Shown here: piece after piece, positions 1-64,000 of the stretch
Position numbering within the stretch: position 1 is the first letter of the stretch
How the letters are laid out: each line of letters begins with the position of its first letter
Assembly: GCA_038206135.1 (NCBI GenBank)
Contig: JBBRBD010000002.1
Location: 2,896 to 66,895, forward strand
Direction: 5' to 3'
DNA length: 64,000 nt
DNA from: Patescibacteria group bacterium
GTDB taxonomy: Bacteria; Patescibacteriota; Microgenomatia; UBA8517
Notes under the pieces: model-generated
Told to the model about the DNA's origin: nothing
What the model saw: only the letters and a program-made list of their open reading frames with translations
Database searches by the model: none
Translations under genes and position numbers: made by a program

Positions 1-1633
1 CAGAAGATTTTTGTGAGGCAGGATCTGAAGCAACGTTAGCCGTAACTGTTAAATTGTCCATAACAAGAGAGTCTTGAAAAGCCACAGAATAATTTTGAGT
101 ATATTTGAATGTGAATGGAGCTGCGGTAGTAATACTACCATCTGTCGGAGCTGTTGGTATAGCAGGAGCGACTGGTGGACAGGTGCCACCACCATCTTTC
201 AAAACTTGGCAGTCATATTTAAACGTCACATTTGTTAGCGTTTCTTTCTTTGCAGTAATGGTGATTGTATATTCAACAGAAAATGGCAAGTCACTGTTTT
301 TAAATGGTCCAGGAGGATTTGCCGTTTTTGTAACCTTAATATATGGATTATCTTGTGCAGAAGCTCCTGTTGAACCTGGTTGAGTACCTGTCGTTGTTAA
401 TGCAGATCCTGGTGGAACTACATAACCGCTTGCATTAATAATAAACATAATAAACGCAATAATAGGAACTAGTATTATTGAAATTGCGGCTGTCGCAGTA
501 GCTCCAACTACTAATCCTGGACCGATTGCAGATCCTACTATAACTGCTAATCCGCCAAGGGCAGCTCCCGCAGTTTTAAGTGTATCTTTAGTTTTTTTGA
601 AACTTCCCAATATAGCTTTTTGAATAAGCGGTCCGACAACTCTACTTATTAATTCCTCGGCAAGCATTCCAACTCCAGGTGCAACTGTATTCAATCCAAC
701 AGCCAGTGCTGCTTTAACAGCCCATTTACTAGCTTGTTTTGCCGCTAACTTTGTAATTGCACCACCAGCTTTTGAAGCTAGGTATCCACTCGGGTCTCTG
801 AAAAACTGCGCACCGTTGGTTCCTCTCATAAGAACTCCGAGAGCTGGCACTTTTTCACTTAGTTCACCGAGTTTCCCAGTGAGTTTAGATTGTACCTCGG
901 CACCAATAGTGCTTCCTTTCGCGAGAGATGCCGCAGAGATGAGTGTACTCTCTAGGCTATATAATTCTCCCTGACTGTTACTTGTTCGAGTTGCCCAACT
1001 ATTATCTTGTAACTGATTCTCAAAATAAGTTATAGTGGCTTCTCTTCGTGCATCTCGAAGTTCTTTCTCTGATGGCCCTAAAGCTGCAATTTTTGCAGCA
1101 TCCATGTTGTACTGCATTTCCAAAGCCTTTTTGTCTTTGATTTTTTTTTCAAGTTCGATACGTCTTTCAGCTTGCTTTTGTGCGATTGTTTTTTCCTTTA
1201 TTTCCTCAGTTGAGAGTTCGTCTATTGTCCCTGTTGAAAACCAGGCTGCTTCCAAGATATCGTCTTCATTTTTTCCATCAAGTAGTCCGTACTTATCTTT
1301 GTTTTTAAGTAATTCGATTGTTGAAGTCGCAACAGCACCTTGTGTATGGGCAGTATTCTTTTGTGTTGATGAACTGGCTCTTCGAGCAGACATTTTCTCA
1401 AGTCCTTGCATTGCAATTGAATATCGGTAGCTACTGCCTGGGTTTCTTAGTTCTTGAATATCTCCAGCACTGAATACTTGTTGCGCATGATTGTAAATAT
1501 CGTCATACGCCTTTTCTATATATTCCTTTGTGCCACCAGTCTGATTTTCTGGATGAAGTCGAGCTTCTGTTCCTGCTGCTGCAACAGCTTCTCTGAGATG
1601 TCGACCTAAAACTGATTCCTGTGAATCTGCCAT
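1..1633 (-). CDS. Large membrane-associated protein, partial. Only the N-terminal ~544 aa are in the window. It has a coiled-coil/charged N-terminal half (MADSQESVLGRHLREAVAAAG...), then Gly/Ala-rich TM segments, then an extracytoplasmic region. It lies directly downstream of VirB4, so it is probably part of the T4SS-like locus.
   Basis: Manual minus-strand translation from the ATG at 1631-1633 stays open to the window edge. The supplied ORF track does not list it because it has no stop inside the window. The start lies 3 nt after the virB4 stop (1637-1639). Confidence 0.5.
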   Translation of the reverse strand, partial: MADSQESVLGRHLREAVAAAGTEARLHPENQTGGTKEYIEKAYDDIYNHAQQVFSAGDIQELRNPGSSYRYSIAMQGLEKMSARRASSSTQKNTAHTQGAVATSTIELLKNKDKYGLLDGKNEDDILEAAWFSTGTIDELSTEEIKEKTIAQKQAERRIELEKKIKDKKALEMQYNMDAAKIAALGPSEKELRDARREATITYFENQLQDNSWATRTSNSQGELYSLESTLISAASLAKGSTIGAEVQSKLTGKLGELSEKVPALGVLMRGTNGAQFFRDPSGYLASKAGGAITKLAAKQASKWAVKAALAVGLNTVAPGVGMLAEELISRVVGPLIQKAILGSFKKTKDTLKTAGAALGGLAVIVGSAIGPGLVVGATATAAISIILVPIIAFIMFIINASGYVVPPGSALTTTGTQPGSTGASAQDNPYIKVTKTANPPGPFKNSDLPFSVEYTITITAKKETLTNVTFKYDCQVLKDGGGTCPPVAPAIPTAPTDGSITTAAPFTFKYTQNYSVAFQDSLVMDNLTVTANVASDPASQKSS

Positions 1634-1636
1634 ATG

Positions 1637-3589
1637 TTATTTCATTTGCCCCGCAATAGCTGCAACTGCCGCAGGTGCTGTTGACTGATCAGCTGTAAGA
1701 ATTGTTTTGTTTTTGGTATCCATCAAGTCTTGTGGTTTTGTGGTTACAAATTCATATTCTTCAGGCGAGGCAACAACTCTAATTGGTGCGTGATGAGGGC
1801 CTGCAAACAATATTCCTTCTCCCACTCCTGCTGCAAGAAGGAGCTGCTTTTCCCCTTGAGACAAATAAAATGTTTCCGTAATGCGATCGATTGCGGCAGG
1901 GGATTGCTTAAGTAAAAGCCGCATTGCGGAGTTTGTCACAACAGCTTTTCCAATATCTTGTGAAAGGAAGTCTTCTACGTCTTGAGTTATTGTCGTTAAA
2001 CCTAAATAATATTTACGTGCGCGTTTTACAATCGACCACAAGAATGCTGCAGTATCTTCATACCTCATCATGTGCCACGCCTCATCAACAACGAGAAGTC
2101 TTTTTTTAATATCACGGCGTACTTTTGTCCAAATAAAATCAAGAATAATAAACATAGCAATAGGGCGCAATGTATCTTGAATGTCTCGCACTGAAAAAGT
2201 TGTAAACGGGTTTTCTATATTGATGTTTGTCTGTTGATCAAAAATTCCAACATAGCTACCTTTTACATATTTCTCAATTCTTGAAGCCAAATCAATTGCT
2301 TCTGTTGTTTCCATACCGATTAATGCTTTATATAAGTCTTCTATTAACGGTGGCTCTTTATCTTGAGTTTCAGGGTCCATCGTAATTCCTTTTGCTTTGT
2401 ATGCATTAATAAGTGCACGATCGAGGAGTGCTTCCTGGCTCGCATTTAATTCTCCCATTATGACTTTAAAAAGTGAGTGAAGGGTTAGAATTTTTAATCC
2501 AAGTTGGTTTTCACCTTTTTCGTAAATTTGAGACAAATCAAACGGGTTGATTTTCGATGGAGAGCTAAAACTAAATGCAATATATTCACCACCAACTGCT
2601 TCTGTTATTGCTCGATATTCGTTTTCAGGGTCGATAACAATAATTTCTGCACCCATCATAAGAGAGCGGAGAGATTCCAGTTTTACAAAGAAAGATTTCC
2701 CTGCACCGGAAGTTGCAAAAACGGTGAGGTTTGAATTCTCCAAGCTAAAGCGGTCAAAAATAATAAAGGAATCATTTTGTGCATTAATTCCGTACAAAAT
2801 TCCAGTGTCGCTCGAAAGTTCGGCAGTGGTAAATGGAAAAGTAGTCGCAAGAGATGTTGTATCCATGTTTCTTGTTATGGTCAGCACATCTCTCCCAAAT
2901 GGGGCTGATGATAGAAATCCTTTTTGATGATCGAGTGTTGCATGTTTTGAAACAATAAGTACCGAGCCCAATGTTGATTCAACACGCTTCGTAATGCTAT
3001 TTAGCTCTTCTTCGTTTGCAGCTGGAATTGTTATGTAAAAACTGTACTGATAAAAACGCTCAATTCCTTTTATGAGCTGCTCTTGTAAAACCTTTGCATC
3101 CTCAAGTTTTGCTTCTGTTCCAGGATTTACAATTTTTCCACGCTGGATATCAGTCGACATTTCGGCTTCCATTTCAGTAATTTTGCGACGCAATTCATCA
3201 AGAACAGTGCGTCCTTCGACCGGGTATATATAAAACGATATATCGAGACTATGGTCAAAATTAATAACTGGCTCTAGCCAACCAGGCACTACAAACCGTG
3301 GATAACCAGCCACAAACAGAGTTCTAAAATAAACTTGTCCAATTCGAATGCTATCAAAATTTACTTCAATGTCCTGTGGAGCTACAACGTCAGCAATAGT
3401 TAGTGTTTTGTCTTTTTTTAATGCCTCTACCGGGTCACCAAATTTCGGTCGATCGACCTGTTGTTCCATCGTTTTTGTTTGTATGTCAGAAGTATCGACA
3501 ATCGCAGGAGTACTTACTGGATTAACAGTCTGTTTAATTTGATCTGAGGCTACTGGTGTTGGCGCTTGGTTTGGTTGTGTTGGATTCAT
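1637..3589 (-). CDS. virB4: VirB4/TrbE/CagE-family type IV secretion ATPase
   Basis: 650 aa. Walker A motif ATSGAGKSFFVK. Walker B motif RLLVVDEAWHMM. Overall length and layout fit VirB4-like ATPases. Confidence 0.85.
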   Translation of the reverse strand: MNPTQPNQAPTPVASDQIKQTVNPVSTPAIVDTSDIQTKTMEQQVDRPKFGDPVEALKKDKTLTIADVVAPQDIEVNFDSIRIGQVYFRTLFVAGYPRFVVPGWLEPVINFDHSLDISFYIYPVEGRTVLDELRRKITEMEAEMSTDIQRGKIVNPGTEAKLEDAKVLQEQLIKGIERFYQYSFYITIPAANEEELNSITKRVESTLGSVLIVSKHATLDHQKGFLSSAPFGRDVLTITRNMDTTSLATTFPFTTAELSSDTGILYGINAQNDSFIIFDRFSLENSNLTVFATSGAGKSFFVKLESLRSLMMGAEIIVIDPENEYRAITEAVGGEYIAFSFSSPSKINPFDLSQIYEKGENQLGLKILTLHSLFKVIMGELNASQEALLDRALINAYKAKGITMDPETQDKEPPLIEDLYKALIGMETTEAIDLASRIEKYVKGSYVGIFDQQTNINIENPFTTFSVRDIQDTLRPIAMFIILDFIWTKVRRDIKKRLLVVDEAWHMMRYEDTAAFLWSIVKRARKYYLGLTTITQDVEDFLSQDIGKAVVTNSAMRLLLKQSPAAIDRITETFYLSQGEKQLLLAAGVGEGILFAGPHHAPIRVVASPEEYEFVTTKPQDLMDTKNKTILTADQSTAPAAVAAIAGQMK

Positions 3590-3590
3590 A

Positions 3591-4283
3591 TTATTCTTCT
3601 TTTGTTTCTGGTAATTCTTTTACAGAGTCTACGCTTGGGTTATAAATATCGTAGAACAAGTGTATCAATTCTTCGCGATTTAATTGTGTGGCTCTTAAAC
3701 CAAGGCGTGCACATTGCTTAATTAAATGGTCACGTTTTGGATACAAAACTGTTTTTACTTTTTTCAAAATGTAATCTTCGGTATAGGGTAGTGGTCCACC
3801 CTTTTTCATACCTGGAATAAGACCTTTGCTAAAGCCGAGTTCAAGCGGAGAGAAGGGAATAATCAAAAAGAACCGTTTTCCTAAAACATTTCGTTTTCGA
3901 ATAGTCTCGGAAATAAATGTTTTGTAATTTAACATGAGTTCTTTTAACTTGGGATTCTTCATCGCATTTATTTTCTCGTCCAAATACGATAAATAACTCC
4001 CAATATCTTTTCGTTGAGTGCGTACACTAATTTCAGTGGCAAACGATAAACTGTTAATCATCGCAGCGAATGCCGCAATTACTGCTTCTTGTTCACGTTC
4101 TGACAATAGTCCAAAGTTAAGCGACGAAGTTTCCAATACAATTGCAGCCCCTCCATCTTTGTACATGACGATGTCATCTAAAACATCTGCTATAGGAACA
4201 GCTTCTTGTGTTGCTTTTACAATAGGAGTATCAGGTGTGTTTAAAAGAGGTACTTTTGCAAACAGAGTATCAATTATTGCCAT
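3591..4283 (-). CDS. Hypothetical soluble protein (230 aa) immediately upstream of VirB4 with a 2-nt gap. It may correspond to the separately encoded N-terminal domain of VirB4.
   Basis: Tight operon coupling to the VirB4 gene. VirB4 here is about 150-200 aa shorter than typical ~800-aa VirB4 proteins. No recognisable motifs. Confidence 0.4.
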   Translation of the reverse strand: MAIIDTLFAKVPLLNTPDTPIVKATQEAVPIADVLDDIVMYKDGGAAIVLETSSLNFGLLSEREQEAVIAAFAAMINSLSFATEISVRTQRKDIGSYLSYLDEKINAMKNPKLKELMLNYKTFISETIRKRNVLGKRFFLIIPFSPLELGFSKGLIPGMKKGGPLPYTEDYILKKVKTVLYPKRDHLIKQCARLGLRATQLNREELIHLFYDIYNPSVDSVKELPETKEE

Positions 4284-4285
4284 AT

Positions 4286-5383
4286 TTATGCATTAGCCTT
4301 AACTGCCATTGGTGAAATTATCGCCCCGTGTATTTCAAAAGAAAGGGGTGAAAAAGTGAGACCTTCTTTTTCCACATTCATTTGATATGATCCATTTGGA
4401 AGGGGAGTTACTATCATGAAATGGCCCGCTTTGTTTGTTTTGAGAGCTCGAACAGGGCGACCTTGAAAGTCTTTAATTTCCAAAATAGCTCCTTCTACAA
4501 TTTTATTTTGAGCTGTCATTACCTGTCCCACAATTACATTTGGAATTGTAGCAGGTGAAGGGGGAGCTGCATCTGGTGAAAATTGTACGGCAACTGCAGA
4601 TTCTTCAGTTTGAGGATGAAGCGTCTGTTCTATTGGTGCAAGTGTTCCGGTTGCAGACCCTGACTGTTTTACCTCTGTTTGAGCAAATCCTGAGTGTTGT
4701 TGCATTGTAATTGCTGGAGTTGCAGGTGTAGCAACAAAAAGAGTCCCTGCTATTGGTGTAGGAGGTGTATATGCAACAACTGCTGCTGGCTTTGAAGCGT
4801 TTTGAAGTATTTCAGACTGAATAGTAGTAGACACATTCAGTGGTAATGATGTTTCTGGAACTAAAACATTGTTCCCTGGGATTTGGACAACAGGAACTGC
4901 TGTATTTGGTTGTGTAACTGAGGTTGTAGTTTTTTGATGCAAACTAAACATATCAGATATGTTTGCGAGAAAATTATTTTCTTTCGTTTCCATTTTTGTA
5001 ACTGATGCATCTGTTATTTTTGTTTGTCCTGGAATGGTGCTGGGAATCGCGGTTGTTGGAGCGATATTTGCACTCGCAAAATATGAGACATTACTGTCTT
5101 TTTTCCATCGATATTGTGTCGGGCCATAGACTGCTCTGAAAAACGCAGAAATCCATTCCTCTAGTGGACGTTCTTGAAGTGGTAAAAATGCAAAAGCAGC
5201 TCCTGCTACTACAAACAATACAATGAGTGGCCACTTAAAAATCGAAGGAAGGGGAGTGGCATACATAATAAGACCTAATACGGCACCCGCCGCAAGTTGA
5301 AAAAATTGCTTTAAAGTCATGTCACCTACCAATCGAAACTGGTATGAGCTTATTTGTTGAGGAACCGGATGTTGTTCAAACAT
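4286..5383 (-). CDS. Membrane protein with two N-terminal TM helices (VirB3/PrgI-like position), a Thr/Pro/Ala-rich linker, and a C-terminal carboxypeptidase-regulatory-like beta-sandwich domain
   Basis: N-terminal hydrophobic helices (LAAGAVLGLIMYATPLP ; WPLIVLFVVAGAAFAFLPL). C-terminal block VVGQVMTAQNKIVEGAILEIKDFQGRPVRALKTNKAGHFMIVTPLPNGSYQMNVEKEGLTF matches the CarboxypepD_reg/Cna-B-like G-V-D-G-P-GA-V pattern. Position immediately upstream of the virB4 genes. Confidence 0.5.
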   Translation of the reverse strand: MFEQHPVPQQISSYQFRLVGDMTLKQFFQLAAGAVLGLIMYATPLPSIFKWPLIVLFVVAGAAFAFLPLQERPLEEWISAFFRAVYGPTQYRWKKDSNVSYFASANIAPTTAIPSTIPGQTKITDASVTKMETKENNFLANISDMFSLHQKTTTSVTQPNTAVPVVQIPGNNVLVPETSLPLNVSTTIQSEILQNASKPAAVVAYTPPTPIAGTLFVATPATPAITMQQHSGFAQTEVKQSGSATGTLAPIEQTLHPQTEESAVAVQFSPDAAPPSPATIPNVIVGQVMTAQNKIVEGAILEIKDFQGRPVRALKTNKAGHFMIVTPLPNGSYQMNVEKEGLTFSPLSFEIHGAIISPMAVKANA

Positions 5384-5680
5384 TTTTAAAAATCTAATAG
5401 TCTACCACCTTCATCATCTCTTGTGTGAAGCCAATATTCAAGGAGCATACCTTTTCACGGTATAATATTAAATTGAAACATTTTGTCGCTTATAATTAAG
5501 AGTTACAAAAACTTGAAAAAGGTTTGTGGAAAGTATCTAAAGATTTCCTAAACTGCAGGAATCTTATTGAGGTTTAATATAATGAGAAAATAGTACTTGT
5601 TCTACGACACAAATACAAGATTTTTTCTTTATAAAATAAATCACCTCGGCAAGATGCCGAGGTGTTCTTGTAATTACCCT
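5384..5680 (-). promoter_or_regulatory. AT-rich ~300 bp intergenic region, a likely promoter for the VirB3-like/VirB4 operon (minus strand)
   Basis: Long non-coding AT-rich gap between co-directional genes. Contains TATAAT-like and TTGAAA-like hexamers. Not mapped precisely. Confidence 0.25.
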
Positions 5681-6625
5681 TTATGAGCAATTATATTCAG
5701 TTGTTTGTCCACTTTGGACGGTATGGATGGATTCCAATTTGACAACCTTTGTCGAGCTAAAGTCTTTCGACATTCCAGGGTCAATTCTCACACTTCTACC
5801 ATCAACATTCCACCAAACAATTACATTAAAGTCGGCGTTGCTTACCCAATTTTCTACATTGTCGAGCCAAACTTTGTTTTCCGACTTGTGCATGATTCCC
5901 ATCACTGTTGTACACAAATCCGTCTCGTTCACACTCTTACTTGTGGGTATCACTGTCAACGATATCTCAGGCGCATCATTAGTGACATCAAGTGCCTTTT
6001 GAATCGTGAGTACGTTTCCTGCGCTACTGTTGATGCTATTGATTATGTCTTGAGGTCCTTTAATTACAGGTGCAAATACCGCTTGTAATACAAGAATGAT
6101 TGCAACAACAATGGCGATGATAATCCCTGCAATTGCGGTAGTTCGCTTTTTGTTCTGTCCGTTTCTAAGGAAATACACCAACCAGACTATTGCAATTGGG
6201 ATGAAAGCAAACAGAAGTGTAGTACCAAGTGATCCGCCGAATCCAAATAGGATAGAGGCAATACAGTATATTGGCCCAAGTACTAAAAGAATTAGGCATG
6301 TAACCCATTTCTTCGCAAACTCTAAAATTCTGCCATTTGACGGGGTTTGTGTTTCTTCTGTTGCCGATACTTGAACTTCATCAGTTTGATCATTTGTCAC
6401 AATCTGTTCTGCTTCATCAAAAATTGAATTATCTTCACTGTCAGATGGAGCAGTCCATTCGTTATATGCTTTTCTCATCGTGTCAGAGGAAAGCACTCTG
6501 TACGCTTCTTGTACCTCATCATTTTTATCTGTCGCGGCGTTGTAAAGCGCCTCAATTTGAATTTTCGTGGCATTTCTATCTGCCCCTAGAACCTGATAAT
6601 AATCTTTGCTTGGATCAAAGTTCAC
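5681..6625 (-). CDS. Membrane protein with a degenerate J-domain-like N-terminus (no HPD), about three TM helices and a C-terminal extracytoplasmic domain
   Basis: N-terminus KDYYQVLGADRNATKIQIEALYNAATDKND-EVQEAYRVLSSDTMRKAYNEW aligns to J-domain helices I-III (DYYEILGV...EAYEVLSD..KR..YD). The HPD loop is replaced by a shortened TDKN loop. Hydrophobic segments at about residues 108-175. Confidence 0.45.
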   Translation of the reverse strand: MNFDPSKDYYQVLGADRNATKIQIEALYNAATDKNDEVQEAYRVLSSDTMRKAYNEWTAPSDSEDNSIFDEAEQIVTNDQTDEVQVSATEETQTPSNGRILEFAKKWVTCLILLVLGPIYCIASILFGFGGSLGTTLLFAFIPIAIVWLVYFLRNGQNKKRTTAIAGIIIAIVVAIILVLQAVFAPVIKGPQDIINSINSSAGNVLTIQKALDVTNDAPEISLTVIPTSKSVNETDLCTTVMGIMHKSENKVWLDNVENWVSNADFNVIVWWNVDGRSVRIDPGMSKDFSSTKVVKLESIHTVQSGQTTEYNCS

Positions 6626-6757
6626 GCTCAGTCTCCTCTTCGAGATATATAATGTACTTGAGAATTATAACACTATAAGTCTATTTCTGCAATTCCTGAC
6701 ACTAATTAAACAGGCACAAAAAAAGTCGATTCTTTTGGATATGAATCGACTTTTGTT

Positions 6758-7312
6758 TTAGTAGGAACAAATTGGTCTACTTAAGAGACTTGTTGAAATC
6801 CACTCATTTTGTCCAATTGATGCCCAGTCACCCGTTGTGTCAGTACCGAAATAGATGAGATTCGTCTGGTTTTGAACGTTACCTACAACGTCGGAATTGG
6901 ATGCAGGTCCGTTTCTAATCCGAGCAGTTTTATTATCAGATACAGTGACCACGACAGTGCAAACTTTTGGTGGAGAAGGTGTATCTGTTTCAAAAACAGG
7001 GATTGGTGTCAGTGTAATTGTCGCTGGAATTTCAGTTTTCGGAATATTGGTCGGTGAAATTGGATTTTTTGTAATTGTTGCCGTTGGAGTAATTATTTGA
7101 TGGATAGTTACCTCGTTTGACCTTAAAAATGCATATGTTGTACCAATTACAAGACCAATTGTTAGTAAAAAGCTGCCTACGATCAAAATTGTTGATCCAA
7201 TACAACCTAGTTGTCGACTTTCTACTTCCTTTTGAATGACATGGTGCCCTGTCTCATCCACATTCTCAAATATGTCATTTTCAGATATTTCAATTAAGCT
7301 TTCCTTTTCCAT
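6758..7312 (-). CDS. Single-pass membrane protein with a C-terminal bacterial SH3 (SH3b)-like domain
   Basis: One TM helix (ILIVGSFLLTIGLVIGTTYAFL). C-terminal TARIRNGPASNSDVVGNVQNQTNLIYFGTDTTGDWASIGQNEWISTSLL resembles the SH3_3 pattern (vRsGPs..s.vig.l..g..v........gdWaki...GWi.s.yL). Confidence 0.45.
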   Translation of the reverse strand: MEKESLIEISENDIFENVDETGHHVIQKEVESRQLGCIGSTILIVGSFLLTIGLVIGTTYAFLRSNEVTIHQIITPTATITKNPISPTNIPKTEIPATITLTPIPVFETDTPSPPKVCTVVVTVSDNKTARIRNGPASNSDVVGNVQNQTNLIYFGTDTTGDWASIGQNEWISTSLLSRPICSY

Positions 7313-7541
7313 TCAAAATTCTCCCCAGAAATAGGAAACAGCCAATTCTACCATAGTCCGATAGTCGGTTAGTGAAAAATCATAAATATTGTAGATAACG
7401 CTGCATTGATTGAACTCAATATCAATTTGTGATACTATTGTCGGAGTTTACTTTCTAATCGACTGATGGGCACATTAACAATCCAATAATAATTACTATA
7501 CGGATTCTTATCGTGTCTTTCTAAAGTGAAAGAAGTCTTCA

Positions 7542-8372
7542 ATGAAATATCTACTGTTATGGTTTGTAAGCGGATTTCTTATTTACATCATAGTACCTCC
7601 GCTTATTGCGGCGGTACCACAATTTCAACAGGAGTTATTCTCTGTTTTTTCTGGTGTAATTCCTTTGTATACAGATCAAATGAAGGTGTTCTCAGTCGTC
7701 TTGTCTGGCCTTTTTGTTGTATTTCTATCAATGCTTGATAGTTTTTTGAGACCCCGTCCAGTTCTTCAGCCACAACAAAATGCCCGTCCCGCAGCTTTCG
7801 TTCCTGTGAATTCTCAAGTTTTAACATCACAAGGAGACCCAGCAGCGTCTAATCCAAGAACAATCACAAGACGTGTACCTCGAACAAATAGCATGGGAAC
7901 TCCGCATCTAGAGCTTAGATCATTCAAGTTAATAGCACACAATGGTATTAATTTTAGACTATCAAAAGGGGATGATCTTACTTCGAAAGAAAAGTTTCGA
8001 CCAGTTATTGAAATTCGGGTAAATAATCCTGAACTTGTTGGGAAAGTATTGCCACTGCAATTTGATTTGATAAATCCAGACGGCAAGATGATTAACAGTT
8101 TAAGATTAATGCCGATATTAAAGCGAGGCCGGAATATAATTGTTCCTGATGACTCAGAATTTGAGGTTTCTAGCAAAGAAGCTGGTGTGTGGGCAATGAA
8201 ACTACTGTATGGTCAGCACTTGTGGGGAAGGCTCATTTTTACAATGTTAGGGCAAAGCATCTCTAACTTATCGAGCCATATTGGGGCAGATATGGAGATG
8301 GATGGTGAAGCTTTACTTGCGGCAAATGAAGTTACTCGAAATTTCACGTTAGAAGATCTGTTAAGACTTTAA
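7542..8372 (+). CDS. Hypothetical membrane protein (2 N-terminal TM helices plus a ~190-aa soluble domain). First gene of the E2/JAB/E1 operon.
   Basis: 276-aa ORF ending 18 nt before the E2 gene start (same strand). Hydrophobic N-terminus (LLLWFVSGFLIYIIVPPLIAAV ; VFSVVLSGLFVVFLSML). Confidence 0.5.
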   Translation: MKYLLLWFVSGFLIYIIVPPLIAAVPQFQQELFSVFSGVIPLYTDQMKVFSVVLSGLFVVFLSMLDSFLRPRPVLQPQQNARPAAFVPVNSQVLTSQGDPAASNPRTITRRVPRTNSMGTPHLELRSFKLIAHNGINFRLSKGDDLTSKEKFRPVIEIRVNNPELVGKVLPLQFDLINPDGKMINSLRLMPILKRGRNIIVPDDSEFEVSSKEAGVWAMKLLYGQHLWGRLIFTMLGQSISNLSSHIGADMEMDGEALLAANEVTRNFTLEDLLRL

Positions 8373-8389
8373 AACAAGGAGAAGATTCA

Positions 8390-8899
8390 ATGTCAAATTG
8401 GTGGATTGATACGGGAAATAGACCTTCCACACGACTTGCGGTGGAGGTTATTGCGATGAAAAAGGCGTTTGTCGAAAAGGAATTAACTGATTTTAAATAC
8501 GGTGCTAGTTGGGACAGGCCTTTTCAAATAAAAACGCTGCGAAAAAAACTTCATATAGAAGGTTCCGCAGCTCCGTATTGGCAACTTGAGTTTGTTATGC
8601 AGCCTATGCCTGGAGTTGCCCCGCTGTTAAATTCATCTGACGTTTTTAAACTTCAGATTCTGTACACTTCTGACTTTCCTGGTAAAGAACCGCAGGCAAA
8701 TTATCTTTCACCAGATGTCAGCGGTTCACTTCATCTATTTGTTAGTGGAAATAAACTGTGTTTGCACAATCACAGCTCAGCAAATAGTGGGTGGGATCCA
8801 GCTCGTTCAACAGCAGCAACTATAGCTGTCTGGTCCATCCAATGGGCCCGAGCATGGCTAAGCTGGAAACTAACTGGTTCTTGGCCAGAAGTACAATAA
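8390..8899 (+). CDS. Ubiquitin-conjugating enzyme (E2/UBC)-like protein, the prokaryotic E2 of an E2/JAB/E1 operon
   Basis: 169 aa. SDFPGKEPQANYLSPDVSGSLHLFVSGNKLCLHNHSSANSGWDPARSTAATIAVWSIQW parallels the eukaryotic E2 core (YPFKPPKV.F....HPNI...G.ICLdiL...WsPa.ti..vL.si). Candidate catalytic Cys is in NKLCL. Strong RBS AAGGAG upstream of the ATG. Confidence 0.65.
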   Translation: MSNWWIDTGNRPSTRLAVEVIAMKKAFVEKELTDFKYGASWDRPFQIKTLRKKLHIEGSAAPYWQLEFVMQPMPGVAPLLNSSDVFKLQILYTSDFPGKEPQANYLSPDVSGSLHLFVSGNKLCLHNHSSANSGWDPARSTAATIAVWSIQWARAWLSWKLTGSWPEVQ

Positions 8900-8906
8900 A
8901 AAGGAC

Positions 8907-9989
8907 GTGAAAAGAATGAATCAAAAAAGAGATTCAGATCGTACGCCGGGGCTATTAGTTCCCCGGCATATCTTTACCAAAATTGCAGCAGAAGCTGCTT
9001 TACATCCTAAGACAGAAACTGGAGCATCTTTTGTAGGCATTGAAACTCATGATCTTATGGTTATCTTAGGGGTTATTCCTGATGAGGTAAACATCGAACG
9101 TTCTCCTGGATTATTTGTGAATGGGGGTGAGTATCAAGTTGAGCTTTTTCGCTGGTACAAAAAACACTGGGATATGATGAGAAAGGAATCTCGGTTGCTA
9201 GAGAACCAGATAAGCTGGTCTGCAACCGTGAAATTACCCTCGAATTATGTCCCACCAGAACTTGATTTCGATTTGAAATATCTAGGTGATTGGCATAAGC
9301 ATCCAGGATCAATGACGTATTTGAGTTCTCGTGACATACGCACAATTGGGAGTATTTTGTCGGATGTTGAGCAAAACCGTCATCAACTGCTGTCTCCAAT
9401 TGTAACAAAGCTTTCAGTACAGAATGACAGTCCTTTGCAGTCACATGAAGTGTCATTCGATAAGTTTCGTATGACTTGGTATTACTCAGCACGTAACATG
9501 ACAAAACCAGTAGGAATTAAATCATTTCCTATTAGTAACTCAAATCTACCTAGTTTGCCTCCAGTTCCGTGGCATCTCAAAGATCTGAGGAGATTTGATG
9601 ACGAGATCATGTACCTTGGGCTAAAAGGCTACCGTGTATTATCACGAATTCGTGATGTGGACAATGATTCTATTTGCGAGGTTGTTTTTTCGATAGAATC
9701 ACCGTGGCAGCCTAAGAAATATTTGGTAGTCACGAAATGGGATTACCCTGAAAGTGCGCCTCAAATCTACCAATATTCGACGATAGCTGAAGGTGATGAA
9801 GGGACACATATTGATGTCCAATCTTCAACAAAGAATGATTATATTGTAGATCTAATATCTACAGAGGAAGGATATCTTTATGAACCAACGCAACAACCAC
9901 TGGACGAGAATAGAAGACCTAGTTGGCTCGGGTTTCTCAAGATTGCGCCAAGTAAAATTAGGCGTTATTGGCCTCGGTTCACTCGGTAG
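8907..9989 (+). CDS. JAB/MPN (JAMM) metalloprotease, a deubiquitinase-like peptidase of the Ubl-conjugation operon
   Basis: GDWHKHPGSMTYLSSRD is an exact HxHx7Sx2D JAMM zinc motif. Upstream acidic residue is in IAAEAALHP. 360 aa. Confidence 0.7.
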   Translation: MKRMNQKRDSDRTPGLLVPRHIFTKIAAEAALHPKTETGASFVGIETHDLMVILGVIPDEVNIERSPGLFVNGGEYQVELFRWYKKHWDMMRKESRLLENQISWSATVKLPSNYVPPELDFDLKYLGDWHKHPGSMTYLSSRDIRTIGSILSDVEQNRHQLLSPIVTKLSVQNDSPLQSHEVSFDKFRMTWYYSARNMTKPVGIKSFPISNSNLPSLPPVPWHLKDLRRFDDEIMYLGLKGYRVLSRIRDVDNDSICEVVFSIESPWQPKKYLVVTKWDYPESAPQIYQYSTIAEGDEGTHIDVQSSTKNDYIVDLISTEEGYLYEPTQQPLDENRRPSWLGFLKIAPSKIRRYWPRFTR

Positions 9990-10743
9990 TTTAACAACAG
10001 TTCAACTCGCGATGTCTGGGGTTCAAAATTTTGTTTTGATTGACCCAGATATTCTTGAAGATAATAACATCGTTAGACACGCAGCAGATTTACGGTATGT
10101 CGGTATGTCTAAAGTTTTGGCAGTTAAGGACTTAATCCTAAATCGAAACTCTGAAGCAACCGTGAATGCAATTTCTGCAAATGTTATGGATTGCACAGAT
10201 GCTCTACATGATGTCGATTTTGTTCTTGTTGCAGGCTTGGGATCAGAGATTGTTACAACAAATGTAGCATTGAAGATTAGAGAACTGAACAAGATAGCAT
10301 TGTTCAGTGGCATCTATGAAAAAGCCGTTGCAGGAGAGGTCTTTATTGTTCATCCAACAATAGGGCCTTGCTACTCATGTTTTGCTAGTCGTTTGAGATC
10401 ATCAGAACCTCAAATACAGAAGGATGTTGATTACGGACTTCCAATTGACGAACTTAAGGCACAACCTGGACTTGGGTCTCATATTGTGAGAGTATCTTCA
10501 GTTTTTGCAGACTGGACATTACGCCTTGCAATCCATGATTCAAATATTTTGCCTTATTTCCCTGGTAATCTTGTAATATTGAGTAATGAGGCGTATAATT
10601 TTGGCAATGACAAGGAAGGTAATGCTCTCAGATTGCCACCTTCGTCTGCAAAGTGGCTTACAATAAAGAAATTACATAAGTGTAATATTTGTAGCCCACC
10701 AGATTTTCTGTTCGAATCGTTCGAAGAACTTGAAGGAGATTAA
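9880..10743 (+). CDS. E1-like ThiF/MoeB/HesA-family adenylyltransferase (minimal E1)
   Basis: Rossmann motif KLGVIGLGSLGSLTTVQLAMSGVQNFVLIDPDILEDNNIVRH (GxGxxG, then D.D.ve.sNl.Rq). Two CxxC pairs (CYSC ; CNIC). Strong RBS GAGGAAGG 8 nt upstream of the ATG at 9880, which lies inside the 3' end of the JAB ORF (110-nt overlap in a different frame). Confidence 0.7.
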   Translation: MNQRNNHWTRIEDLVGSGFSRLRQVKLGVIGLGSLGSLTTVQLAMSGVQNFVLIDPDILEDNNIVRHAADLRYVGMSKVLAVKDLILNRNSEATVNAISANVMDCTDALHDVDFVLVAGLGSEIVTTNVALKIRELNKIALFSGIYEKAVAGEVFIVHPTIGPCYSCFASRLRSSEPQIQKDVDYGLPIDELKAQPGLGSHIVRVSSVFADWTLRLAIHDSNILPYFPGNLVILSNEAYNFGNDKEGNALRLPPSSAKWLTIKKLHKCNICSPPDFLFESFEELEGD

Positions 10744-10744
10744 A

Positions 10745-10948
10745 ATGGCCACAGTTCCGACTCGTCGTGAAGGTCAATCCGATCCTAATCAGGAAGGTCG
10801 AGATGCTGAAGTTCGTGTGGGTACTACCGTTCCCGACGATCAATTGAGGCAAATGATGGGAAGTTTTGGTGATCTTGATGAAGAAGATGGCAATCCGGAT
10901 AGTCGTCCGGATGAAGTCGCCTTAAATAAAACCCGTACTTGGGGTTAA
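10745..10948 (+). CDS. Small (67 aa) acidic, low-complexity protein ending in Gly (…NKTRTWG). Candidate ubiquitin-like/Pup-like modifier, or a substrate, of the adjacent E1/E2/JAB enzymes.
   Basis: ATG sits 1 nt after the E1 stop codon and has RBS GAAGGAG. Sequence MATVPTRREGQSDPNQEGRDAEVRVGTTVPDDQLRQMMGSFGDLDEEDGNPDSRPDEVALNKTRTWG is predicted disordered and acidic with a C-terminal Gly. A rho-independent terminator follows immediately. Confidence 0.4.
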   Translation: MATVPTRREGQSDPNQEGRDAEVRVGTTVPDDQLRQMMGSFGDLDEEDGNPDSRPDEVALNKTRTWG

Positions 10949-10960
10949 GACATTTTCGTA

Positions 10961-10992
10961 GGGGTGAGGATAATTCCTCACCCTTTTTTGTT
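10961..10992 (+). terminator. Rho-independent terminator closing the E2-JAB-E1-small-protein operon
   Basis: GGGGTGAGGA taat TCCTCACCC followed by TTTTTTGTT. Confidence 0.6.
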
Positions 10993-11053
10993 GCAAACAA
11001 CCCATAATTATGTTAAAATGCTGAACTCCTGGAAAATAGTAGCATAAAGTTAT

Positions 11054-13348
11054 ATGCTGACTGTACATATGCCAGAAGACACCCCAGAAAATATGAAAGA
11101 ATTAGGATTAGAACACGGAGTAGACACTTCAATTCATAGTGATTTCGGTGATTTTGCGCCACCAACATATGAGCATGGTCAAGGTAATAGTCATAACGTA
11201 AATAACGATAATTTAGGCGAAGATAAGCGGTTTGTGTCTGAAGGAGATATGGATATTCTTGCGAAAGCATTACTTCTTTCATCTCGAGAACAAGATGAAT
11301 TATCAGATAATGATAAGGCTTGGATAAATGATCACAAAGGTGCAATTACAAACGCGGTGAGGAACGGAAATTTTGACAGTCATTTTGCCAACCAATTAGG
11401 AATAAGGGGTGAACAGGAAAACACTCCAAATGCTCCTCAAACCACCGTAGATGATGATAGATGGAGTGCTTTTGGTGGAGTTGATTGGGATGCTGCTGCG
11501 AATTCAGGTGAAGCTACTGTACCTCCTGTCAATATTCCTGAAGATCAAAAAAACAACTGGTATCGAGAGTTAGCGGAAGATTGGAGATCTAAACCTCAAA
11601 CGCGAGAATATTGGATTGGAAATCAAGAAAAGGGTGTACAAGACAAACGCTCTATTTTGCAAAACGCTGGAATGACAGATCAAGAAATTAGTGAACTGGT
11701 TAATGACCATACATTTCAAAATAACAGTCGTGCTGGGAAGCCTGTACGTCCAGAAGATATCTCTGAGATAAATGTTTCTAAGCCGGTGAGAGTTGATTCT
11801 CATAATCCAGTTGTAGCAATTGGAACTGAAAGGGTAATACCGACTCCTTTGACTGAGTCCGACCATTCTGGGAACCGTGACTACTTAAAAGGTATCGAAA
11901 GCATGGAATTAAAAGAGCAAATTAAACAGATACGTTTGTTGTGTCAAGACATTCAAGCAACGTATCCAGATCTTCCATTGAGGGAAATCTCTCGGCAAGA
12001 TCCTGAAATATCAGCACAAATTGGAAGACTTGAGCGTGAGATGCGAAAATCAGAATCTCGAACTCCACATTTGGAAATCTTCAAAGAAGCCCTAATGGAG
12101 GCAAAAGTTTTTATTGGATTGCATGATACTGTTGCAAATCTAAATCAAGTAAATTTTAAGGCAGATGAGGTCGAACGTGACATTAAAGCAAAGTATAAAA
12201 CGTTAGAAGACCAGAAACGCGCTCTTTCAGGTGTTGATTTGGCAGCGCTTCTTAAGAATGAAGTTATTTCATTTAGAGGTAGTAACAGAGAAACAGCCAC
12301 CAAGTATCACGAAGGATTGCCCGTAGGGAAAGCACATATGTTATTGCAGGAAGTTTCGACAAAGGGTTTGCCTTTAAATCCTGAAATTCGTTTGGGAGAT
12401 CCTCGTCTAACAGCCGACCAAAAAGCTCTTATTAAAGACTATTTGTACACTGAAATTAAGAAGGTACCAGATATCGAAGATCCCGATTGGACACTTGAGC
12501 TAGCAGAACTTTATGACAAATTTAGTTATGGAACAAGTTTAAGAAATTTAAAAGGATCAGACCCTGTATCAAAAGCAATGTATTTACAACAATTTAGAGA
12601 ATCTACCTTGGAGAAAAAACAGGCAGGAACAACAGGGGATGACCTTGGTCCATACTATACAATAGATGCTGTTCCTTCCGTTGGCTTAACTTCACTAGAT
12701 AGACATATCAGTATCAAAGATAGTGCTGGAAATTCCCACAAACTTGCAAATGCAAGACTTTGGGAAACAGATCCTAGTATTTCAGGCTTAATTCTACCGT
12801 ATGATTTACAACGATATGATCCATATAACCCTGTTCGAAGTGCCTCTACCATTGTTGACCCTACAACACTTAGATGGGAAGATGTTACTTCAACTGACAT
12901 AAAAGATTATTTTACTAAAGCAGTTCCTGCTGGTGTACAGGCAACAGATTGGTTCCTTCGATCCGATTGGTCACTGTCAGAACTTAGAAAAGACAATTTA
13001 GAGAAGTTGCGTTCAAGTTTTAATGTGTTAGACCCAGATGATAATTTGAAATTAGCACCACTGTTAGTCATTGGAATTCTCACTGAATATCAAGCGACAG
13101 TTAACCCAAGTACAGAAAAAGTAGAAGGAACCTTCGGGGATCCGTTTGCAGTGAGAAGATTCCTTGACTTATTGAAGCGTCAACCGAATCCATTTTTAAA
13201 ACCCGAACAAGTGACATACATTGAGTCAGGATTGATGATTGAAGATGAATCGGGAAGAGAACGCAAACTTGACCCAGTAGGATTCGCACACAACATTAGA
13301 CTTCGAAGAACATATACTCGACCACTCCAACCTGTAATCCGTTCATAA
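11054..13348 (+). CDS. Large hypothetical soluble protein (about 750 aa) with no recognisable domain. Possible effector or target linked to the Ubl-conjugation operon or the T4SS.
   Basis: Long uninterrupted ORF with its own promoter-like region after the terminator. No signal peptide or TM segment. Confidence 0.55.
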   Translation: MLTVHMPEDTPENMKELGLEHGVDTSIHSDFGDFAPPTYEHGQGNSHNVNNDNLGEDKRFVSEGDMDILAKALLLSSREQDELSDNDKAWINDHKGAITNAVRNGNFDSHFANQLGIRGEQENTPNAPQTTVDDDRWSAFGGVDWDAAANSGEATVPPVNIPEDQKNNWYRELAEDWRSKPQTREYWIGNQEKGVQDKRSILQNAGMTDQEISELVNDHTFQNNSRAGKPVRPEDISEINVSKPVRVDSHNPVVAIGTERVIPTPLTESDHSGNRDYLKGIESMELKEQIKQIRLLCQDIQATYPDLPLREISRQDPEISAQIGRLEREMRKSESRTPHLEIFKEALMEAKVFIGLHDTVANLNQVNFKADEVERDIKAKYKTLEDQKRALSGVDLAALLKNEVISFRGSNRETATKYHEGLPVGKAHMLLQEVSTKGLPLNPEIRLGDPRLTADQKALIKDYLYTEIKKVPDIEDPDWTLELAELYDKFSYGTSLRNLKGSDPVSKAMYLQQFRESTLEKKQAGTTGDDLGPYYTIDAVPSVGLTSLDRHISIKDSAGNSHKLANARLWETDPSISGLILPYDLQRYDPYNPVRSASTIVDPTTLRWEDVTSTDIKDYFTKAVPAGVQATDWFLRSDWSLSELRKDNLEKLRSSFNVLDPDDNLKLAPLLVIGILTEYQATVNPSTEKVEGTFGDPFAVRRFLDLLKRQPNPFLKPEQVTYIESGLMIEDESGRERKLDPVGFAHNIRLRRTYTRPLQPVIRS

Positions 13349-13406
13349 TTTAATCTGTAGTAAGTATCAAGAATATTTACGACTTCTCAATTTATTGAAG
13401 TAAAAT

Positions 13407-15074
13407 TTATAAACCTTGCTTTTTAGATTGTCCAGATGGCTTGATTTGTTGATTTAGAGCACCTGTTGTATTCTGAGCCTGTCTCAATGTGTCTTCTGTT
13501 CGCTTAGCAGCTTTAGCTTGTTGCCACTCTTCTTGTCTTCTTGATCCAAAAGTTTGGACCCTTCCAAGAACATTGTTAGTTAATTCTTTTCGCACATCTT
13601 TAATTTGTCCTCCTATTGCACCTCCCACAATGCCAGCGCCGAGCATTGTTCCGAATGTGTCAGCTCCATAGCTTCCTCTACCTGAAGCAATTTGATCTCT
13701 CACTCCAGAGGCGATTTTGGGTGCTGAAAAGATGATTCCGAAACCAATAAAGAAGGCAAGAATTTGAATAGGGAAACCTCCAAAACCTGGAAGTAAAATT
13801 GCACTTCCGTTTACTTGGTTTGTTGCAAAGTTGAAGTAGTTTGCACCTCCTGTTAGGATATCTCCGAGCCATCCATTTAAATCAATTGTCATTGTCCAAA
13901 ACACCATGTGTGCTAAGAGCATTGTTAAACAAATAGCTACAAATACAGATAATTGTGCAACCATTTGTCGAATCCAACCACCGATCCCTGGCCCAATTGA
14001 AACCACACCCAGAAGGCCAATAATTGGGGCTCCAATCACCAAAAAGACAATCATAGTGAAAGCTTTAAGCATAGTTACAAATATTCTAAAAATTGCTACT
14101 AGCCCGAGTCCTAGTAGAATTACACCGATAAGTCCGGCTACTGCTCCAACAATTGTTGCGAGTCCACCAGTTGCAATTGTTCCAATTACAGCAGTAGCTC
14201 CTGCTCCAAAGATAAATCCACCTAAAATTATGGTCCAGCCAGTAAATGCTGCAATTGGGTTGTTTAGTTTATTAAAGATGTCAATAACATTTGGAGCACC
14301 ACCTTTAAATAGCCCGCTTTGTGCGACTATTGCAGAGGAAAGTCCCATTACGACATATGCCAAATCTATAATAAGTCCTGCTATTGCATATGAAAAAGTA
14401 ATAAAGATAAGGGCAATTGCAACTTTGGGAAGTGCAGACTGTACACTTACGACTACTTGAGGAGCTATCTTTTGCCTTAACATAATCATAAATGCAAGAA
14501 TAATGATCACAAATGACATGAGTCCAAAAGCAACATTCCTAAATGCTACCCACAATCTTTGGAGTGGTTGAAGTGCTCCGAAACCAGTTCCTTCTTGAGC
14601 ATAAGCATCCTGTACTGGAGAATATTGCCTTATTTTCTGAGCAACATAGTCAATACCAGACGCTGGCTTATGAGATAAAAACGAGTCGGCAGCTCCCGCT
14701 AAAAACAAAACTGGACTACTCAATGGTGCTTCTGCCTGAATGTTTGAAACACATTGTGAAGTATTTGCCCCTGCACTAAAACACTGAGACATTGATCCAG
14801 CCTGAAGTAGCGCAAGGGAATTGACTATCCAATTGACTTGAGCGAACGTATATCTCTCACCAAAAATATCTGTATCATTTGCGCTTCCTGGAGGGAATAC
14901 TTTTGAATTGAATGTGTTTAAATCTGGGTTCCACCATTGGGTAGCATTTCCTGCTGGGGCAGTTTGTGCATGAACATTTGAGATGGGATAGGCCACTGAA
15001 ACAATCACCAATAGAAGTGTTGTAATAGCCAATAATTTATTTTTCATATTTGTAAAAACTTCTATCTTAAACAT
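13407..15074 (-). CDS. VirB6/TrbL-like polytopic membrane protein with N-terminal signal peptide and hydrophilic C-terminal tail
   Basis: 555 aa. Signal-like N-terminus (KNKLLAITTLLLVIVSVAYPISNVHAQ). At least 6 Gly/Ala/Ile-rich TM helices. Charged C-terminus. Sits next to the pilin gene. Confidence 0.5.
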   Translation of the reverse strand: MFKIEVFTNMKNKLLAITTLLLVIVSVAYPISNVHAQTAPAGNATQWWNPDLNTFNSKVFPPGSANDTDIFGERYTFAQVNWIVNSLALLQAGSMSQCFSAGANTSQCVSNIQAEAPLSSPVLFLAGAADSFLSHKPASGIDYVAQKIRQYSPVQDAYAQEGTGFGALQPLQRLWVAFRNVAFGLMSFVIIILAFMIMLRQKIAPQVVVSVQSALPKVAIALIFITFSYAIAGLIIDLAYVVMGLSSAIVAQSGLFKGGAPNVIDIFNKLNNPIAAFTGWTIILGGFIFGAGATAVIGTIATGGLATIVGAVAGLIGVILLGLGLVAIFRIFVTMLKAFTMIVFLVIGAPIIGLLGVVSIGPGIGGWIRQMVAQLSVFVAICLTMLLAHMVFWTMTIDLNGWLGDILTGGANYFNFATNQVNGSAILLPGFGGFPIQILAFFIGFGIIFSAPKIASGVRDQIASGRGSYGADTFGTMLGAGIVGGAIGGQIKDVRKELTNNVLGRVQTFGSRRQEEWQQAKAAKRTEDTLRQAQNTTGALNQQIKPSGQSKKQGL

Positions 15075-15112
15075 ACATGAACTGAACTAAATCACGCAAG
15101 GACGAAACAGAA

Positions 15113-15427
15113 TTATTTTTGATATATCGTAAAGGTTAAAATCGAGTTTATTCCAATAAATCTAGCAATAATAACAAGCAGTAAGAATGACAATGCTAGA
15201 ACAACAATTCCAATTACTGCATATGTTGCCATGTTTCGTGCGGCTTCCGCTCTTTTAGGGTCACTTCCTGCCATAATAAGGTTAACGCCAGCCAAAAGCA
15301 AAATAATAAAGGCTACAATTCCCGCAAGCGGAATAGCTGCGCGCAAAACATTTGCAAATATATCTTCAAATTCTGAAAGAGTGTTTGGGGTACTAGTTAC
15401 AAGTTGTGCAAAAACTAAAGAGAACAT
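15113..15427 (-). CDS. TrbC/VirB2-family T4SS pilin-like protein
   Basis: 104 aa. Leader then two hydrophobic helices separated by AGSDPKRAEAARNMATY. Same architecture as the tandem pilin paralogs at 20.3-22.6 kb. Confidence 0.6.
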   Translation of the reverse strand: MFSLVFAQLVTSTPNTLSEFEDIFANVLRAAIPLAGIVAFIILLLAGVNLIMAGSDPKRAEAARNMATYAVIGIVVLALSFLLLVIIARFIGINSILTFTIYQK

Positions 15428-15436
15428 AATTATATG

Positions 15437-16912
15437 TTAACTGTTTTTGCAAGAGTTTGGTAGAGGGCGCTCATATAAAACAGAAGCTTCGTCCTCATAC
15501 ACTATTTTCCACACTTTTTTATCAAGTTCCTCTGTCAAATTTATGGGTGATATCTCATTTATCAACTGAGAAGGAGAATTTTCTCTAGTCCATAAAAACC
15601 TGGTGATACAAAATTCTTCAAGTATTGGTTTAATAGGTTCATTTTTAAGACTGAGTGAAATATACGATTGAAGAGCATTTTGTAATTCATTGGGTTTAGT
15701 ATCTTGTCTCCATGGAATCATACGACCGTCAATAAAGACTTTATTTTTTGGAGACTTCCACAAAAGGTATGTATTCCAGTGCAATATTGAAAAAATGTTT
15801 CCTTCATGAGGGTTTTTCGAAATGTAAATGACGGCATTCTCAGGATAAGCTAATTGACTCACAATTATTTTGCTTCGTACGTTTAATATTGTTTCAATAA
15901 TAAGTAAAATAACCCCAAATATAATCGTAATACGAAGAATTTGTAGTAAACGTTTTTTGTCTATCATTTTATTCGCTAAAAATTTATTGCTTGCTTTAAC
16001 GATCACAAAGCTAGCGCTTAAAGCAAAGAGAGGGAGTACTCTTGTTGAAAGCAAACCATTGAGAAGCAGCAGTATCGTAAATATCTCAAGCCATCTGACT
16101 TTCTTTGTCAACCATAGAGTAGTGAAAAACAGTGAGATTAAAGCCAACAAGCTAAAACTAGTAACACGTGTTGCCGGTTGCCATTCAAGTACATATCTAT
16201 TTAAGGGATTTATTATAGTACTGAGTGTCTCTCTCCAAGTACCCAAAAAGTATGGGGTTATTGCTGTGACTAAAGTTGCGGTTAAAACAATGAAAAACAA
16301 ATGCATCTTTAACTTCGAATCAACTGTCTCTGATGAAAAAAGTAAGATGTCTATAATCCAATATCCCCACAGGTATATAACTCCCAGTATAAAACCACCA
16401 TGTAAATTTACCCATAGAAATAGAATTAGCGGAATTGAAATCGCGAGCATTCGAATGTTTTTTTTTGACCGTGACATTAGTGCTATTATTGTCGCTGTCA
16501 ACAGAAAACTAGTTGCTTGAGCACGTGTTCCAAAATTATCCAAACAGCTTGCAGCAAGAAGTGGCATAATCCAAATAGCATTGCCACTCGCTATATAAAT
16601 GCCAATCGTTGCAATTAAAGAGCAAAGAGCAGCGACTCCTACATATCCCAAGTGAAATTTTGAATACACGAGTGCGAAGATAACACTCATACCCCAGGAG
16701 TGGTCAATGTATTTGTATGAGGGCATTGTATAGCTATATGGATCATTAAAATAAAAATTTCCGGAAAGGATGTCCGTCCCGTGCCTCATATGCCAAGGAA
16801 AGTCTGGATCAAGAAATGAATATGCAGCTGCAAATAAGCATATAAATACGATTATCAGAATAAGATTTCTTGCTTTGAAGTATCTTGAAGGCCACTTATT
16901 GATAGTGGTCAT
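15437..16912 (-). CDS. GT-C-fold glycosyltransferase-like polytopic membrane protein (paralog of 18139..19605)
   Basis: 491 aa. About 11 TM helices plus a ~120-aa soluble C-terminal domain. Acidic DPD motif in the first extracytoplasmic loop (FLDPDFPWHMRHGTDIL). Shares YSYTMPSYKYIDHSWG with its paralog. Confidence 0.5.
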   Translation of the reverse strand: MTTINKWPSRYFKARNLILIIVFICLFAAAYSFLDPDFPWHMRHGTDILSGNFYFNDPYSYTMPSYKYIDHSWGMSVIFALVYSKFHLGYVGVAALCSLIATIGIYIASGNAIWIMPLLAASCLDNFGTRAQATSFLLTATIIALMSRSKKNIRMLAISIPLILFLWVNLHGGFILGVIYLWGYWIIDILLFSSETVDSKLKMHLFFIVLTATLVTAITPYFLGTWRETLSTIINPLNRYVLEWQPATRVTSFSLLALISLFFTTLWLTKKVRWLEIFTILLLLNGLLSTRVLPLFALSASFVIVKASNKFLANKMIDKKRLLQILRITIIFGVILLIIETILNVRSKIIVSQLAYPENAVIYISKNPHEGNIFSILHWNTYLLWKSPKNKVFIDGRMIPWRQDTKPNELQNALQSYISLSLKNEPIKPILEEFCITRFLWTRENSPSQLINEISPINLTEELDKKVWKIVYEDEASVLYERPLPNSCKNS

Positions 16913-16951
16913 TTTTGTGATTTCTATTAAATGTAATCATTCATTATTGTA

Positions 16952-18136
16952 TTGAACTCTGTCATAATTCACAATATTTCAGATATGAAAATGTTTTTTA
17001 GAATCCACAAACAAAAAATTAAATATATACTAATTTTGTTTTTATTATCTCGAGTATTTCTAGAAGGAGCAGGTCTGATTGGTGATAGGTGGCTCAAAAA
17101 TGTCAGTACGAACCCTTCAGAGTGGCAAGAAACTAACACTAATATTCCATCCCTTGATATTTGGGCTGTGTGGGATTCTGGATGGTATTTAAATATTGCA
17201 AAATATGGCTATTCAAATGTCACACCAGAAAACCATCCATCAGTAGTTACACCGCAAATGCACAACATTGGGTTTTTTCCGTTGTACCCTGTTTTTATTC
17301 AAGGTATTTCATATATTACTCAAAATAATTATGTTGCCGCGTTAATTGTTTCGAACCTGGCCCTGCTAATTAGTTGTTTTTTACTCTACGAAATTGTTAT
17401 GGAGAAGTATGATGAAATGACAGCAAAACAGACTATAAAGTATTTACTAATTTTTCCCACGTCCTTTATCTTATCTGGTGTTTTTTCTGAGTCTCTTTTC
17501 CTCTTGTTTTTGTTAATATGTTTTTATTTTGCGCAAAAAGGAAAATGGGGAGTAGTTGGTGTCTCTGGTTATTTCCTTTCACTGACTCGGCCTACGGGGT
17601 TTCTACTGGTAATCCCGCTTCTGTTTCTGTATCTAAAAAATTGCAGGTTTGAATTTAAAAAAATAAAACCTAATATCTTATATCTTTCATTATTTGGTAT
17701 GGGAGTTTTTACTTTCATGATTTACACACACCTGTTAAATGGTGATTTTTTAGCCTATTTTCACGCGCAAGAAACAGGCTGGCTCGTCACACATTCTAAT
17801 CCACTAAACATGCTTCAAATGCTCTATTTATATAGTCCAAGCACAAGAATTGTTTTCTGGTTTATACTTGCAGAACTTTTTTTGATTTTTATACATATAA
17901 AGAAAGTTTCACTGGATTATTTGTTAGTCGCTGCAATTTTACTTGGCATACCTCTAATAGAGGGTTTTGGGCCAACTTTCAGTTTACCTAGAATGTCCGT
18001 CGTTGTTTTTCCTTTATTTATAATAATTGCAAAAATGGCAAAAGATAAATATGTTGATAGTGCATTAACATTCGGATTATTATTTCTTCAATTTATATTA
18101 ATGATTTTGTGGAGTAATGGAATTCTGATTATTTAA
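16952..18136 (+). CDS. PIG-V/GT-C-like mannosyltransferase-family membrane protein
   Basis: 394 aa, multi-TM. WDSGWYLNIAKYGY....FFPLYP resembles the conserved motif of PIG-V-type (GT76) and DUF2029-like lipid-linked glycosyltransferases. Confidence 0.45.
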   Translation: MNSVIIHNISDMKMFFRIHKQKIKYILILFLLSRVFLEGAGLIGDRWLKNVSTNPSEWQETNTNIPSLDIWAVWDSGWYLNIAKYGYSNVTPENHPSVVTPQMHNIGFFPLYPVFIQGISYITQNNYVAALIVSNLALLISCFLLYEIVMEKYDEMTAKQTIKYLLIFPTSFILSGVFSESLFLLFLLICFYFAQKGKWGVVGVSGYFLSLTRPTGFLLVIPLLFLYLKNCRFEFKKIKPNILYLSLFGMGVFTFMIYTHLLNGDFLAYFHAQETGWLVTHSNPLNMLQMLYLYSPSTRIVFWFILAELFLIFIHIKKVSLDYLLVAAILLGIPLIEGFGPTFSLPRMSVVVFPLFIIIAKMAKDKYVDSALTFGLLFLQFILMILWSNGILII

Positions 18137-18138
18137 TT

Positions 18139-19605
18139 TTAATAGCAATTCTTTAGAAGATTTTTATGGTACACAACAGATACGGAATCTTCAAATATTA
18201 CAGTCCATCCGTTATCTTTCAACGTTCCGATGAATTTGTAAAAGTCTGCAGGGTTGTACCATCCTGATTTTGTATTTGGGGTGTGCCAAAGGATTGTGTC
18301 AACACAAAATTTCTCGAATATTTCATTATAAGGGATATTACCACTTATTATGTTTTCATACGTATCAAATGCATTATTCAATTCATTTACCTTTGGTTCT
18401 TGTATCCAAACATACATCCTACCATCTATAAATGATTTTTCTGTGGGTATTTTCCAATTCAAGTAACTTCCCCAACTTGCCATAGTAAACACATGTTTAT
18501 GATTTACTTCTTCTATATACGCTATTGAATTATCAGAAGGGAAGAAATCTGACATTATAATGGTGCGGAATCTCAACTGTAAAAGGCACTCAACTACGAA
18601 AACTACTACTGTTATGACGGTTAGTGTATTCAAAAAGAAGTTTAGTCGATGCTTATCTATTTTGTGATCATTCTTCTGTAAATATTTCTCCTGAGCATAA
18701 ATTATTGTTGGTACTGCGCTTATTACAAATATTGGTACAAACCTTACTGACAGTATCCCTTGAATCAAAAGATACACAGTAAAAATATCTCTGAATCTCA
18801 TTTTCTTCAGAAAGTATAATGAGAAAAAAAACAAAAGAATAATAATAACAAACCCAAAACTAGGTAGATTTTTTATTGGCTGCCATTCAATAATATATTT
18901 TCGAAGATCGTTACTTAAGATTGTTCGAGCTGCTTCTCTCCAAGTTCCCAATCCATATGGTGTAAAGAGCGTTGCGAGTGTCGAAATTTGAATTGAAAGG
19001 GTTTTTTGTAACTTGTCTTCAAACGAAAATCTTTTTCTCTCAAGAATATAAATATCTATTAGTAAATACCCCCACAAATAAATTATTCCTAAAGAGAACC
19101 CCCCGTGCAAGTTTGACCACAAAAACATAAAGAGTGGGAGCAGTAAAAACATATTTCTTTTTCTTGAGAAAAAAAAATCAGTAAATTTAAACAAACAGAT
19201 GGTTAAAAAGAATGAAAAGACATGTGCGCGAACACCAAACCCACTAAGATATGAAGATGCAATTATTGGTATAAGCCATATTAACTCGAAGGACAAAAGT
19301 GTTGCTCCGAGAGTTGCAACTCCTGCAATAAAAATTGAAACAAGGCCATATCCTCCTATCTTATAAATGAATTTAAAGATAATGCTAGATAGCAACGAGT
19401 GATCCACATATTGAAAGGAAGGCATTGTGTAGCTGTATTGATCAAATTTAGGAATACCACTGGTTAATATATCTGTGGAATATTTTAAATGCCATGGAAA
19501 ATCTACATCAAAGAAGGTTGTCGCTGCTAAAAACAAGCCAACAAAGCAAACAAAAACAACAGCTTTCCTCGCAGTCAAAAAGTTTTTTATCGTACCGATT
19601 ACCAT
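18139..19605 (-). CDS. GT-C-fold glycosyltransferase-like polytopic membrane protein (paralog of 15437..16912)
   Basis: 488 aa. FFDVDFPWHLKYSTDIL and YSYTMPSFQYVDHS motifs shared with its paralog. Same TM topology pattern. Confidence 0.5.
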   Translation of the reverse strand: MVIGTIKNFLTARKAVVFVCFVGLFLAATTFFDVDFPWHLKYSTDILTSGIPKFDQYSYTMPSFQYVDHSLLSSIIFKFIYKIGGYGLVSIFIAGVATLGATLLSFELIWLIPIIASSYLSGFGVRAHVFSFFLTICLFKFTDFFFSRKRNMFLLLPLFMFLWSNLHGGFSLGIIYLWGYLLIDIYILERKRFSFEDKLQKTLSIQISTLATLFTPYGLGTWREAARTILSNDLRKYIIEWQPIKNLPSFGFVIIILLFFFSLYFLKKMRFRDIFTVYLLIQGILSVRFVPIFVISAVPTIIYAQEKYLQKNDHKIDKHRLNFFLNTLTVITVVVFVVECLLQLRFRTIIMSDFFPSDNSIAYIEEVNHKHVFTMASWGSYLNWKIPTEKSFIDGRMYVWIQEPKVNELNNAFDTYENIISGNIPYNEIFEKFCVDTILWHTPNTKSGWYNPADFYKFIGTLKDNGWTVIFEDSVSVVYHKNLLKNCY

Positions 19606-20237
19606 AACTTGGGTATAAGCCGGAACTTTACGAGAGTAGCGTATCCTTTGTATTTTTTTGAGTTAAATAGCAGTTTTTCCTCGTCAATAATACGCTTATA
19701 AACACAAAACACCCAGAAAGCAAACAAGAGTATTCTCAAAGTTTGAATTGGTGTAAGAATTAAAAACATTGTATTCACCCATAGATATGATAAATACATA
19801 GGATGTCGTATGTATTTATAAGGACCTGCAGTCACAATACCCCTATTTGAAGCAAAAATATCAATGGACTTCCCAAGGCTGTATATTGAATACGCTGTAA
19901 TTAAAGAACCAACAATAACGAGAATATCTACACCTGCTGCGTATCTGAAGTGTCCGAAGCCAAAAAATAGAGGGAGATATGTTCCGAGAATAGCCCAGAG
20001 ATATGAGGTTTTTCTACCTTTAGTGCTATTTGACGGTCGTCGAATCAGAAAAAATAGAGAAAACAAGACATTTGTTACAAGTGCAACTATCGCGAGTGTT
20101 AAATCTCTGTAAAGTAAATATCCAGGAGGAGAAGATATTACTGCATTTCTTAATGAAACAAGAGAACTTAAAAACCCACAAAAATATAAAGCAGAAATAA
20201 GCCCTGAGACGACATAATCTTGAGTAGTATTTCTCAT
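19599..20237 (-). CDS. Isoprenylcysteine carboxyl methyltransferase (ICMT)/phospholipid methyltransferase-family membrane methyltransferase
   Basis: 212 aa. IVTAGPYKYIRHPMYLSYLW matches the RHP.Y signature of the ICMT/PEMT family. Overlaps the GT-C gene by 7 nt, so the two are in an operon. Confidence 0.6.
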   Translation of the reverse strand: MRNTTQDYVVSGLISALYFCGFLSSLVSLRNAVISSPPGYLLYRDLTLAIVALVTNVLFSLFFLIRRPSNSTKGRKTSYLWAILGTYLPLFFGFGHFRYAAGVDILVIVGSLITAYSIYSLGKSIDIFASNRGIVTAGPYKYIRHPMYLSYLWVNTMFLILTPIQTLRILLFAFWVFCVYKRIIDEEKLLFNSKKYKGYATLVKFRLIPKLW

Positions 20238-20303
20238 TTAAGTATCTTATCAAAAAACAAACACTCCATCGAGGAGTGTTTGTAAAAAAACTAATGATAT
20301 TTT

Positions 20304-20645
20304 TTATGTGCCGGTTACGCTTGCAATTGAGAAATTCAAGATCGATACACCAAACACTGTTTGTACTAACTGTGCAATAGCCCATGCTGAGAATATAATT
20401 ACAAGACCAATAAGAGCTGCTGTAATTTGTCCTCGAGCGGCTTCTGTTTGAGCTTTATCTCCACCGGAGAGTACCCAACGGAGACCTCCGACGATAAGCA
20501 TAAAGAAGAAAATAAGTCCTGCAACGGCAACTATTAGTGTAATTGCCCAACTAACTAGATCACCCAATTGAAAACCAGTCGGATTTCCAACTCCACTAGG
20601 ACTTAAGTTGAATGATTGTGCGAACACTGTAGATAATAAATTCAT
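20304..20645 (-). CDS. TrbC/VirB2-family pilin-like protein (paralog 1)
   Basis: 113 aa. Leader, helix, SGGDKAQTEAARGQITAALIG, helix. Same two-helix pilin topology as the other paralogs. Confidence 0.6.
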   Translation of the reverse strand: MNLLSTVFAQSFNLSPSGVGNPTGFQLGDLVSWAITLIVAVAGLIFFFMLIVGGLRWVLSGGDKAQTEAARGQITAALIGLVIIFSAWAIAQLVQTVFGVSILNFSIASVTGT

Positions 20646-20788
20646 GTCATTTCGTCACCTCCTTAAAAGATTTTGTAAAAATCGTATATAATAACACGAT
20701 TCTTTTTTTAATGTCAAACTATACACACATGCTGATAGTTCATATATATTTATCGCGTATTTGGCAGGTAAAAGTCAAGAGGATAGTA

Positions 20789-21130
20789 TTAAGTGGCAGG
20801 TTGCATAAGCGGCGCTAGATTTATATTCAAAAGACTGATTCCAAAGACTGCCTCAACTAGTTTTGCAATTGCCCAAACACTAACCATAACTACCAGCCCT
20901 GTAATTGCTTGTGTTATTTGTGCTCGTGCATTTTCTATTTGAGCTTTATCTCCACCAGATGTAATCCATCTGATACCACCAATTAAAAGCATAAAAAAGA
21001 AGGCAAGGCCTCCAATCATAAACAAGAGCGTAATCATTTTTGGAATGAAGTCTCCAAAAAATGTGGCACCGTCTCCAGTCAGTTTAGGTGTTGCGAGGTT
21101 TGTAATCTGTGCGAAAACTGTTGAGTACAT
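20789..21130 (-). CDS. TrbC/VirB2-family pilin-like protein (paralog 2)
   Basis: 113 aa. TSGGDKAQIENARAQITQAITG loop between two hydrophobic helices. Confidence 0.6.
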   Translation of the reverse strand: MYSTVFAQITNLATPKLTGDGATFFGDFIPKMITLLFMIGGLAFFFMLLIGGIRWITSGGDKAQIENARAQITQAITGLVVMVSVWAIAKLVEAVFGISLLNINLAPLMQPAT

Positions 21131-21135
21131 GATAT

Positions 21136-21504
21136 TTATGGTGTCAGAGTTTTTATTGCTGCAGCAAGATTCAAAATATCAAAACCAAGTATCTGGCCGA
21201 CCAAACTCACGATAAAGACGCTAATCACAACAATTACAAGTCCAATTAGTCCGTTAGAGATGCGTTTTTTAGCCGTTTCTACAGCTCCTTTATCTCCACC
21301 CGCAGTAATCCATCCAATTGCGCCTATGAAAAGCGTAAAAATAAACCAGATTCCAGCAACAACAGTCATTACAGCAATGATTGTTGAGATAAGCTTTTCA
21401 AAATTTGCTGCGGGATCTCCACCAGTTGCAAAAATTCCAGTTCCAGGTCCGGAGAAGCCACCCGTAGTTGGTGCAAAATCTAATGTGCCTGCAAGTCTAT
21501 TCAT
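21136..21504 (-). CDS. TrbC/VirB2-family pilin-like protein (paralog 3)
   Basis: 122 aa. TAGGDKGAVETAKKRISNGLIG loop. 5-nt gap to neighbours. Confidence 0.6.
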   Translation of the reverse strand: MNRLAGTLDFAPTTGGFSGPGTGIFATGGDPAANFEKLISTIIAVMTVVAGIWFIFTLFIGAIGWITAGGDKGAVETAKKRISNGLIGLVIVVISVFIVSLVGQILGFDILNLAAAIKTLTP

Positions 21505-21505
21505 A

Positions 21506-21838
21506 TTAAAATGTTAAAGTAGGGTGTAAAAGCGCATCTGCTTTTCCATAAACAAGTAACCCAATTACACCGGCGATCAGGAATGCTCCAACTAAAAATA
21601 CAAGGCCTATGATTGTTTGATATATTTTTGCCCACGCCGATTCCATCCCTTTAGGATTATCACCAGCTGCTAAGAATGCGTAACCTGCCAAGATAAAATT
21701 AAGAAGTGCCCAGATCCCTCCAGCAACAATAAGAACATTAAAAATAAGTTGCAATATGTTTCCAAGCGCAGTTGCTGGGTTACTTCCCCAAACTGCAGTA
21801 GCAGGGGGTTGGTGAATTGTTCCAAAAGGATCAGTCAT
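21506..21838 (-). CDS. TrbC/VirB2-family pilin-like protein (paralog 4)
   Basis: 110 aa. AAGDNPKGMESAWAKIYQTIIG loop between hydrophobic helices. Confidence 0.55.
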   Translation of the reverse strand: MTDPFGTIHQPPATAVWGSNPATALGNILQLIFNVLIVAGGIWALLNFILAGYAFLAAGDNPKGMESAWAKIYQTIIGLVFLVGAFLIAGVIGLLVYGKADALLHPTLTF

Positions 21839-21880
21839 ATAAGTTAAATAATAATAGCAAATAAAAGCTTCAATTGAAAA

Positions 21881-22237
21881 CTACGGACAAGGATTGGTAG
21901 GTGTTCCACAAGAACTTACATTTGGTCCTGTAATAAAATTGACACCAGTAATAGACTCCACAATTCTTATTATAAAAAATGAAGCTAGAACAACAATGAA
22001 CCCAATAACCGCCCAAGTTATCGCTTGGTGACCTTGTGCTGAAGCTTTTGGGTCATTGTTCCCAGCACCCATTATTACTTGTAAACCTCCACCTACAAGA
22101 AGGAATACTACAATGACACCAGCAACAACTAATGATCCGCTCAAAATAATCGAAACTAGATCGCCGATGCTTTTTGTCTGTCCAAACGGTGTATTTAGTT
22201 CTTTTCCAATATCTACGGCTGCAAAAATATTAGTCAT
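21881..22237 (-). CDS. TrbC/VirB2-family pilin-like protein (paralog 5)
   Basis: 118 aa. MGAGNNDPKASAQGHQAITWAVIG loop. C-terminus contains Cys (…SSCGTPTNPCP). Confidence 0.55.
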   Translation of the reverse strand: MTNIFAAVDIGKELNTPFGQTKSIGDLVSIILSGSLVVAGVIVVFLLVGGGLQVIMGAGNNDPKASAQGHQAITWAVIGFIVVLASFFIIRIVESITGVNFITGPNVSSCGTPTNPCP

Positions 22238-22243
22238 AAATGT

Positions 22244-22624
22244 TTATACAAATGTGCTTGTGATCCCCGGCAAGTTAAATATAGCGCCAATAATTTGAAT
22301 TATGATATAAGCCGTGAGCATGAGCAACAAACCAAGAAAGCCATTCTTAATTCTTTCTTGTCCTGCCTTAACTTTAGCAGGATCACCAGCCGCCGTCATA
22401 AGACTGATCCCTGCAAGCACCAAGTTGATAATGAGTGCAATACCTCCTAAATAAAACAAAAGCCCGACTATTCCATATGGGTAATTGTTGATCAAATTTG
22501 AGAGGTTTGCGTTTCTTAGCAAATAACTGTTGCCTGGTGTCTGATTAATTGACTTTTCAAGATCATCCAAACAACCTGCATTAAAAGTACCAGCAGGGCA
22601 TGCTGCTAAAATTATTGAATACAT
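22244..22624 (-). CDS. TrbC/VirB2-family pilin-like protein (paralog 6)
   Basis: 126 aa. TAAGDPAKVKAGQERIKNGFLG loop. N-terminal region has two Cys residues. Confidence 0.55.
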   Translation of the reverse strand: MYSIILAACPAGTFNAGCLDDLEKSINQTPGNSYLLRNANLSNLINNYPYGIVGLLFYLGGIALIINLVLAGISLMTAAGDPAKVKAGQERIKNGFLGLLLMLTAYIIIQIIGAIFNLPGITSTFV

Positions 22625-22639
22625 AAATTATTGTAACAT

Positions 22640-24157
22640 CTAAAAAAGCCCGAGTACATTAACTCCAATTATTCGTAAAATAAAGACAGCAAATGCAAGC
22701 ATTACAAGGCCAGAGAATGCAGAGATTAAAAGTTCTTTTCCCATTTGGAGTTTCGAGACATCTCCACTGCTTGTAATAATTTGGAATGCTGCGGCAATAA
22801 GAACAAGAATTACGAGTCCACCACCAATGCCCAAACCCCATGTTATGAAAAAAGCTTCAAAATTGGTAATAGTCTCAATTGGCACACAACCGATTGCGGT
22901 ATCCACACCTATGATTCCTGCCTTGTTACAATATCCAGCGAAAGCGGCGATGGCAGAGGGTGGTGCAACTTGATTGCATGCCGTTAGGGTAGGACAGCAA
23001 TAGTCAATACTTGTTCCCGTATTAGGAACTGATCGAGAGCAATATACACCACTTGCTTTTGCACAATCAGCGCGACTAATTCCTCCGGGGATACAGGTAT
23101 TCAGAGGCACGCTGCAAATTGAGCCTCTACAACTCCCAGACATACATTCTGAATCAGTTGTACAAGTCCCGGCGAGGGGAATTCTGTTTTCTTTACATTT
23201 ACAAACACCACTACTTGCTTCTATATCAATATCACCCTGTAAACAACTAAATGAGTTGTTTTGTGAGCTATAACAACAATAGCCTCCAATTGAGCCACAA
23301 CCATTGTTATTGGGGATTACACAACTGCCTATCATTGATTGATTAAAGTTTGAACCTGAAGCGTCTACTGGATTAATCCAACAACCATTACATTGACTTT
23401 TGGTGGTACTTCCTTGGCAAGTGATACTCACCACTCCTGCACATTGTCCTCCTCGATTTCCACAATTAAAGTTTCCTGTTTGAACTTGCTTTGTACAAAC
23501 TCCAGGAGCTACAGCTCCGCTTGCGGGAGATGTTGTACACCAATAATTGTCACCACCTACGCATGTAAACCCATTCAGGGCATCACATTGGTCGTTTGTA
23601 ACACATGAAGTTCCATCTCCTCCTTGGCCAGGTATTGCCCCCGGGAGACACTTGCTTCCGATACAAGTAAGACCTTGTTTGCAAGGGTTTGTCCCGGAAC
23701 ATGCCTCGCAAGTATCTGGAAGAGCCGGAGGTTGTGATGAAACAGTTACAGATCCGCTGCAAAGATCTGTTTGTGAGCCCAACAATCCTGCTTGTCTAAA
23801 AACAAGCGTGTTAGCACCATCTACAAAAAGGGGATTACCATCGTTATCGTTCAAAACGGTAAAAGTCCCTCCTGTGTCTGAAATTTGATTCCCAACATCA
23901 ATCCATTTTCCCGTTGAAGGAGAATATATATTGAATGTCGAGTTGGATTTTGATATCCCGCCAAATCCACCCGAGATTTGCATTTCAATATTGTTTCCTG
24001 GTTGAACAGTTGCTGTTAAAACAATCAAATCACAGCTTGCAGCACTGACAGTATTAGGCTTAATACCTGATAAGCATAAGAATAGTGCGCTTATGAGGAA
24101 CAGCAATAAGAATCTCTTCGAATTTTGTAATAACAATTTTCCTTGGTGGAAATTCAT
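22640..24157 (-). CDS. Secreted Cys-rich protein (about 400-aa extracellular domain with more than 40 Cys in CxxC/EGF-like spacing) fused to a C-terminal TrbC/VirB2 pilin domain
   Basis: 505 aa. Signal peptide (KRFLLLFLISALFLCLSGIKPNTVSA). Long Cys/Gly/Thr-rich region. C-terminus FFITWGLGIGGGLVILVLIAAAFQIITSSGDVSKLQMGKELLISAFSGLVMLAFAVFILRIIG is the pilin two-helix module. Confidence 0.6.
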   Translation of the reverse strand: MNFHQGKLLLQNSKRFLLLFLISALFLCLSGIKPNTVSAASCDLIVLTATVQPGNNIEMQISGGFGGISKSNSTFNIYSPSTGKWIDVGNQISDTGGTFTVLNDNDGNPLFVDGANTLVFRQAGLLGSQTDLCSGSVTVSSQPPALPDTCEACSGTNPCKQGLTCIGSKCLPGAIPGQGGDGTSCVTNDQCDALNGFTCVGGDNYWCTTSPASGAVAPGVCTKQVQTGNFNCGNRGGQCAGVVSITCQGSTTKSQCNGCWINPVDASGSNFNQSMIGSCVIPNNNGCGSIGGYCCYSSQNNSFSCLQGDIDIEASSGVCKCKENRIPLAGTCTTDSECMSGSCRGSICSVPLNTCIPGGISRADCAKASGVYCSRSVPNTGTSIDYCCPTLTACNQVAPPSAIAAFAGYCNKAGIIGVDTAIGCVPIETITNFEAFFITWGLGIGGGLVILVLIAAAFQIITSSGDVSKLQMGKELLISAFSGLVMLAFAVFILRIIGVNVLGLF

Positions 24158-24163
24158 ATGTGT

Positions 24164-25087
24164 TTAAAATAACCCAAGAATAGTTATCCCTAGTATTCTA
24201 AAAATGAAGACTGAAAGTGCTAGTAGAATAATTCCAGAAACGGCAGACATCAAAAGCTCTTTTCCTACTTGTAATCTTTTTGGATCTCCTTGTGATGTCA
24301 TTACCATAAACGAAGCATACACTAAGAATAGTGTACCAATTCCTCCCGCGATACCTAAGCCCCATTTAAGGAAAAAAGCGGCAAATGTGTTAGTATCGCC
24401 AATCGGTATGCATCCAATTGCAGTATCAATATTGTTGGTACTGCAATTTCCTTGAATATTAACACTCGTAACTGGCTGGGTTCCAGTCCCCGGATTTCCA
24501 ATTTGTCCGTTTGGGAGACAGCAGGACGAAACATTGCTGGGACAGCTACCGGTTATTGATGTTTCTGTTCCACTACAAGCTGTTTTGCATGTTGCTTTTG
24601 GATTCACTGAAGTACACGCACCTGGATTAACAGCAGTTGTACAAGCAGAGGCACAGGTTGCTGAGTCTGTGTATGGAGCAGGTGGGCCACTTGTGCAATC
24701 AGGGATTGATGTCTGTGGATCATAATCACATTGAGAGCAAGATTTAGCGCCAGTAGCCGAGGTATCACACTTATAACCTCCATTGGGAACTGTTTGTGTA
24801 GTACAAGGGATAAATAAAGGCTGATTAATACAAGAACTCACTGGTTGGCTCCGACAAAATGAAAAAAGATCTGAGCTCGGAGGGGTAGCTCCCGTAGCAC
24901 AACTATTGGCAGCTGGATTGCCTCCTGGAGCTGGACCCGTTTCACAAAATTGTGTTGCATCTTGATATACACAAACAACACAACCTTTACTGGGGTCAGG
25001 ACAAGACGATGCTTGAGCTAATACTTCTTTTTTTGAAACATTGAACAACAAAAAGACTAGGACTATGAATGATATTGCTTTTTTCAT
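24164..25087 (-). CDS. Secreted Cys-rich protein fused to a C-terminal TrbC/VirB2 pilin domain (smaller paralog of 22640..24157)
   Basis: 307 aa. Signal peptide. Cys-rich extracellular domain. C-terminus FFLKWGLGIAGGIGTLFLVYASFMVMTSQGDPKRLQVGKELLMSAVSGIILLALSVFIFRILG. Confidence 0.6.
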   Translation of the reverse strand: MKKAISFIVLVFLLFNVSKKEVLAQASSCPDPSKGCVVCVYQDATQFCETGPAPGGNPAANSCATGATPPSSDLFSFCRSQPVSSCINQPLFIPCTTQTVPNGGYKCDTSATGAKSCSQCDYDPQTSIPDCTSGPPAPYTDSATCASACTTAVNPGACTSVNPKATCKTACSGTETSITGSCPSNVSSCCLPNGQIGNPGTGTQPVTSVNIQGNCSTNNIDTAIGCIPIGDTNTFAAFFLKWGLGIAGGIGTLFLVYASFMVMTSQGDPKRLQVGKELLMSAVSGIILLALSVFIFRILGITILGLF

Positions 25088-25167
25088 ATAACTTGTTTTA
25101 AGTGTATCAAATTTTTAGCAACTGAAAATCCCAAATTACATAGAATCCAGACTGGTATAATCAATCA

Positions 25168-26865
25168 ATGAAAAGAATTAGACTCCTTTTTTTGCTCGCT
25201 GTTTTTACTTCCACTTTGTTTCTTTTTCCAAAAGCTTTTTCTTTCGCTGATATCAATTGTGATAGCGGCAGTTTAAGTGGATCTGATATTGATGTGTGCT
25301 TGGCTAAACTTCAACACGATGCTGATGCCTTGGCACCTGCAAACGAGAATAATAAAAAAGAACTTGCTGCATTGCAGGCTCAAGTTATTAAGCTAAAAGC
25401 AAGTATTGCAAGCTTAACCAAACAAGTTAGCTCACTGAGTACTAAAATTACGACAAGAACAAGTGATCTTTCGTATGCTCAAAAGGTTTTTAATGAAAAG
25501 GCTAACAACCAATACAAGGTCCTGAGGCTATATGATCCGCTTTCAGCTTTTCTTGAAAACCAAAGTGCAAAAGATGTTTTTCTCCAGCTTGAGATGAGGC
25601 AGCGAGCAGTTGACGGTGATCGCATAACGATGGAGACCTATTCAAAAGATTTGGCAGCACTTGCTTCTGACAAAGCTACTCTTGAAAAAAACAAAACAAG
25701 TTTAGCTAATTTGCAAGTCTCAGTGGACAAACGCGCAACTTTTTTGAGTGGAGAAGTTGCAAAAGTTGAAGACTATTTAGCTAAACTTTCTAGTAGGCAA
25801 GAAGAGCTCTTAGCGTTAAAAGCTGGAGGATTTGAAACATCAGTCGGAGATACACCTCCAACTCTAGACCCTTGTAGTGGTGCCCCTGGAACAAGTAGTT
25901 TTTGTGATCCAGGCTTTAGACCAGCATTTGCAGGGTTTAGCTTTGGAGCACCTCACAGAACAGGTATGAGCCAATATGGGGCACTGGGAAGAAGTAAGCA
26001 AGGCCAAAATGCAGAAACAATTCTTGCAGCATACTATCAAGGTTCATCGTTAAATAAAGGGTATCCAGATACCACTATTGGAGTGAGTGGTTTTGGGAGA
26101 AAACCAATTGAAGAATATCTTTTGGGCCTCTATGAAGTTCCCGAAAGTTGGGGCGATCAAGGTGGTTTTGAGGCATTAAAAGCTCAAGCAGTTGCAGCAC
26201 GTAGTTATGCACTCTCTGTAACTAACAATGGTGCAGGAACTATTTGTACTACAGAGGCGTGCCAAGTATATAAACCTCAGCTTAAAACAGGAAAATGGGC
26301 AGAAGCAGTGAGAGCTACTAAAGGCTGGGTGCTTATAAAAGATGGGGGACCAGCGAAAGCATATTTTGCGGCATCAAGTGGTGGATATACAATCAGCCAA
26401 TGGGGATGGAGCGGCATTAAAGATGCTGCTGGTGATTGGCCAGCAACTGCATATGAGAAGGTTGGTGGTTCGCCTTGGTTTTACAAAGGTTGGTTTAGGT
26501 CGAGAAGCGGGGCAACTTGTGGGCTTTCGAACCCTTGGCTTACGAGTACTCAAATGGCTGATATTCTAAATGCATGGCAGGTACTTTTTAACGGAGGTGG
26601 CGATCAGGGCAGAATTAGTCCACACGACAAGTGTTTTGGTGGAAACCCATATTCTATATCTGATTTAGCTTCAATTGGGGGATATTCAAGTGTAAGTAAT
26701 GTAAATGTAGTTTATGGAAACGATGGATCTACAAAGCAGCTTACTTTTCAAACAAATAAAGGCTCTGTTACGATAAACGGTTCTGATCTTCAAAAAGCCT
26801 TTAATCTAAGAGCGCCTGGAAATATTGGTATTAAAAGTTCGCTCTACAATATAGAGAAACTCTAA
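25168..26865 (+). CDS. SpoIID/LytB-domain peptidoglycan hydrolase with an N-terminal signal peptide and coiled-coil region. Candidate cell-wall remodelling (VirB1-analogous) enzyme of the T4SS locus.
   Basis: 565 aa. Coiled-coil-like N-terminal third (KKELAALQAQVIKLKASIASLTKQVSSL…). C-terminal block HRTGMSQYGALGRSKQGQNAETILAAYYQG…ALKAQAVAARSYAL…AYFAASSGGYT is typical of the SpoIID/LytB family. Confidence 0.7.
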   Translation: MKRIRLLFLLAVFTSTLFLFPKAFSFADINCDSGSLSGSDIDVCLAKLQHDADALAPANENNKKELAALQAQVIKLKASIASLTKQVSSLSTKITTRTSDLSYAQKVFNEKANNQYKVLRLYDPLSAFLENQSAKDVFLQLEMRQRAVDGDRITMETYSKDLAALASDKATLEKNKTSLANLQVSVDKRATFLSGEVAKVEDYLAKLSSRQEELLALKAGGFETSVGDTPPTLDPCSGAPGTSSFCDPGFRPAFAGFSFGAPHRTGMSQYGALGRSKQGQNAETILAAYYQGSSLNKGYPDTTIGVSGFGRKPIEEYLLGLYEVPESWGDQGGFEALKAQAVAARSYALSVTNNGAGTICTTEACQVYKPQLKTGKWAEAVRATKGWVLIKDGGPAKAYFAASSGGYTISQWGWSGIKDAAGDWPATAYEKVGGSPWFYKGWFRSRSGATCGLSNPWLTSTQMADILNAWQVLFNGGGDQGRISPHDKCFGGNPYSISDLASIGGYSSVSNVNVVYGNDGSTKQLTFQTNKGSVTINGSDLQKAFNLRAPGNIGIKSSLYNIEKL

Positions 26866-26893
26866 ATAACTAGATTTTGATATACTGAAGAGC

Positions 26894-27529
26894 ATGCCAG
26901 ACATTTTTACAAAAAAGGAAGACACATCAAACGAACCAATTGTAGCTGTCTCTCAGACGCCCGAACAAAGCTACAACCCAGTTTCTGCATACTGTAAATA
27001 TCCTGCAAATGTTCATTTTGATGGGACTGATGCGGATGAGAAGATAGTTCTCCTTCTTCGGAAGCATTGGCTCACAAATCTACGCTGGATTTTAACAGCC
27101 TCAGTTCTTATATTCGTTCCACTCCCATTCGTATATTTCCCAATTTTGAATTTTTTACCTGAGCGTTTTTTGGTGGTGACAATTCTTTTTTGGTATCTGG
27201 TAACAAGCGCATATATTTTGGAGAAGTTCTTAAGCTGGTTTTTTAACGTATACATAATAACAGACGAGCGAGTGTTTGATGTTGATTTTTATAATCTTGT
27301 TGATCGAGATATCAGTGACGCAAACATTGCAGATATTCAAGATGTAACAAGTTCAATTAGAGGGGCGATTAGAACTAGTTTTGATTATGGAGACATTCTA
27401 ATACAAACTTCGGCAGAAATTCCAGAACTCGATTTTGAGGCAGTTCCACATCCTGATGAAGTAGCTAAAATTCTGCGAAGTCTGCGTGTTGAAGAAGAAC
27501 AAGAGCAGCTGGAAGGGAGGGTTCGCTAA
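26894..27529 (+). CDS. Bacterial PH-domain (bPH_2, YdbS/YdbT-like) membrane protein
   Basis: 211 aa. EKIVLLLRKHWL followed by two TM helices and a C-terminal acidic tail. Architecture matches the DUF304/bPH_2 family. Confidence 0.5.
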   Translation: MPDIFTKKEDTSNEPIVAVSQTPEQSYNPVSAYCKYPANVHFDGTDADEKIVLLLRKHWLTNLRWILTASVLIFVPLPFVYFPILNFLPERFLVVTILFWYLVTSAYILEKFLSWFFNVYIITDERVFDVDFYNLVDRDISDANIADIQDVTSSIRGAIRTSFDYGDILIQTSAEIPELDFEAVPHPDEVAKILRSLRVEEEQEQLEGRVR

Positions 27530-27745
27530 ATGAATATTCTCGGTGTAGACCTCTGGATTGTTGTGAAGATTATGTTTATTGTTGGAATGCTTGTGTATGT
27601 TACATTTGCCTTCGTTGTTATTCGGCAAGTAGGACACATGACTAAAACCTTAAAGGTTGGTTTTGAAACACCAGTAAGACTGTTGGCGCTAATGCATTTC
27701 ATTGTTGCCATTGGTCTTTTGATCTTGTCAGTCCTTTATTTGTAG
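27530..27745 (+). CDS. Small two-TM membrane protein (71 aa)
   Basis: ATG overlaps the stop of the upstream gene (TAAATG). Two hydrophobic helices. Confidence 0.4.
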   Translation: MNILGVDLWIVVKIMFIVGMLVYVTFAFVVIRQVGHMTKTLKVGFETPVRLLALMHFIVAIGLLILSVLYL

Positions 27746-27779
27746 GGGAATCTCTTTCAATCATAGGTTACAATGAAAT

Positions 27780-29633
27780 ATGGACTATGTGAAAATTTTA
27801 GGGGCACCTTCAGCCACTGCAACAACACAAACGCACGAACTTGAACTTCCAGATGGAGGAACACTCTTCCTTCTGATAACACTTCATTCACCAGAAGCGT
27901 CACTGACTCGTATCGAAGCAATTCGAGGTGCCGTTAATTTTTTGCATCACGAAGTAACTAAAGCTGGTTTTAATTTTGAATCATTTGGAGTTTCACTTGA
28001 AAAAACTCTTATTTACCCGCAATTTGAGGCAGTTTGTGCGTATGTTTCAAGTGATGTTGTGTATCTTTTTGCACTTGGAAATATGCAGGCAATGCTTATG
28101 CGAAATAACAATCTTGTGTCTCTCATCTCTGGTTCAAAAACACTCCAATCTGCATCTGGATATCTAAAAAGAGGAGACTCTGTACTTTTAGTTTCGAATG
28201 CATTTTTGGAAATTGCAAAAACTGAGGAACTCATTCCTTATATAGTAGGGAATAAACTGAATGCACTTGAGTCAGATACTGCAACTCGAGTACAAGCAAG
28301 CGAACAACGCGGAGAGTGTGGAATTTTGTGTCTTTCAGATCAAATTTCAGGTTCTCCTTCAATTTCCGTTCCTGAAGCAGAAGATGAGGGTCCGACACTT
28401 GAAGAGGCGACAGAAATTGAGGCAGCTGAAGAAGAACTTCAACTGGAATCCAAACCGCTCGAAGAACCTGAAGAAGTAGAAGTAACTCCACAGATGGAAG
28501 AACGACCGGTTTTTGCAAAAACAGACTCTCCATACGAAGCTCGCAGTAAAAGTAAGCGAATGGCATATGCTGGTGTAGGGCTTCTGATACTTTTAGGTAT
28601 AAGTATCTTCTTTGGTAATAAGGCACGGCTTAAGAAGCAAGAGGCGGCCTCTGTTACAAAAGTAGTAGCCGATGCACAGCAATCACTAGACGAAGCAAAA
28701 TCTATTTCTTCTATAAATAAGTCTCGTGCCAGGGATCTTATTACTAACGCACGAGATCAAGTACTTGGAGTTCACACTGAGACAAAATACCCAGAACTCA
28801 TTTCTATTAAAGATGCGCTTACTCAAAGTCTTGGAGATGTGGCTGGTGTTTACGAAATTCAACCGACAATTTTTTCAGATCTGACACTAATTTCTCAATC
28901 TACAACGGCCGATGGTCTTTCAATTTCAGACAATTTAGTCCGAGTGTTGTCAAAAAACGATAAAAGAGTAGTAACTATTGAGCTTCCTGGAAAAAGAACT
29001 TCTTCTCTGAGTGGTCTTACTCAAGTAAATGGTGCTGCTGAAATTGCAGCCTATACAAAGCGAACATTTGTAATGGGGAGTGATGGTGTTTATGATATCT
29101 CAAATTCTGCACAAAAGCAGATAGATTTGCCCGCAAATCAAGACCAACTATTGTTCTCTTCATTTGCAGGGAACTTATATGTTGTTGATAAATCACAAAA
29201 CCAAATCTGGAGATATTCGGGTGATGGAACAAGTTTTGCGGACAAGAAGGAATGGCTATCTCCTGGAGTAACAGTTGATTTTTCAAAAGCAACAGCAATG
29301 GGTATTGATAGTTCAATATGGGTGTTTAGTGGGACTGGAAAGCTTACTAAGTTTACTATTGGAAATCCTCAAACAATCCCACTTTCTGGGATCACTGATA
29401 CTTTGTCAGACCAAACCCTATTTTTTACAGATAGTGATAGTGAGAGCTTATACTTTTTAAATCCTCAATCGAAAGCAATATACGTTTTTGATAAGAGTGG
29501 TGAACTGATTGCGACATACAGTGATGTTTCTCTTAAAGAGGCACAACATTTTATCGTTTCTGAAAGTGACAAAATTATGATCTACTCAGTTGGCTCAAAG
29601 CTATACTCAATTCCTATCAAGCATATTAAGTAA
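27780..29633 (+). CDS. Hypothetical bitopic membrane protein. N-terminal ~190 aa are faintly PP2C-phosphatase-like, followed by an acidic linker, one TM helix and a large extracytoplasmic C-terminal domain.
   Basis: 617 aa. Segments VYLFALGNMQAMLMRNNNLVSL and LKRGDSVLLVSNAF resemble PP2C strand motifs (GDSRa.l.r ; GD.lllcSDGl). TM helix MAYAGVGLLILLGISIFFG in the middle. Confidence 0.45.
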   Translation: MDYVKILGAPSATATTQTHELELPDGGTLFLLITLHSPEASLTRIEAIRGAVNFLHHEVTKAGFNFESFGVSLEKTLIYPQFEAVCAYVSSDVVYLFALGNMQAMLMRNNNLVSLISGSKTLQSASGYLKRGDSVLLVSNAFLEIAKTEELIPYIVGNKLNALESDTATRVQASEQRGECGILCLSDQISGSPSISVPEAEDEGPTLEEATEIEAAEEELQLESKPLEEPEEVEVTPQMEERPVFAKTDSPYEARSKSKRMAYAGVGLLILLGISIFFGNKARLKKQEAASVTKVVADAQQSLDEAKSISSINKSRARDLITNARDQVLGVHTETKYPELISIKDALTQSLGDVAGVYEIQPTIFSDLTLISQSTTADGLSISDNLVRVLSKNDKRVVTIELPGKRTSSLSGLTQVNGAAEIAAYTKRTFVMGSDGVYDISNSAQKQIDLPANQDQLLFSSFAGNLYVVDKSQNQIWRYSGDGTSFADKKEWLSPGVTVDFSKATAMGIDSSIWVFSGTGKLTKFTIGNPQTIPLSGITDTLSDQTLFFTDSDSESLYFLNPQSKAIYVFDKSGELIATYSDVSLKEAQHFIVSESDKIMIYSVGSKLYSIPIKHIK

Positions 29634-29637
29634 CTGT

Positions 29638-30195
29638 ATGAAGGATGCGCGACTTACCGAGCTTGCAAATAAAATATATACTTCAGAATTATTCACAAGT
29701 TCTACGGAGAACTGCACCTTAAATGAAAAGCAAAATATCTTTTTGATTGCTGGAGGAGTAAAGCCTGTTGGTTTTGTTAGTTCATGTCACAAAAAAGACT
29801 TAGGAGAAGGGGCTTATGAATACGAAGCTGATGATGCAGACTTTGTCGTGAAGTTCCTATCAAGCTTAGGATTGTTTAGCAGAGCATTTGGTGACAAACA
29901 CACAACTGACGCAATCATTTCCTTAAAAGAGGAATACTTACTACAACTCGATTCGAAAGCAGATGACCATCGACTAGCGGGAAAACTTTATGGATACCCA
30001 GACACCGCAGTTGAAGCCTTTTTGATTCCTAATAAAGCCGACATTTTAGAAGATGACGAACAGGACCAAGTGCTTTTAACTGCAGGAATACCAATTTGTT
30101 TCCCTGCATTCAAGATGTCTATTAGTCATTGGCACGAAGAACTTCCTATTGTTCAAAAATGGTATAACTTCTGCAAATTGTATGGACTGGTCTAA
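29638..30195 (+). CDS. Hypothetical protein (185 aa)
   Basis: ORF with the internal ATG at 29638 chosen so it does not overlap the upstream gene. No recognised motif. Confidence 0.4.
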   Translation: MKDARLTELANKIYTSELFTSSTENCTLNEKQNIFLIAGGVKPVGFVSSCHKKDLGEGAYEYEADDADFVVKFLSSLGLFSRAFGDKHTTDAIISLKEEYLLQLDSKADDHRLAGKLYGYPDTAVEAFLIPNKADILEDDEQDQVLLTAGIPICFPAFKMSISHWHEELPIVQKWYNFCKLYGLV

Positions 30196-30241
30196 ATAAT
30201 CCTCAAACTTTTTTTTGAAACAAAAGGACTTCAAGATGTTA

Positions 30242-30614
30242 GGTGGAGACGGAGGGAGTCGAACCCTCTTCTGGAGTGAATCTGACAAAATTTCTACAAG
30301 CTTAGAGTATTTTTTTATGTCCATTCATTTTTATCTAATACTCAAGACAAATAAATGTAAGACTTATTTATCTTTCGATTATATTCGCAAAGTCATCGAA
30401 TACATCGGCATCACGACGGGTTTATACCTAAGCTACTTCGCGTGAGGAAAGTAGTAAGGCAGCTTTTAGGCAAACATCGGTACGAAACCGTGGTTGTCAA
30501 AAGCGACAGAATCGTTAGATTTGTCGTTTGTTTTTTGGCCTCTTTTAACTAGAGTTGGCCAATCTAGGCTTGCTGTTTTGTTAAAGTACATTCCATCGAT
30601 ACCAGGTCGTCCCC
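30242..30614 (-). ncRNA. ssrA: tmRNA (SsrA)
   Basis: 5' end GGGGACGACCUGGUAUCGAUGGAAUG. 3' end ...GAGGGUUCGACUCCCUCCGUCUCCACC. These form a 7-bp acceptor stem with the G3:U wobble AlaRS identity pair, a T-arm GGGUUCGACUCCC and discriminator A, with CCA not encoded. The smpB gene is immediately adjacent. The tag reading frame was not resolved by eye. Confidence 0.8.
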
Positions 30615-30615
30615 A

Positions 30616-31050
30616 TTAATTTAATTTCGAGCGATAATCTCTCTCTGTTTCGCGCTCAATATCTCTTTTTTTGTTTTTTTCCTTCTTATTAAACTCTTGT
30701 TTTGATTTTGCGAGGCCAATTTTTAGTTTAATGAAACGACCTGTAGTATACATTGAGATTGGAACTATCGTCAATTTTTTTTCTTTAATTTTGCTGCCCC
30801 AACCTAATATCTCTTTCTTGTGAACTAACAATTTACAGCTGCGTTTTGTTAAATCGGATTTCACTAAAGGAGATGTGAATTGTGCATTAACCAAATAAAG
30901 TTCTCCACCCAAGATTCGTACGAATGAGCTGTTTAATGTAACGCGATTGTCAAAAAAAGATTTTGTTTCAGCACCTGTCAGCACAACGCCTGCATCAATT
31001 GTGTCTAATATCTCATACTCAAAGTGAGCCTTTTTATTTTCTATAACCAT
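30616..31050 (-). CDS. smpB: SsrA-binding protein SmpB
   Basis: 144 aa. ENKKAHFEYEILDTIDAGVVLTGAETKS…LLVHKKEI…LTIVPISMY matches the conserved SmpB core. Charged C-terminal tail. Confidence 0.85.
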   Translation of the reverse strand: MVIENKKAHFEYEILDTIDAGVVLTGAETKSFFDNRVTLNSSFVRILGGELYLVNAQFTSPLVKSDLTKRSCKLLVHKKEILGWGSKIKEKKLTIVPISMYTTGRFIKLKIGLAKSKQEFNKKEKNKKRDIERETERDYRSKLN

Positions 31051-31079
31051 AGTGGTATTATACCTAAACCTCGAGGCTT

Positions 31080-31658
31080 ATGAGTATAGAGGAGGAAAGA
31101 GTGAAAGTTTTAACTGTATTAGTCGATATGGATGATGTTATTGCCGATTGGAGTGGTCATTTTTTTGAATTAGCAGGACAAATCCCCGAACTTCGGGGGA
31201 GACTAATTCATTCAGAAAGAAAAAGCTTTTCAGTTCTCGATGATTATCCAAAGGAACTTGAAGATGCTGCACGAGAAATCTATGAATCAGAAGGATTCTT
31301 TAGAGATCTAAAGCCAGTAGATGGGGCGATTGAAGCTATTCATGAACTCTCTCGTTTGGGGCACAATGTACTTATATGTACTGCTCCGCTTCACTTTCAC
31401 ACATATTGTGTGACTGAGAAGTTTGATTGGGTTCAAACGCATTTAGGTGCAGAGTTCAAACGACAAATGATTCTTGCAAAGTACAAGAAATTTGTACATG
31501 GTGATTATCTAATTGACGATAACCCTAATATAAGAAGTCTTAGGCATGAAGTTCCTAGTTGGCAGCACATTTTGTATACTCAGCCATACAATATGTCTGT
31601 TACAGACAGACCTCGAATAACCTGGACAGGAGACTGGAAATCAGTTTTGAGACTTTAA
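31080..31658 (+). CDS. HAD-superfamily 5'(3')-deoxyribonucleotidase-like protein (NT5C family)
   Basis: 192 aa. N-terminal LVDMDDVIADWSG matches the NT5C DxDGVLaDf motif I. Confidence 0.6.
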   Translation: MSIEEERVKVLTVLVDMDDVIADWSGHFFELAGQIPELRGRLIHSERKSFSVLDDYPKELEDAAREIYESEGFFRDLKPVDGAIEAIHELSRLGHNVLICTAPLHFHTYCVTEKFDWVQTHLGAEFKRQMILAKYKKFVHGDYLIDDNPNIRSLRHEVPSWQHILYTQPYNMSVTDRPRITWTGDWKSVLRL

Positions 31659-31663
31659 TAAAG

Positions 31664-31693
31664 AGGCGATGCTATTAGCATCGCCTTTATTTT
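31664..31693 (+). terminator. Rho-independent terminator
   Basis: AGGCGATGC tatta GCATCGCCT followed by TTATTTT. Confidence 0.6.
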
Positions 31694-32003
31694 GCACATG
31701 CAAAGTATGTATAATATTGACATCCCTTTTTTTTAATGTTTTTTAGAGGTTAGAAAAGAACCGTAAGTTAAGCGTCAATTGTGTAGGAATGGGTCGAGTT
31801 TTCGGAAAATTGCAACCGCATGTAATTACAATTTTAAGCTAAGAAATCAAACTTCTAAAAAACAAAACAAGTGTCAATATTTCAGATATAATTATTAAAG
31901 TTTAAAAGAATATATCGTCAATTTTAATAACGACAGTAAAGTTGTTGCGGAATAAGCGCGTTAAAAATGCGGTGAATAAGGCATAATTTAATACAATTGT
32001 CTA

Positions 32004-32450
32004 TTATTCTATATCATCTATCTTGACAGCTAGAATGAAGTCATTTGTAGATAGACCTCCAATCGCATGTGTGAAAAGCTCAACACTAACGCTTTTGTAA
32101 TCATGCAGACAGAGGTTCGGGTGATGTCCTTCAGATTCAGCAATATCAGCAATTGTGTTTATAAATGCAACCGCTTCTTTAAAATTATTAAATTTATATT
32201 CACGAATGAGCTTGTGCATTCCATCCTTCTGAATATTCCAAAGTGGGGTAGCGTCGTGATAGTTATTTTCTTCAATTTCAGTTAATGGATTGACACCTCC
32301 CTCACAAGGGACGCAATGCCCTTTTTTTAGGGAATCTTTGTTTGAATTTATATCTCTTTGCATTTTAGTTAATCTTTCTGAATGATAATCTTCTGTTACA
32401 TTAAAGCAGTTCTTTGCTTTGAAATCGCATAATTGCAGCTTTGTATACAA
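32004..32450 (-). CDS. phhB: Pterin-4a-carbinolamine dehydratase (PCD/DCoH) with a Cys-containing N-terminal extension
   Basis: C-terminal EGHHPNLCLHDYKSVSVELFTHAIGGLSTNDFILAVKID matches the PCD signature ([EH]GHHP…THd.gGLt..D). The N-terminal ~50 aa carry CDFKAKNC…HCVPCEGG. Confidence 0.75.
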   Translation of the reverse strand: MYTKLQLCDFKAKNCFNVTEDYHSERLTKMQRDINSNKDSLKKGHCVPCEGGVNPLTEIEENNYHDATPLWNIQKDGMHKLIREYKFNNFKEAVAFINTIADIAESEGHHPNLCLHDYKSVSVELFTHAIGGLSTNDFILAVKIDDIE

Positions 32451-32518
32451 AATGACTCAATTTCAATACATCTTGATAGAAAATAATCGAAACTGTTTAT
32501 ACTCGTTACTTCACAATG

Positions 32519-32603
32519 CGGAGGCGGTGAGATTCGAACTCACGAGACTCTTACGAGTCGTGGATTAGCAATCCACTGTACTGGGCCACTATACGACGCC
32601 TCC
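32519..32603 (-). tRNA. tRNA-Ser (anticodon GCT)
   Basis: Manual fold. Acceptor GGAGGCG/CGCCTCC. Anticodon stem GTGGA/TCCAC with loop TTGCTAA. Long variable arm. T-loop TTCGAAT. Confidence 0.75.
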
Positions 32604-32667
32604 AAAACTTGAACTCATCGAATTTTAGCACAACGTTTCGCTCAAGTCTGATATAATCAGGTCTCAC

Positions 32668-32751
32668 GGAGGCGTGTCCGAGCGGTTTATGGAGCTGGTC
32701 TTGAAAACCAGTGGGCGCAAGCCCTCACAGGTTCGAATCCTGTCGCCTCCG
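32668..32751 (+). tRNA. tRNA-Ser (anticodon TGA)
   Basis: Acceptor GGAGGCG/CGCCTCC. Anticodon stem CTGGT/ACCAG with loop CTTGAAA. Long variable arm. T-loop TTCGAAT. Confidence 0.75.
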
Positions 32752-32797
32752 CTAATTGTGTCCTCTTCAAAGTTTGGTATATACTAAATTCATAGAT

Positions 32798-33301
32798 ATG
32801 GCTCCCAAACCTCCCATCCAGCCAGAAATAGAAAAGGTATTATTGTCTTGGACTGCAGCCTCACGTCCATTTAAAAGACGATCTCGCGAGTTTTATATCA
32901 CACTTATTTCTGTTGTAGGTCTTATTGGCGCAATTCTATTTTTAATTGAGGGGGCGATGCCTGCTATATTATTAGGAACTCTCGTGTTTTTGTTTTATGT
33001 ATTAAGTACCGTTGCTCCAGACCAAGTAGAATATAAAATTACGACCTTTGGTATTCGTTTTGCTGAACGATTAACGGAATGGGAAAAGATTGGAAGATTT
33101 TGGTTTGTAAATCGATTGGGAAGTGATTTATTAGTACTTGAGGTTCATGTCCTTCCAGGAAGACTAGAGCTTGTAGCACCAAAAGAAGAACATTCAAAGA
33201 TTGAAGAAACTCTAATGAAATACTTGATCAAAGAAGAAGTTCCACCTGGAGTTTTCGACAAAGCAGCACAATGGGCTAGCAAAAAGCTTCCACAGAGCTA
33301 A
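32798..33301 (+). CDS. Hypothetical membrane protein (about 167 aa, two TM helices)
   Basis: ORF with the internal ATG at 32798 chosen, because the 32756 start would overlap tRNA-Ser. Confidence 0.45.
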   Translation: MAPKPPIQPEIEKVLLSWTAASRPFKRRSREFYITLISVVGLIGAILFLIEGAMPAILLGTLVFLFYVLSTVAPDQVEYKITTFGIRFAERLTEWEKIGRFWFVNRLGSDLLVLEVHVLPGRLELVAPKEEHSKIEETLMKYLIKEEVPPGVFDKAAQWASKKLPQS

Positions 33302-33354
33302 TATTGTATAATACTTCAGCTCGAAAGTTCCTTGTATTAATCTTTTATTTTCCT

Positions 33355-33426
33355 GTACTCATAGCTCAATGGATAGAGTAGCGGCTTGCGGAGCCGTCGA
33401 TCCCAGTTCGAATCTGGGTGGGTACA
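33355..33426 (+). tRNA. tRNA-Arg-like with apparent anticodon GCG (G34 rather than the usual A34 of tRNA-Arg ACG)
   Basis: Manual fold. Acceptor GTACTCA/TGGGTAC. D stem GCTC/GAGT. Anticodon stem GCGGC/GCCGT with loop TTGCGGA. T-arm CCCAG TTCGAAT CTGGG. Body resembles the tRNA-Arg(CCG) at 37913. Confidence 0.55.
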
Positions 33427-33433
33427 CAAGTAG

Positions 33434-33516
33434 GGTGGGTTCGCATAGCGGCCAATTGCACCGGTTTCGAAAACCGGAGGGGTAACCCTTCACAGGTTCA
33501 AATCCTGTACCCACCG
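33434..33516 (+). tRNA. tRNA-Ser (anticodon CGA)
   Basis: Acceptor GGTGGGT/ACCCACC. Anticodon stem CCGGT/ACCGG with loop TTCGAAA. Long variable arm. T-loop TTCAAAT. Confidence 0.75.
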
Positions 33517-33548
33517 CAAGGCGCGTGAAACCTGAAGTTAAAGTATAA

Positions 33549-33636
33549 GGAGAGGTCGCATAGTGGCCTAGTGCAGCGGTTTACTAAACCGCCATATCGC
33601 AAGATATCGAGGGTTCGAATCCCTCCCTCTCCGCCA
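33549..33636 (+). tRNA. Class II (long variable arm) tRNA with apparent anticodon ACT (A34) and encoded CCA. A Ser-type body with an unusual anticodon.
   Basis: Acceptor GGAGAGG/CCTCTCC plus G plus CCA. D stem GCA/TGC (3 bp, Ser-like). Anticodon stem GCGGT/ACCGC with loop TTACTAA. 17-nt variable arm. T-arm GAGGG TTCGAAT CCCTC. Confidence 0.5.
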
Positions 33637-33658
33637 AATATAAAACTTTAAGATAGAT

Positions 33659-33847
33659 ATGAACAAATTTACCAAAGAAGAATTCATAGAGGCACTCGGA
33701 GCGGTAACTTCTGTAATTCAGAAATGTGAAAAAGCACAGGAAAAGTTCCCAGAAGGAAATTCGCACCACACACTTCTTAGAAACAGGCTGAAAGCAATGT
33801 ATATATCAAAAGATTTGATAAAAGAAGCGTTAAAGAATTCCAAGTAA
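33659..33847 (+). CDS. Small hypothetical protein (62 aa)
   Basis: ORF immediately after the tRNA cluster. No motif. Confidence 0.3.
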   Translation: MNKFTKEEFIEALGAVTSVIQKCEKAQEKFPEGNSHHTLLRNRLKAMYISKDLIKEALKNSK

Positions 33848-33901
33848 CTAAATATTCGTTATAAGTCTGAAAGGTTACAGAAACACCTGCTTCTCGCACA
33901 A

Positions 33902-34372
33902 TTATGATGTCTGTATCTTCTCAATTTGTCTTCCTTCAAGATTCGGGTCTCCTGCCCCAGTTTCTATTAACTGTTTCAAACTGTGGTTTATATATGCAGT
34001 CCATGCAGGGTTACATGCTTTATAACATTCGACATCTGGCGTAAGCCCCTCGTGAGTAAATACAAGTTTTGTTGTGTCACCCAGTTTTTTTATATCAAAG
34101 ACAACTTTTGTTCCGGTCCATTCATCTGCATTTTTTATGAATGTCATGTTGCTTTCTGTAACAAGCCAGACGATTCGTTCATTTGGAACAACTTCTATAA
34201 GTTTTTGCTTTGAATAATGCACTTCTTTAACTTCGAATTCAAATTCGTCGTTTAGTTTTTTGCTGTCACCTTTAATATCATTTGACCACCAACCTCGAAC
34301 GTTTGTAATAGAGTCAAATACCACTTGTGGACTTTGATTTACAATTATTGAAGTAGTGAAATCTGTACCCAT
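33902..34372 (-). CDS. SRPBCC-superfamily protein (AHSA1/polyketide-cyclase-like)
   Basis: 156 aa. N-terminal SIIVNQSPQVVFDSITNVRGWW, and a beta-rich region followed by a C-terminal helix, are typical of the Activator-of-Hsp90-ATPase/YndB-like family. Confidence 0.55.
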   Translation of the reverse strand: MGTDFTTSIIVNQSPQVVFDSITNVRGWWSNDIKGDSKKLNDEFEFEVKEVHYSKQKLIEVVPNERIVWLVTESNMTFIKNADEWTGTKVVFDIKKLGDTTKLVFTHEGLTPDVECYKACNPAWTAYINHSLKQLIETGAGDPNLEGRQIEKIQTS

Positions 34373-34380
34373 AAATTATT

Positions 34381-35178
34381 TTATTTTCTACCCAAACCAG
34401 CTACTACGCTAAATACTAAAAGTGAAAGCAGCACGATAGCTCCTCCTGCTGGGAGATTGAAATAATATGCGATGAAAAGTCCTAAAAATACTTCCGATAA
34501 AGCAAGAACAATTGATAGGTACATGCTTTGTATAAAGCTCTTAGCAACTTGCATCGCCGTAACTACTGGAATTACCATTAATGCTCCAATGAGAAGCACT
34601 CCAACGACACGCATTGCGAGTGAAACGGTAATTGCAGTAAGTACAATAAGTGACACATTTACAAATGAAACAGGAATGCCACTGACTCGTGCGCTCTCCT
34701 CATCAAATGATGAGTATAAAAGCTTTTTATAAAGTAACACCACTGCGGCGAGAGTAATTAAACCAAGACCTAGAATTAAATAGACTTCGTCCTGTCGTAC
34801 TGTCGTAATGCTACCAAATAAATAGCTAAATAGATTTGCATTAAATCCATGTGCCAAACTAATAAGAACGATTGAGAGTGCAAGACCACCCGGTAAAAAC
34901 ATTGCGAGAACCGCTTCAGAGGGGATTCTGTTCTGACTTCTCAACCACTCGATAAGTAAGCTTGCAATTACAGTCACTACAATAGTGGTTGGTACGGGAG
35001 ATGTACCTAAAATGAGCCCAATTGCTACCCCTGATAACGCAACATGCGACAACGTGTCTGCAATTAAGGAATATCTGCGCACTACCAAAAAGTTCCCTAT
35101 GAGTGGTGCAATAAGGGCAATAACAAGCCCCGCTTCAAAAGCTCTCCACATAAATTGGTATTGAAAAATTTCTAGCAT
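34381..35178 (-). CDS. znuB: Zinc/manganese ABC transporter permease (ABC-3 family)
   Basis: 265 aa, about 8 TM helices. Fits the ABC-3 permease family. Operon with znuC and znuA. Confidence 0.8.
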   Translation of the reverse strand: MLEIFQYQFMWRAFEAGLVIALIAPLIGNFLVVRRYSLIADTLSHVALSGVAIGLILGTSPVPTTIVVTVIASLLIEWLRSQNRIPSEAVLAMFLPGGLALSIVLISLAHGFNANLFSYLFGSITTVRQDEVYLILGLGLITLAAVVLLYKKLLYSSFDEESARVSGIPVSFVNVSLIVLTAITVSLAMRVVGVLLIGALMVIPVVTAMQVAKSFIQSMYLSIVLALSEVFLGLFIAYYFNLPAGGAIVLLSLLVFSVVAGLGRK

Positions 35179-35180
35179 AT

Positions 35181-35930
35181 TTAATGTCCATGAACTACCA
35201 TTCGTAAGTTCTCACCGTACATTTTCTTCATGAAATCACCTTTTAAAACATCCTTAGGTTTTCCATGAGAAACGATGGTTCTATTAATACAGGCAATTGT
35301 TGTGACTTCATGTGCAACAACATCAATATCGTGGCTCACCAAAATAAGGGTGAGTTCCATGTCTCGATTGAGTTTCTTTAAGAGCTCGTAAAATTTGGCT
35401 TGTGACTCTGAGTCAACTCCAACTGTGGGTTCATCAAGAAGGAGTAGTTCTGGGTGAGAGGCGAGAGCTTTTGCAATAAAAACGCGTTGTTGTTGACCAC
35501 CAGACAGTTCTCCTAATAGGCGTTTTTTATGAGGGAACATTCCGACTGCTTCGAGTGCATCAGAAATTGCACGTTCATCCTTTGGTGTTTCAAAGTCTAG
35601 CCAACGTTTACTGTTTAGTCGACCTAAAGAAACTGTCTCCCACACAGTAATGGGGAAGCGTACCAAATTTGAGCCTGCCTTCTGCGGCACATACCCAACT
35701 TTTTGCCAGTCTGAAAAGTCTGAAATGTTTTTCCCAAACAGAGAAACTGTGCCAGATGTTGGACTAAGAAGTCCGAGTATGGTTTTTAAAAGTGTGGTTT
35801 TACCGCTTCCATTTGGCCCGATGATACCTAGAAAATCACCTTTATCTATTTTTAGGTTAATATTTTCCAAAATTGGCTCACCACCATATGCTGTGTTTAC
35901 ATTTTGTAGTTCTACTTGAATTTGGGACAT
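35181..35930 (-). CDS. znuC: Zinc ABC transporter ATP-binding protein
   Basis: Walker A GPNGSGKTTLLK. ABC signature LSGGQQQRVFIAKAL. Walker B LLLLDEP. Confidence 0.9.
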   Translation of the reverse strand: MSQIQVELQNVNTAYGGEPILENINLKIDKGDFLGIIGPNGSGKTTLLKTILGLLSPTSGTVSLFGKNISDFSDWQKVGYVPQKAGSNLVRFPITVWETVSLGRLNSKRWLDFETPKDERAISDALEAVGMFPHKKRLLGELSGGQQQRVFIAKALASHPELLLLDEPTVGVDSESQAKFYELLKKLNRDMELTLILVSHDIDVVAHEVTTIACINRTIVSHGKPKDVLKGDFMKKMYGENLRMVVHGH

Positions 35931-35939
35931 ATCGTATTA

Positions 35940-36863
35940 TTACATGCAGTACAACGCAGTGCTTAAGTTTTTTAGATTTTTACGCTGAACACTAAAATAA
36001 TCTGCTCCATTTTGGAGTGCCTCATCACTTAATCCTTCGAGGGGATCGAATACCAAAGTTTGGGCTCCAGTCTCTTTCGCTATTGTTTCAGCAAGACGAG
36101 GACTTACTAACGTCTCAAAGAAAATATATTTTATATGACTATTAGTAACAAGTTTCGTAACTTCTGAAAGTTTTTGTGGAGTTGGCTCCTCATCTGGAGT
36201 AAGACCAGAAATTGAAACTTGGTTGAAATTGTATTGTGTCGCTAAATAGCCAAATGCAGCATGAGATGTAACAACATCATGATTCGAACAGGTGTTTAGC
36301 GTCTTTTCAAATTCTGTGTTCAATAAAATCAGTTTGTCACTTAAATTTTGTGCGTTTTGTTTAAAATATAGTGCATTTTCGGGTGAAAGTGCTTCATACG
36401 AATTCTCTATTTTTTGCACAATTTGTTGTGCGAGTACCGGGTCAAGCCAGACATGCGGGTCTACTTCTTTCTTATTATCTTCAAAAACTGTATTTCTTGC
36501 AATTCCATCTGACACTGTAAGTTCATTCTTACCTTCAATTTTTCCAGACCAACTTTCAAGGCCAGCCCCATTTAAAATCAAGAGATCACTTTTTTGAATT
36601 TCTTCAACGTCTTTAGTCGTAGGTTCATAGTCGTGTGGCTCTGCTCCTGCTGGTGTAATATTGATTACATTAACTCGGTCTCCACCAATTTGTGTAGCGA
36701 AAAAGTAGAGCGGATAAAATGAGGCAACTACTTGAATTTTATTATTGCTGTTAAGTGTTTTGTTCGAGTTATTACGTGTTTTTAAAAATATGGCACCAAA
36801 GCAAATGCAGGTAGTTATTGCTAAAACAATAAAAACATTTTTCATAATTGGCATTTTTTGCAA
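35940..36863 (-). CDS. znuA: Metal (zinc) ABC transporter substrate-binding protein, TroA/ZnuA-like
   Basis: 307 aa. Signal peptide. VVASFYPLYFFATQIGGDRVNV…PHDYEPT motifs of cluster A-I solute-binding proteins. Confidence 0.8.
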   Translation of the reverse strand: MQKMPIMKNVFIVLAITTCICFGAIFLKTRNNSNKTLNSNNKIQVVASFYPLYFFATQIGGDRVNVINITPAGAEPHDYEPTTKDVEEIQKSDLLILNGAGLESWSGKIEGKNELTVSDGIARNTVFEDNKKEVDPHVWLDPVLAQQIVQKIENSYEALSPENALYFKQNAQNLSDKLILLNTEFEKTLNTCSNHDVVTSHAAFGYLATQYNFNQVSISGLTPDEEPTPQKLSEVTKLVTNSHIKYIFFETLVSPRLAETIAKETGAQTLVFDPLEGLSDEALQNGADYFSVQRKNLKNLSTALYCM

Positions 36864-37246
36864 AGTCCGAAAAATTCAAGAGAATGGCGTTTAATCTGAA
36901 ATGTAGTTTGACTTATTGCACTCGCAAGTAATGTATCTTCATTCAGGGGAATGTCTTCAACTTTTCCACAGATGTCACAAATTATATGGTGATGGTGTCC
37001 CATATCTGCGCGTTCGTATCTTGTAACGTTGTCATCAAATTTAACTTTTGAAACGAGGAGTAGTCTTACCAATAGTTCTAAATTTCTATATATAGTTGCC
37101 AAATCATGAGGAATATCATTCTGTTTTAGATGTTGTGATATCTCGGAGGCCGAGAGCGGAGAGTTTGTAATGGCTGCAAAAACTGCCTTTCTGGGACCCG
37201 TCATTCGAAACCCAGCATTACGAATCGGGTTTGTTGACTCATTCAT
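36842..37246 (-). CDS. zur: Fur-family transcriptional regulator (likely Zur)
   Basis: 134 aa. Winged-helix N-terminus. HHHH plus CDICG…CKKC metal-binding motifs. Leads the znuACB operon. Confidence 0.8.
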   Translation of the reverse strand: MNESTNPIRNAGFRMTGPRKAVFAAITNSPLSASEISQHLKQNDIPHDLATIYRNLELLVRLLLVSKVKFDDNVTRYERADMGHHHHIICDICGKVEDIPLNEDTLLASAISQTTFQIKRHSLEFFGLCKKCQL

Positions 37247-37255
37247 GAGCTATTG

Positions 37256-37272
37256 TTGCAAATCATTTGCAA
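37256..37272. promoter_or_regulatory. Perfect palindrome TTGCAAAT-C-ATTTGCAA in the zur upstream/divergent promoter region. Candidate Zur/Fur operator.
   Basis: 8-1-8 inverted repeat located 10-26 nt upstream of the zur start, between divergent genes. Confidence 0.45.
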
Positions 37273-37329
37273 TAAGTCAATTGTCCTTTCTCGCAATTAT
37301 TACTAAAATCTGATAGAATACGGTCACTT

Positions 37330-37812
37330 ATGAAAAACGATGCAGTGATGATTGGGGCCGCAGTGGTATATAAAAGAGTAAAAGGGAAAGAACCACAGTG
37401 GTTTATTGTAAAGTCTACTGACGACGGAGAATGGGAACTTCCTAAAACAGTCGTCCGACGTGGAGAATCTTCAGTTCGTTCAGTTATTCGACTAACTCAA
37501 GAACAGGCAAGTATGCGAACAAAAGTGTTAGAAGAAGTAGGAAGAGCCTCTGGAGCTGGACGAGTAAACGGAAAAGCCGTAAATCAAAAATATTTGTATT
37601 ATTTACTACATTGTAAAGATACCGGAGAAATTATCGCATTTTCTGATTTCAAATGGACCGATTACAAAGCAGCATTTAAACTCTTGCCTCTGAAGCGCGA
37701 TCAAAACATGATTGAAACAGCGAAAGAAATATTAAAAACTGTTGACGTGAAGCGCGAAAAACTTCAAGACGAAATCGACGCCGAGGCTCTCGAGGCACAG
37801 GCATCTAAATAA
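37330..37812 (+). CDS. Hypothetical protein, possibly Nudix-fold
   Basis: 160 aa. GAAVVYKRV…WELPKTVVRRGESSVRSVIRLTQEQASMRTKVLEEVG loosely resembles a Nudix box (Gx5Ex7REux). Confidence 0.35.
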   Translation: MKNDAVMIGAAVVYKRVKGKEPQWFIVKSTDDGEWELPKTVVRRGESSVRSVIRLTQEQASMRTKVLEEVGRASGAGRVNGKAVNQKYLYYLLHCKDTGEIIAFSDFKWTDYKAAFKLLPLKRDQNMIETAKEILKTVDVKREKLQDEIDAEALEAQASK

Positions 37813-37824
37813 CTCTTCCAATTT

Positions 37825-37906
37825 GGAGGTGTCGCCTAGTGGCTATGGCACACGCTTGGAAAGCGTGCAGGGCAACCTGTCGTGGGTTCGAGTCCCACCA
37901 CCTCCG
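37825..37906 (+). tRNA. tRNA-Ser (anticodon GGA)
   Basis: Acceptor GGAGGTG/CACCTCC. Anticodon stem CACGC/GCGTG with loop TTGGAAA. Long variable arm. T-loop TTCGAGT. Confidence 0.75.
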
Positions 37907-37912
37907 CAACGA

Positions 37913-37986
37913 GTATCCGTAGCTCAATTGGATAGAGCATCGGCCTCCGAAGCTGAAGGTTAGCAGTTCAAATCTGCTCGGGTACA
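37913..37986 (+). tRNA. tRNA-Arg (anticodon CCG)
   Basis: Acceptor GTATCCG/CGGGTAC. Anticodon stem TCGGC/GCTGA with loop CTCCGAA. T-loop TTCAAAT. Confidence 0.75.
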
Positions 37987-37999
37987 CAATCAAAGATCT

Positions 38000-38908
38000 T
38001 CAATTGAGAGCTGACGGACTTATTAAAAGAATCAGTAAAGTAAGAATGAAGCTCAAATAAAGTGAATATTCCCCAACTATTTTTTGAACAATTCGATTGG
38101 TACGTATTTTTGGTTGGAAAAGAAAAACACAGACGGATGCTCTTACGAGAATGTCTATAAAAAAATTTACTTTAGTGTGAAAAAAGGGGAGACTTCCCAT
38201 TAATATAAATATGCAGGAAAAAAGCGTTACTCTTTCTCCAAGTACATTTGCGGATGTTGTAATTCCTTGAACTCTATCCGCTGATATATCAAAAGTTGCA
38301 AGCACAAGATGATAAACAGCGGTAATTACTAAAATAAAGATAAGGTTAATAGGTAGTTGATGTATAAGTTGCGAAATATTTCCCTGAAACGTTACATAGC
38401 CCAAAAGATACATGAGTCCTCCATACAACGACCCTCCGGCTATAAAATCAAGAATGGGAATTGCTTTGAAGCGAACTGGTGGTGCTGAATACCAAAACAG
38501 GTCGGCACTTAGTATTAAATAAACAATTAAAGCTTTTATTCCAAAGAAACTAAATCCGATTCCACATAATAAAAAACTTAAATATGAACGTCTCAATAAT
38601 TTTACACGTTCACTTTTAGAGTGAATTACACCAAAAACACCACCTTTTCGAGAATTTGCATGATCTGAATCATCGTCGTAATAATCGTTTACTGCATAAA
38701 TAAAATATGAATATGGAAGTGTTAATAAAAGAAGTGGAAAAATAAAGTGAATATCAGTGAGCGAAGTAAAATTTCCAGAAGCCAAAACTCCAAAGACAAA
38801 AAATAAAAAGTGAACGCACCAATAAAGTGGTCTGCTTGTATTAATAATTCCTTTAATTTCTTTTTTCATTAATGGGTAGTATACGCTACCTGAATAATTT
38901 GACTCCAA
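38000..38908 (-). CDS. UbiA-family polyprenyl/prenyl-phosphate transferase (membrane)
   Basis: 302 aa, multi-TM. AVNDYYDDDSDHAN matches the UbiA NDxxDxxxD motif. Confidence 0.7.
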   Translation of the reverse strand: MESNYSGSVYYPLMKKEIKGIINTSRPLYWCVHFLFFVFGVLASGNFTSLTDIHFIFPLLLLTLPYSYFIYAVNDYYDDDSDHANSRKGGVFGVIHSKSERVKLLRRSYLSFLLCGIGFSFFGIKALIVYLILSADLFWYSAPPVRFKAIPILDFIAGGSLYGGLMYLLGYVTFQGNISQLIHQLPINLIFILVITAVYHLVLATFDISADRVQGITTSANVLGERVTLFSCIFILMGSLPFFHTKVNFFIDILVRASVCVFLFQPKIRTNRIVQKIVGEYSLYLSFILTLLILLISPSALN

Positions 38909-38970
38909 ACTGCAAACATATTAAACTTCAAGTTCGTTTTTAAGTCTACCAATGTAAGGAGAGAGTTCCG

Positions 38971-39465
38971 TTGAAGATTCATATACATCTTGTATTAAAT
39001 ACATTCACATTCAATATGTTCCGTCCTAATGATCAAGGATTTCATATTGATTTCAGACTCAAAGTTGCCAAACCCTCGTCAGTCGAAAGAACTATCTTCT
39101 CTACTGAGAATATTTGGGCAGGATCAATAATTCCGTCGTTATTGAGTTTCGGATATAGTCCTGTTGTCGCAATGACACGCAGATGGTTAAACGACAATGA
39201 TGCCTGGAGTTTGATATTGCATTTTGACGATAATCAACTGAATGCCCCAGATGATTTGTCGAAAGCGACAGCCTGTACATCTCAATTGTTGTCAGAATAC
39301 ACATTTCAGGCACAGAAATTTAAGCACCCTGATGAAGATAGTTTTGGATTGTACCTAACTAAACCAAAGTTCATATTCCCAATGCAAGTTCAGCAGCTAC
39401 CTGCGAATTTGAAATTAGTTGTTATGCGCCATAGTATTTTTAAGTTAGGCGCGATACACGGGTGA
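38971..39465 (+). CDS. Hypothetical protein (164 aa)
   Basis: ORF only. Confidence 0.35.
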   Translation: MKIHIHLVLNTFTFNMFRPNDQGFHIDFRLKVAKPSSVERTIFSTENIWAGSIIPSLLSFGYSPVVAMTRRWLNDNDAWSLILHFDDNQLNAPDDLSKATACTSQLLSEYTFQAQKFKHPDEDSFGLYLTKPKFIFPMQVQQLPANLKLVVMRHSIFKLGAIHG

Positions 39466-39477
39466 TAGGAAATTCTT

Positions 39478-39795
39478 ATGTATTTTTCTATTGTCATTCG
39501 GGTAAATACACAAACGGGAATGCGTTATTTCCCTTTTGTTCTTAATGGGAAAGATCTATATTTCTCACCGGGGGTGTTTAATTTCAGGAAAATTCGAGAA
39601 TTAGTTAAGAAGTTGTCTGTCGTTGAAGAATGGGTTTTCATAAATCCAGCCGACGCTTCGTCAGCTTCTTCTCTTATGTTGAATCAAAAAAGAATAGCTG
39701 GGTTTGATTGTTCCAAAGATAATCCAGTGAGGCTAGCACTGACAGAGACGTCAGTGTTACCACTCTCAAAAACTTGGCAAATTAAGAAAGACTAG
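39478..39795 (+). CDS. Hypothetical protein (105 aa)
   Basis: ORF only. Confidence 0.35.
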   Translation: MYFSIVIRVNTQTGMRYFPFVLNGKDLYFSPGVFNFRKIRELVKKLSVVEEWVFINPADASSASSLMLNQKRIAGFDCSKDNPVRLALTETSVLPLSKTWQIKKD

Positions 39796-39836
39796 CAAAT
39801 TGCTAGTCTTTTTCTTTTTCAAGGTATAATCGGCTT

Positions 39837-41603
39837 ATGCAAGATCAAGTAAAAGAAGTAAAAGAAAAAACAGATATTGTTGCTTTAATTGGCGAGCATG
39901 TGAGCCTAAAAAAAGCTGGGAGACATTGGAAAGGTTTGTGTCCATTTCACAATGAAAAATCCCCCAGTTTTACCGTTTCACCAGAGTTGCAACTTTATAA
40001 ATGCTTTGGCTGTGGAAAATCAGGTGATGTATTTACCTTCTTAGAAGAATATGAAGGTTTAGACTTTCCAGATGCATTAAAAATTTTGGCTACAAAAGCT
40101 GGGGTAGAGCTTATTCCTCAAAAAGGAATTGAAAGTGGAAAAAAGGAAGGAATTTATGAAGCAAATGACTTAGCAGCTAAGTTTTATCACTACATTTTAT
40201 TAAATGATGTGCATGGGACTAGTTCCTTGGAATATTTTACTGAAAGAAGAGGATTAACCCGAGAAACAATTGAAGCGTTTTCTTTGGGCGGGGCTCCAGA
40301 GTCTCCCCGAATTTTATTTGATTTTTTAACTAAGAAAAAGAATATTAACGCTGATGTGTTGGTGGAGTCTGGACTTGTATATAAAACTGACAATGGCCAA
40401 TATTTCGATAGATTTCGAGGTCGTGCTATTTTCCCAATTCAAAATGCAAGAGGAGCAACTATTGCCCTTGCAGGAAGGATTTTACCAGGGCCAATGGAGA
40501 AAAAATTAGCAAAATACATTAATTCTCCAGAAACACCGATTTATCACAAAAGTGAATCATTGTTTGGACTTCCTCAAAGTAGAGTAGAAATAAAAAAGAC
40601 CGGCGTTGTTGTTGTTGTTGAAGGTGAAGTAGATATGATTTCTTCATGGCAAAATGGTGTAAAAAACGTGGTTGCAATTAAAGGGTCAGCATTAACAGAT
40701 GCACATGCACGGGTATTAAGTCGACTCTCACATACCGTGGTTTTAGCACTTGATGGTGATTTCGCGGGTGGAAATGCAGCAATGAAAGGTATTTCTGAAG
40801 CGCAAAAATTTGGAATGGAAGTTAAAGTAGCAAATCTTGGTAAATACAAAGACCCTGATGAGTTTGCCAGAGCAGATGCCACGGGATATCAAACAGCACT
40901 TTCACAAGCCGTGAACATTTGGGATTTTTTAGTAGAACTTATGTTTAGTCGTCACTCGATTGACACAGCGCAAGGTAAACTTGAACTCTCAAGAGCCCTT
41001 GTGCCATACCTCTCGCATATTCAAGACCCGATTCTCCAAGCTCACTATATACGTCTTGTTGCAGGGAGACTCTCAGTTCCAGAAGAAGCAGTGCGCCGTT
41101 CCCTTCTGAGTTTGCATGAAGAAGTTCCACAGATCGAAACAATAACTGAACAGCCAATTGCTAGAGAAGTGGAAGACCATTCACGTCAAGCAAAAGTTGA
41201 AGAGCGATTACTGCTGCTTATCGCTTCCGAAGGTGGAGAACGGCTAACTGATATATCACGCGATTTACTGGTTACGCGTAAGGCTGGGCGGATTTTTGAA
41301 GAGCTTACCAAGTTCAAAAAAGAATTTCCTACATTTGAGGTTAAAGACTTTGTTTTAAATTTGTCACCAGAGCTGTCGAGCGGATTTATTGACACATTCC
41401 TTGAAGAGGAATATTCTGCGAGTGGAAATTCAAAAGAAATTGATGCACTCATTAAGCAACTGATACAAATGTCGGTGAAACAGGAAATGATTTCTCTATC
41501 TGAAAAGATTCGATCACTTGACACTACCCACAATGAGTCCGAAATTTCGGCATTACAAGTAAAAATTGGGGAATTGACAAAACTCCTTGCACAAAATCAA
41601 TAA
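39837..41603 (+). CDS. dnaG: DNA primase DnaG
   Basis: CHC2 zinc finger CPFHNEKSPSFTV…YKCFGCGKSGDVFTF. Toprim motifs VVVVEGEVD and LALDGDFAGGNAAMKG. Confidence 0.9.
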   Translation: MQDQVKEVKEKTDIVALIGEHVSLKKAGRHWKGLCPFHNEKSPSFTVSPELQLYKCFGCGKSGDVFTFLEEYEGLDFPDALKILATKAGVELIPQKGIESGKKEGIYEANDLAAKFYHYILLNDVHGTSSLEYFTERRGLTRETIEAFSLGGAPESPRILFDFLTKKKNINADVLVESGLVYKTDNGQYFDRFRGRAIFPIQNARGATIALAGRILPGPMEKKLAKYINSPETPIYHKSESLFGLPQSRVEIKKTGVVVVVEGEVDMISSWQNGVKNVVAIKGSALTDAHARVLSRLSHTVVLALDGDFAGGNAAMKGISEAQKFGMEVKVANLGKYKDPDEFARADATGYQTALSQAVNIWDFLVELMFSRHSIDTAQGKLELSRALVPYLSHIQDPILQAHYIRLVAGRLSVPEEAVRRSLLSLHEEVPQIETITEQPIAREVEDHSRQAKVEERLLLLIASEGGERLTDISRDLLVTRKAGRIFEELTKFKKEFPTFEVKDFVLNLSPELSSGFIDTFLEEEYSASGNSKEIDALIKQLIQMSVKQEMISLSEKIRSLDTTHNESEISALQVKIGELTKLLAQNQ

Positions 41604-41649
41604 GAGTATTATACTTGGCCCTAGGCGATAACTCGCTCTTTTCTTCCAT

Positions 41650-42741
41650 ATGAAAAAACCCACCCTTCGAAAACCTGTTGAAGATCTTCACAAAAAAGGA
41701 AAATCTCAAGGTTTCATTACCCAAGATGATATATTGGAAGCATTTCCTGATGCTGAAAAACGACTTGATGAACTCGATGAATTTTACGGACTTCTTTTAG
41801 TCGACGGAATAGATGTGTTCGAAAGTGTTTCCACAGATGATGAATTTAGTGGTAAACAACAAATGACCCTCGACCAAGAAATTGAAATCCTTACTAAACT
41901 TGAAGGTGGTACAGAATCAACAGATCCAGTTCGTCAATATCTTCGAGAAATTGGAAAATATCCTTTGCTTCAGGCAGAAGAAGAAGTCGAATTTGCAAAA
42001 CAATATGAAAAGGGTAGTAAAAAAGCCAAAGATAAATTAATTGAAAGTAATCTTCGTTTAGTTGTTTCTATTGCCAAAAAATATATTGGTAGAGGACTTT
42101 CTCTTCTTGACCTTATACAAGAAGGAAACCAGGGATTAATACGTGCCGTTGAAAAATATGATTGGCGCCGGGGATATAAGTTTAGTACATATGCAACATG
42201 GTGGATTCGACAAGCAATTACTCGTGCCATTGCAGACCAAGCACGTACAATTCGTATCCCAGTCCACATGGTTGAAACAATTAATAAACTGTATCGCACT
42301 TCACAGCGTTTGATGCAAGAATTGGGCCGTGAGCCAACACCAGAAGAAATTGGAAAAGAACTTGAATTGTCAGGAGATCGCGTACGAGAAATTTTCAAGA
42401 TCTCACAAGAGACAACATCACTAGACACAAAAGTAGGAGAAGACGAGGATTCAACACTCGGCGATTTTATTGCCGATGAAAGCCAACTTTCCCCAGTTGA
42501 TCAAGCAAGCAAGCAACTTTTGAAGGACCACTTGGAAGAAGTCCTTTCAACACTTACCGAACGAGAAGCAAAAGTATTGTCGCTTCGTTTTGGATTGGAC
42601 GGCGGACAAGCAAGAACCCTTGAAGAGGTTGGAAAAGTATTCGGAGTTACTCGTGAGCGTATTCGTCAAATTGAAGCAAAAGCCTTGCGAAAATTAAGGC
42701 ATCCTTCACGACGTAAAAAACTCCAGGATTATTTGGACTAA
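41650..42741 (+). CDS. rpoD: RNA polymerase sigma-70 factor RpoD
   Basis: Region 2 [15 protein letters not shown]…[18 protein letters not shown]…[29 protein letters not shown]. Region 4 [15 protein letters not shown]…[28 protein letters not shown]. Confidence 0.9.
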
Positions 42742-42883
42742 ATTTGTTGTTGTAGAACTAATTTTTCTATGGTAAATTAAATGCAGGTGTATCTGCGTTG
42801 AATCTAAGGCCTCTTTGAAATAAGGGATGTTATAAAAGGCTTCGGTCACCTAAGAGGAGCGGATGCACCACCAGTATTATTTA

Positions 42884-42912
42884 AGCCCAGTTTTTACTGG
42901 GCTTTTTTTTAT
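42884..42912 (+). terminator. Rho-independent terminator after rpoD
   Basis: AAGCCCAG tttttac TGGGCTT followed by TTTTTTT. Confidence 0.6.
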
Positions 42913-43352
42913 GAAGTAGCCTCTAAAAACATTTTTGCAGTTTTTGTTTTTAGGAAGCTTTTCTTTATTTTTCTCGATTTCTTCAAAATTTTGTCATAAG
43001 TAAAGTTTTCAATATCGAGTACTGTTCCACTGCAACTACCCACGGTATAAGCCAAAAAGCCTGGAATATTATTGGTTACATCTTTGGCTAATTGCCAAAT
43101 AATGAAGAAGGCAATGAAGTTTTCTATAAATACAACGCCTGCGGCAGCCTTATTTTTGCGTTTAGCAATTAAAGCCGTTCTTTGAGTAATGAGAAACATT
43201 TCGATGAATCCCACCGATAGATAACTGGCAAATTGAACAATTGTGTGCATTTTTGTATTGGTTCTACAGGCTCCAAATGTGGAGGCTCTTCGTCTGGTTG
43301 GTTTAAAAGTATGGTATTCATGGTAAAAATATGAGTATTTTCGCTTGAGCAC
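42909..43352 (-). CDS. GtrA-like small membrane protein (polysaccharide synthesis/flippase-associated family). Start is probably the internal Met MHTIVQF.
   Basis: 4 predicted TM helices of about 110 aa. Lies next to galE. Confidence 0.4.
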   Translation of the reverse strand: MLKRKYSYFYHEYHTFKPTRRRASTFGACRTNTKMHTIVQFASYLSVGFIEMFLITQRTALIAKRKNKAAAGVVFIENFIAFFIIWQLAKDVTNNIPGFLAYTVGSCSGTVLDIENFTYDKILKKSRKIKKSFLKTKTAKMFLEATS

Positions 43353-43426
43353 GAAGTTGAGCTCAGAAACAAATAACTATGAGGTTATTGTAGCCCAAAA
43401 AGAGGGTTTTAGCAACCCGTGAAGAG

Positions 43427-44437
43427 TTATTTTTCGTATCCGTCAGGGTTTTTTGATTGCCAATTCCACGCATCAGCGCACATTTGGTCAAGCGTTTTAA
43501 TGGCTTTCCAACCGAGTTCCCTCTCTGCTTTTTCTGCATTCGAGTAGCATTCCGGAATATCCCCATCTCTGCGAGAAACAATTTTATAGGGAATATCCTT
43601 TCCAGACGATTTTTCAAATGCATCAATCAGTTCTAAGACACTGACTCCATGTCCTGTTCCTAGGTTAAAAATATGAATACCTCTTTGAGTCATTTTTTCT
43701 AAAGCTGCAACATGCCCTTGTGCAAGATCAACAACATGTAAGTAATCTCGTACTCCTGTGCCATCTTTTGTTGGCCAGTCGTTACCAAATACTGAAAGTT
43801 CTGAAAGTTTTCCAACAGCTACCTGTGCAATATATGGCATTAAATTGTTTGGTGTACCTTTTGGATCCTCTCCAATTTTTCCACTTTCATGAGCACCAAC
43901 GGGATTGAAATATCTAAGAAGCGTAATATTCCAGTCAGAATCAGAGACAAAAAGATCGGATAGAATTTCTTCAAGCATAAGTTTTGTTCTGCCGTATGGA
44001 TTTGTTGCGTGAAGGGGGAAGTCCTCGGTGATTGGCACAGTTTTTGGTTCACCATAAACCGTTGCTGAAGAGCTAAAAATAAGTTGCTTTATGTTTTGTT
44101 CATTCATTACTTCACACAATGTGAGTGTCGCGTCAATATTATTTCTATAATAGTGGAGTGGTTCTCTGACAGACTCTCCAACAGCTTTTAGTCCTGCAAA
44201 GTGAATGACAGCTTGAGGCTTTTCAATAGAAAATACTTTCTGGACTTCGGATTTATTTAATAAATCTGTTTTGTAAAAGGAGATCTTTTTTCTTGTAATT
44301 TCTTCGACCCGGCGAAGAGACTCTTCACTGCTATTTATTAAATTATCTATCACAACAACTTCATGGTCATTATTCAAAAGCTCAATACAGGTGTGAGATC
44401 CAATGTAACCTGCACCTCCTGTTACCAAAACTTTCAT
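43427..44437 (-). CDS. galE: UDP-glucose 4-epimerase
   Basis: MKVLVTGGAGYIGSH (Rossmann fold). YGRTK (YxxxK). Conserved GalE blocks throughout 336 aa. Confidence 0.9.
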   Translation of the reverse strand: MKVLVTGGAGYIGSHTCIELLNNDHEVVVIDNLINSSEESLRRVEEITRKKISFYKTDLLNKSEVQKVFSIEKPQAVIHFAGLKAVGESVREPLHYYRNNIDATLTLCEVMNEQNIKQLIFSSSATVYGEPKTVPITEDFPLHATNPYGRTKLMLEEILSDLFVSDSDWNITLLRYFNPVGAHESGKIGEDPKGTPNNLMPYIAQVAVGKLSELSVFGNDWPTKDGTGVRDYLHVVDLAQGHVAALEKMTQRGIHIFNLGTGHGVSVLELIDAFEKSSGKDIPYKIVSRRDGDIPECYSNAEKAERELGWKAIKTLDQMCADAWNWQSKNPDGYEK

Positions 44438-44515
44438 AAATCTATTGTATCAAATTGTGTTTTTGAGCCTAAAAGCCTATAATTACATGTTGCTCTAGTT
44501 TGAAAGGACATTTAC

Positions 44516-45280
44516 ATGGGTAGGTTAGAGTTAAATAAAGATCGGTCTGAGATGAACGTCTTTTCTCGTACAGTATTCGACTGTGTGAGCTGGTTTCTTC
44601 GTAATACCAATTCCTCGAAAGATCTTGTAGTGACCGGTGGCCTTGCATATATCCTGCGATTACAGGAAATTGGTATTGAGTCAGATCATGAGTTACAAAA
44701 CTTAGACTTTGTTGTCAGAAATATCAATAAAGTGCAGACCTCTGTACTTGAAAAAGTGTGGCTCGGGTATAAAACCCGTGATTATCTTGCCTTTTTGTGG
44801 TGTGTGTCTCAGCCTGAGTCTCGGCTTAAAATACATGTGTTCACCGATGCATTCCCATTCGTTGGAGAGTCAACTGAGATGATGTTTGATGGTAGCAAAA
44901 TACAGGTTATGACAATTGAGCGCCTATTGGCTCATATCATTTTTGATTGCACTCAAGTAAGTCATTATCCTGTTGATCCAAAGCAGTTTGTGATGGCTCG
45001 CGTATTACTAACTATTGCAGATACGGTAAAACTTGATTCATCTTGGGATCGTTGGTTTCGTGCTGAGTTACATGATTGCTCATGGCAAGTTGCCTGGCAA
45101 AACGCGCTATCTGCTGCAGATAGTAATCCTAATAATGTGGTTATCGACCCATTTGTTAAAGGAAGAGGAATTTTAAAGTCACTGTATTTGATTGCTAAAT
45201 ATGGAACGTTTACCATTCTTGGTGTGATCTATCACACCACAAGTTGGGATGACTTTGGAACAATTTTTCAGGAAAAGTAA
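44516..45280 (+). CDS. Hypothetical protein (254 aa)
   Basis: ORF only. Confidence 0.45.
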   Translation: MGRLELNKDRSEMNVFSRTVFDCVSWFLRNTNSSKDLVVTGGLAYILRLQEIGIESDHELQNLDFVVRNINKVQTSVLEKVWLGYKTRDYLAFLWCVSQPESRLKIHVFTDAFPFVGESTEMMFDGSKIQVMTIERLLAHIIFDCTQVSHYPVDPKQFVMARVLLTIADTVKLDSSWDRWFRAELHDCSWQVAWQNALSAADSNPNNVVIDPFVKGRGILKSLYLIAKYGTFTILGVIYHTTSWDDFGTIFQEK

Positions 45281-45297
45281 TAGAAAGAAATTCAAAC

Positions 45298-45326
45298 AAA
45301 GCGCGCAACATGGCGCGCTTTTTTAA
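45298..45326. terminator. Bidirectional rho-independent terminator between convergent genes
   Basis: AAAGCGCGC aacatg GCGCGCTTT followed by TTTT. Confidence 0.55.
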
Positions 45327-45775
45327 TGCATCAAAAACCACGAATGAAACAAATATACAGAAGTGATAATAGTTATAACCGTAATACATTGATTGCAAAT
45401 TTGGAATATAAACCAAATAGAATCGTTATGAAAGATAGTATGAAAGGGGAGTTTTCTTGGATCATTTCTCACTACTGTTGAGAATTGTTCATTAAACCAA
45501 TATATGGTTTCTCCAACACTTCGTACCAGCCAAAAGACAGAAACTATTATTAAAAATAATGTCCAGTCTGAAAGAACAATAGATGCTACAGAAGCTGCAA
45601 ACCAAAAAAATCCAAATATAACTGCATCTCCCCAAACATAAATACCAAGAGGCCATAAAAAAGGAGTTAATCCAAAAGCATTTTTACGGTGCTTACATTG
45701 GTTGAAGGCGACAAACGAAACAACTAGGTTAAAAAGAGCAATCAGTCCGACAAATATGATCTCAAACGTGGTCAT
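45323..45775 (-). CDS. Hypothetical membrane protein (150 aa, 4 TM helices)
   Basis: ORF plus hydrophobic helices. Confidence 0.45.
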   Translation of the reverse strand: MTTFEIIFVGLIALFNLVVSFVAFNQCKHRKNAFGLTPFLWPLGIYVWGDAVIFGFFWFAASVASIVLSDWTLFLIIVSVFWLVRSVGETIYWFNEQFSTVVRNDPRKLPFHTIFHNDSIWFIFQICNQCITVITIITSVYLFHSWFLMH

Positions 45776-45848
45776 TATTGATTCTATCAGAGTTAACCTT
45801 GAGCCGACAGTGCTTTGAGGGTATAATTCGTGTGCACGTTACTGAATA

Positions 45849-45920
45849 TTCCCCTGTAGCTCAATGGCAGAGCAATTCGCTGTTAACGAAAAGGTTGTAG
45901 GTTCGAGTCCTACCGGGGGA
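45849..45920 (+). tRNA. tRNA-Asn (anticodon GTT)
   Basis: Acceptor TCCCCTG/CGGGGGA (U1-A72, as in many tRNA-Asn). D stem GCTC/GAGC. Anticodon loop CTGTTAA. T-arm GTAGG TTCGAGT CCTAC. Confidence 0.75.
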
Positions 45921-46374
45921 GCTAAAGACCTATAGCGTTGACTTCTCGCTTATCTTGAACTAAAATCACCGAAATCGTATTAGAGACCTACGCAAAAAGA
46001 AGGCTTTAAAGTAATAGCAGAAATGCAAGGTAATGGTTTTACGATATTGAATAATCGAGTAAATGGTTATTACACAATATTGAGCCACAACCACTCATCA
46101 GCGTCATCCGGAACCGAAACTCTTTATCAAATGAGTAAAGGTACTTTTGGGGTGGAGCAATTCGAATACTTGGATGTGTTTACTAAATGGTATAGACAGT
46201 ATTGATGCTTCCTTCCTTGAGAGTAGTCCCGTAAAAGGTGGTATTCTAAAAGAGATAATGTTGAATTTCTTCTTATGAGCAAAGTACAACAGAGGGTTGG
46301 TACCTTCCTAGAACAGTAAAGTGAGGGGTTAATCCTGTTTACATATTGAATTACCCAAAGCGTAATAACATATA

Positions 46375-47013
46375 TTAATTATGCAAAAAATTCTTGAAAC
46401 TAGGGAATGTCTGTTCTATTGAAGATATCTCTTCCAAAGATAATAAAATTTTAATAGCCTCTATACTTTCTTCTGTTTTGTCTGGAGTGTGTATGACATT
46501 AGAAATGATCATTTTAATTTGTTCTGGCGTAGGATTTTCCATAGATATTTTAGGTACTGGAAGTCTGAGTATTCCACGGATGCCTTTACCTTCTCTATAA
46601 ATCTTTTGAGAACTGAAATCATTGATTTGTTCCCACCCTTTGATCTCTTTAATTGTTTCTAACAATTCTTCTTGTTCAAGATCAGATTTTATTAGAAAAA
46701 AACAAGCTAAGTCTTTACAATATTCCTTTTTCATCGCGGAATAATACTTGGTTCCAATATCTTCTTTATAAAAAACCTCAAATATTTGTTGATAGTCCTT
46801 TATCTCGAGCGGTCTGTAAAATGTTTTTACTATTTGCACTCTTTTTAGATTATCAATATCTCGCTTGTTCAAATGCATATACCTCATATACCTATCTGTT
46901 TTTTCACATAAAATACGCTCTATGGTTATTTCCAAGCTCTCTTTTACAGCATGCGGCTTTACCATCACTAGGCAGAAAGAGTTTTTTTTAATTATTTTTG
47001 AGGTACTTAACAT
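46375..47013 (-). CDS. Divergent nucleoside-diphosphate-kinase-like protein
   Basis: 212 aa. N-terminal FCLVMVKPHAV resembles the NDK (t)fimIKPDgv motif. ISNVIHTPDKTEESIEAIKILL resembles the NDK N(I/V)IHGSD active-site region. Diverges elsewhere. Confidence 0.4.
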   Translation of the reverse strand: MLSTSKIIKKNSFCLVMVKPHAVKESLEITIERILCEKTDRYMRYMHLNKRDIDNLKRVQIVKTFYRPLEIKDYQQIFEVFYKEDIGTKYYSAMKKEYCKDLACFFLIKSDLEQEELLETIKEIKGWEQINDFSSQKIYREGKGIRGILRLPVPKISMENPTPEQIKMIISNVIHTPDKTEESIEAIKILLSLEEISSIEQTFPSFKNFLHN

Positions 47014-47057
47014 AATGTTGTTCGTAACTTGTCTTCCAGATGGTATAATCTGAACTC

Positions 47058-48281
47058 ATGAACATATATTTTACCAAGAAGTCTATAGAAGACCAGGACT
47101 ACGAATTTGTAGAGCGAAAAGGGATAGGACATCCAGATACTCTTTCTGACGCCTTGGCTGAAAAATTGTCTGTTAGATATTCGAACTATACTTTAGAAAA
47201 ATACGGAGCAGTACTACATCATAATTTCGATAAAGTCGGGCTCTTAGGAGGTGCTTCATACGTTACCTTTGGGGAAGGGCATTTAATTAAACCAATTAGA
47301 GTTCTTATCAATGGTCGTGCTTCAACCAGATTTGGTGACGAAGAAATTCCTGTTAAAGACATGTTAATTTCATGGACTAAAGATTTTTTGAAATTAAAGT
47401 TTCCGATGATAGACACAAATAAAGATTTGGAGTTTCATTATAACTTAAGCAATCAGAGCAGCCCCGGTAAGACTGAGGAATTTGAATCGACAAATGCACC
47501 AAGAAAACATTGGTTTGAACCTCGCAAGTTGGAGGATTTGCCCGAATTAAAAAAGCTAGTCTCAAATGATACATCCTTGGGAGTCGGTTATGCCCCATAT
47601 AGCATATTAGAGCAACTTATCTTAGATATTGAAAACACGCTTAATTCAGAGAATTTCAAAAAAGATAATCCTTGGATTGGATCAGATATTAAGATAATGG
47701 GCTTTAGAAATCTTGATAGTTTTGGAATTACGATGTGTATTCCTCAAATAGCGAATCATGTAAAGTCTGCGGAAGAATATAAAAAGAACATGACAAAAGC
47801 GCATGAAACTATTATGCAAATTGCTGAAAAATTAGGAGTAAATAAATTAGAGCTTAACTTTAACACCAGAGACAATTTCTTAACAATGGAATTATATTTA
47901 ACTGCAATTGGTTCATCTATAGAAAGTGGTGACGAAGGCCTCGTTGGACGAGGAAATAGAATAAATGGTGTGATATCTCCAACACGACCAATGAGTATGG
48001 AGGGGGCATGTGGGAAAAACCCTGTTTACCATATCGGGAAGGTATATTATGTCGCGGCGAATGAAATAAGTAAAAAAATTTATCAGAAGTTTAATGTTCC
48101 TTGTGAAGTAGCGTTGATAAGCCAAAGTGGTAGGGATTTGCTTGATCCGTGGGCAATTTTTATTACATTGCCAGAGAATGTAAAAGATACAGAAGAGATT
48201 AAGGAATTAGTAGAAAAAGAAGTTAGTTCAATCCCTAATATTACGAATCTTTTGTTAAAAGAGAAAATTCAATTATTTTAA
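47058..48281 (+). CDS. S-adenosylmethionine synthetase, archaeal-type (MAT)
   Basis: 407 aa. VERKGIGHPDTLSDALAE, VLHHNFDKVGLLGG and LINGRAS closely parallel the Methanocaldococcus-type MAT blocks (VERKGLGHPDSICDGIAE / ILHHNTDQVELVGG / LLSGRAT). Not the bacterial MetK GHPDK pattern. Confidence 0.8.
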   Translation: MNIYFTKKSIEDQDYEFVERKGIGHPDTLSDALAEKLSVRYSNYTLEKYGAVLHHNFDKVGLLGGASYVTFGEGHLIKPIRVLINGRASTRFGDEEIPVKDMLISWTKDFLKLKFPMIDTNKDLEFHYNLSNQSSPGKTEEFESTNAPRKHWFEPRKLEDLPELKKLVSNDTSLGVGYAPYSILEQLILDIENTLNSENFKKDNPWIGSDIKIMGFRNLDSFGITMCIPQIANHVKSAEEYKKNMTKAHETIMQIAEKLGVNKLELNFNTRDNFLTMELYLTAIGSSIESGDEGLVGRGNRINGVISPTRPMSMEGACGKNPVYHIGKVYYVAANEISKKIYQKFNVPCEVALISQSGRDLLDPWAIFITLPENVKDTEEIKELVEKEVSSIPNITNLLLKEKIQLF

Positions 48282-48286
48282 TAAAT

Positions 48287-49453
48287 ATGAATATGGAAAG
48301 GGCTGAAAAAAGAAAAACAGAGCCCACTGAACTGAATGGTGATGTTATTGTTCAAGGTTTGGGCTTGGTTTTGGATAAAAACGATAACAACTTTTTTCAG
48401 TTTAAACCTTCGTTTGTCGATCGACCTGCATCCAAAGATGTTTTAAACACAGAGTCACTAGGTAAGCCCGAAGAGTTACAAAAGTACTTTCCAGGAATCA
48501 AATTAGTAGATCCAGACTCTGTTTGCCGACCCACGGGGGATACCACTTTTTTTACTTCTGCAGGCTTCCAACACTTAGAAACATTGATGAGAGAAAACAC
48601 AGAGGTGGATGGGCAGTCCTTTCTTATATCTCAACCTGTAATCAGGAGTCAATTCATGGACAAAGTTAAAGAAGGAACCTCTTCTTCTTTTATAAACTTC
48701 TCTATAGAGTCCGTTGGTGCTAATCCCAGTGAATTTATAACATTAAGTAATCAATTTATTGAACTGTTGGAAGGATTGAATATTAACAAAGAAGATGTGC
48801 GATTCCAAATAGAAAGCAAGCAGGATAAATGGGGTGGTAAAAAATTTACAAAGACAGTATGGACTACTTACATAGATGGCGTTGAAGTGGGAGAAGGCGT
48901 TTACATACATGATTATCCTATTACTCAAGAAGTCAAAGTTCCGATTGCTGATATTGGATTTGGAATTGAAAGAGTGAATTGGGTAATAGGTGCTGAGAAG
49001 CATTATTTTTCAGAGTTCAGTGATTATTATGATAAAGCAGACGAAGATACTGTGGCCTCTGTAATTGACCCCATCAGGACTATGGTCTTAATTGCAGGAG
49101 AAGGGATCAAACCATCTTCGCACGATCAAGGATATCGCTTAAGACAACTATCAAAGAGATTTGTGCAACGAAATCTAGTAACCAATTTTCACTTGGATGA
49201 GTTAGTCATAAGGTCATCTAAATTTTGGGAACAATGGGGATATCGTCCAACTCTTGATGGTGAAGAATTACTTGACGTCATACGCGTAGAGAATGAAAGA
49301 AATTACAATGGATTGTTCCTAGAAACCCTTCAACGGGAAGAGGGCTCTCAGATTTATGTTGACATAAATCAGCCAACTTCTAAGTTCTTTAATCAGTTAG
49401 AATTCTCATTACCAAAACAGATGATCGATACAGTCACTAAGAAATTAAAATGA
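48287..49453 (+). CDS. Hypothetical protein with a class-II aminoacyl-tRNA-synthetase-like motif-3 (GFGIERV). Possible aaRS-paralog/amino-acid ligase.
   Basis: 388 aa. VPIADIGFGIERVNWVIG resembles class II aaRS motif 3 (GfGlERl). Otherwise unrecognised. Confidence 0.35.
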   Translation: MNMERAEKRKTEPTELNGDVIVQGLGLVLDKNDNNFFQFKPSFVDRPASKDVLNTESLGKPEELQKYFPGIKLVDPDSVCRPTGDTTFFTSAGFQHLETLMRENTEVDGQSFLISQPVIRSQFMDKVKEGTSSSFINFSIESVGANPSEFITLSNQFIELLEGLNINKEDVRFQIESKQDKWGGKKFTKTVWTTYIDGVEVGEGVYIHDYPITQEVKVPIADIGFGIERVNWVIGAEKHYFSEFSDYYDKADEDTVASVIDPIRTMVLIAGEGIKPSSHDQGYRLRQLSKRFVQRNLVTNFHLDELVIRSSKFWEQWGYRPTLDGEELLDVIRVENERNYNGLFLETLQREEGSQIYVDINQPTSKFFNQLEFSLPKQMIDTVTKKLK

Positions 49454-50106
49454 AAAAAGGAAAAATAATAATAAGTGGAGGAGGGGATCTTGATGTTAGT
49501 TCAGTAATAGATAAAAGGTTTTTCTCATTACTTGGGCAAAATTCCAAGATACTATATATTCCCATTGCATTGAATAGAAGCACGCTGGGATATGAGTCTT
49601 GTTATGATTGGTTCTCGACAGTCATATCTAAGCACGTAGGCAGAAAAGAGATTGATTATACAATGTTGTTGGAAGGGGATGTCGTTCCAGATTTGCAATT
49701 ATTTAATTCAATTTATATTGGTGGTGGAAATACCTTTAAGTTATTAGATTATGTAATAAGAAGTGGTCTAGACAATAAGCTTCTTACTTATTTAAAAAAA
49801 GGAGGAATTGTTTACGGGGGAAGCGCCGGAGCAATTATCCTTGGAAAAGACATTAGAACTGTTAAAGAAGAAAACAATAATAACTATTCTCATCATAAAG
49901 GTCTGGATTTGTTGGGAGGCAGATCTCTCATTTGTCACTATAACAAAGGACTCGATGTTGATATCTCTGAGTCATCAAAGAATTTAAAAACAGAAATTTT
50001 GGCACTGTCTGAGGAATCCGGTATTGTACTTAATTTAGATGGAAACATAAATGAAAAGGTAGGGACTGTGACTGTTTTTAATGGTGAAAATAAATATCTC
50101 CTATGA
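49450..50106 (+). CDS. Peptidase S51 (dipeptidase E/cyanophycinase-like)
   Basis: YIGGGNTFKLLDY…GGIVYGGSAGAIILG matches the S51 GGGNT…G.SAGA catalytic-Ser region. Confidence 0.65.
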   Translation: MKKGKIIISGGGDLDVSSVIDKRFFSLLGQNSKILYIPIALNRSTLGYESCYDWFSTVISKHVGRKEIDYTMLLEGDVVPDLQLFNSIYIGGGNTFKLLDYVIRSGLDNKLLTYLKKGGIVYGGSAGAIILGKDIRTVKEENNNNYSHHKGLDLLGGRSLICHYNKGLDVDISESSKNLKTEILALSEESGIVLNLDGNINEKVGTVTVFNGENKYLL

Positions 50107-51290
50107 GATTGATGTTTCTTACTTTATCTCCACTTTCTTCAAATGCAGGGCATTTATCTAGACTTAAAGGCGAACTTGAATATCTAATGAATTCAAACGA
50201 GATCTCCATTCTGTGTCTCTATAAAAAGCCAGATGATGATGCCACGAAGAAAAAATATAAAGGAATTTCATTTTTTCATTTCCCAATTGAATTTGAGGGA
50301 TGGAATGTCAAAGATCAGGGGAAAGTATCAGAAAATATCCAAATATTCATTGATAAAGTAGAACCAGATCTTGTTGTACTACAGATGGAAGTATGGGATT
50401 TAATGAGAGAATTAGGAAAAAAATTAAAGGGATCGACTACATTTGCAGCTGTTGTACACGCGATGCCCTTTTTGGTTGCGCCTACCGAACCAACAGGGGA
50501 ATTTAAGGAAGACGTCATAGAATACGCCAATTCGGGAATACAAGAATACCGAAAAGACTATGTATTAAGGCACTTTGAAGAGGCAGAGCGTGTTTTTAGG
50601 GATGTGAGCATAATTGCAAACAACAATACTGTGGCTTTTTACTTCAACAAGTATTTCAAATCGGTGCCAATTTCAGTTTTAGCTCCTTCTGCCATTGTAA
50701 AGTCTGATCCACAGCTAATAAGCAACAAGTTGAAATACGATTTTGCTTATATGGCAAGAGTCGAAAAAGGCAAAGGGGTAGAATATTTATCAGAAATTTT
50801 GGAAAAAACATCAATTCTGCTTAAAAGGAAGGTTCGTCTGGCTATTCTCGGTAGAACTGACGATTCATTTAGTGAAGTAGAATTACAAAAACTATTATCC
50901 AGTAAGAATGTCTTCTTTGATGTTGAGTTCTTTGGATGGGCAGATGATTCAACAAAAGTATCTGTATTACCTCACTCTGGAGTGTTTTTATATCCCTCAA
51001 GCTATGACAACTATCCTACGGTTGTAAACGAAGCTTTGTCTTTTGGGTTGCCCGTTGTGACTTGGAATGTGCCCTTTTATAGTCAAAACTATAGAAACAC
51101 TAACGCGGTAGAAGTTGCTGAACCTTTTAATACTACTAAGTTTGCAGATTTGGCGGTGCATTCGCTAGAAAATAGATATAATCTTTCTCCTCAGGCAATT
51201 GCCTTTATAAACTCATTTCCTTCACTGAGTGAAGTCGCAAAATTAGATACTATTTTATTTCAAAACTTAAAAGTAAATAAAAATGAATAG
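50103..51290 (+). CDS. GT-B glycosyltransferase (GT4-like)
   Basis: C-terminal FLYPSSYDNYPTVVNEALSFGLPVVT matches the GT4 E.fg.v.lEAma.G.PVv motif. Confidence 0.65.
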   Translation: MRLMFLTLSPLSSNAGHLSRLKGELEYLMNSNEISILCLYKKPDDDATKKKYKGISFFHFPIEFEGWNVKDQGKVSENIQIFIDKVEPDLVVLQMEVWDLMRELGKKLKGSTTFAAVVHAMPFLVAPTEPTGEFKEDVIEYANSGIQEYRKDYVLRHFEEAERVFRDVSIIANNNTVAFYFNKYFKSVPISVLAPSAIVKSDPQLISNKLKYDFAYMARVEKGKGVEYLSEILEKTSILLKRKVRLAILGRTDDSFSEVELQKLLSSKNVFFDVEFFGWADDSTKVSVLPHSGVFLYPSSYDNYPTVVNEALSFGLPVVTWNVPFYSQNYRNTNAVEVAEPFNTTKFADLAVHSLENRYNLSPQAIAFINSFPSLSEVAKLDTILFQNLKVNKNE

Positions 51291-52032
51291 TACTTCTCTC
51301 AAACAATTGTTCATTCCAGATAGACCAGTAGTCTTTCTACATGCACATTGTGATGATGAGTCTTTCCTTTCCGCCGGTTTGTTAAATAAATTGTGCGATT
51401 TAGGGAGGCAGTGCATCGTCATATATGGAGCTGCAGCTACGGTACCTGGGGAAGAGAAAACAGTGATAAGACAGCAACAAACAATAGAGGCATGCTCAAT
51501 TCTAGGAATAGACGCTGTAATATTTCTTAAATACTGTGAGCCACGTTATTCGGGAGTTCCTCTGATAAATCAAAAGACAAGTGAAATAAGTAGAGAAGTT
51601 TTAGAAGTCCTCAAATTGAGGAATGTTTCAATGCCTATCAATTTAATTTCATACGATAAAAATGGAGGATACGGAAATAAAGATCACAAAGTTATACATA
51701 AAGTCGGTCGAGAAATTAGAGATAATTATTCAGATGTCTCACTCTTTGAGGTAACCTTAAATAGAGATAAAATTAAAGATTGGATAGCGGATGCAAAAAC
51801 AAGATTAAGTCCTGAATCGCTACCTCAACTAGAATATTGGTCTGAAAACTTTGGGCTATTGAGTAACAAGATTCAGTTTGGGTACGAACTGACTAATAAA
51901 GAATTAGAGCTTAAACGCAAAGCTCTTTCTTTGCACACGTTTTACAATAAACCTGACATTTTCCCTTTATCCTTGAATACATTCGATTTTAAGAATGTAC
52001 TTGGAACTGAATATATTCATATTCCTAGCTAG
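51283..52032 (+). CDS. PIG-L/LmbE-family N-acetylglucosaminyl deacetylase
   Basis: VVFLHAHCDDESFLSAG matches the LmbE HPDDE zinc-binding motif. Confidence 0.7.
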   Translation: MNSTSLKQLFIPDRPVVFLHAHCDDESFLSAGLLNKLCDLGRQCIVIYGAAATVPGEEKTVIRQQQTIEACSILGIDAVIFLKYCEPRYSGVPLINQKTSEISREVLEVLKLRNVSMPINLISYDKNGGYGNKDHKVIHKVGREIRDNYSDVSLFEVTLNRDKIKDWIADAKTRLSPESLPQLEYWSENFGLLSNKIQFGYELTNKELELKRKALSLHTFYNKPDIFPLSLNTFDFKNVLGTEYIHIPS

Positions 52033-52169
52033 AGATTTGTACAATGAGTTAAGTGCTTAACTATAATTCTTCAAATTTTGTGATGTAGACCAACTACCCT
52101 TTTAAAGTTTGTATACCAAAGGATTTATATATACTTCTCATTTGTATAAGTTCAATATTTATTTCAACT

Positions 52170-52202
52170 TCTCTGTTCCTGAACATGTTTACTAGGGGGA
52201 GC
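52170..52202 (+). repeat. tRNA-3'-half-like repeat copy A (TCTCTGTTCCTGAACATGTTTACTAGGGGGAGC). Candidate att-site remnant.
   Basis: 33/33 identical to copy B at 55501. Ends in GGGGGAGC, like the 3' end of tRNA-Asn at 45913-45921. Confidence 0.6.
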
Positions 52203-52270
52203 AACGTAATTTTAGCCTTGAATTTTTTTTACCCCAAGCTGGATGTTCGAACCTTTGGTATAATACTTCT

Positions 52271-52759
52271 ATGTCAGAAAGAATTAATTCCTTACTAGCA
52301 GAGGGACTAGCTAAAGGCTATGTAGGAACAATAAAACCAGAAGCCATTCAAAGATCTGGTTTTTCCGGAAAAGCAAATGATTTTCTCAGCACTAATGGTG
52401 GACATTATCACGATGAGTGGTTTGCAGATGACAACGGCGGAGGACAGGAGCTCGTAGAAACTTCGGAAGAAAAGGGCACGAGACTTTATGCAGGGGGAGT
52501 AATTCCAACTGAAGAGCTTCAATCTCTTGGCTTCACAACAAAAGATGTAATATCTCGTTTGATAACTAGTGTTAGAGAGCTAAAAGACAAAACAAGACTC
52601 CATGAGCCATGCTCTCTAGAGCTTCCTGATGGATGGAAATATAAATACGAAATACTCAAAAGAAGCGAAGAAGTTCCACTAACCATCGGTTATGAGTCAA
52701 TTGAATTTAATGGCAGGGAAGTATTTGCTCACGGTCATATGATCTCTCCTATAAAATAG
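52271..52759 (+). CDS. Hypothetical protein (162 aa)
   Basis: ORF only. Confidence 0.4.
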   Translation: MSERINSLLAEGLAKGYVGTIKPEAIQRSGFSGKANDFLSTNGGHYHDEWFADDNGGGQELVETSEEKGTRLYAGGVIPTEELQSLGFTTKDVISRLITSVRELKDKTRLHEPCSLELPDGWKYKYEILKRSEEVPLTIGYESIEFNGREVFAHGHMISPIK

Positions 52760-52879
52760 GTTCTGAACAAGTCTATGAGGTGGAGCTTTAGCTATTAAGA
52801 CAATCGACTTTGCATACCTCGAGAAAGCATGCATGTACCTTTGAAAAAAAATGGGTGCCTTAATTGTAATCTAGTTTAA

Positions 52880-53140
52880 TGTAGTATATATTTTCGGAAC
52901 TATTATCTTCATAAATATAAACTGCAAAATATCGAATTTGTTTACTTAGCTGATGCAACTAATAAAATCTCAGATAGTGATGAGGAGGTTAGTATGCTTG
53001 AGTGGTATTCTTTAGATAATTTGCCCTCAAAAGAGGAAATGGCATTTGACCACGGAGATGACTTAGAAATTTATAGCAACTTTTTAAAAGAAAAGCTTAC
53101 TTTACCAGTAATAGGTAAATTTAGTGATTCAGGTAAGTAG
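52880..53140 (+). pseudogene. Start-less remnant of a Nudix-like hydrolase C-terminus
   Basis: Open frame from a stop at 52877 to TAG at 53138, translating …VYLADATNKISDSDEEVSMLEWYSLDNLPSKEEMAFDHGDDLEIYSNFLKEK…, a typical Nudix C-terminal region. No upstream start or N-terminal Nudix box. Confidence 0.3.
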
Positions 53141-53291
53141 AGGTCTTGTTTGCAACTTCTTTATTTCATTCCATCTGTGTCTTAGCTCTCCAATGTAGCG
53201 AATATCCTGAAAAGCATGTATTATAGCCTCGAAATCTATGGTTATATTAGTCCAAGGCTCAGGGAGCTGTTTGCTACAATAGCGGTATTAC

Positions 53292-53471
53292 ATGAGAAAA
53301 ATAATCGTTCATGAATTTATAAGTCTTGATGGAGTGATCCAGGCGCCAGGTGTAGTTGTTGGTCAGCCGACCCAAACGCAACCTGCGAATGAAGCACTTG
53401 CCTTCAATAACTTTACCAAAGACCCCGGTTGGGGGGATTGGTACAAGAGTGATACTTGGGGCAAAAAGTAG
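53292..53471 (+). pseudogene. Truncated N-terminal fragment (59 aa) of a RibD_C/dihydrofolate-reductase-like (YwjB/YyaP family) gene
   Basis: MRKIIVHEFISLDGVIQAPG is the characteristic N-terminus of about 180-aa RibD_C proteins. The ORF stops after 59 codons. Confidence 0.4.
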
Positions 53472-53519
53472 ACTGAACTGGTCTTCTGGGTCAGACATTT
53501 ATTTGTCTGGCCCTTCTTT

Positions 53520-54239
53520 TTATTTAAGAAGTTTATTTAAGGCAGGTTCTTGTCTATATCCATGGGAGAAACCGTAAACTACAAAAACACTTTTTCCCAA
53601 GTTCCATTCTTCAACTGTTTTTTCAACAATATGAACATCCCTGTAATCGCTTGAGGCTCTTGCGACAGCATTAACGACAGTATCTTTTCTTGAAGGGTTG
53701 ATTATCGTATAAAAAAAGCCTTTTTCGTTAATGTTAAACTCATCACCAAATAATTTAATGTGAGTCTTTTTCATGTTTTCCAAGCTAAAGTCAAAGTCTG
53801 TCCATCCAGATTCCTTTTTATCAGTGTCCAAGAATCTTTGAACATACTTTTCAAAATCTTCGCTTGTGTTTTTGTTTAAAAATTGGTTTACAACCCTTGC
53901 GAAGTAATAATATTGAACTTCTTCCTTAGAAAAGTCATTTAATAAAACATTATCTACATTTTCTCTTGACGGCTCAGGTGAAATAATTTCTATATTATCT
54001 TTTTTGGATAAGTAGGTGAGTAAGCCACCTTCGCCATCTCTTTTTACCATTGCATCTTTGTTTCCATTTGGATTTCGAAGCCCCCCTTCATTCATGGCAA
54101 CTGCTTTTGATTTATCAGTAACCCTAGACATAAACTCATCCCAGTACGCTTCAATATCAGGAAGCATGGGGTGTTTGGGATCGTTTACATGGCTTGCTCC
54201 ATAGTAGTAAAGATACTGTTTACCGTTAGTTATACTCAC
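53520..54239 (-). CDS. Hypothetical protein (239 aa)
   Basis: ORF only. Confidence 0.4.
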   Translation of the reverse strand: MSITNGKQYLYYYGASHVNDPKHPMLPDIEAYWDEFMSRVTDKSKAVAMNEGGLRNPNGNKDAMVKRDGEGGLLTYLSKKDNIEIISPEPSRENVDNVLLNDFSKEEVQYYYFARVVNQFLNKNTSEDFEKYVQRFLDTDKKESGWTDFDFSLENMKKTHIKLFGDEFNINEKGFFYTIINPSRKDTVVNAVARASSDYRDVHIVEKTVEEWNLGKSVFVVYGFSHGYRQEPALNKLLK

Positions 54240-54273
54240 TTGCTAAAACAATTTAGTAAGTGATATATTTTAA

Positions 54274-54699
54274 GTGATGTATCATTTGTATTTGATGGGA
54301 GGAGAAGAAGAGGAGTTTAAGGAGCGGTTGAGAAGTGAGCGAGACGTGAAGAAATGGAGGAGGTTGCAAGCGGTGTATTTAAGAGGTCAAAGAAAATCTA
54401 CACAGATGATTGCGGAGAATTTAGGAGTAAACAGAGACACAATCACGTTGTGGGTAAAATTGTACCGATCAGGAGGGCTGGAAGGATTAACGAATTTAAA
54501 GTATGAGCATCAAGGTCGAAGTTCAAAGTTGGGAGTCTATCAACGAGAGATTGATCTACTAACAGACAAGGAACGTATATCAACGATGAGCTGTTTGGCC
54601 AAGCGGATCAAAGAGTTGTATGGGGTGGAGGTTGAGGAGAGTTGGTTATCCCGGTGGTGTAAAAAAAACTCAATTTGTCTTTCAAGAAGACCAGATTAG
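54274..54699 (+). CDS. IS630-family transposase OrfA (HTH DNA-binding part)
   Basis: Winged-helix/HTH-like LRGQRKSTQMIAENLGVNRDTITLWVKLYRSGG. Confidence 0.6.
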   Translation: MMYHLYLMGGEEEEFKERLRSERDVKKWRRLQAVYLRGQRKSTQMIAENLGVNRDTITLWVKLYRSGGLEGLTNLKYEHQGRSSKLGVYQREIDLLTDKERISTMSCLAKRIKELYGVEVEESWLSRWCKKNSICLSRRPD

Positions 54700-55328
54700 T
54701 GCCTGGGAAGTTACCTGAGGTTGATGTTCAGGAAAATTTTCGGAACAAGATTGATGTGTATTTAAAGCGAGCTGGGAAGGGAGAGATCGAGTTGTATTTT
54801 TTTGATCCCTGTCACTGTATGCACAACAATGTGAATGGATATGAGTGGCAGAAGAAAGGTAAGGGAGGAACCAAGTACATAAAGGCCAATAGTGGTAGGC
54901 AAAGGTTAAATGTGGTTGGAGCACTTAATGCCATAACGAAGAAGCCGTATGTATTTTTAACTGAGGCCAACTGTGATCAAAGACTAATATGTATGTATTT
55001 GAAGAGTTTACGTAAACAACATCCGGATCGAGTAAAACAAATTGTGTTGATTTTAGACAATGCGCCTTACAACCATAGTTTCTCAGTAAGCAAGATAGCC
55101 AAGCGATTGAATATCGAGCTTGAATTTCTGCCTGCGTATTGTCCCAATCTCAACTTAATTGAACGGTTGTGGAAGTTTTTGAAGAAGAAGACAAAGACCA
55201 ATAACTATTGTGAGAAGTTTGCAGACTTTCAAAATACCATCCTACAATTTTTCGAAAACATAGAAACTTTTCGTGATGAACTGGATTCTTTACTCACTAC
55301 CAATTTCGAGATTATTCAAACAAGGTAG
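54675..55328 (+). CDS. IS630-family transposase OrfB (DDE catalytic part)
   Basis: DDE-like residues in conserved IS630/Tc1 blocks. Frameshifted relative to OrfA. Confidence 0.65.
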   Translation: MSFKKTRLVPGKLPEVDVQENFRNKIDVYLKRAGKGEIELYFFDPCHCMHNNVNGYEWQKKGKGGTKYIKANSGRQRLNVVGALNAITKKPYVFLTEANCDQRLICMYLKSLRKQHPDRVKQIVLILDNAPYNHSFSVSKIAKRLNIELEFLPAYCPNLNLIERLWKFLKKKTKTNNYCEKFADFQNTILQFFENIETFRDELDSLLTTNFEIIQTR

Positions 55329-55421
55329 TATATCTCAAATTTTTTAGGAGATGAGACTTTCTCAAGTTTGGAGTAATCATCGTAATCCATTATTAAATTT
55401 TTAATATCGTTCATGGGGGAA

Positions 55422-56262
55422 TTATATCAGAGGAAACAGACTCAAGTTAAAGCTTTCGTTTAATGTTTGAATGTTTCGTAGACTAACACCAAATTCTATT
55501 TCTCTGTTCCTGAACATGTTTACTAGGGGGAGCATAGCGTTTCTTATTATAACCTGATGGTTCTCTATTAAGGACGCAAAGATTGGTGTTGGTTCGGTCT
55601 TCAAAATCACCTTATTTTCGATTACGATTTTCTCGTAAAAAAATCTTAGGTAGTGTCGCTTCATAAACATTGGTGCTTCTAGGTAAGTCTTGTGGATATT
55701 TCTAGTAAAGGCAAGGACTTCTTCAATCAAATCCATATCTATTCGTGATTTGTTATCTACATCTTGTGCTTGTGCATCGAGGTTTCGAATGGCTTCCTCA
55801 AGCTCTACATGTTTACGTTTATATGTGTCTCGGTCAATCGTACCATCAAGCAATCTGTCTTCAAGCTGATTTCTTTTAGCCTCAAAGCCTGTTTTTTGGT
55901 TTAGTTGAAGGTCTTCTTCCAGAGAACTCTTGGTATTCGGGCTCTTCTTGTATCTCTGCAAAGTAGTCGTCAAAAGCGGAGAATAGTTCTAAATGATAGT
56001 ATCCATCGTCAATTTGCTCATAGGGGTCAAGTTCAACATATATAATGCTTTGTATTCTGTTTCCTACCTTAAGAATTTTGAAAACTTTCTCGTCATATTG
56101 AAGCTTCTTAAATATGTTATCTAATTCGAGCCCGTTGTAATTGTTATTAAGGTCATGCGTTGCGTGTATTTTTACAGGCTCACCTGTGGGCGTGATAGTC
56201 CTCGCATCATCAATACGATTTAACAGAAAGTATATTTTTTCTTTGCCGCTCATCATTGTCAT
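55422..56262 (-). pseudogene. Frameshifted gene (two overlapping ORFs, 55882..56262 and 55422..55973). The C-terminal part resembles the coiled-coil/C-terminal region of large serine recombinases. Its 3' end runs through repeat copy B.
   Basis: About 90-nt overlap of two same-strand ORFs in different frames. RNQLEDRLLDGTIDRDTYKRKHVELEEAIRNLDAQ…KRHYLRFFYEKIVIENKVILKT resembles serine-recombinase C-terminal segments. No catalytic Ser-domain seen. Confidence 0.3.
55501..55533 (+). repeat. tRNA-3'-half-like repeat copy B. Candidate att-site remnant.
   Basis: Identical 33-mer to copy A. Followed by CATAGCGTTTC, which matches the tRNA-Asn downstream flank (TATAGCGTTGAC) with a 9-nt deletion. Confidence 0.6.
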
Positions 56263-56309
56263 TACATTTTTAACTTTAGTTATCGTATTTTAACAAATAA
56301 CTTCATGCT

Positions 56310-57617
56310 TTGAGTTTGACATTTAAAACTTGTATCGCTATTATTGGCTTTATTGAAAAAGTAATGAAAACTAAATTGTTAATTGACATAGGCTCTTCTA
56401 CTGTAAAGGTCTACAAACAGACCCCTGCCTCTCTCTCTCTCCTTTTGGCCCGCTCAATCCCTTTTAAGACAGATTTTGACCCAATAAAAGGTATCGCTGA
56501 GTCTGCAAAGAAAGAACTGTATGAATTGATTACTGAGGTGAAAGAGAAGAACCCTAATACATCTATCAAAATTTTTGCTACTGCTTTATACAGAAAACTT
56601 GAACCAGAAACCAGAAAGTCATTTGTTGACGAGTTCTTTATGAGAACAGGACTACACTTCAATATCATTTCTCAGGAATTGGAAAGCTTTTATTTGCAGA
56701 TAGCCCTTGTCGGTAAATACAACGCAGACAAACCCATTCTCCTAATAAACATTGGAGGTGGTTCTACTGAGCTTGTTGTAATATATGGCAAAGAAGCAAT
56801 AGAAACAAAGAATGTGGATTTAGGTGTAGGAACAGTATTAACCGAATTTTCAAATATAAATGACCCCAAATCTGGCGTTTCACTTGATAACGTGAAGAAA
56901 TTTGTGTCAGAGAAACTTCCTTCTTTAGAAAACAAGGTTGAAACAGCACTCTACTCGGGAGGTGAGCTGGATTATATGCAACTTGCGAAATATAAACTTA
57001 ATACAAATAAGCTATTTAAAGATGCTGACCACCCCTCATTGATTTCTTTAAAAGATTTTTCATCTAAAAACGAAGAAGTGTTTGATAAAATTACACTGAA
57101 AGAATTGGAGGAGCTAATGCCTGACAATCCTTCTTGGATGCATGGAGCAAGAGCTTGCAGTGCCCTAGCGCAAGCTATTTGCGAAAAATATGGAATTGAA
57201 ACAATCGTCCCTTCAAACTCAAATCTGGTAAACGGTGCGGCAAGACAGGAATTTAGACACGTTACTTTAAGCGGAAGCTTCAGAAAGCACTTGGACTATA
57301 TCCTTAAAGTTAGAAAAACTCTTGTGGATAATGGAGTTGAAGTTTTGAGTCCAAGATTTACTGAACCTAAGAATCCAGGCGAAGAATTTGTTGTGTTCTC
57401 TGGAGAAGAAGGAATGAAGCCACTTGAATTGGAAAGACACCATCTTGATTCAATTGATAAAAGTGATGCTCTAATTATTTGCGACCCAGAAGGATATGTA
57501 GGAGCATCTGCTTTAATTGAGATTGGGTATGCTCAGGCTTTATGTAAAAAAATTGTGTTTGCAGAAAAGCCTGAAGAGTTCATGCTTAATACGCTACCTG
57601 CTGAATTTGGCATTTGA
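56310..57617 (+). CDS. Two-domain protein: N-terminal Ppx/GppA-like (ASKHA) phosphatase domain plus C-terminal nucleoside-2-deoxyribosyltransferase-like Rossmann domain
   Basis: LLIDIGSSTVKVY resembles the Ppx/GppA N-terminal DlGSNs motif. C-terminal IICDPEGYVGASALIEIGYAQALCKKIVF resembles NDT/LOG-like folds. Confidence 0.45.
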   Translation: MSLTFKTCIAIIGFIEKVMKTKLLIDIGSSTVKVYKQTPASLSLLLARSIPFKTDFDPIKGIAESAKKELYELITEVKEKNPNTSIKIFATALYRKLEPETRKSFVDEFFMRTGLHFNIISQELESFYLQIALVGKYNADKPILLINIGGGSTELVVIYGKEAIETKNVDLGVGTVLTEFSNINDPKSGVSLDNVKKFVSEKLPSLENKVETALYSGGELDYMQLAKYKLNTNKLFKDADHPSLISLKDFSSKNEEVFDKITLKELEELMPDNPSWMHGARACSALAQAICEKYGIETIVPSNSNLVNGAARQEFRHVTLSGSFRKHLDYILKVRKTLVDNGVEVLSPRFTEPKNPGEEFVVFSGEEGMKPLELERHHLDSIDKSDALIICDPEGYVGASALIEIGYAQALCKKIVFAEKPEEFMLNTLPAEFGI

Positions 57618-58267
57618 TAACAATGCCAGAGCGAGAGAAAATGCCCGAACATCTTCAATTACTTTCTGAAAGATTTTATCTTCAAGACTCATTGACAGTT
57701 GCTCCTGCGCTTGTCGGTTGTATTATTGAAACTAATAAAGACGGGGTGTCTGTTTTAGGGAGAATAACAGAAACTGAAGCATACCCCTCGTATGATGCCG
57801 CGTCTCACGCATTTCAAAGCAAACGGACTCCAAGAACTGAAATTCAATTTGGTAAAGGCGGTAGTTTATATGTCTATCAAATAATGGGTTTGCACCTAAT
57901 GACATCAATCGTTGTCGGACAAGAAGAAGTTGCAGATGTGGTATTTATCCGTTCAATAGAGCCGCTTTCAGGCATTGAAGCAATGAAGAGAAGGCGAGGC
58001 TATTTAGGCGAGAATATCAGGCGAATAGCTTCAGGTCCAGGGATGCTTTCTGTTGCTTTGGGTATAACTAAAGATGACAATGCCGTTGCAATTTATGGTG
58101 AAGTCTCTCCTGTAAGAGTTTACAAAGATATTTCTTATGCAGGCAAGGTAGGAAGTGGTATGAGAATTAATCTTGGAGTGCATGGGGTTACTGACGAGGA
58201 AGCCAAACAGGCGATAGAACAGCCTTGGAGGTTTTTTGATGAGACATCTGAGTTTCTGAGCAAATAA
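57614..58267 (+). CDS. 3-methyladenine DNA glycosylase (AAG/MPG family)
   Basis: APALVGCII…GRITETEAYPSYDAASHAFQSKRTPRTEIQFGKGGSLYVYQIMGLH…IRSIEPLSGIE…GPGMLSVALGI matches Pur_DNA_glyco conserved blocks. Confidence 0.8.
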   Translation: MITMPEREKMPEHLQLLSERFYLQDSLTVAPALVGCIIETNKDGVSVLGRITETEAYPSYDAASHAFQSKRTPRTEIQFGKGGSLYVYQIMGLHLMTSIVVGQEEVADVVFIRSIEPLSGIEAMKRRRGYLGENIRRIASGPGMLSVALGITKDDNAVAIYGEVSPVRVYKDISYAGKVGSGMRINLGVHGVTDEEAKQAIEQPWRFFDETSEFLSK

Positions 58268-58348
58268 TTATTTTATGTTATACCTAGGGGATGCTGTGGA
58301 AATTCTGAGGATAGTATTTTCAATTCTTGTAAACCAAAGCTGAGTTCT

Positions 58349-58409
58349 ATCTCTTGGTTGCAGAACAAGTCCTTTAGGGGGAGCTAAAGTCCCATAGCTT
58401 TGACAAATT
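58349..58409 (+). repeat. tRNA-Asn-3'-end-like repeat copy D (…TTAGGGGGAGCTAAAGTCCCATAGCTTTGAC)
   Basis: Matches the tRNA-Asn 3' end plus 21 nt of its downstream flank (CGGGGGAGCTAAAGACCTATAGCGTTGAC at 45913-45941) with few mismatches. Confidence 0.6.
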
Positions 58410-58473
58410 GCTTCTTTTAGGCTAGAATACTAGTCAGAAATTGTCATTATCCGTTTTAGTTTGGAGGTAGAAA

Positions 58474-58776
58474 ATGACTGCACAACAAAAGCCTATTGAA
58501 GGTCTGAAGTTGATTTGCCACAACGCTCGTGGAGTGAATGAGCCGGACGATACGTCGTTTCCCTACAAGTTGGAAGTGAGTCTGCGTCCGCCTGAGTTCA
58601 TGATAATCGCATTTTTCGGCCTGTACGGCGGCAGTGAAGAGCTTGTTGTTCGAGGGATGACCAAGGAAGGATTGGAGCAATGCATTGAAGAGAACGGCTT
58701 CAAGACTCATCCTCGTCTTCGGACACTGAGGGTAACTGGCCCAGAAGGAGAAGTCATCCTTTCTATTACAAAATAG
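58474..58776 (+). CDS. Hypothetical protein (100 aa)
   Basis: ORF flanked by repeat copies D and C. Confidence 0.4.
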   Translation: MTAQQKPIEGLKLICHNARGVNEPDDTSFPYKLEVSLRPPEFMIIAFFGLYGGSEELVVRGMTKEGLEQCIEENGFKTHPRLRTLRVTGPEGEVILSITK

Positions 58777-58925
58777 CGGCTGCACCCAATCTGCGAAACC
58801 TCTCCGATTCATTTGATTCAGGGGAGGTTTTTATTGGTCAAAAAAAGTAATTCACTTCAAGATATTGACATCTCAAATGTTTCAAATAGTGTTTTTATCT
58901 GTGGAAGTTGAATACCAATCTCTAT

Positions 58926-58975
58926 TTGTCTGTTCCTGAACATGTTTACCAAGGGGAGCTAAAGACCCATAGCTT
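58926..58975 (+). repeat. Repeat copy C (TGTCTGTTCCTGAACATGTTTACCAAGGGGAGCTAAAGACCCATAGCTTG). Chimeric form that joins the A/B core to the tRNA-Asn flank.
   Basis: 5' part matches copies A/B. 3' part matches the tRNA-Asn 3' end plus flank. Confidence 0.6.
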
Positions 58976-59034
58976 GATTTTTGCCGTAAGCCATGTTATT
59001 GTTTTTAAGCGAATTTCTTCATAAGGAGGTTAGG

Positions 59035-59289
59035 ATGTCCGACACTATGAGTGATGCTGATAAGAAATATCAGCAATTAGTCGAAAAGTCTTTTGAAGCC
59101 GCGGGTTTACCAGAGGTTGATGTGAAGGACTTGGAGACAGGTACGTACACAAATGCCCAGATTGGCGAGAAGCTACGTAGCAATCCGTTGAAGCTGGTTC
59201 AGCTTCTAATGCGTCTATCAGTTATTGGAGGCGATGTTGCTTCAAAGCGAAGCATTCTCTCATTTGCTGTTGATATGCCAGAAGACTAA
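59035..59289 (+). CDS. Hypothetical small protein (84 aa)
   Basis: Strong RBS AAGGAGG before the ATG at 59035. Confidence 0.4.
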   Translation: MSDTMSDADKKYQQLVEKSFEAAGLPEVDVKDLETGTYTNAQIGEKLRSNPLKLVQLLMRLSVIGGDVASKRSILSFAVDMPED

Positions 59290-59307
59290 TTTGCTGTGTA
59301 TTAGTTA

Positions 59308-59337
59308 AAAAGGCCTTTCTCTTGGGAAAGGCTTTTA
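59308..59337 (+). terminator. Rho-independent terminator
   Basis: AAAGGCCTTTC tcttgg GAAAGGCTTTT followed by ATT. Confidence 0.5.
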
Positions 59338-59379
59338 TTATGATAATAAATCTCCAATATAACTTTCTTGACTTTTTAT

Positions 59380-59420
59380 AAAATGAGTTCGAAATGTATG
59401 AACTTTGGAAAGCAAGCACC
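59380..59420 (+). repeat. T-arm-like repeat copy F (AAATGAGTTCGAAATGTATGAACTTTGGAAAGC)
   Basis: Paralogous to copy G. Contains a TTCGAA T-loop-like hairpin. Confidence 0.5.
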
Positions 59421-59530
59421 CTGTAGTGTTGATTGTTGCTCTATTTTTTGTCTATGTGAAATAGATCCGTATAGAATTGCAGTTTGTTGCATATTATGAG
59501 ATAATATCACGCATTTTGGTATAGAAAGGG

Positions 59531-59848
59531 ATGATCGTGAAGTCAAGAACAATTCTGTTAGTTTTAATTTCTCTGTTTCTGGGGTTCGGACCTATGACGC
59601 AAAATGTCGTTCCACCTGTGGCGGGGCAGGACTTAGTTCAGACTGCAAACTGTACTCAAACAGTAAAAACAGTACCTGTACAGTTTTCGCCTTATGGCAA
59701 TGAAGGCATGAACGCGTACTTACTTGTATCACCAGCCACATGTAATTTGCCACATTTGTATTGTATTTACATGTTCCAAAATACTGGTGGTGGCCTATCA
59801 TGTGAGATTGTATCTCAATTAGTGGTAGATCAATTCATTACCCAGTGA
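59531..59848 (+). CDS. Small secreted protein (105 aa, signal peptide, 4 Cys)
   Basis: N-terminal hydrophobic leader TILLVLISLFLGFGPMTQN. Confidence 0.4.
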   Translation: MIVKSRTILLVLISLFLGFGPMTQNVVPPVAGQDLVQTANCTQTVKTVPVQFSPYGNEGMNAYLLVSPATCNLPHLYCIYMFQNTGGGLSCEIVSQLVVDQFITQ

Positions 59849-59951
59849 AAATGGTAATCATGTAACAGTGAACGACCTTAAGTGTGAGCAATCCAAAACG
59901 GGATGCTCACACTTTTTTATTGCCCCAATATATAATTTTCTTCAGCTTCCA

Positions 59952-59993
59952 TGAAATGAGTTCGAAGCGCATGAACTTGGGGGAGCTATGCAA
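59952..59993 (+). repeat. T-arm-like repeat copy G (GAAATGAGTTCGAAGCGCATGAACTTGGGGGAGCTATGCAAG)
   Basis: Shares the GAGTTCGAA…GAACTTGG(G)GAGC core with copy F and the GGGGGAGC end with the tRNA-Asn 3' end. Sits immediately upstream of the fic gene. Confidence 0.5.
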
Positions 59994-60068
59994 GTTTGTT
60001 TACATTACTTGACAAGATGTATACAAACAACTATACTTTGTTTACATCTTAAGGGAAGTGTATACAAT

Positions 60069-61220
60069 ATGAAAAACTACACAATAGGCACAAACATCAA
60101 TCAAAAAGAAGGATTTAAAGCGTTTGTGCCAGAAGTTTTTCCTCCAAGAGAGGGTTTTGACTTTAATCCTTTTTTGCTTAAAAAAAATGACGAAGCGACT
60201 CGTCTTTTGGGGAAGTTGGATGGAATTACCAAGCTCCTTCCGGATATGGATTATTTTTTACTTATGTACTTGAGAAAGGACGCCGCATCTTCAAGTCAAA
60301 TTGAAGGAACAATGGCAACAATGGTTGATGCTATAGAAGCAGAGGTCAATGTAAATGAAAATACCCCAGAAGATGTTGATGATATCCTACATTATATTAA
60401 AGCCCTCAATTATGGAATAAAGCGAGTCACTGAAAGTGATTTTCCTATGTCCTTAAGATTTGTCCGCGAACTTCATAATGAATTGATGTTTAAAGCGAGA
60501 GCCACACATTTTTCTGATCCTGGCGAGTTTAGAAGGACCCAGAATTGGATAGGGGGAACAAGACCCGATAATGCTCGGTTTGTACCTCCACCTGTTAATG
60601 AGATGAATAGAGCTTTAGGAGAGCTTGAAGCCTTTATCCAGACCGAGGATACAACTCCGATATCCATTAAGGCAGGATTAATACATGCACAATTTGAGAC
60701 GATCCATCCGTTTTTAGATGGTAATGGGAGAACAGGGAGAATGTTGATAACTTTTTATTTATGGAAGGAAGGTTACTTAGAAAAACCAGTTTTATTTTTG
60801 TCATCTTTTTTCAAAAAACACCAAAAGCTCTACTATGAAAAACTAGCAAACTATCATGAAGGACAAATAGAGGAATGGATGGATTTTTTTCTTGATGGTG
60901 TTATTGAAATTTCAAAGGAGGCCATCGACACCGTTGCAAGGATAACAGATTTAAGAGAAAGAGATATTGTGAAGGTCCAAACCCTTGGTAAACGTGCATC
61001 TGAAAGTGCAACCAAAGTATTGCCGAATTTATACGCACAGCCAGTTGTAAATGTGGCCACTATTCGATCGTGGACGAAGTTTACTCGTGCAGGAGCTCAA
61101 CAAGTGATAGATCGTTTTATAAAGATTGGTATATTATCACCAAAAGATAAAGATAAAAAATATGGACAGTTATATATTTATAGAGAATATTTAGATATTT
61201 TTACAAAAAATGAAAATTAA
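60069..61220 (+). CDS. Fic/Doc-family protein (AMPylator-type Fic domain)
   Basis: HPFLDGNGRTGRMLI is the canonical Fic motif HPFx(D/E)GNGR. Start chosen at the internal ATG to avoid repeat G. Confidence 0.85.
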   Translation: MKNYTIGTNINQKEGFKAFVPEVFPPREGFDFNPFLLKKNDEATRLLGKLDGITKLLPDMDYFLLMYLRKDAASSSQIEGTMATMVDAIEAEVNVNENTPEDVDDILHYIKALNYGIKRVTESDFPMSLRFVRELHNELMFKARATHFSDPGEFRRTQNWIGGTRPDNARFVPPPVNEMNRALGELEAFIQTEDTTPISIKAGLIHAQFETIHPFLDGNGRTGRMLITFYLWKEGYLEKPVLFLSSFFKKHQKLYYEKLANYHEGQIEEWMDFFLDGVIEISKEAIDTVARITDLRERDIVKVQTLGKRASESATKVLPNLYAQPVVNVATIRSWTKFTRAGAQQVIDRFIKIGILSPKDKDKKYGQLYIYREYLDIFTKNEN

Positions 61221-61495
61221 TAAAATTGATTTTCATTTGTGCCCATTATATGGAGCAGAAAGACTAAATACTTAGCAGTTGCTGTGGCTGCTCAAGGTCT
61301 AATTCAGATTGAAATGCCATCTTTGTTGTCTGTTAGAAGTTAAACTAATTTCTTAATTACTTCGTCAACTGCGGGGAGTAATGGGATCGCGGGTGATTCT
61401 TCTTTGTTTTTGATTATAGAGCTGGAAACTAGAACGACTTTTATATATTGTCATTCTCATAGTCGTGAGTATCACCAAAAACTGCTTTCTTTTCT

Positions 61496-63028
61496 TCAGT
61501 GGCATTTAACGGTTTTATCAGTTTCATACCCTTGCAGTACAATTTGTCCCCGATTGTCTTTTACATCGAAAAAACTTTTTAGATTGTGTTCCTGTATCTG
61601 ATCAGGGGAGAGAGCCAAAGCATCCCCAACGAGCACTTCATTTTTACATAAGTCCTGTTTCCAGTTGATGGGTCGCACTTCAACATTTCCAAAACGAACC
61701 TGACCGCTTAAATTGGTATCGCTGTAATAGTTTCCGATAAAAGGGTTTTCTTTTTGATATAACATTGGAGAGTACTGAGACCAAAACAAAATTAAAATAT
61801 CTGGAATACCTCGAGTGTTATCAATAACAAATTGTTTTGATGGGTTCTCCAAAATCACTTTCGTAAGCTGCTGATATCCAGAGTTCCAAGCGGTCGCTCT
61901 TTCTACGGGGAAAAGAATAAAATATGAACGCCAAAGCAACACTGCGGAAAAGATGGCAAGGCTCCCCAATAACATAATTCGCACGCTGGTTCGTAAGTGT
62001 AATAGTATTTTGTCAGTTCCAACTGCTATTACTATTGAATACGGAAGAAGAAGGGGCAGTGCCCGCTGTGTTGAATAACTAACATTAGATAGAGCTGCGG
62101 GAAGAGGCATCACAATCATCAATAGAATTAAATACTGAAAAAATGGCTTTTTCTTGTTTGTGTAAATCGTATATAGACCTGCAAGCCAGGGAATAAACAT
62201 CCATGAATAAAATACTGCAATTTGAGGCACTGATCGTTGAAGATCATAATCTTGGCTATAAAATAAATTGAATGGGGAGAAATATGAAAAGTAATGTTCT
62301 AAAAACTGACTTGGTGGGGTAAAACTATTTTTTACCCAGAATGCTGGAGTAAATATGAAAATAATATTTGGAATTTGAATAATAAGCGCGATAATGATTG
62401 CCTTCGAAAGTTTTTTTAACGGGTGTTTTTTGAAATAGAAAATACTATAAATTATAAGAATTATCAAAGGAGCCAAATACCGTTCTGTAAAACCTGCATA
62501 TGTTGAAAGTGAAAGCAATGTTAACGAAAGTATCGGTTTTTTATAAAACAGAATTCCCAAAGAGAGCAGTGCAAACGCAAATGTTGTTTCATATCCAAGT
62601 CTGGCGTTGAATAGAGTCCAGGGTGACATAAGGAAAAACACTACTGAGATAATCCCCATGTATTTTATTGATAGGATCTGTTCTCTTTTTAAAAACCAGT
62701 AAAGCGCCGTTCCTACAGAAAGCATTGAAAATACAGATGGAAGTCTGATTGCAAATGCGTTCAATCCAAAGATTTTTACAAACAACACTTCTACATATAC
62801 AAATAACCCCGGAGTGTATGAGTTAAAAAACTTGAAATAGATTGGAAGCACTTGTCCATAATGATCTCTAACGGTATTCAACAGTGAATAGGCATCATAA
62901 CCAACCACTGCCTCATCTACATATATCCCAGATGGTACTGAACTTAGATGATATATATACAAGAGAAACCCGGAAATAAGTACAAGTATTATTAAGAGAT
63001 TATTTTTTAAGTATCGATAGAATGCCAT
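61496..63028 (-). CDS. GT-C glycosyltransferase of the GT39/GT83 (PMT/ArnT-like) family
   Basis: 510 aa, about 12 TM helices. First-loop motif GIYVDEAVVGYDAYSLL (DE motif) is typical of PMT/ArnT-type enzymes. Confidence 0.65.
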   Translation of the reverse strand: MAFYRYLKNNLLIILVLISGFLLYIYHLSSVPSGIYVDEAVVGYDAYSLLNTVRDHYGQVLPIYFKFFNSYTPGLFVYVEVLFVKIFGLNAFAIRLPSVFSMLSVGTALYWFLKREQILSIKYMGIISVVFFLMSPWTLFNARLGYETTFAFALLSLGILFYKKPILSLTLLSLSTYAGFTERYLAPLIILIIYSIFYFKKHPLKKLSKAIIIALIIQIPNIIFIFTPAFWVKNSFTPPSQFLEHYFSYFSPFNLFYSQDYDLQRSVPQIAVFYSWMFIPWLAGLYTIYTNKKKPFFQYLILLMIVMPLPAALSNVSYSTQRALPLLLPYSIVIAVGTDKILLHLRTSVRIMLLGSLAIFSAVLLWRSYFILFPVERATAWNSGYQQLTKVILENPSKQFVIDNTRGIPDILILFWSQYSPMLYQKENPFIGNYYSDTNLSGQVRFGNVEVRPINWKQDLCKNEVLVGDALALSPDQIQEHNLKSFFDVKDNRGQIVLQGYETDKTVKCH

Positions 63029-63470
63029 AGATTATAGAAATAATGAGAAATGGATATAGACAATAAAACCCTGAAGGTTGATTTGGTCCAATATACGTTA
63101 AAACAAGAACTGAAATGAAAAGTCCGGTGAAAAGATAGTAATACGAGTTGCGCTTTACCAAAGTGAAGAATCCGATAAATACAAAAGGAATGGTAATTGG
63201 AGGAAGCAACTTGAGATTAAAGATATTAAAAAAATTACTTTCTAATTTGAAGTATAGTCTGCTCTCGGGTCTGTTCTCAATAATGTTTGCAACGTGATAA
63301 TACTGTGGGGGATAGTCATGCATTCGCTGTACTTGTTCAATTCTTTCAATTTCATTTTGAAACAACAGCGAAGGACCTTTATATGAAACAAGTTGTACAA
63401 CGGAGAGAAAGATTGCTAAAAGAGAAAACAAAATTAATATTGGCTTCTTCTCAAGAAACTTAAACTGCAT
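63000..63470 (-). CDS. Hypothetical membrane protein (156 aa) overlapping the start of the GT39-like gene by 29 nt
   Basis: ORF with 3 hydrophobic helices. Confidence 0.35.
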   Translation of the reverse strand: MQFKFLEKKPILILFSLLAIFLSVVQLVSYKGPSLLFQNEIERIEQVQRMHDYPPQYYHVANIIENRPESRLYFKLESNFFNIFNLKLLPPITIPFVFIGFFTLVKRNSYYYLFTGLFISVLVLTYIGPNQPSGFYCLYPFLIISIIYGILSILKK

Positions 63471-64000
63471 TTGTAAAGTATACCCAAAAAAAGGTGTGGA
63501 TATCCCTGATTTGATCTGTCTACTTAATAGTAGATTGAGCTATCCAAATAGGAACCAATGAACTAAAAAAAACGTATTTTCACGGACCAATTTTAAGCGC
63601 CACAGTATGACGAGCGTATGTCATATAAAAAGCACCCTTTTTGAGGCTAAGAGGTCGAAATTTTTAATCTCTATACCTTCTAAAGAAGAGGGGAATAAAC
63701 ATAACACCCCGAGCAGGGGTGTCTAAATAAAACAAACAGAACAACTAACAACAACTTTTAAACAAAATAAATAACTATTGCTCTATCTCTAAATCTAACG
63801 CTTTCTCATTACATACAAAATATAAAAATTCTTAAAATATCAAAAAGTAATACTCTCATAAATCTCTGGATCACTTATCTTTCAAAGAAAAAAAATACAA
63901 ATGATTAATAGAAAAAATCTTGGAGAATACTTACTAAGTGGAACATACTAATAAAAATTGCATTGGGGATAAGTAATTATTTTTGTCTTCGTAACGCTAG

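Follow-up and report, generated by a model that had tools for sequence, protein, structure and literature searches.

Three GT-C-type glycosyltransferase genes and a methyltransferase gene within a patescibacterial secretion-system pilin array suggest a sugar-coated pilus or cell surface

Why would an ultrasmall CPR/Patescibacteria bacterium carry genes for three membrane sugar-transferases and one membrane methyltransferase within the pilin gene array of a secretion system? An earlier note on this DNA proposed that these enzymes decorate the pilins or Cys-rich pilin-fusion proteins. We analyzed the locus within its window, the whole stretch of 64,000 nucleotides, and found all four open reading frames at the coordinates claimed for them. 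Two of the encoded proteins, here named GtA and GtB, belong to a family that we call A1. The presence of GT-C and methyltransferase genes within a pilin array suggests a pilus or a cell surface that carries a sugar coat. The features of the locus are as follows.

1637..5383, minus strand: T4SS core genes (VirB4 ATPase, TrsD-like, PrgI/VirB3-like), from profile matches
13407..15074, minus strand: 555-aa polytopic membrane protein, VirB6-like candidate, with homologues near pilins or A1 genes
15113..15427, minus strand: VirB2-like T4SS pilin gene (PF18895 at 1.1e-8), starting 9 nt past the GtA stop codon
15437..16912, minus strand: GtA, GT-C-fold glycosyltransferase of family A1, 491 aa (AF2 model and Foldseek)
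16952..18136, plus strand: second GT-C-fold enzyme, unrelated to GtA, of a PIG-V/PMT_2-like family, 394 aa (PMT_2 match and model)
18139..19605, minus strand: GtB, paralogue of GtA, 488 aa, with all A1 invariant columns present in the alignment
19599..20237, minus strand: ICMT/PEMT-superfamily membrane methyltransferase, 212 aa (PF04140, PF04191)
20257..20283, minus strand: terminator-like hairpin (11-bp stem, then a T run) separating the ICMT gene from the final pilin gene of the array
20304..22624, minus strand: array of six VirB2-like pilin genes (PF18895 and custom pilin HMM)
22640..25087, minus strand: two pilin-fusion proteins, each made up of a signal peptide, a secreted domain rich in Cys and, at the C-terminus, a VirB2-like hairpin

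In the core region, VirB4 matched the CD1110-family model NF045971 at 381.6 bits (cut-off 325), TrsD and PrgI were matched, and PF19044 and PF12666 gave matches as well. VirB4, TrsD, PrgI/VirB3 and the VirB2-like pilin arrays thus occur in one locus, which identifies a patescibacterial T4SS with VirB6 represented by a candidate only; this locus type is MPF-FATA-like (PMC12102498). GtA, the middle GT-C gene, GtB and the ICMT gene lie inside it with nine VirB2-like pilin genes. A custom pilin HMM matched all nine within the window, the six array genes at E 1e-33 to 1e-41. PF18895 (T4SS_pilin) exceeded the Pfam cut-off at 15113-15427 and 20304-20645, and matched the C-terminal ~70 residues of both Cys-rich fusions more weakly (9.4e-5 and 1.6e-4), in agreement with the flanking pilin genes and pilin fusions first described. 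The 555-aa protein had been called VirB6-like. Searches of Pfam, NCBIfam and PDB sequences returned no match for it, and this identity was not borne out; it is a polytopic candidate conserved next to pilins, with homologues that adjoin pilins or A1 genes in loci L004/L009, L025, L032, L035 and L044.

GtA and GtB share 39% identity across 482 residues (E 2e-108) and are indeed paralogues, as had been claimed. Neither matched Pfam (E <= 0.1) or NCBIfam, and the A1 family profile found no match among PDB sequences. When the AlphaFold (AF2) model of GtA (pLDDT 93, pTM 0.92) was searched against the PDB with Foldseek, the top 17 matches were all GT-C enzymes (STT3, PglB, DPY19, ArnT, AftA), and transporters appeared only at E > 0.3 with TM-scores of ~0.1. 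These results place GtA, and GtB as its paralogue, within the GT-C fold, and not outside it as in the counter-case that the earlier note had named. Past the last membrane helix, the model also shows the expected soluble C-terminal domain, an alpha/beta domain spanning residues ~355-491 that is predicted to be extracytoplasmic. The DxD-type first-loop motif reads LDPDFPWH in GtA and FDVDFPWH in GtB, as previously noticed. Just behind the first membrane helix, every one of the 53 members of the A1 alignment carries D37 and 52 carry D35, so that the family has the conserved acidic residues in the first extracytoplasmic loop that are expected of GT-C enzymes. Since the A1 N-terminus is rich in Lys and Arg, it is probably cytoplasmic by the positive-inside rule, with the Asp35/Asp37 loop facing outward. 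The invariant A1 residues are, in GtA numbering, D37, W167, N169, H171, P220, P357, F393 and D395.

The middle gene is transcribed away from GtA and towards GtB. Its true start is likely the ATG at 16985; an identical public protein (P0121) begins 11 residues later. The model of the middle protein (pLDDT 92.7) has GT-C-fold proteins as all of its top 44 Foldseek matches, which supports a GT-C fold here as well, and D75 of its WDSGWY motif is invariant in 44 sequences of the family. The protein contains WDSGWYLNIAKYGY...FFPLYP, as reported when it was described as PIG-V-like. That description suits the family better than the protein: 21 of 44 homologues match PF04188 (PIG-V; best E 6e-13), whereas the window protein does not (E <= 0.1) and matches PMT_2 only, marginally, at 26.7 bits against a cut-off of 26.1. 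PMT_2 is likewise matched by 21 of the 44 homologues. We rejected an assignment to PMT (GT39), given the marginal match, the length of 394 aa and the lack of a MIR region. With PIG-V/Gpi18 (GT76) the family shares the PF04188 match in about half of its members, a WDxxWY motif in the first loop whose Asp is invariant, and the GT-C fold, but the middle protein is bacterial and has no GPI pathway. No solved PIG-V structure was among its structural matches.

Those matches included PIG-U, which belongs to the GPI transamidase and has a GT-C fold, and the window holds no donor-synthase gene. Both observations would fit non-catalytic proteins that act as transporters or, in the way of PIG-U in its complex, as scaffolds or chaperones when pilins are inserted. 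We consider this very improbable, because the Asp-x-Asp motif is invariant and N169, H171, D395 and R397 are retained in both paralogues and 53 diverse A1 members, and because transporter folds scored so poorly. The GT-C fold of these enzymes and the type of pathway are well supported.

The 212-aa protein proved to be an ICMT-family methyltransferase, as proposed, matching PF04140 at 2.3e-10 (41.2 bits, cut-off 24) and PF04191 at 4.7e-7. It contains RHPMY and IIDEEKLL, which correspond to the RHPxY...EE cofactor-binding region, and its PDB sequence matches were 4a2n (Ma-ICMT) and 8xku, the former aligning with residues 131-193 in the C-terminal half. Like Ste14 and Ma-ICMT, it is a small polytopic membrane protein with PF04140 above cut-off and RHPxY...EE aligned to 4a2n; it differs in that no CaaX-type substrates are evident and in falling far below the NCBIfam equivalog cut-off for isoprenylcysteine methyltransferase (NF040696, 37.2 bits against 160), an assignment that we rejected. 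The reported 7-nt overlap with GtB is real: the ICMT stop and GtB start codons share ATGGTAA at 19605-19599. It recurs in the relative L007, and the same ICMT gene order is found in L006, L007 and L008. The ICMT gene is probably translationally coupled to GtB through this overlap. More distant homologues of the methyltransferase lie in unrelated gene contexts.

A match to both ICMT and PEMT (phospholipid methyltransferase) models raises the question of a lipid substrate. T- and F-type conjugative pili are described as stoichiometric pilin-(phospho)lipid assemblies (PMC9905601), the genes lie inside the pilin operon, and the structural matches include ArnT, a GT-C enzyme that modifies lipid. 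The ICMT/PEMT-type enzyme and the ArnT-like GT-C enzymes might therefore modify the head group of a pilus lipid or of a scavenged host lipid, and such changes would tune the pilus surface or lumen. We find this improbable: the best fold matches are the protein-modifying STT3, DPY19 and PglB rather than ArnT, and the GT87 and GtrB partners of A1 genes elsewhere point to oligosaccharide building.

With over 41,000 cluster representatives, the A1 family is very large, and neither Pfam nor NCBIfam has a model for it. It has clear signature motifs (LDPDFGWH, LWANLHGGF and KVFIDGRM), the same partners recur beside it, and it deserves to be described as a GT-C family of its own. A1 genes typically occur with a GtrB-like polyprenyl-phosphate sugar synthase, further GT-C enzymes and glycan-tailoring enzymes; within operons, their most frequent neighbours are genes for DnaG, other GT-C enzymes and methyltransferases. 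A full-length GtrB/ArnC/DPMS homologue (GT2; 5ekp, E 4e-82) lies within 5 kb of A1 in 14 of 81 related loci, GT87 genes are also neighbours, and three cluster representatives are GT87-A1 fusion proteins. The GtrB-type neighbour is indirect evidence that A1 enzymes may draw on a sugar linked to polyprenyl phosphate. PIG-V-like genes directly adjoin A1 genes in L010, L033 and L042. In 7 loci the partners on the same strand include a gene for a membrane-anchored Methyltransf_11 protein, with carbamoyltransferase and MFS/Acatn genes as partners at others, so that a tailoring methyltransferase is a recurring theme. In other CPR loci A1 lies beside WxLIP surface-protein clusters. In related Microgenomates it lies beside dnaG/rpoD, and the order NUDIX, PIG-V-like, A1, DnaG, RpoD, which we take as ancestral, is seen in L010, L030, L040 and L023. 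The NUDIX-to-DnaG slot of the window is without A1 and PIG-V-like genes, and no A1 copy besides GtA and GtB was found in the window.

This ancestral order and the A1 partners (GtrB-like GT2, GT87 including the fusions, PMT_2-like, methyl- and carbamoyl-transferases) are what a general envelope-glycan pathway would show, in which GT-C enzymes and a methyltransferase build and tailor a lipoglycan, a glycolipid or a wide range of surface glycoproteins; this is presumably what A1 does next to dnaG/rpoD in other Microgenomates. On this view the genes would have reached the pilin array through a rearrangement particular to this lineage, inside a stretch of chromosome where they were already linked, and pilins would not be a specific substrate. 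A1 is, moreover, widespread in phyla whose A1 loci showed no PF18895 pilin genes (Binatia, Nitrospirota, Acidobacteriota and Chloroflexota), and in a family of this size pilins therefore cannot be the general acceptor. Since the window has no other A1 copy, GtA and GtB may have to fill the general role of the family. We regard such an envelope role as a real possibility, nearly as likely as a pilin acceptor.

Against a general envelope role stands the packing of the genes themselves. The order ICMT, GtB, GtA, 9 nt, pilin, VirB6-like candidate is kept in three lineages at 45-62% identity, all co-directional, and the spacing of 9 nt from GtA stop to pilin start is the same in L004/L009 and L008. 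The move into the array also coincided with a duplication, a long branch and the recruitment of a new methyltransferase type, and independent juxtapositions to pilin arrays are seen in Saccharibacteria and L025. Further A1 genes lie within or beside pilin arrays in L025, L065, L064 and L024, on the strand opposite to the pilins in L025 and L065. Up to 1 kb from A1 genes there are 0.07 pilin genes per kb, compared with 0.013-0.043 per kb at 4-10 kb. Pilins, SpoIID, SmpB, NUDIX, DnaG and RpoD form a conserved Microgenomates block, so part of the A1-pilin proximity within 10 kb is inherited gene order. The suggested decoration of pilins, and the co-occurrence with pilin clusters to be sought in relatives, find partial support in the co-directional GtA/pilin/VirB6-like packing of three lineages, but A1 usually lies in housekeeping or glycan-gene contexts, and same-strand adjacency to a pilin occurs in only 3 of 90 A1 genes, which all belong to the clade of the window (this locus and two related lineages).

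Taken together, these data lead us to favor, tentatively, a surface-glycan assembly and tailoring module made up of the two A1 paralogues, the PIG-V/PMT_2-like GT-C enzyme and the ICMT-family methyltransferase. In a Woesebacteria-like lineage, this module would have moved from its usual dnaG/rpoD neighbourhood into the VirB2-like pilin operon of a T4SS, with pilins or pilin fusions as its likeliest acceptors. A GtrB-like GT2 synthase, encoded outside the window, would place a hexose on polyprenyl phosphate at the cytoplasmic face, and the ICMT-type enzyme would methylate the lipid-linked sugar or another inner-leaflet substrate; we infer both the donor and the methylation step. The intermediate would then be flipped, and the GT-C enzymes, through the Asp-x-Asp of the first outer loop, would transfer sugars successively to an extracytoplasmic acceptor. 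As likeliest acceptors we suggest either the N-terminal tails of the VirB2-like pilins, which are uncharged and rich in Ser, Thr, Pro and Gly, or else the Cys-rich fusion proteins; a pilin acceptor is plausible, if somewhat short of probable.

Two genes once put forward as suppliers of lipid-linked donors found no support in this role. For the 61496-63028 reading frame, described as GT39-like, neither Pfam nor NCBIfam gave a match, and profile comparison showed no relation to A1 or A2. The UbiA gene (38000..38908) matches only generic prenyltransferase models, each below its cut-off; it is 18 kb distant, and at no other locus is such a gene a neighbour of A1. Counting against a pilin acceptor are the terminator-like hairpin, which separates the pilin array from ICMT-GtB, and the GT87-type partners, which are best known from glycolipid and lipoglycan assembly (PimE). 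On the same side stand the result of tblastn, which found no GtrB-like gene in the 64-kb window, and the fact that no glycosylation of bacterial conjugative pili is reported (PMC9905601).

A bolder claim, and one we think rather unlikely, is that the duplicated GT-C pair and the ICMT-type enzyme, transcribed together with the pilin and the VirB6-like candidate, represent the first dedicated modification of VirB2-type (T4SS) pilins and add (methyl-)sugars to the pilus, perhaps on the N-terminal tails of the pilins or on lipid bound within it. If true, such a modification would diversify the surface that CPR cells show to their hosts. Across Patescibacteria the T4SS and its VirB2-like pilin arrays are conserved, and PMC12102498, drawing on earlier work, describes them as essential for epibiotic growth in one cultivated Saccharibacterium. 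A glycosylation and methylation module in the pilin operon, if real, would be a concrete, testable route to surface diversification.

Among known systems, STT3, PglB and AglB (GT66) are the best structural matches of GtA (E 2e-7, TM-score 0.59-0.64 normalised to the query), and like it they have an Asp in the first outer loop and, behind the membrane module, a C-terminal domain outside the cytoplasm. The A1 C-terminal domain is much smaller, about 135 residues, and the A1 partners imply polyprenyl-monophosphate monosaccharide donors rather than en-bloc oligosaccharide transfer. Membership of GT66 itself was rejected, as neither paralogue matches PF02516 (E <= 0.1) or has a WWDxG motif. The actinobacterial outer-face pathway of PIM/LM/LAM (Ppm1 GT2 synthase, PimE/GT87, further GT-C mannosyltransferases) combines several GT-C enzymes with a polyprenyl-phosphate hexose synthase, as A1 partners do, whereas here the module sits inside a T4SS pilin operon with an ICMT-type methyltransferase. 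CPR bacteria are not known to make PIM or LAM.

TfpW of Pseudomonas aeruginosa Pa5196 is described as a GT-C enzyme that arabinosylates type IV pilin; its gene is the immediate neighbour of the pilin gene whose product it modifies, and the enzyme works on the outer side of the membrane, taking its sugar from polyprenyl phosphate (10.1101/2020.04.19.049825). Compared by description, the two loci share a GT-C membrane enzyme gene beside a pilin gene, the acceptor here being putative. In our locus the pilins are VirB2-like T4SS pilins (PF18895), not type IV, and a third GT-C enzyme and an ICMT-type methyltransferase accompany the paralogous pair; DPA-pathway genes are not linked, and the normal context of A1 is not pilin-linked. 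A TfpW-type system was rejected, the adjacent pilins not being PilA-type and the only UbiA-family gene that might belong to a D-arabinofuranose donor pathway being the distant one noted above. A three-component Gtr system (GtrA, GtrB, GtrC) was likewise not assigned to the window, given the tblastn result. Elsewhere, the recurrent GT2 neighbour of A1 is a close GtrB homologue. As described for Gtr systems, the donor is made inside and transferred outside by a GT-C enzyme (PMC11127046); we propose the same logic here, with several GT-C enzymes rather than one.

Four tightly packed genes, GtA, the middle gene, GtB and the ICMT-type methyltransferase gene, lie between pilin genes in the window. 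Their coordinates and motifs, as proposed in the earlier note, were all recovered:

15113-15427, minus strand, pilin gene matching Pfam PF18895 (T4SS_pilin)
15437-16912, minus strand, GtA, 491 aa
16952-18136, plus strand, PIG-V-like middle protein, 394 aa
18139-19605, minus strand, GtB, 488 aa
19599-20237, minus strand, ICMT-type protein, 212 aa
20304-20645, minus strand, pilin gene matching PF18895

GtA and GtB share 39% identity across 482 residues (E 2e-108). The 7-nt overlap noticed before is the sequence ATGGTAA, in which the stop codon of the ICMT gene and the start codon of GtB both lie. The adjoining pilin gene starts 9 nt past the GtA stop codon; the spacing along GtA, pilin gene and the gene for a 555-aa VirB6-like candidate (13407-15074, minus strand) is 9 and 38 nt only, and a terminator-like hairpin (20283-20257) lies between the upstream pilin array and ICMT-GtB. 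Woesebacteria were the closest relatives when one genome per species was scanned, and a public 144-kb contig carries an identical middle protein with its start 11 residues later.

Pfam and NCBIfam returned nothing for GtA and GtB at E <= 0.1, and a 53-sequence profile of their family, A1, found no match among PDB sequences. We modeled GtA with AlphaFold2 on the 53-sequence alignment (pLDDT 93, pTM 0.92) and compared the model with the PDB using Foldseek. The best 17 matches were all GT-C glycosyltransferases, among them STT3 (E 2.4e-7, TM-score 0.59-0.64 normalized to the query), DPY19, PglB, ArnT, AftA and EmbB. Since transporters, the alternative fold named in the earlier note, appeared just at E > 0.3 with TM-scores of ~0.1, the proposed GT-C fold of the paralogues stands. 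In the model, residues ~355-491 of GtA form an alpha/beta domain; together with the Lys/Arg-rich N-terminus, this fits a predicted orientation as in the usual GT-C layout, where the N-terminus is inside and the C-terminal domain lies outside. A crude hydropathy count of helices gave overlapping segments and was left out of the results. Just past the first membrane helix, D35 is present in 52 of the 53 A1 members and D37 in all 53, while W167, N169, H171, P220, P357, F393, D395 and R397 are kept in both GtA and GtB. That these GT-C-fold proteins are non-catalytic is very improbable, because such invariant polar residues argue against it.

The middle protein is itself a marginal match to PMT_2 (26.7 versus 26.1 bits). 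The earlier description of it as PIG-V-like is supported in part: of the 44 members of its family, A2, PF04188 (PIG-V) is matched by 21 and PMT_2 likewise by 21. A search of PDB sequences with the A2 profile gave no match. The best 44 Foldseek matches to the model of the middle protein (pLDDT 92.7) were GT-C-fold proteins only, among them STT3, AglB, ALG9/12/3, ArnT, PIG-U, PimE and PIG-M. Comparison of the A1 and A2 profiles with hhalign detected no sequence relation (probability 10%), and the two are therefore separate GT-C families at the sequence level. Pairs of PIG-V-like and A1 genes were found in other loci (L010, L033, L042), and the idea that the middle gene is an insertion specific to the window was thus withdrawn.

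A1 is a very large family without a curated Pfam or NCBIfam model. A HMMER search of 1.84 billion cluster representatives, counted at 50% clustering, yielded 41,328 members at E <= 1e-3 and 19,151 at E <= 1e-30, and none of the 120 A1 members among the protein-search matches listed carried a Pfam domain. The scan of one genome per species located at least 493 A1 loci, in Microgenomates, Kazan, Saccharibacteria and other groups of the CPR and, beyond it, in Binatia, Nitrospirota, Acidobacteriota and Chloroflexota. We called genes in 81 non-redundant A1 loci and clustered the neighbors within 5 kb. In 14 of these loci, one neighbor was a 309-aa GT2 that has membrane helices at its C-terminus and is homologous over its full length to GtrB (5ekp, 4e-82), ArnC and DPMS. 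GT-C neighbors were PMT_2-like proteins (10 loci), GT87 (7) and the PIG-V-like family of the window (6), a membrane-anchored Methyltransf_11 gene occurred in 7 of 81, and further partners included a carbamoyltransferase, a second type of GT87 and an MFS/Acatn-like transporter. Three of the cluster representatives, public proteins of ~900 aa each (P0262, P0271, P0292), are natural fusions of a PimE-like GT87 with A1. Housekeeping genes were also frequent (DnaG 13, RpoD 13, SmpB 10, ComF-like 10, SpoIID 9), and pilins were neighbors in 10 of 81 loci. From the partners, that is, GtrB-like GT2, other GT-C and tailoring enzymes, A1 looks like one step of an outer-face, polyprenyl-phosphate-sugar-dependent assembly of a glycan that is often tailored.

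Clusters of WxLIP_PGBD+LysM surface proteins adjoin A1 in several CPR loci. In Kazan and other CPR (L049, L052, L054, L068, L086), A1 is operonic with these proteins and an unannotated ~200-aa protein, which is a second kind of surface-protein neighborhood for the family.

The genes lie in a wider patescibacterial T4SS locus, which encodes a VirB4 scoring over the cut-off of a CD1110-family model, a TrsD-like protein and a PrgI/VirB3-like protein, and which matches the patescibacterial system of PMC12102498. The 555-aa protein called VirB6-like in the earlier note had no match in Pfam, NCBIfam or the PDB; VirB6 is hard to detect in Microgenomatia (PMC12102498). An HMM built from the pilins of the window recovered nine pilin genes, all within 15113-25087. 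The small VirB2-like pilins (15113-15427 and 20304-22624, minus strand) have no Sec signal peptide and begin with M-x(2-6)-[VIL]FAQ or similar, followed, before the first membrane helix, by an uncharged tail of 20-35 residues rich in Ser, Thr, Pro, Gly and Asn. Mis-called starts or recoding were rejected as the explanation, because in-frame stops occur a short distance upstream and the ATG at 20645 has a good ribosome-binding site in front of it. In other CPR loci (L025, L065), the pilins carry complete signal peptides with AQ or AA at the end. The signal-less pilins of the window suggest either a shortened leader or insertion by another route.

Two longer genes (22640-24157 and 24164-25087, minus strand) encode proteins in which a signal peptide and a large Cys-rich secreted domain are followed by a VirB2-like hairpin at the C-terminus. 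PF18895 matched the C-terminal ~70 residues of both, called pilin fusions in the earlier note, more weakly than it matched the pilins; they could be pilins bearing an adhesin-like module, and further CPR loci (L020, L024, L025, L081) also have long fusions of this pilin type. Four genes form an island within the T4SS locus (7542-10743, plus strand). Their products are a 276-aa protein, one of 169 aa that repeatedly gave weak matches to E2 ubiquitin-conjugating enzymes (E 0.2-0.9), a protein with a JAB domain and a ThiF/E1-like protein matching MccB, UBA5 and Cap2. The island resembles a module for ubiquitin-like conjugation or one of the Bil/CBASS type. The corresponding stretch of the closest relative (L004/L009) has no JAB- or ThiF-domain gene by Pfam annotation.

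In Woesebacteria and related Microgenomates the usual gene order is c3 (a 188-aa protein), NUDIX, PIG-V-like, A1, DnaG and RpoD, as seen in L010, L030, L040 and L023. In the window, the slot from NUDIX to DnaG (37330-39837) is instead taken up by a pair of tRNA genes, a UbiA gene and two small ORFs, and the A1 and PIG-V-like genes occur in the pilin array only. Homologues at 62% identity (Woesebacteria GCA_027347685.1) are arranged as ICMT, GT-C, GT-C, pilin and VirB6-like candidate, with PrgI, a TraC-like protein and VirB4 beyond. On two Logan contigs, homologues at 45% identity lie in the order three pilin genes, ICMT, GT-C, GT-C and pilin; here, too, ICMT and GT-C overlap by 7 nt, and GT-C and pilin are 9 nt apart. 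Operon-arranged A1 genes formed their own long-branch clade in a neighbor-joining tree. The clade is rare: the protein search and the scan at species level turned up three lineages, and when metagenomes were scanned with GtA, the matches were relatives of just 24-26% identity, none of them a further member of the clade. Same-strand, close-packed adjacency to a pilin gene was found for 3 of 90 A1 genes, all in this clade.

Elsewhere, an A1 gene lies within the pilin array of L025 on the opposite strand, the A1-to-pilin distance is 53 bp and ~1.1 kb in two Saccharibacteria (L065 and L064) and ~1.2 kb in L024, and more A1 genes lie 2-7 kb from pilin genes. Pilin genes numbered 0.07 per kb within 1 kb of A1 and 0.013-0.043 per kb at 4-10 kb, both from small counts. 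Since pilins, SpoIID, SmpB, NUDIX, DnaG and RpoD make up a block conserved in Microgenomates, some of the nearness within 10 kb reflects inheritance of gene order. As an alternative, the module would retain a general role in envelope glycans and its position would be incidental; we consider this possible and nearly equal in standing to the best-supported reading, itself tentative, that a general outer-face glycan module was recruited into the pilin operon.

The 212-aa protein belongs to the ICMT/PEMT methyltransferase superfamily, as the earlier note had it (PF04140, 41 bits versus a cut-off of 24), with PDB sequence matches to Ma-ICMT (4a2n) and 8xku; it scores far under the cut-off of the NCBIfam isoprenylcysteine methyltransferase equivalog. 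Its homologues were of no use as a guide to function, because linkage to GT-C and pilin genes is seen in the window clade only and distant homologues lie in unrelated loci. One such homologue (L092, 1335-1976; 31% identity) sits in a T3SS- or flagellar-export-like locus that also encodes FliP, YscJ/FliF, FliMN_C and FHA proteins. It may represent a second secretion-system context for the methyltransferase family, or a coincidence.

Under recruitment into the pilin operon, a GtrB-type synthase with its gene outside the window would make the donor, and the GT-C enzymes would transfer sugars outside the membrane. The ICMT-type enzyme would stand in for the Methyltransf_11 partner of other lineages. 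In known ICMT structures the cofactor site faces the cytoplasm; because it should do so here, a lipid-linked intermediate would be a more plausible substrate than external pilin termini. Tailoring of a pilus-bound lipid is an improbable alternative. The uncharged pilin tail is, judging from its composition, a plausible target of O-glycosylation. The earlier proposal that the pilins are decorated gains in part from the operon packing of GtA and pilin genes in three lineages, with the pilins as a plausible, putative acceptor.

Two other genes had been put forward as suppliers of lipid-linked donors. The UbiA gene (38000-38908) matched generic prenyltransferase models only, under their cut-offs, and is a singleton among A1 neighborhoods; we therefore reject this role as unsupported. 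For the 510-aa polytopic protein encoded at 61496-63028 (minus strand), neither Pfam nor NCBIfam gave a match and the A1 and A2 profiles showed no relation; its designation as GT39-like is unsupported. With a VDEAVVGYDAYS motif past its first membrane helix, it could, from sequence features, be a third kind of GT-C enzyme. Elsewhere in the window, ARAGORN predicted clustered genes for tRNA-Arg (anticodon GCG, 33355-33427, plus strand) and tRNA-Ser (anticodon ACT, 33549-33636, plus strand), the latter one of five tRNA-Ser genes and unusual as an A34 Ser tRNA. An S-adenosylmethionine synthetase (47058-48281, plus strand) matched the archaeal-type model PF01941 (E 2e-110) in an apparently bacterial (CPR) genome.

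Compared with known systems, the A1 enzymes resemble STT3 and PglB in structure, but the defining STT3/PglB motifs are absent, and by its partners A1 resembles PimE/Ppm1-type and Gtr-type pathways. The nearest functional analogue, TfpW, is a GT-C enzyme whose gene lies next to that of the pilin it modifies; TfpW acts on type IV pilins, whereas those of the window are VirB2-like. Glycosylation of bacterial conjugative (VirB2-type) pili has not been described (PMC9905601). By analogy, pilin-linked GT-C glycosylation modules would be known in kind, and the T4SS context and the ICMT-type partner would set the present one apart.

Follow-up and report, generated by a model that had tools for sequence, protein, structure and literature searches.

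The stretch of DNA analyzed here (the window, 64,000 nucleotides) holds nine genes that share one two-helix module, seven of them small (P3 to P9) and two long (F1 and F2), together with genes of a type IV secretion system (T4SS) (Table 1). A previous inspection of the letters alone (the sequence-only reading) had described a nine-gene pilin expansion with further paralogs at 20304 and 15113. All nine open reading frames, including these two (P8 and P9), were present on the minus strand, and each matched PF18895 (T4SS_pilin) in a Pfam search.

Table 1. Features of the pilin array and its surroundings, in window positions
Feature	Position	Strand	Basis or note
F1, long pilin, 307 aa	24164-25087	minus	ORF, PF18895 match
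F2, long pilin, 505 aa	22640-24157	minus	ORF, PF18895 match
P3, small pilin, 126 aa	22244-22624	minus	PF18895, 36 bits
P4, small pilin, 118 aa	21881-22237	minus	PF18895, 32.6 bits
P5, small pilin, 110 aa	21506-21838	minus	PF18895, 30.3 bits
P6, small pilin, 122 aa	21136-21504	minus	PF18895, 33.4 bits
P7, small pilin, 113 aa	20789-21130	minus	PF18895, 40.1 bits
P8, small pilin, 113 aa	20304-20645	minus	PF18895, 39.3 bits
P9, small pilin, 104 aa	15113-15427	minus	PF18895, 35.4 bits
Divergent intergenic region, likely F1-P7 operon promoter	25088-25167	minus	block AAAAATTTGATACACT
Gap upstream of P8, 143 nt	20646-20788	minus	promoter-like sites, perfect Shine-Dalgarno AAGGAGGTGA
Putative intrinsic terminator directly after P8	20257-20283	minus	11-bp stem, then T run
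Block splitting the array between P8 and P9, 4.8 kb	15437-20237	mixed	Pfam matches
ICMT-like methyltransferase	19599-20237	minus	Pfam match
Two paralogous ~490-aa polytopic proteins	18139-19605, 15437-16912	minus	
PMT_2-type glycosyltransferase	16952-18136	plus	Pfam match
Polytopic membrane protein, 555 aa	13407-15074	minus	VirB6/PrgH-type channel subunit position
SpoIID-domain protein, 565 aa	25168-26865	plus	PF08486, E 4.4e-16
PrgI family (VirB3-like) T4SS protein	4286-5383	minus	PF12666, 29.7 bits
VirB4-like T4SS ATPase, 650 aa	1637-3589	minus	PF19044 TraG P-loop, E 6e-31

From F1 to P7, the last gene of a tightly packed operon, the intergenic gaps measure 6, 15, 6, 42, 1, and 5 nt, while P8 lies 143 nt past P7 and P9 a further 4,876 nt past P8. 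The close spacing given in the sequence-only reading (1 to 43 nt; 1 to 42 nt as measured) holds for F1 to P7. P8, however, is not simply a member of the operon of six tandem paralogs and two fusions described there, because it has a promoter-like site, a ribosome-binding site, and a terminator of its own.

The ICMT-like and ~490-aa genes of the block that splits the array also occur 3' of the P8 ortholog in three relatives (L006, L010, and L011) and are absent from L001/L002, in which the orthologs of P8 and P9 are neighbors. At the other end, a SpoIID gene divergently adjoins the array in every relative examined (L001 to L003, L006, L009, and L018); its product is a candidate cell wall remodeling partner that may play a VirB1-like role. 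In L018, a more distant, complete genome of 0.80 Mb, SpoIID is followed by a long pilin and then by about seven small pilins. P9 is located 38 nt upstream of the gene for the 555-aa polytopic protein, with which it is probably cotranscribed, and its ortholog (L001_j, 50% identity) lies in L001 between the P8 ortholog and the gene for a 550-aa protein. This 550-aa protein, encoded after the pilins in L001/L002, has 42% identity with the 555-aa protein. No Pfam or NCBIfam match was obtained for the latter, and none of its 285 homologs (0/285) carries a Pfam domain; homologs with taxon names belong to Woesebacteria, Microgenomates, or Patescibacteria, in keeping with the host lineage proposed below. 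Its position suggests a VirB6/PrgH-type channel subunit.

The PrgI family protein has a C-terminal CarboxypepD_reg-like domain, and a 365-aa member of the PrgI family stands at the corresponding place in L001/L002; the VirB4-like ATPase also matches DUF87 and AAA_10. Pilins, the 550-aa polytopic protein, PrgI, a TraC-like protein, VirB4, and an amidase are contiguous in L001/L002, with PrgI, TraC-like, and VirB4 genes in the order seen in the window, where virB4 is 17 to 21 kb from the array. Five relatives preserve the synteny of the pilins with the genes for VirB4, PrgI, and the polytopic protein. Neither a relaxase nor a coupling protein was seen nearby.

One module family with diverged copies

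Against the curated (gathering) cut-off of PF18895, 26.6 bits, the seven small genes score above it, at 30 to 40 bits, and F1 and F2 below it, at 22 to 23 bits (22.2 bits over residues 240 to 298 and 22.9 bits over residues 435 to 496, respectively), with the match confined to the C-terminal 60 residues. The nine modules nevertheless form a single alignment (family alignment A1), a check suggested in the sequence-only reading. An HMM derived from it, run against all six translated frames of the window, matched exactly these nine, with E values of 1e-23 to 1e-40 (F1, 78 bits; F2, 76 bits); the next-best match had an E value of 0.28, so that a tenth copy is absent from the window and chance is excluded. 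These results support the expansion of one pilin-module family to nine genes, two of which are fusions.

Identity between core modules averages 26% (minimum, 12%; maximum, 57%, for P7/P8; 53% for F1/F2), which bears out the earlier description of family-level similarity only. The loop consensus of the sequence-only reading needs correction: two Gly columns are all that is invariant among the nine, and the D of the loop motif (G/S-G-D-K/P) is nearly invariant in a wider alignment. Together with a C-tail motif, the loop is conserved across 84,334 cluster representatives, and in other organisms the module is fused 2 to 17 times within single polypeptides (polypilins), which implies coassembly.

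The modules had also been called TrbC/VirB2-like. Architecture and genomic association agree with that name, but sequence homology is undetectable: the nine proteins had no match to Pfam TrbC (PF04956), five genuine VirB2/TrbC proteins, compared with them profile to profile, gave a probability of 1.3%, and a PDB profile search retrieved no conjugative pilin. The predicted fold is compatible with conjugative pilins, and helical hairpins are structurally generic: the AF2 model of P7 is a hairpin of helices 21 to 57 and 62 to 96 (core pLDDT, >90), and that of F1 places helices at 232 to 263 and 269 to 298 (pLDDT, 72 to 88) behind a low-confidence ectodomain.

Leader-peptidase sites, a check proposed with the sequence-only reading, were evident in part. 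F1 and F2 begin with Sec signal peptides (..EVLA↓QASSC and ..TVSA↓ASC), but most small pilins start with a vestigial signal-peptide end (…VFAQ), with 4 to 9 residues ahead of a (V/I)-x-A↓Q motif, and reading of their N termini revealed no functional-length signal peptide. P5 begins M..PFG and is without the ..AQ motif; P4 has two Cys in its C-terminal tail. A class III signal peptide (G↓F..E) is absent from all nine proteins.

Orthology, expression signals, and long pilins

P3 to P9 display strict 1:1 positional orthology across L009/L010, L006, and L001. Orthologs of P3 are L009_c, L006_c, and L001_d, and those of P4 are L009_d, L006_d, and L001_e; identities are 64 to 84% for P5, 59 to 85% for P6, 60 to 85% for P7, and 63 to 83% for P8 (L010_h, L006_h, and L001_i). 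Because window paralogs are 39 to 85% identical to their positional orthologs but only about 26% identical to one another, the duplications are old and the copies have been kept, in agreement with the earlier statement that recent duplication is not involved. No lineage-specific duplications, losses, or gene conversion tracts were found in the small pilins of the four related contig sets. Every array gene is under purifying selection (pN of 0.09 to 0.44 versus pS of 0.62 to 0.85; dS is saturated, which makes dN/dS values rough), as befits the functional diversification that had been suggested. Antigenic variation, the other suggestion, is disfavored for the small pilins by the strict orthology and conserved order; hypervariability is limited to the long-pilin ectodomains.

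P8 is set apart by its expression signals, among which the promoter and terminator were called by their match to a consensus. The gap upstream contains a promoter-like site, TTGACA-18-TATTAT (20717..20688; 11/12 matches to consensus), with TG before it, and can be aligned with the corresponding gap in L006, L010, L001, and L002, the Shine-Dalgarno sequence and an upstream TTGACT...GATAAATA block being invariant. A 10-nt Shine-Dalgarno match occurs at P8 only among the 66 genes of the window. Every P8 ortholog is followed by a hairpin and T run, with both sides of the stem altered in L006, L010, and L001. Promoter-like sites are not in excess over the region as a whole (31 found versus 37 expected). 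Judged by these signals, P8 is a candidate major, highly expressed subunit. Upstream of the F1-P7 operon, in contrast to P8, no Shine-Dalgarno sequence was found in the divergent intergenic region, within which the tabulated block is conserved in L006 and L009.

F1, with 22 Cys over its full length, carries behind its signal peptide an ectodomain of ~205 aa rich in Cys, Ser, Thr, and Pro, followed by a C-terminal anchor module (C..IDTAIGCIPI and two helices). F2 has the same anchor module after a Cys/Gly/Ser-rich ectodomain of ~400 aa (37 Cys in the whole protein). Full-length F1 orthologs in L006, L009, and L001 share 39 to 44% identity by BLASTP, with a conserved anchor and a variable N terminus (alignment A4); most F1 homologs have only the C-terminal ~30% in common and bear other N-terminal domains, including cohesin. 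The sole F2 ortholog, L006_b, is 78% identical; the F2 ectodomain is 12 to 15% identical to that of every other long pilin, versus 51 to 60% for the anchor. Among the relatives compared, long-pilin anchors are 45 to 92% identical and the Cys-rich ectodomains 12 to 48%, so by sequence comparison the ectodomains are hypervariable and the anchor is conserved. Two long pilins each are found in the window, L006, and L009, and three in L001. A cohesin-bearing long-pilin homolog in L017 lies outside any array and adjoins a giant surface protein.

A proposed envelope structure and its alternatives

We consider it reasonably probable that the locus as a whole represents a pilin array belonging to a chromosomal, monoderm-type (MPF-FATA-like) T4SS in a Microgenomatia/Woesebacteria-type Patescibacterium. 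The nine genes would encode nonredundant subunits of a single T4SS-associated structure of the envelope, for which a pilus-like tube or conduit leading to the host cell is the likeliest form. P8, with a conserved promoter and a terminator of its own and the only strong ribosome-binding site in the window, would supply the major subunit, made in abundance. P3 to P7, which would be made at a low level from the Shine-Dalgarno-less F1-P7 operon, and P9, coupled to the VirB6-position membrane protein, may be minor, initiating, or adaptor subunits, with P3, P4, P5, and P6 as candidate minor subunits. In F1 and F2, the two-helix module would serve as an anchor or polymerization domain, and the exchangeable, disulfide-rich N-terminal ectodomains, which would face outward, could make them adhesin or host recognition subunits.

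We know of no pilus observed for any Microgenomatia, which counts against a pilus, as does the undetectable VirB2/TrbC homology. Further, the small pilins have no functional-length signal peptide, unlike VirB2, TraA, and TrbC, and multimodule polypilins would be polytopic, which is hard to fit with one-by-one extraction into a filament. The modules might instead be membrane-embedded or wall-spanning channel parts of the T4SS, a heteromeric ring or stalk of hairpins, with the long forms as surface proteins anchored through their hairpin. Fusions of 2 to 17 modules in other organisms, which must remain membrane bound and polytopic, would suit this arrangement, as would the absence of a cleavable-length signal peptide from the small pilins, the coupling of P9 to the polytopic VirB6-position protein, and the cohesin-anchor protein of L017, whose location away from arrays suggests that the anchor module may be a mere membrane anchor; Gram-positive T4SSs are also generally without pili (PMC10633639, PMC12102498). 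We regard channel parts as unlikely, in view of the strong separate expression signals of P8, which suit a bulk polymer better than a stoichiometric part, the published interpretation of the essential series of a Saccharibacterium as pilins (PMC10633639, PMC12857230), and a fold compatible with conjugative pilins.

Divergence among the paralogs (26% mean identity), the differences in long-pilin number and ectodomains among relatives, and a published suggestion of adaptation to different host strains (PMC12102498) could also be explained by alternative versions of one pilin under differential expression or antigenic or host range selection. Such versions are distinctly improbable, given that the small pilins keep strict 1:1 positional orthology in four related contig sets, that each copy is under purifying selection, and that polypilin fusions imply coassembly; moreover, seven of the genes are cotranscribed, with gaps of 1 to 42 nt, and are therefore made together. 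Finally, the proteins might be unrelated, small membrane proteins with two helices (holin-like, immunity, or stress proteins) whose likeness to pilins lies in the hydrophobicity pattern alone, helical hairpins being generic and weak, subthreshold Pfam matches to PspC-TM, RseC, and Flp1-like families being present. This reading is largely refuted, and we give it very little credence: seven of the nine score above the gathering cut-off of PF18895 and none above that of any other family, VirB4/PrgI/polytopic-protein synteny is kept across five relatives, and the loop and C-tail motifs persist across the 84,334 cluster representatives.

Comparison with known systems

Agrobacterium VirB2/TrbC (PF04956) similarly has two hydrophobic helices and a short charged loop, is encoded in a T4SS locus, and has a predicted signal-peptidase site (A-x-A↓Q) resembling the (V/I)-x-A↓Q motif; its leader, however, is ~47 residues long versus the 4 to 9 residues here. 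In its own system VirB2 is the one major pilin, with VirB5 as its partner, whereas this locus has nine paralogs in a monoderm host, and VirB5 was not found here. NF045849, a Mycoplasma ICE Mbov_0395-family pilin-like protein, is matched weakly by eight of the nine modules (E values of 8.7e-8 to 0.016), and these weak but consistent matches connect the module with MPF-FATA conjugation systems of monoderms. Membership in NF045849 was rejected, as the best score, 31.7 bits, falls below its 40-bit cut-off; unlike the array, the Mycoplasma gene is single copy and on a mobile element. Type IV pili and type II secretion systems combine an abundant subunit, low-abundance operon paralogs, and larger subunits with adhesive domains. 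The proposed major/minor/adhesive division would be analogous, although the fold is unrelated, the assembly machine is different, and the class III signal peptide is lacking here.

Bartonella and Anaplasma phagocytophilum VirB2 arrays are likewise tandemly amplified, diverged T4SS pilins of host-dependent organisms; there, in intracellular pathogens that are diderm, they are read as antigenic or host range versions of a single pilin (as cited in PMC12102498; PMC3556328). The paralogs here, by contrast, are anciently fixed, positionally orthologous, and cotranscribed. The T4SS cluster of Southlakia epibionticum ML1 (SEML1_0006-0019), likened here by description, comprises a divergent pilin series, essential by Tn-seq (Wang et al. 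2023, PMC10633639), with a Gram-positive-type T4SS and, as at this locus, no recognizable coupling or relaxase proteins. S. epibionticum belongs to the Saccharibacteria and has six pilins (PMC12857230); the present locus is Microgenomatia-like and has nine modules, two of them in large fusions.

Pilin arrays in Patescibacterial T4SS loci are already known (PMC12102498, PMC10633639; reviewed in PMC12857230), a point that the sequence-only reading did not make. Quinonero-Coronel et al. (2025, PMC12102498) reported 441 arrays of 2 to 11 pilin genes, abundant in Microgenomatia, with a mean pilin identity of 25% and a maximum of 54%. The array described here, with 8 + 1 genes and identities of 26% (mean) and 57% (maximum), is not categorically different: in both, PF18895 genes are tandem or split by nonpilin genes and belong to a chromosomal T4SS of MPF-FATA ancestry, without a relaxase or coupling protein in sight nearby. 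We found no mention in the searched text of PMC12102498 of long Cys-rich fusion pilins leading the array, short N termini, positional orthology, or separate expression signals of one paralog. What this locus adds is the 1:1 positional orthology, the signals of P8, the contrast between anchor and ectodomain, and the vestigial signal-peptide ends.

A family of nine PF18895 pilin modules within a T4SS locus

Eight consecutive minus-strand reading frames run from position 25087 down to 20304, and a ninth lies 4.9 kb off, past four non-pilin genes. All nine proteins match the Pfam family PF18895 (T4SS_pilin), for which the gathering score is 26.6 bits. The seven small pilins (P3 to P9, 104 to 126 aa) scored 30.3 to 40.1 bits, above this value, and the two long, fusion-type pilins, F1 (307 aa) and F2 (505 aa), scored 22.2 and 22.9 bits, under it, in a match covering the last ~60 residues only; F1 and F2 are tied to the family by a window-derived HMM (76 to 78 bits) and by homologs bearing precomputed PF18895 assignments. 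The nine modules aligned as a single family, and an HMM built from this alignment, run without filters against the six-frame translation of all 64 kb, recovered exactly nine modules at E values of 1e-23 to 1e-40, with the next match at 0.28. Identity across the core module averaged 26% (minimum, 12%; maximum, 57%). AF2 modeled P7 with confidence as a helical hairpin (helices 21-57 and 62-96; pLDDT, 90 to 96) and gave the C-terminal anchor of F1 helices at 232-263 and 269-298. Hydropathy profiles showed hydrophobic segments joined by K/R-rich loops, as expected for PF18895, which is characterized by two long helices and a short polar loop. The sequence-only reading had placed nine pilin modules here, of one two-helix type and alike at family level only; these observations are confirmed, and their interpretation is supported in part.

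Positions of the array genes and neighboring features in the window
Feature	Position	Strand	Remarks
VirB4-like ATPase	1637-3589		TraG P-loop, DUF87, AAA_10
PrgI/VirB3-like protein	4286-5383
E2/JAB/E1 operon	7542-10743		276-aa protein, E2-like (8390-8899), JAB (8907-9989), E1/ThiF (9880-10743)
555-aa polytopic protein	13407-15074	-	Directly after P9; without Pfam match; VirB6/PrgH-type position inferred
P9	15113-15427	-	N-terminal stub, 15404-15427
Block between P8 and P9	15437-20237		4.8 kb; ICMT-like methyltransferase, two paralogous ~490-aa polytopic proteins (no Pfam match), PMT_2 (GT-C) glycosyltransferase
Hairpin and T run	20257-20283		Directly 3' of P8
P8	20304-20645	-	N-terminal stub, 20616-20645
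Gap before P8	20646-20788		Promoter-like sequence
P7	20789-21130	-	N-terminal stub, 21107-21130
P6	21136-21504	-
P5	21506-21838	-
P4	21881-22237	-	N-terminal stub
P3	22244-22624	-	N-terminal stub
F2	22640-24157	-	Long pilin
F1	24164-25087	-	Long pilin
SpoIID-domain gene	25168-26865	+	Divergent from the array

Gaps from F1 to P7 are 6, 15, 6, 42, 1, and 5 nt, followed by 143 nt ahead of P8, so that eight genes stand in tandem (gaps of 1 to 143 nt), and by 4,876 nt ahead of P9. The window is chromosomal, with DnaG, RpoD, SmpB with tmRNA, eight tRNAs, an archaeal-type SAM synthetase, and a Zn ABC transporter; no rRNA gene was found in it. It also holds monoderm-type T4SS genes, the T4SS core company that is likewise characteristic of PF18895. 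No coupling protein or relaxase was found among the window ORFs scanned, and Pfam searches at E values up to 1 returned nothing for the 555-aa, 764-aa, 488-aa, and 491-aa neighbors. Homologs of the 555-aa protein also carry no Pfam domain, and those that are named belong to Candidatus Woesebacteria, Microgenomates, or "Patescibacteria group," which points to a Microgenomatia-like Patescibacterium as the probable host of the locus.

Two further features were observed in the window. The E2/JAB/E1 operon resembles bacterial ubiquitin-like conjugation or defense modules (PADLOC E2, JAB, and E1-E2 models) and sits inside the T4SS locus, in the interval from the 764-aa gene to PrgI; it is not at that place in the related locus L001. 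At 59988-61220 and 54675-55328, a Fic-domain gene with a strong PADLOC SoFic match (E = 3.5e-106) is found with a DDE_3 transposase gene near it.

Conserved paralogs and expression signals in related loci

Syntenic contigs were reached via homologs of P7, and our own comparison consists of the related contigs named here; counts of pilin arrays over many genomes come from the literature. In L001 to L003 (GCA_964568925.1), genes for SmpB, DUF5657, and SpoIID are followed divergently by three long and seven small pilins, all ten being contiguous in L001. After the pilins come a 550-aa protein that is 42% identical to the 555-aa protein of the window, an ~897-aa protein, PrgI, a TraC-like protein, VirB4, and an amidase, and the series from pilin through polytopic protein, PrgI, and TraC-like protein to VirB4 is contiguous in L001 and L002. 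In L006 (GCA_027347685.1) and L009 to L011, SpoIID is accompanied by six small and two long pilins, after which, as in the window, an ICMT-like gene and polytopic genes of ~490 aa follow. SpoIID also stands with one long and about seven small pilins in the more distant L018 (CP055308.1, a complete 0.80-Mb genome). Based on this synteny, both the array and its location within the T4SS locus are lineage-wide features. The SpoIID-domain gene divergently adjoins the array in every relative examined (L001, L006, L009, and L018), with a conserved block of SmpB, DUF5657, and an ~620-aa gene beyond it, and its product possibly fills in for the absent cell-wall hydrolase VirB1. The block of 4.8 kb that separates P8 from P9 is common to L006, L010, and L011 and missing from L001, relative to which it looks like an insertion; it may act in modification of an envelope component or of pilin, or be an unrelated insertion. 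The record of the closest long syntenic contig, CAZMSJ010000001.1 (L005/L002), is titled "uncultured Gammaproteobacteria bacterium," in conflict with its gene content; since Patescibacteria are indicated by the PF18895 array, PrgI, and DUF5657, as well as by the names of homologs, the record is probably mislabelled.

The best intergenome BLAST match of every small pilin was the gene at the same position. Specifically, the counterparts of P3 to P8 are genes c to h in L009/L010 and L006, and those of P3 to P9 are genes d to j in L001. Positional orthologs were 39 to 85% identical, compared to ~26% between paralogs. Values of pN (0.09 to 0.44) were far below those of pS (0.62 to 0.85) in every pilin gene, much as in the neighboring SpoIID gene, and dN/dS estimates of 0.04 to 0.26 are to be read as indicative, since dS is saturated. 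Same-position orthology, together with pN far below pS, indicates that the duplications predate these lineages and that each copy has been kept, a pattern that favors distinct structural roles over interchangeable antigenic variants. The proposal made from the sequence, functional or antigenic diversification rather than recent duplication, stands as to the age of the copies, given the 1:1 orthologs, and fits the low pN as to functional divergence; its antigenic variant is disfavored for the small pilins.

P8 is set apart by its flanking signals. The gap before it contains a promoter-like TTGACA-18-TATTAT with a preceding TG (11/12 matches) and can be aligned in L006, L010, L001, and L002, where AAGGAGGTGA and an upstream TTGACT...GATAAATA block are invariant. 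As a perfect 10-nt Shine-Dalgarno sequence, AAGGAGGTGA occurs at P8 only among the 66 window genes, 56 of which have fewer than 5 matching bases; the F1-to-P7 genes have none. The hairpin 3' of P8 has an 11-bp stem, and this terminator is kept in relatives with both sides of the stem changed. A conserved promoter-like block also lies upstream of the F1-to-P7 genes, within the 80 nt that separate them from the divergent SpoIID gene, and several window genes carry a GGTATAAT box directly 5' of the ATG, which suggests leaderless or short-leader mRNAs. Promoter-like sites showed no overall excess in the region. From these consensus-level signals, we infer that P8 would be the bulk (major) subunit and the other pilins minor, which singles out P8 for study by antibodies, proteomics, and cryo-ET.

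Ectodomains of the long pilins and N-termini of the small pilins

F1 (22 Cys in the whole protein) and F2 (37 Cys) begin with Sec signal peptides. Their ectodomains have a high content of Cys, Gly, Ser, Thr, and Pro and lead into the two helices through a conserved "C..IDTAIGCIPI" segment. In a comparison of eight long pilins taken from four genomes, anchors were 45 to 92% identical, whereas ectodomains were 12 to 48% identical; for the three long pilins of L001, compared pairwise, the corresponding ranges were 66 to 85% and 19 to 25%. A database search with F1 returned 43 matches, most of them over its C-terminal ~30% only, with N-terminal domains that differ in length and type, including one cohesin. 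These comparisons suggest that ectodomains are exchanged on a conserved anchor, and host recognition is most likely to depend on the long Cys-rich pilins, the fast-evolving element of the array. For F1, the AF2 model was confident in the hairpin only (ectodomain pLDDT, 32 to 71). The cohesin-domain homolog (L017, 8001-8927; GCA_034680565.1) has the long-pilin anchor module and lies away from any array, next to a 1,682-aa cohesin/CBM surface protein, and the module can therefore also act as a plain membrane anchor for surface proteins. In L006 (GCA_027347685.1), the F2 ortholog contains an in-frame TAG (8116-8118) exactly at the junction of ectodomain and anchor, and the anchor is intact in the frame beyond it; a split gene, a pseudogene, and an assembly error are all conceivable.

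In 18 of the 26 small pilins of the window and its relatives, 4 to 9 mostly hydrophobic residues precede the motif (V/I/L)(F/L/Y/S)A(Q/A), as in MYSTVFAQ, MNLLSTVFAQ, and MFSLVFAQ. The chance of such a match in a random 16-mer of the same composition is ~6%, for a motif defined post hoc. In the long pilins and in distant homologs, which have complete signal peptides, the same (V/I/L)xA(Q/A) motif stands at the end of the peptide, at the signal-peptidase site, and Agrobacterium-type VirB2 proteins likewise have an A-x-A-Q site, at the Gln of which mature VirB2 starts. An alternative genetic code or an upstream extension was ruled out as the source of the short N-termini, as stop-to-stop ORFs leave 3 to 16 upstream codons and table 11 yields tight, clean gene packing. 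The stubs look like truncated (vestigial or miniature) signal peptides retained under selection.

Relation to known pilins and to published arrays

The sequence-only reading had called the modules TrbC/VirB2-like, a label that searches for sequence homology did not bear out. None of the nine proteins matched Pfam PF04956 (TrbC) at E values up to 0.1, a profile of 28 sequences found no conjugative pilin among PDB sequences, and Foldseek returned nothing with an E value below 1. An hhalign comparison of 24 small pilins with five annotated VirB2/TrbC proteins, taken from plasmids by tblastn with Agrobacterium VirB2, gave a probability of 1.3%. These results being negative or nonspecific, "VirB2-like" describes architecture and genomic company only, homology not being demonstrated. 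TrbC/VirB2 proteins have a long N-terminal Sec leader cut by signal peptidase and polymerize into an extracellular pilus, and some cyclize head to tail. The small pilins, in contrast, have no long leader, only 4 to 9 residues before the motif in ORFs that cannot be extended, whereas F1 and F2 have full signal peptides. No TraF/S26-type peptidase was found among the ORFs scanned, a set that covers part of the small ORFs. Eight of the nine modules matched NCBIfam NF045849 (Mbov_0395 pilin-like conjugal transfer protein, Mycoplasma ICE) weakly, at 14.9 to 31.7 bits, with P4 the best and all under the cutoff of 40 bits. Type IV/Flp pilins were rejected, the prepilin-peptidase site G|F/M-x-x-x-E being absent from all nine sequences; Flp1_like gave a subthreshold match to P8 only (E = 0.058; 13 bits against a cutoff of 33.5). 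Sortase-type (LPXTG) signals were likewise absent from the nine sequences.

The small-pilin profile matched 84,334 cluster representatives at E values up to 1e-3 and 17,431 at up to 1e-10. Many top matches are single polypeptides of 2 to 17 modules and up to 1,775 aa, here termed polypilins (e.g., P0096, P0098, P0100, P0104, and P0105). The four that were read are genuine in-frame tandem repeats, with 6 modules in P0096 and 17 in P0100, and some metagenome polypilins also bear Cys-rich domains. Such fusions imply that several modules would work jointly in one assembly. They suit individually extracted filament subunits less well and lend weight to a rival explanation, less likely than not, in which pilin modules would be components of a membrane or cell-wall channel. 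On a bolder reading, which we likewise consider less likely than not, the array would build an ordered T4SS filament or conduit of several subunit types, in a cell-wall-bearing monoderm. P8 would form its bulk, resting on six fixed minor pilins as base or adaptor, and long pilins would cap it, their cassette-like, disulfide-rich ectodomains determining host specificity. No Sec leader would be involved in membrane entry of the small subunits, which would keep only a vestigial ..VFA|Q processing motif, and polypilins elsewhere would be covalently preassembled layers of the same tube. Such a pilus architecture, if real, would differ from that of T- and F-pili, which have a single pilin.

Patescibacteria, which live attached to host cells, account for much of bacterial diversity. 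In Southlakia epibionticum, the one Patescibacterial species tested, the T4SS and the series of predicted pilins in its gene cluster are essential, being required for epibiotic growth (Wang et al. 2023, PMC10633639). A survey using PF18895 and PF04956 reported 441 arrays, of 2 to 11 pilin genes each, in 383 Patescibacterial assemblies (Quinonero-Coronel et al. 2025, PMC12102498), and a 2025 review repeats the finding and speculates on a pilus (PMC12857230). The text of PMC12102498 has no relevant mention of "fusion," "fused," or "cysteine" and none of "signal peptide"; the two related assemblies are absent from its supplementary tables, and our literature search found no paper uniting Patescibacteria, VirB2, and "cysteine-rich." On these grounds, the fixed paralogs, the P8 signals, the fusion pilins, and the N-termini may be new increments. 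The locus opens no new category and sharpens the question of what structure the pilins build and what passes through it, the paralogs being fixed, individually conserved parts rather than variants. Three testable refinements follow, namely, fixed nonredundant paralogs, P8 as candidate major subunit, and hypervariable adhesin-like long pilins; the vestigial leaders and polypilins are loose ends. Within the published arrays, identity averages 25% with a maximum of 54% (PMC12102498), and the values found here (mean, 26%; minimum, 12%; maximum, 57%) fit, as does the layout of tandem genes with one set apart by non-pilin genes. Together with the Southlakia cluster (PMC10633639), this comparison identifies the window array as a further instance of the published Patescibacterial T4SS pilin arrays.

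Follow-up and report, generated by a model that had tools for sequence, protein, structure and literature searches.

Cysteine-rich, Sec-exported ectodomains on the leading pilin-like proteins of a Patescibacteria T4SS-associated array: candidate adhesin subunits

Two adjoining genes within a 64,000-nucleotide stretch of a Patescibacteria genome (hereafter, the window) encode A505 and B307, a pair of paralogs belonging to "class 1", the class that leads the T4SS-associated pilin array of Patescibacteria (PF18895). Both proteins are built on a three-part plan: a signal peptide for Sec export comes first, followed by a Cys-rich ectodomain and, at the C-terminus, a two-helix module. We consider it probable that they serve as minor, surface-displaying, and likely partner-binding subunits of the Patescibacteria T4SS pilin assembly, and we regard both as candidate built-in adhesins of the secretion-system filament. 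Patescibacteria pilin arrays were already known; for the ectodomain-bearing class 1, we found no published description.

Both genes are ORFs of the minus strand, and their lengths, as well as the stretch that they span together, match those given in the first-pass annotation of the window:

24164..25087, minus strand: B307 (307 aa), array gene no. 1, a class-1 pilin-like protein with 22 Cys
22640..24157, minus strand: A505 (505 aa), array gene no. 2, a class-1 pilin-like protein with 37 Cys

Their host is an ultra-small, Woesebacteria-like Patescibacteria bacterium. As the annotation had anticipated, each protein begins with a hydrophobic signal-like segment, and hydropathy places two hydrophobic helices at the C-terminus of each. 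A505 can be divided as follows:

24041..24157, minus strand: residues 1-39, Sec signal peptide containing a hydrophobic segment (13-35), predicted to be cut by signal peptidase I at VSA|AS
23738..24034, minus strand: residues 42-140, a tentative beta-sandwich (Ig-like) assigned from AF2 and Foldseek
22907..23737, minus strand: residues 141-417, a Cys-rich region with 33 Cys and no recognisable domain
22643..22906, minus strand: residues 418-505, the DTAIGCVP junction and two-helix module (PF18895, alignment, hhalign)

The PF18895 match in A505 spans residues 435-496, and the protein ends in GVNVLGLF. In B307, the signal peptide comprises residues 1-24 (predicted cut VLA|QA) and is followed by a Cys/Ser/Thr/Pro-rich ectodomain (residues ~25-219), a Cys-loop with the TAIGCIP junction (215-228), and the two-helix module (232-303). 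The AF2 model of B307 has a pLDDT of 75.5, with the hairpin (H232-264/H269-303) at 85-91. Similarity between the A505 and B307 ectodomains is weak and probably compositional.

The C-terminal region of both proteins proved to be a genuine homolog of the neighboring pilins rather than the unrelated membrane anchor that the first-pass annotation had allowed for. Against the Pfam family PF18895 (T4SS_pilin), A505 scored 22.9 bits (E 9.4e-5) and B307 scored 22.2 bits (E 1.6e-4), both under the gathering cutoff of 26.6 bits, though with significant E-values. A PF18895 match was found in 45 of 46 relatives (E<=0.01), and many close relatives carry precomputed matches to this family. When a module profile of 35 sequences was compared by hhalign to the seven stand-alone window pilins, all of which exceed the Pfam cutoff, the two aligned over 72 columns at 98.2 % (E 3.8e-14). 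Based upon hydropathy, alignment, and the AF2 hairpin of B307, the module consists of two hydrophobic helices and, between them, a short polar loop of the pattern TS-x-GD-P-x-[KR]. Its relationship to the stand-alone pilins had been called nearly identical in pattern; the homology stands, whereas the near identity does not, as the module shares just 21-26 % identity with them and forms its own subclass. The earlier name of a VirB2/TrbC module had to be given up. None of the eight array proteins matched PF04956 (TrbC/VirB2) at E<=0.1. When both pilin profiles were compared by hhalign to one authentic VirB2 sequence (identical to PDB 8cue), the probability was <1 %, and PDB sequence searches with the fused-module and window-pilin profiles yielded chance matches only and no pilin. 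Because sequence similarity to authentic VirB2/TrbC is undetectable in these comparisons, the proper label is a PF18895 VirB2-like module. Fold matches of the hairpin fell short of significance, so the label "pilin" rests upon PF18895, topology, and context.

A frameshift or assembly error that fused a secreted Cys-rich gene to a separate pilin gene could give rise to such an architecture, and the A505 ortholog of the MAG L003, the closest relative of the window, is indeed broken precisely in the linker between ectodomain and module, where a TAG stop in frame leaves a 400-aa protein (P0004) and a 68-aa module ORF. We find this explanation barely credible. The L003 break is a single in-frame stop and does not involve two frames, unbroken A505-type ORFs are found in the window, P0002, P0003, P0005, P0053, and P0054, and unbroken B307-type ORFs are found in the window and P0011-P0013. 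The A505 homologs (33-81 % identity) include seven full-length sequence clusters with the same architecture, the A505 protein is identical in two independent assemblies (NCBI and Logan), and >120 representative proteins combine one ectodomain with one C-terminal module. The joining of separate ORFs by frameshift, against which the annotation had cautioned, was rejected on the basis of the intact homologs, the two assemblies, and the single stop in L003.

Cys residues make up 7.3 % of A505 and 7.2 % of B307 compared to 0.80 % of the 59 other window ORFs (binomial P of 1e-23 and 2e-14, respectively). The larger protein contains 37 Cys (36 once the signal peptide is removed) instead of the >40 originally reported, and the smaller contains 22. 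Of the motifs originally described, CxxC occurs twice per protein, whereas C-x-G-x-C is absent from both. Conservation of the Cys pattern, which had been proposed as a check, was found in both families: among six full-length homologs of A505, invariant positions comprise 28 of the 36 Cys in the ectodomain (~78 %, retained in homologs down to 33-40 % identity) compared to 39 of 348 other residues, while the corresponding values for the B307 family are 17 of 22 and 18 of 180. The number of Cys is even in 110 of 128 family members, and potential disulfides number 18 in A505 and 11 in B307. From these sequences, we infer that the ectodomain fold is disulfide-constrained and that the disulfides would form. 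No Dsb/MdbA/VKOR genes lie within the window; the CPR literature describes disulfide-machinery genes as enriched elsewhere in CPR genomes.

Structure prediction for the Cys-rich domains, also proposed as a check, returned a tentative Ig-like fold for A505 residues 42-140 and no significant fold match for the Cys-rich parts. Residues 42-140 are bracketed by the conserved Cys42 and Cys133, form seven strands in the AF2 model, and in Foldseek searches of the PDB returned only FN3/Ig/PKD/macroglobulin-type matches (E 1e-4 to 1e-2, ~105-130 residues aligned, target TM <=0.58). The Ig-like assignment is tentative because of the low model confidence there (pLDDT just 55-69). The A505 model is poor overall (pLDDT 55) and partly ordered at residues 150-220 (pLDDT 77-85), while self-comparison of the ectodomain detected no internal repeats. 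The description of the spacing as EGF/defensin-like found no backing, as neither ectodomain, including A505 residues 141-417, matched a Pfam family at E<=0.1, and searches of PDB and viral folds with the Cys-rich parts of both proteins returned nothing significant. Among the relatives, P0029 contains a cohesin domain, and 1 of 46 has a weak match to the beta-defensin Pfam family (E 4.6e-5). The latter match, a disulfide density like that of secreted toxins and defensins, and the L003 nonsense codon, which would release a soluble ectodomain, could suit a defensin-like antimicrobial or toxin that is cleaved off a carrier resembling a pilin and then passes to the host. We regard such a cargo as highly improbable. 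Neither Pfam nor fold searches linked A505 or B307 themselves to toxins or defensins, and we noted no conserved site for a protease and no gene encoding one. The disulfide loop sits directly against the first helix and hardly varies, an argument in favor of permanent attachment.

Within Microgenomatia, the combination of ectodomain and module is common, not rare. At least 458 sequence clusters (50 % identity level) share the module at E<=1e-30; the median length of their N-terminal extension is 137 aa. Ectodomains are confined to class 1, which carries the motif C-x10-14-TAIGC[IV]P, and range in length from 0 to >400 aa; many genomes encode a bare class-1 pilin, and the ectodomains of different lineages are non-homologous. 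Class-1 pilins with <=26 residues before TAIGC have no signal peptide, whereas nearly all of those with ~30 or more have a canonical one. A signal peptide is present only where there is an ectodomain, and the N-terminus of the module must accordingly lie outside the cytoplasm. The genome scan, which employed a profile of 8 closer module sequences, showed that class-1 genes (1-3 copies) stand at the head of the array, followed by either 1 or 6-7 small pilins, in nearly all of the 43 loci scanned. Exceptions are two loci with class 1 at the 3' end, one without class 1, and three without an adjacent small pilin. The class-1-first plan also occurs in L002 and L046. In Microgenomatia, the array has a fixed order and ~8 anciently diverged pilin classes. 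Across 16 genomes, the best cross-genome match of a paralog was the one at the same ordinal position (85-177 bits), compared to 45-69 bits for paralogs of its own genome. This position-specific orthology points to specialised, co-assembling subunits.

The window array conforms to this plan, with eight tandem genes and one distal gene. Downstream of A505, the following features were identified:

20304..22624, minus strand: six tandem small PF18895 pilins, classes 2-7, above the Pfam cutoff and supported by positional orthology
22244-22624, 21881-22237, and 21506-21838, minus strand: small pilin genes 1-3 of the six (PF18895)
21136-21504, 20789-21130, and 20304-20645, minus strand: small pilin genes 4-6 of the six (PF18895)
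20688..20717, minus strand: promoter-like site, extended -10, 11/12 matches, within the 143-nt gap that precedes the last array gene
20257..20283, minus strand: terminator-like hairpin, 11 pairs and a T-run, directly past the last array gene
15113..15427, minus strand: ninth, distal PF18895 pilin, 104 aa, class 8 (Pfam E 1.1e-8)

The six small pilins are almost Cys-free and lack signal peptides, and orthologs of the class-8 gene occupy the final array position in other genomes. A perfect AAGGAGGTGA Shine-Dalgarno is found at the last array gene alone. Strong Shine-Dalgarno sequences precede 8 of 23 orthologs of this gene compared to 0-3 of 23 in the other classes, which is modest cross-genome support. 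Shine-Dalgarno strength as a means to identify the major pilin is suggestive but weak, since the ORF starts are uncertain.

A comparison of the window with L003 revealed where the two class-1 proteins differ. Between the two, identity is 65-92 % for the small pilins, the SpoIID-like protein encoded next to the array, both modules, and the A505 ectodomain; for the B307 ectodomain it is just 35 %, next to a module at 92 %. This divergence of B307 may be the signature of an interaction surface, as judged from sequence. The A505 ectodomain, at 82 %, is not fast-evolving. A different function for the ectodomains would be that of a base or cell-wall-spanning collar instead of a distal tip, a structural element taking the assembly across peptidoglycan and S-layer in a monoderm envelope, with no role as a partner-binding adhesin. 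Such a structure would agree with the housekeeping-neighbor rate at which the A505 ectodomain evolves, with the low-charge, G/S/T/P-rich ectodomain composition, as in wall-associated proteins, and with the conserved pairing with a SpoIID-type cell-wall enzyme. Nevertheless, it seems quite unlikely to us given the hyper-divergence of the B307 ectodomain and the lack of homology and widely different lengths of ectodomains between lineages; moreover, because the class-1 pilin is bare in many genomes, the ectodomain is not an obligatory structural part.

The remaining genes considered in the window are the conserved divergent neighbors of the array (25168..29633) and a T4SS core:

25168-26865, plus strand: SpoIID-like lytic transglycosylase-type protein (Pfam SpoIID E 4e-16), adjoining class 1 in 35/45 loci
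26894-27529, plus strand: 211-aa membrane protein, adjoining class 1 in 27/45 loci
27780-29633, plus strand: 617-aa protein, no assigned family, adjoining class 1 in 30/45 loci
1637-3589, minus strand: VirB4-like ATPase (TraG P-loop E 6e-31, DUF87, AAA_10)
3591-4283, minus strand: 230-aa protein of the T4SS core, between the VirB4-like and PrgI-like genes
4286-5383, minus strand: PrgI/VirB3-like protein (PrgI E 9.5e-7, above cutoff)

The array lies 15-17 kb from virB4 in the window, and none of the 45 related loci has virB4 within 6 kb. This separation of virB4 from the Microgenomatia arrays would also fit a PF18895 hairpin that acts as a membrane anchor or oligomerisation domain and forms no pilus, in which case the Cys-rich domains would decorate the surface as adhesins or envelope structural proteins. 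The conserved neighbors are envelope proteins (SpoIID-like and membrane proteins), the hairpin has neither sequence similarity nor significant fold similarity to canonical conjugative pilins, and a T4SS pilus is unreported, having been observed in no Patescibacterium and figuring in reviews as a possibility (PMC12857230). Still, we judge this the rather unlikely reading, as ~8 ancient hairpin paralogs in fixed order suggest a fibre or stalk of several subunits more than simple anchors, one transmembrane helix would suffice as an anchor, and in Southlakia the homologous array is essential and located inside the T4SS cluster (PMC10633639). Even if it were correct, the class-1 proteins would still represent an abundant, undescribed class of CPR surface proteins.

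Our preferred reading of A505 and B307 as displaying subunits entails the following sequence of events. Both proteins would be exported by Sec and their signal peptides cleaved at the predicted sites, after which the ectodomain would fold outside the cytoplasmic membrane and be locked by disulfides. The short disulfide loop (C-x10-14-TAIGC) would tether it to the two-helix hydrophobic hairpin, whose short K/R-containing loop would face the cytoplasm, leaving the C-terminus outside. The hairpin is the same module as that of the six or seven small downstream pilins, and class 1 would therefore co-assemble with them, presumably as low-copy (minor) subunits of a VirB4/PrgI-type T4SS surface structure. 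In this position, perhaps at the tip of a pilus, they would present a binding domain that varies between lineages and most likely serves to attach the cell to the surface of a partner or host. The topology, the operon position, and the fast-evolving B307 ectodomain are all consistent with a role as tip adhesin. Domains of a binding type, namely the tentative Ig-like domain of A505 and the cohesin domain of P0029, also favor the displaying role; the Cys-rich ectodomains as such matched no known binding fold. Extending this to Microgenomatia, and perhaps to other Patescibacteria, is possible but doubtful: these organisms may build a heteromeric T4SS-associated filament of ~8 specialised pilins, in which a class-1 "adhesin-pilin" with a swappable disulfide-rich ectodomain would be the epibiont host-recognition determinant. 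If so, no T4SS pilin before it would have had a receptor-binding domain as a covalent part of itself, and it would explain why a separate T4SS adhesin has not been detected in the phylum. Patescibacteria constitute a large share of bacterial diversity and apparently live attached to other cells, and a conserved pilin paralog whose exported, putatively disulfide-locked domain varies offers a concrete candidate for contact with the partner cell. It also provides defined experimental targets, namely the ectodomains, antibodies for localisation, and the relationship of ectodomain type to host range.

Patescibacteria VirB2-like pilin arrays (PF18895) are documented by Wang et al. 2023 Cell (PMC10633639) and Quinonero-Coronel et al. 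2025 (PMC12102498), which concern the same family and the same tandem phenomenon as the eight plus one genes of the window. They report that the T4SS array and its pilins are essential in Southlakia, the one species tested (PMC10633639), that Microgenomatia are especially rich in tandem arrays, which comprise 2-11 divergent two-helix pilin-like genes (PMC12102498), and that the array-bearing lineage consists of relaxase-poor monoderm epibionts with a T4SS (PMC10633639; PMC12102498). The passages searched treat array members as small pilins, contain no description that we found of an ectodomain-bearing class, and state that no T4SS adhesin was detected in Patescibacteria, whereas we find class 1 equipped with Sec-exported Cys-rich ectodomains. 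By analogy to Bartonella, antigenic or host-range variation has been suggested for the array members (PMC12102498); in our comparison the paralogs are positional orthologs across genomes and not interchangeable variants, which recasts the arrays as fixed multi-subunit assemblies instead of antigenic-variant pools.

Among characterized systems, the VirB2/TrbC/TraA pilins (Agrobacterium T-pilus, PDB 8cue, 8exh) are likewise two-helix hairpins with a short polar/basic loop and extracytoplasmic N- and C-termini, and are encoded with a VirB4 ATPase system; for the window proteins, this topology is predicted. The first-pass annotation had judged the architecture unlike that of canonical pilins, and this was borne out, as VirB2/TrbC/TraA are made with a long leader that is cleaved off and lack a folded domain outside the cell, whereas in the monoderm host of the window array the small paralogs are leaderless and class 1 bears large disulfide-rich N-terminal domains. 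The tip proteins VirB5 and CagL may be analogous in role, as low-copy binding subunits on or at the end of the T4SS pilus, but they are separate, soluble, helical proteins without a pilin module, whereas the putative binding domain of class 1 is covalently joined to a pilin paralog; A505 and B307 have no Pfam or fold similarity to VirB5/CagL or to the Gram-positive PrgB. Tandem amplification of T4SS pilins in host-dependent bacteria is also known from Bartonella Trw (tandem trwL/trwJ) and the Anaplasma VirB2 arrays, where it is thought to diversify host-surface interactions (cited in PMC12102498). Those paralogs are recent, similar copies, whereas the window classes are ancient, in fixed order, and orthologous across genomes, with variability concentrated in the class-1 ectodomain. 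The chaperone-usher tip adhesins FimH and CfaE and the type IV minor pilins TcpB and CofB, the latter two with large extra domains, each combine a pilin-type assembly module with a receptor-binding domain, at low copy in a fibre made of small major subunits. The design principle proposed for class 1 is the same, but in fold, assembly machinery, and order of domains it is unrelated to them.

The two Cys-rich proteins are encoded by the leading genes of a tandem array:

24164-25087, minus strand: B307 gene, ORF of 307 aa
22640-24157, minus strand: A505 gene, ORF of 505 aa, starting six bases downstream of the B307 gene
20304-22624, minus strand: six small pilin ORFs of 110-126 aa each, downstream of the A505 gene

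A505 and B307 contain 37 (7.3 %) and 22 (7.2 %) Cys residues, respectively, against a mean of 0.80 % in the 59 other ORFs of the window (binomial P 1e-23 and 2e-14). The first-pass annotation had overcounted the larger protein at more than 40, and it had listed both CxxC and C-x-G-x-C motifs; the former occurs twice in each protein, while the latter is found in neither. At the N-terminus of both proteins, a hydrophobic segment precedes an AXA-type site (VSA/AS after residue 39 in A505, VLA/QA after residue 24 in B307), and both are closed C-terminally by two hydrophobic helices. All eight tandem proteins match the Pfam family PF18895 (T4SS_pilin), with the six small pilins exceeding its curated cutoff of 26.6 bits, while A505 (22.9 bits) and B307 (22.2 bits) fall below it but still reach E values of about 1e-4. 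A profile of 35 fused-type modules aligned with that of the window's seven stand-alone pilins over 72 columns (hhalign probability 98.2 %, E 3.8e-14), and an AF2 model of B307 from a 46-sequence alignment has a confident helical hairpin (residues 232-264 and 269-303, pLDDT 85-91). Thus, the C-terminal pilin module is borne out, and an unrelated membrane anchor is ruled out by the same three lines of evidence. Its assignment to VirB2/TrbC did not hold up: no array protein matched PF04956 at E<=0.1 in Pfam, authentic Agrobacterium VirB2 (checked as 100 % identical to PDB 8cue) scored an hhalign probability below 1 % against the module and pilin profiles, PDB profile searches retrieved no pilin, and a fold search with the hairpin gave no significant matches. 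The module is therefore not demonstrably VirB2/TrbC, and the term 'VirB2-like' rests upon PF18895, topology, and the T4SS context.

Further genes of the window:

1637-3589: VirB4-like ATPase
4286-5383: PrgI/VirB3-like
15113-15427: ninth PF18895 gene
16952-18136, plus strand: PMT_2-type glycosyltransferase, between the array and the distal pilin
19599-20237, minus strand: ICMT-like membrane methyltransferase, between the array and the distal pilin
25168-29633, plus strand: divergent cluster encoding three proteins: SpoIID-like (N-terminal coiled coil), membrane (211 aa), and unknown (617 aa)

The window is chromosomal, since it carries tmRNA, SmpB, nine tRNAs, DnaG, and sigma-70. Five of the tRNA genes are tRNA-Ser (32518-33636, 37825-37907), of which four are clustered in about 1.1 kb, and the one at 33549-33636 was called with anticodon ACT, an A34 anticodon being unusual for bacteria. 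Also present on the plus strand are a JAB-like and ThiF-like pair of ubiquitin-like modification genes (8907-10743), an archaeal-type S-adenosylmethionine synthetase (PF01941, 47058-48281), a DDE_3 transposase (54675-55328), and a Fic-domain protein (59988-61220).

A frameshift fusion of separate ORFs is ruled out as the origin of A505 and B307 by their full-length relatives, by their identical sequences in the NCBI contig and an independent Logan assembly, and by Cys conservation. A search of 5.8 billion clusters returned six other full-length relatives of A505 (76, 75, 78 [truncated], 38, 36, and 33 % identity) and three of B307 (63, 44, and 44 %). The Cys pattern is kept among these homologs, with conservation at 28/36 Cys positions versus 39/348 others in the A505 family and 17/22 versus 18/180 in the B307 family, or roughly sevenfold greater at Cys. 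In L003, the Woesebacteria MAG locus closest to the window (DAIEQM010000038.1), a single in-frame TAG at position 7475 lies exactly at the ectodomain-module linker of the A505 ortholog, splitting it into a secreted product of 400 aa (P0004) and an ORF of 68 aa that holds the module. It is a point interruption rather than evidence of two genes; sequencing error, pseudogene status, and a natural route to ectodomain release are its possible explanations.

The module profile was run with HMMER exhaustively against 1.84 billion representatives; cutoffs of E<=1e-3, E<=1e-10, and E<=1e-30 retained 40,932, 7,044, and 458 proteins, respectively. We analyzed the architecture of A505, B307, and 144 of the 150 best matches (146 proteins in all), and 128 had a single module at the extreme C-terminus. 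Their N-terminal extensions span 37-419 aa (median 137), A505 being the largest example among the matches; the ectodomains have a median Cys content of 8.4 %, 110 of the proteins have an even number of Cys, and in 122 the start resembles a signal peptide. The junction motif T-A-I-G-C-[IV]-P is common to all single-module members analyzed, and because another Cys usually lies 10-14 residues upstream of it (140/180), a small disulfide loop probably abuts helix 1. Other than one cohesin and a few weak matches, no known domains were found in the ectodomains of 46 relatives. The sole fold match in A505 was a generic Ig-like one covering residues about 42-140, from a model of low confidence (pLDDT 55), and fold searches with the B307 ectodomain returned none. 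Some database proteins of 500-820 aa (P0055, P0058, P0067, P0094, P0101) have 6-8 separate module matches in a single chain, and must be either true tandem-pilin polyproteins or arrays that gene calling has fused.

The module subfamily was located in Microgenomatia MAGs (Woesebacteria, Shapirobacteria, Blackburnbacteria, and 'Microgenomates group'). Microgenomatia-type arrays with the SpoIID neighborhood also turn up in many MAGs whose records are titled 'uncultured Gammaproteobacteria' or 'Pseudomonadales' (L004, L005, L010, L011, L013, L015, and others), and these titles are probably taxonomic mislabels. Array proteins of the closest genome, the Woesebacteria MAG, are 65-92 % identical to those of the window, with one sharply local exception.

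Identity between the window and L003
Six small pilins: 65-84 %
SpoIID-like protein: 86 %
A505 ectodomain: 82 %
A505 module: 80 %
B307 module: 92 %
B307 ectodomain (window 24164-25087, L003 5290-6267): 35 %

All other array genes and the flanks lie between 65 and 92 %, and hyper-divergence confined to the B307 ectodomain is the pattern that diversifying selection on a surface, or domain replacement, would be expected to leave.

Across 43 loci plus L002 and L046, the class-1 gene (leading paralog class, motif TAIGC[IV]P, 1-3 copies) is nearly always 5'-most, with either one or 6-7 small Cys-free pilins behind it; class 1 is at the 3' end in two loci and absent from one, and three lack an adjacent small pilin. 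Class-1 proteins range from a bare module of 103 aa with 2 Cys to several hundred aa, and only this array class has ectodomains or gene duplication. A signal peptide is lacking in those with at most 26 residues ahead of the motif, as it is in the remaining small pilins, whereas a canonical one is found in nearly every member with about 30 residues or more. A leader is added precisely where a large N-terminal domain has to be carried across the membrane, and the module N-terminus therefore lies outside, as in conjugative pilins. The topology of the latter is N-out, loop-in, C-out.

The divergent genes often adjoin the class-1 pilin (SpoIID-like in 35/45 loci, the 211-aa protein in 27/45, and the 617-aa protein in 30/45). 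The SpoIID-like protein is a candidate cell-wall-opening partner and could be the functional counterpart of VirB1, a protein that the searched passages of PMC12102498 describe as mostly absent from these genomes. A phmmer comparison with the 45 related loci gave no match (E<=1e-5) to either the PMT_2 or the ICMT gene of the window; in L002 the corresponding place (5378-6688) is taken by a GT87-type glycosyltransferase, and the position of these glycosyltransferases between array and distal pilin suggests possible glycosylation of the Ser/Thr/Pro-rich ectodomains.

The last array gene alone has the following candidate expression signals upstream, and a terminator-like element follows it:

20304-20645, minus strand: last array gene, preceded by a 143-nt gap
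within 20645-20717, minus strand: strong promoter-like site (11/12) in that gap
20257-20283, minus strand: strong terminator-like hairpin after the gene

This gene is also preceded by the sole perfect Shine-Dalgarno sequence of the array (AAGGAGGTGA) and may encode the major subunit, although support across genomes is weak. From sequence, we propose that A505 and B307 would be exported by Sec, their ectodomains would fold with disulfides, and the hairpin would retain them, after which class-1 proteins might co-assemble at low copy with the small paralogs into a T4SS-associated surface structure, potentially a pilus, and display a variable domain for partner binding. Low stoichiometry is suggested both by these signals and because a 20-40 kDa domain would not fit on every subunit of a VirB2-type helix, an estimate from published pilus geometry rather than a computation.

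The arrays themselves are already known: 441 of them, with 2-11 genes each, are abundant in Microgenomatia, and no adhesins were detected, according to the searched passages of PMC12102498, while those of PMC10633639 describe a pilin array as essential in Southlakia. A preprint finding that PF18895 dominates freshwater-specific structure clusters fits the module diversity seen here. The searched passages of the pilin-array papers make no mention of ectodomain-bearing pilins, and full-text literature searches for related terms found no description; we therefore regard the widespread class-1 'ectodomain pilin' as apparently undescribed. Best matches of the window's pilins in 16 other genomes occupy the same ordinal position (85-177 bits), whereas own-genome paralogs score 45-69 bits, except for the closely related pair 20789-21130/20304-20645 (105 bits). 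The array is thus a fixed-order set of about eight ancient specialized paralog classes, and this order and divergence argue for heteromeric assembly over interchangeable antigenic variants, which differs from the antigenic-variation analogy drawn for such arrays in PMC12102498.
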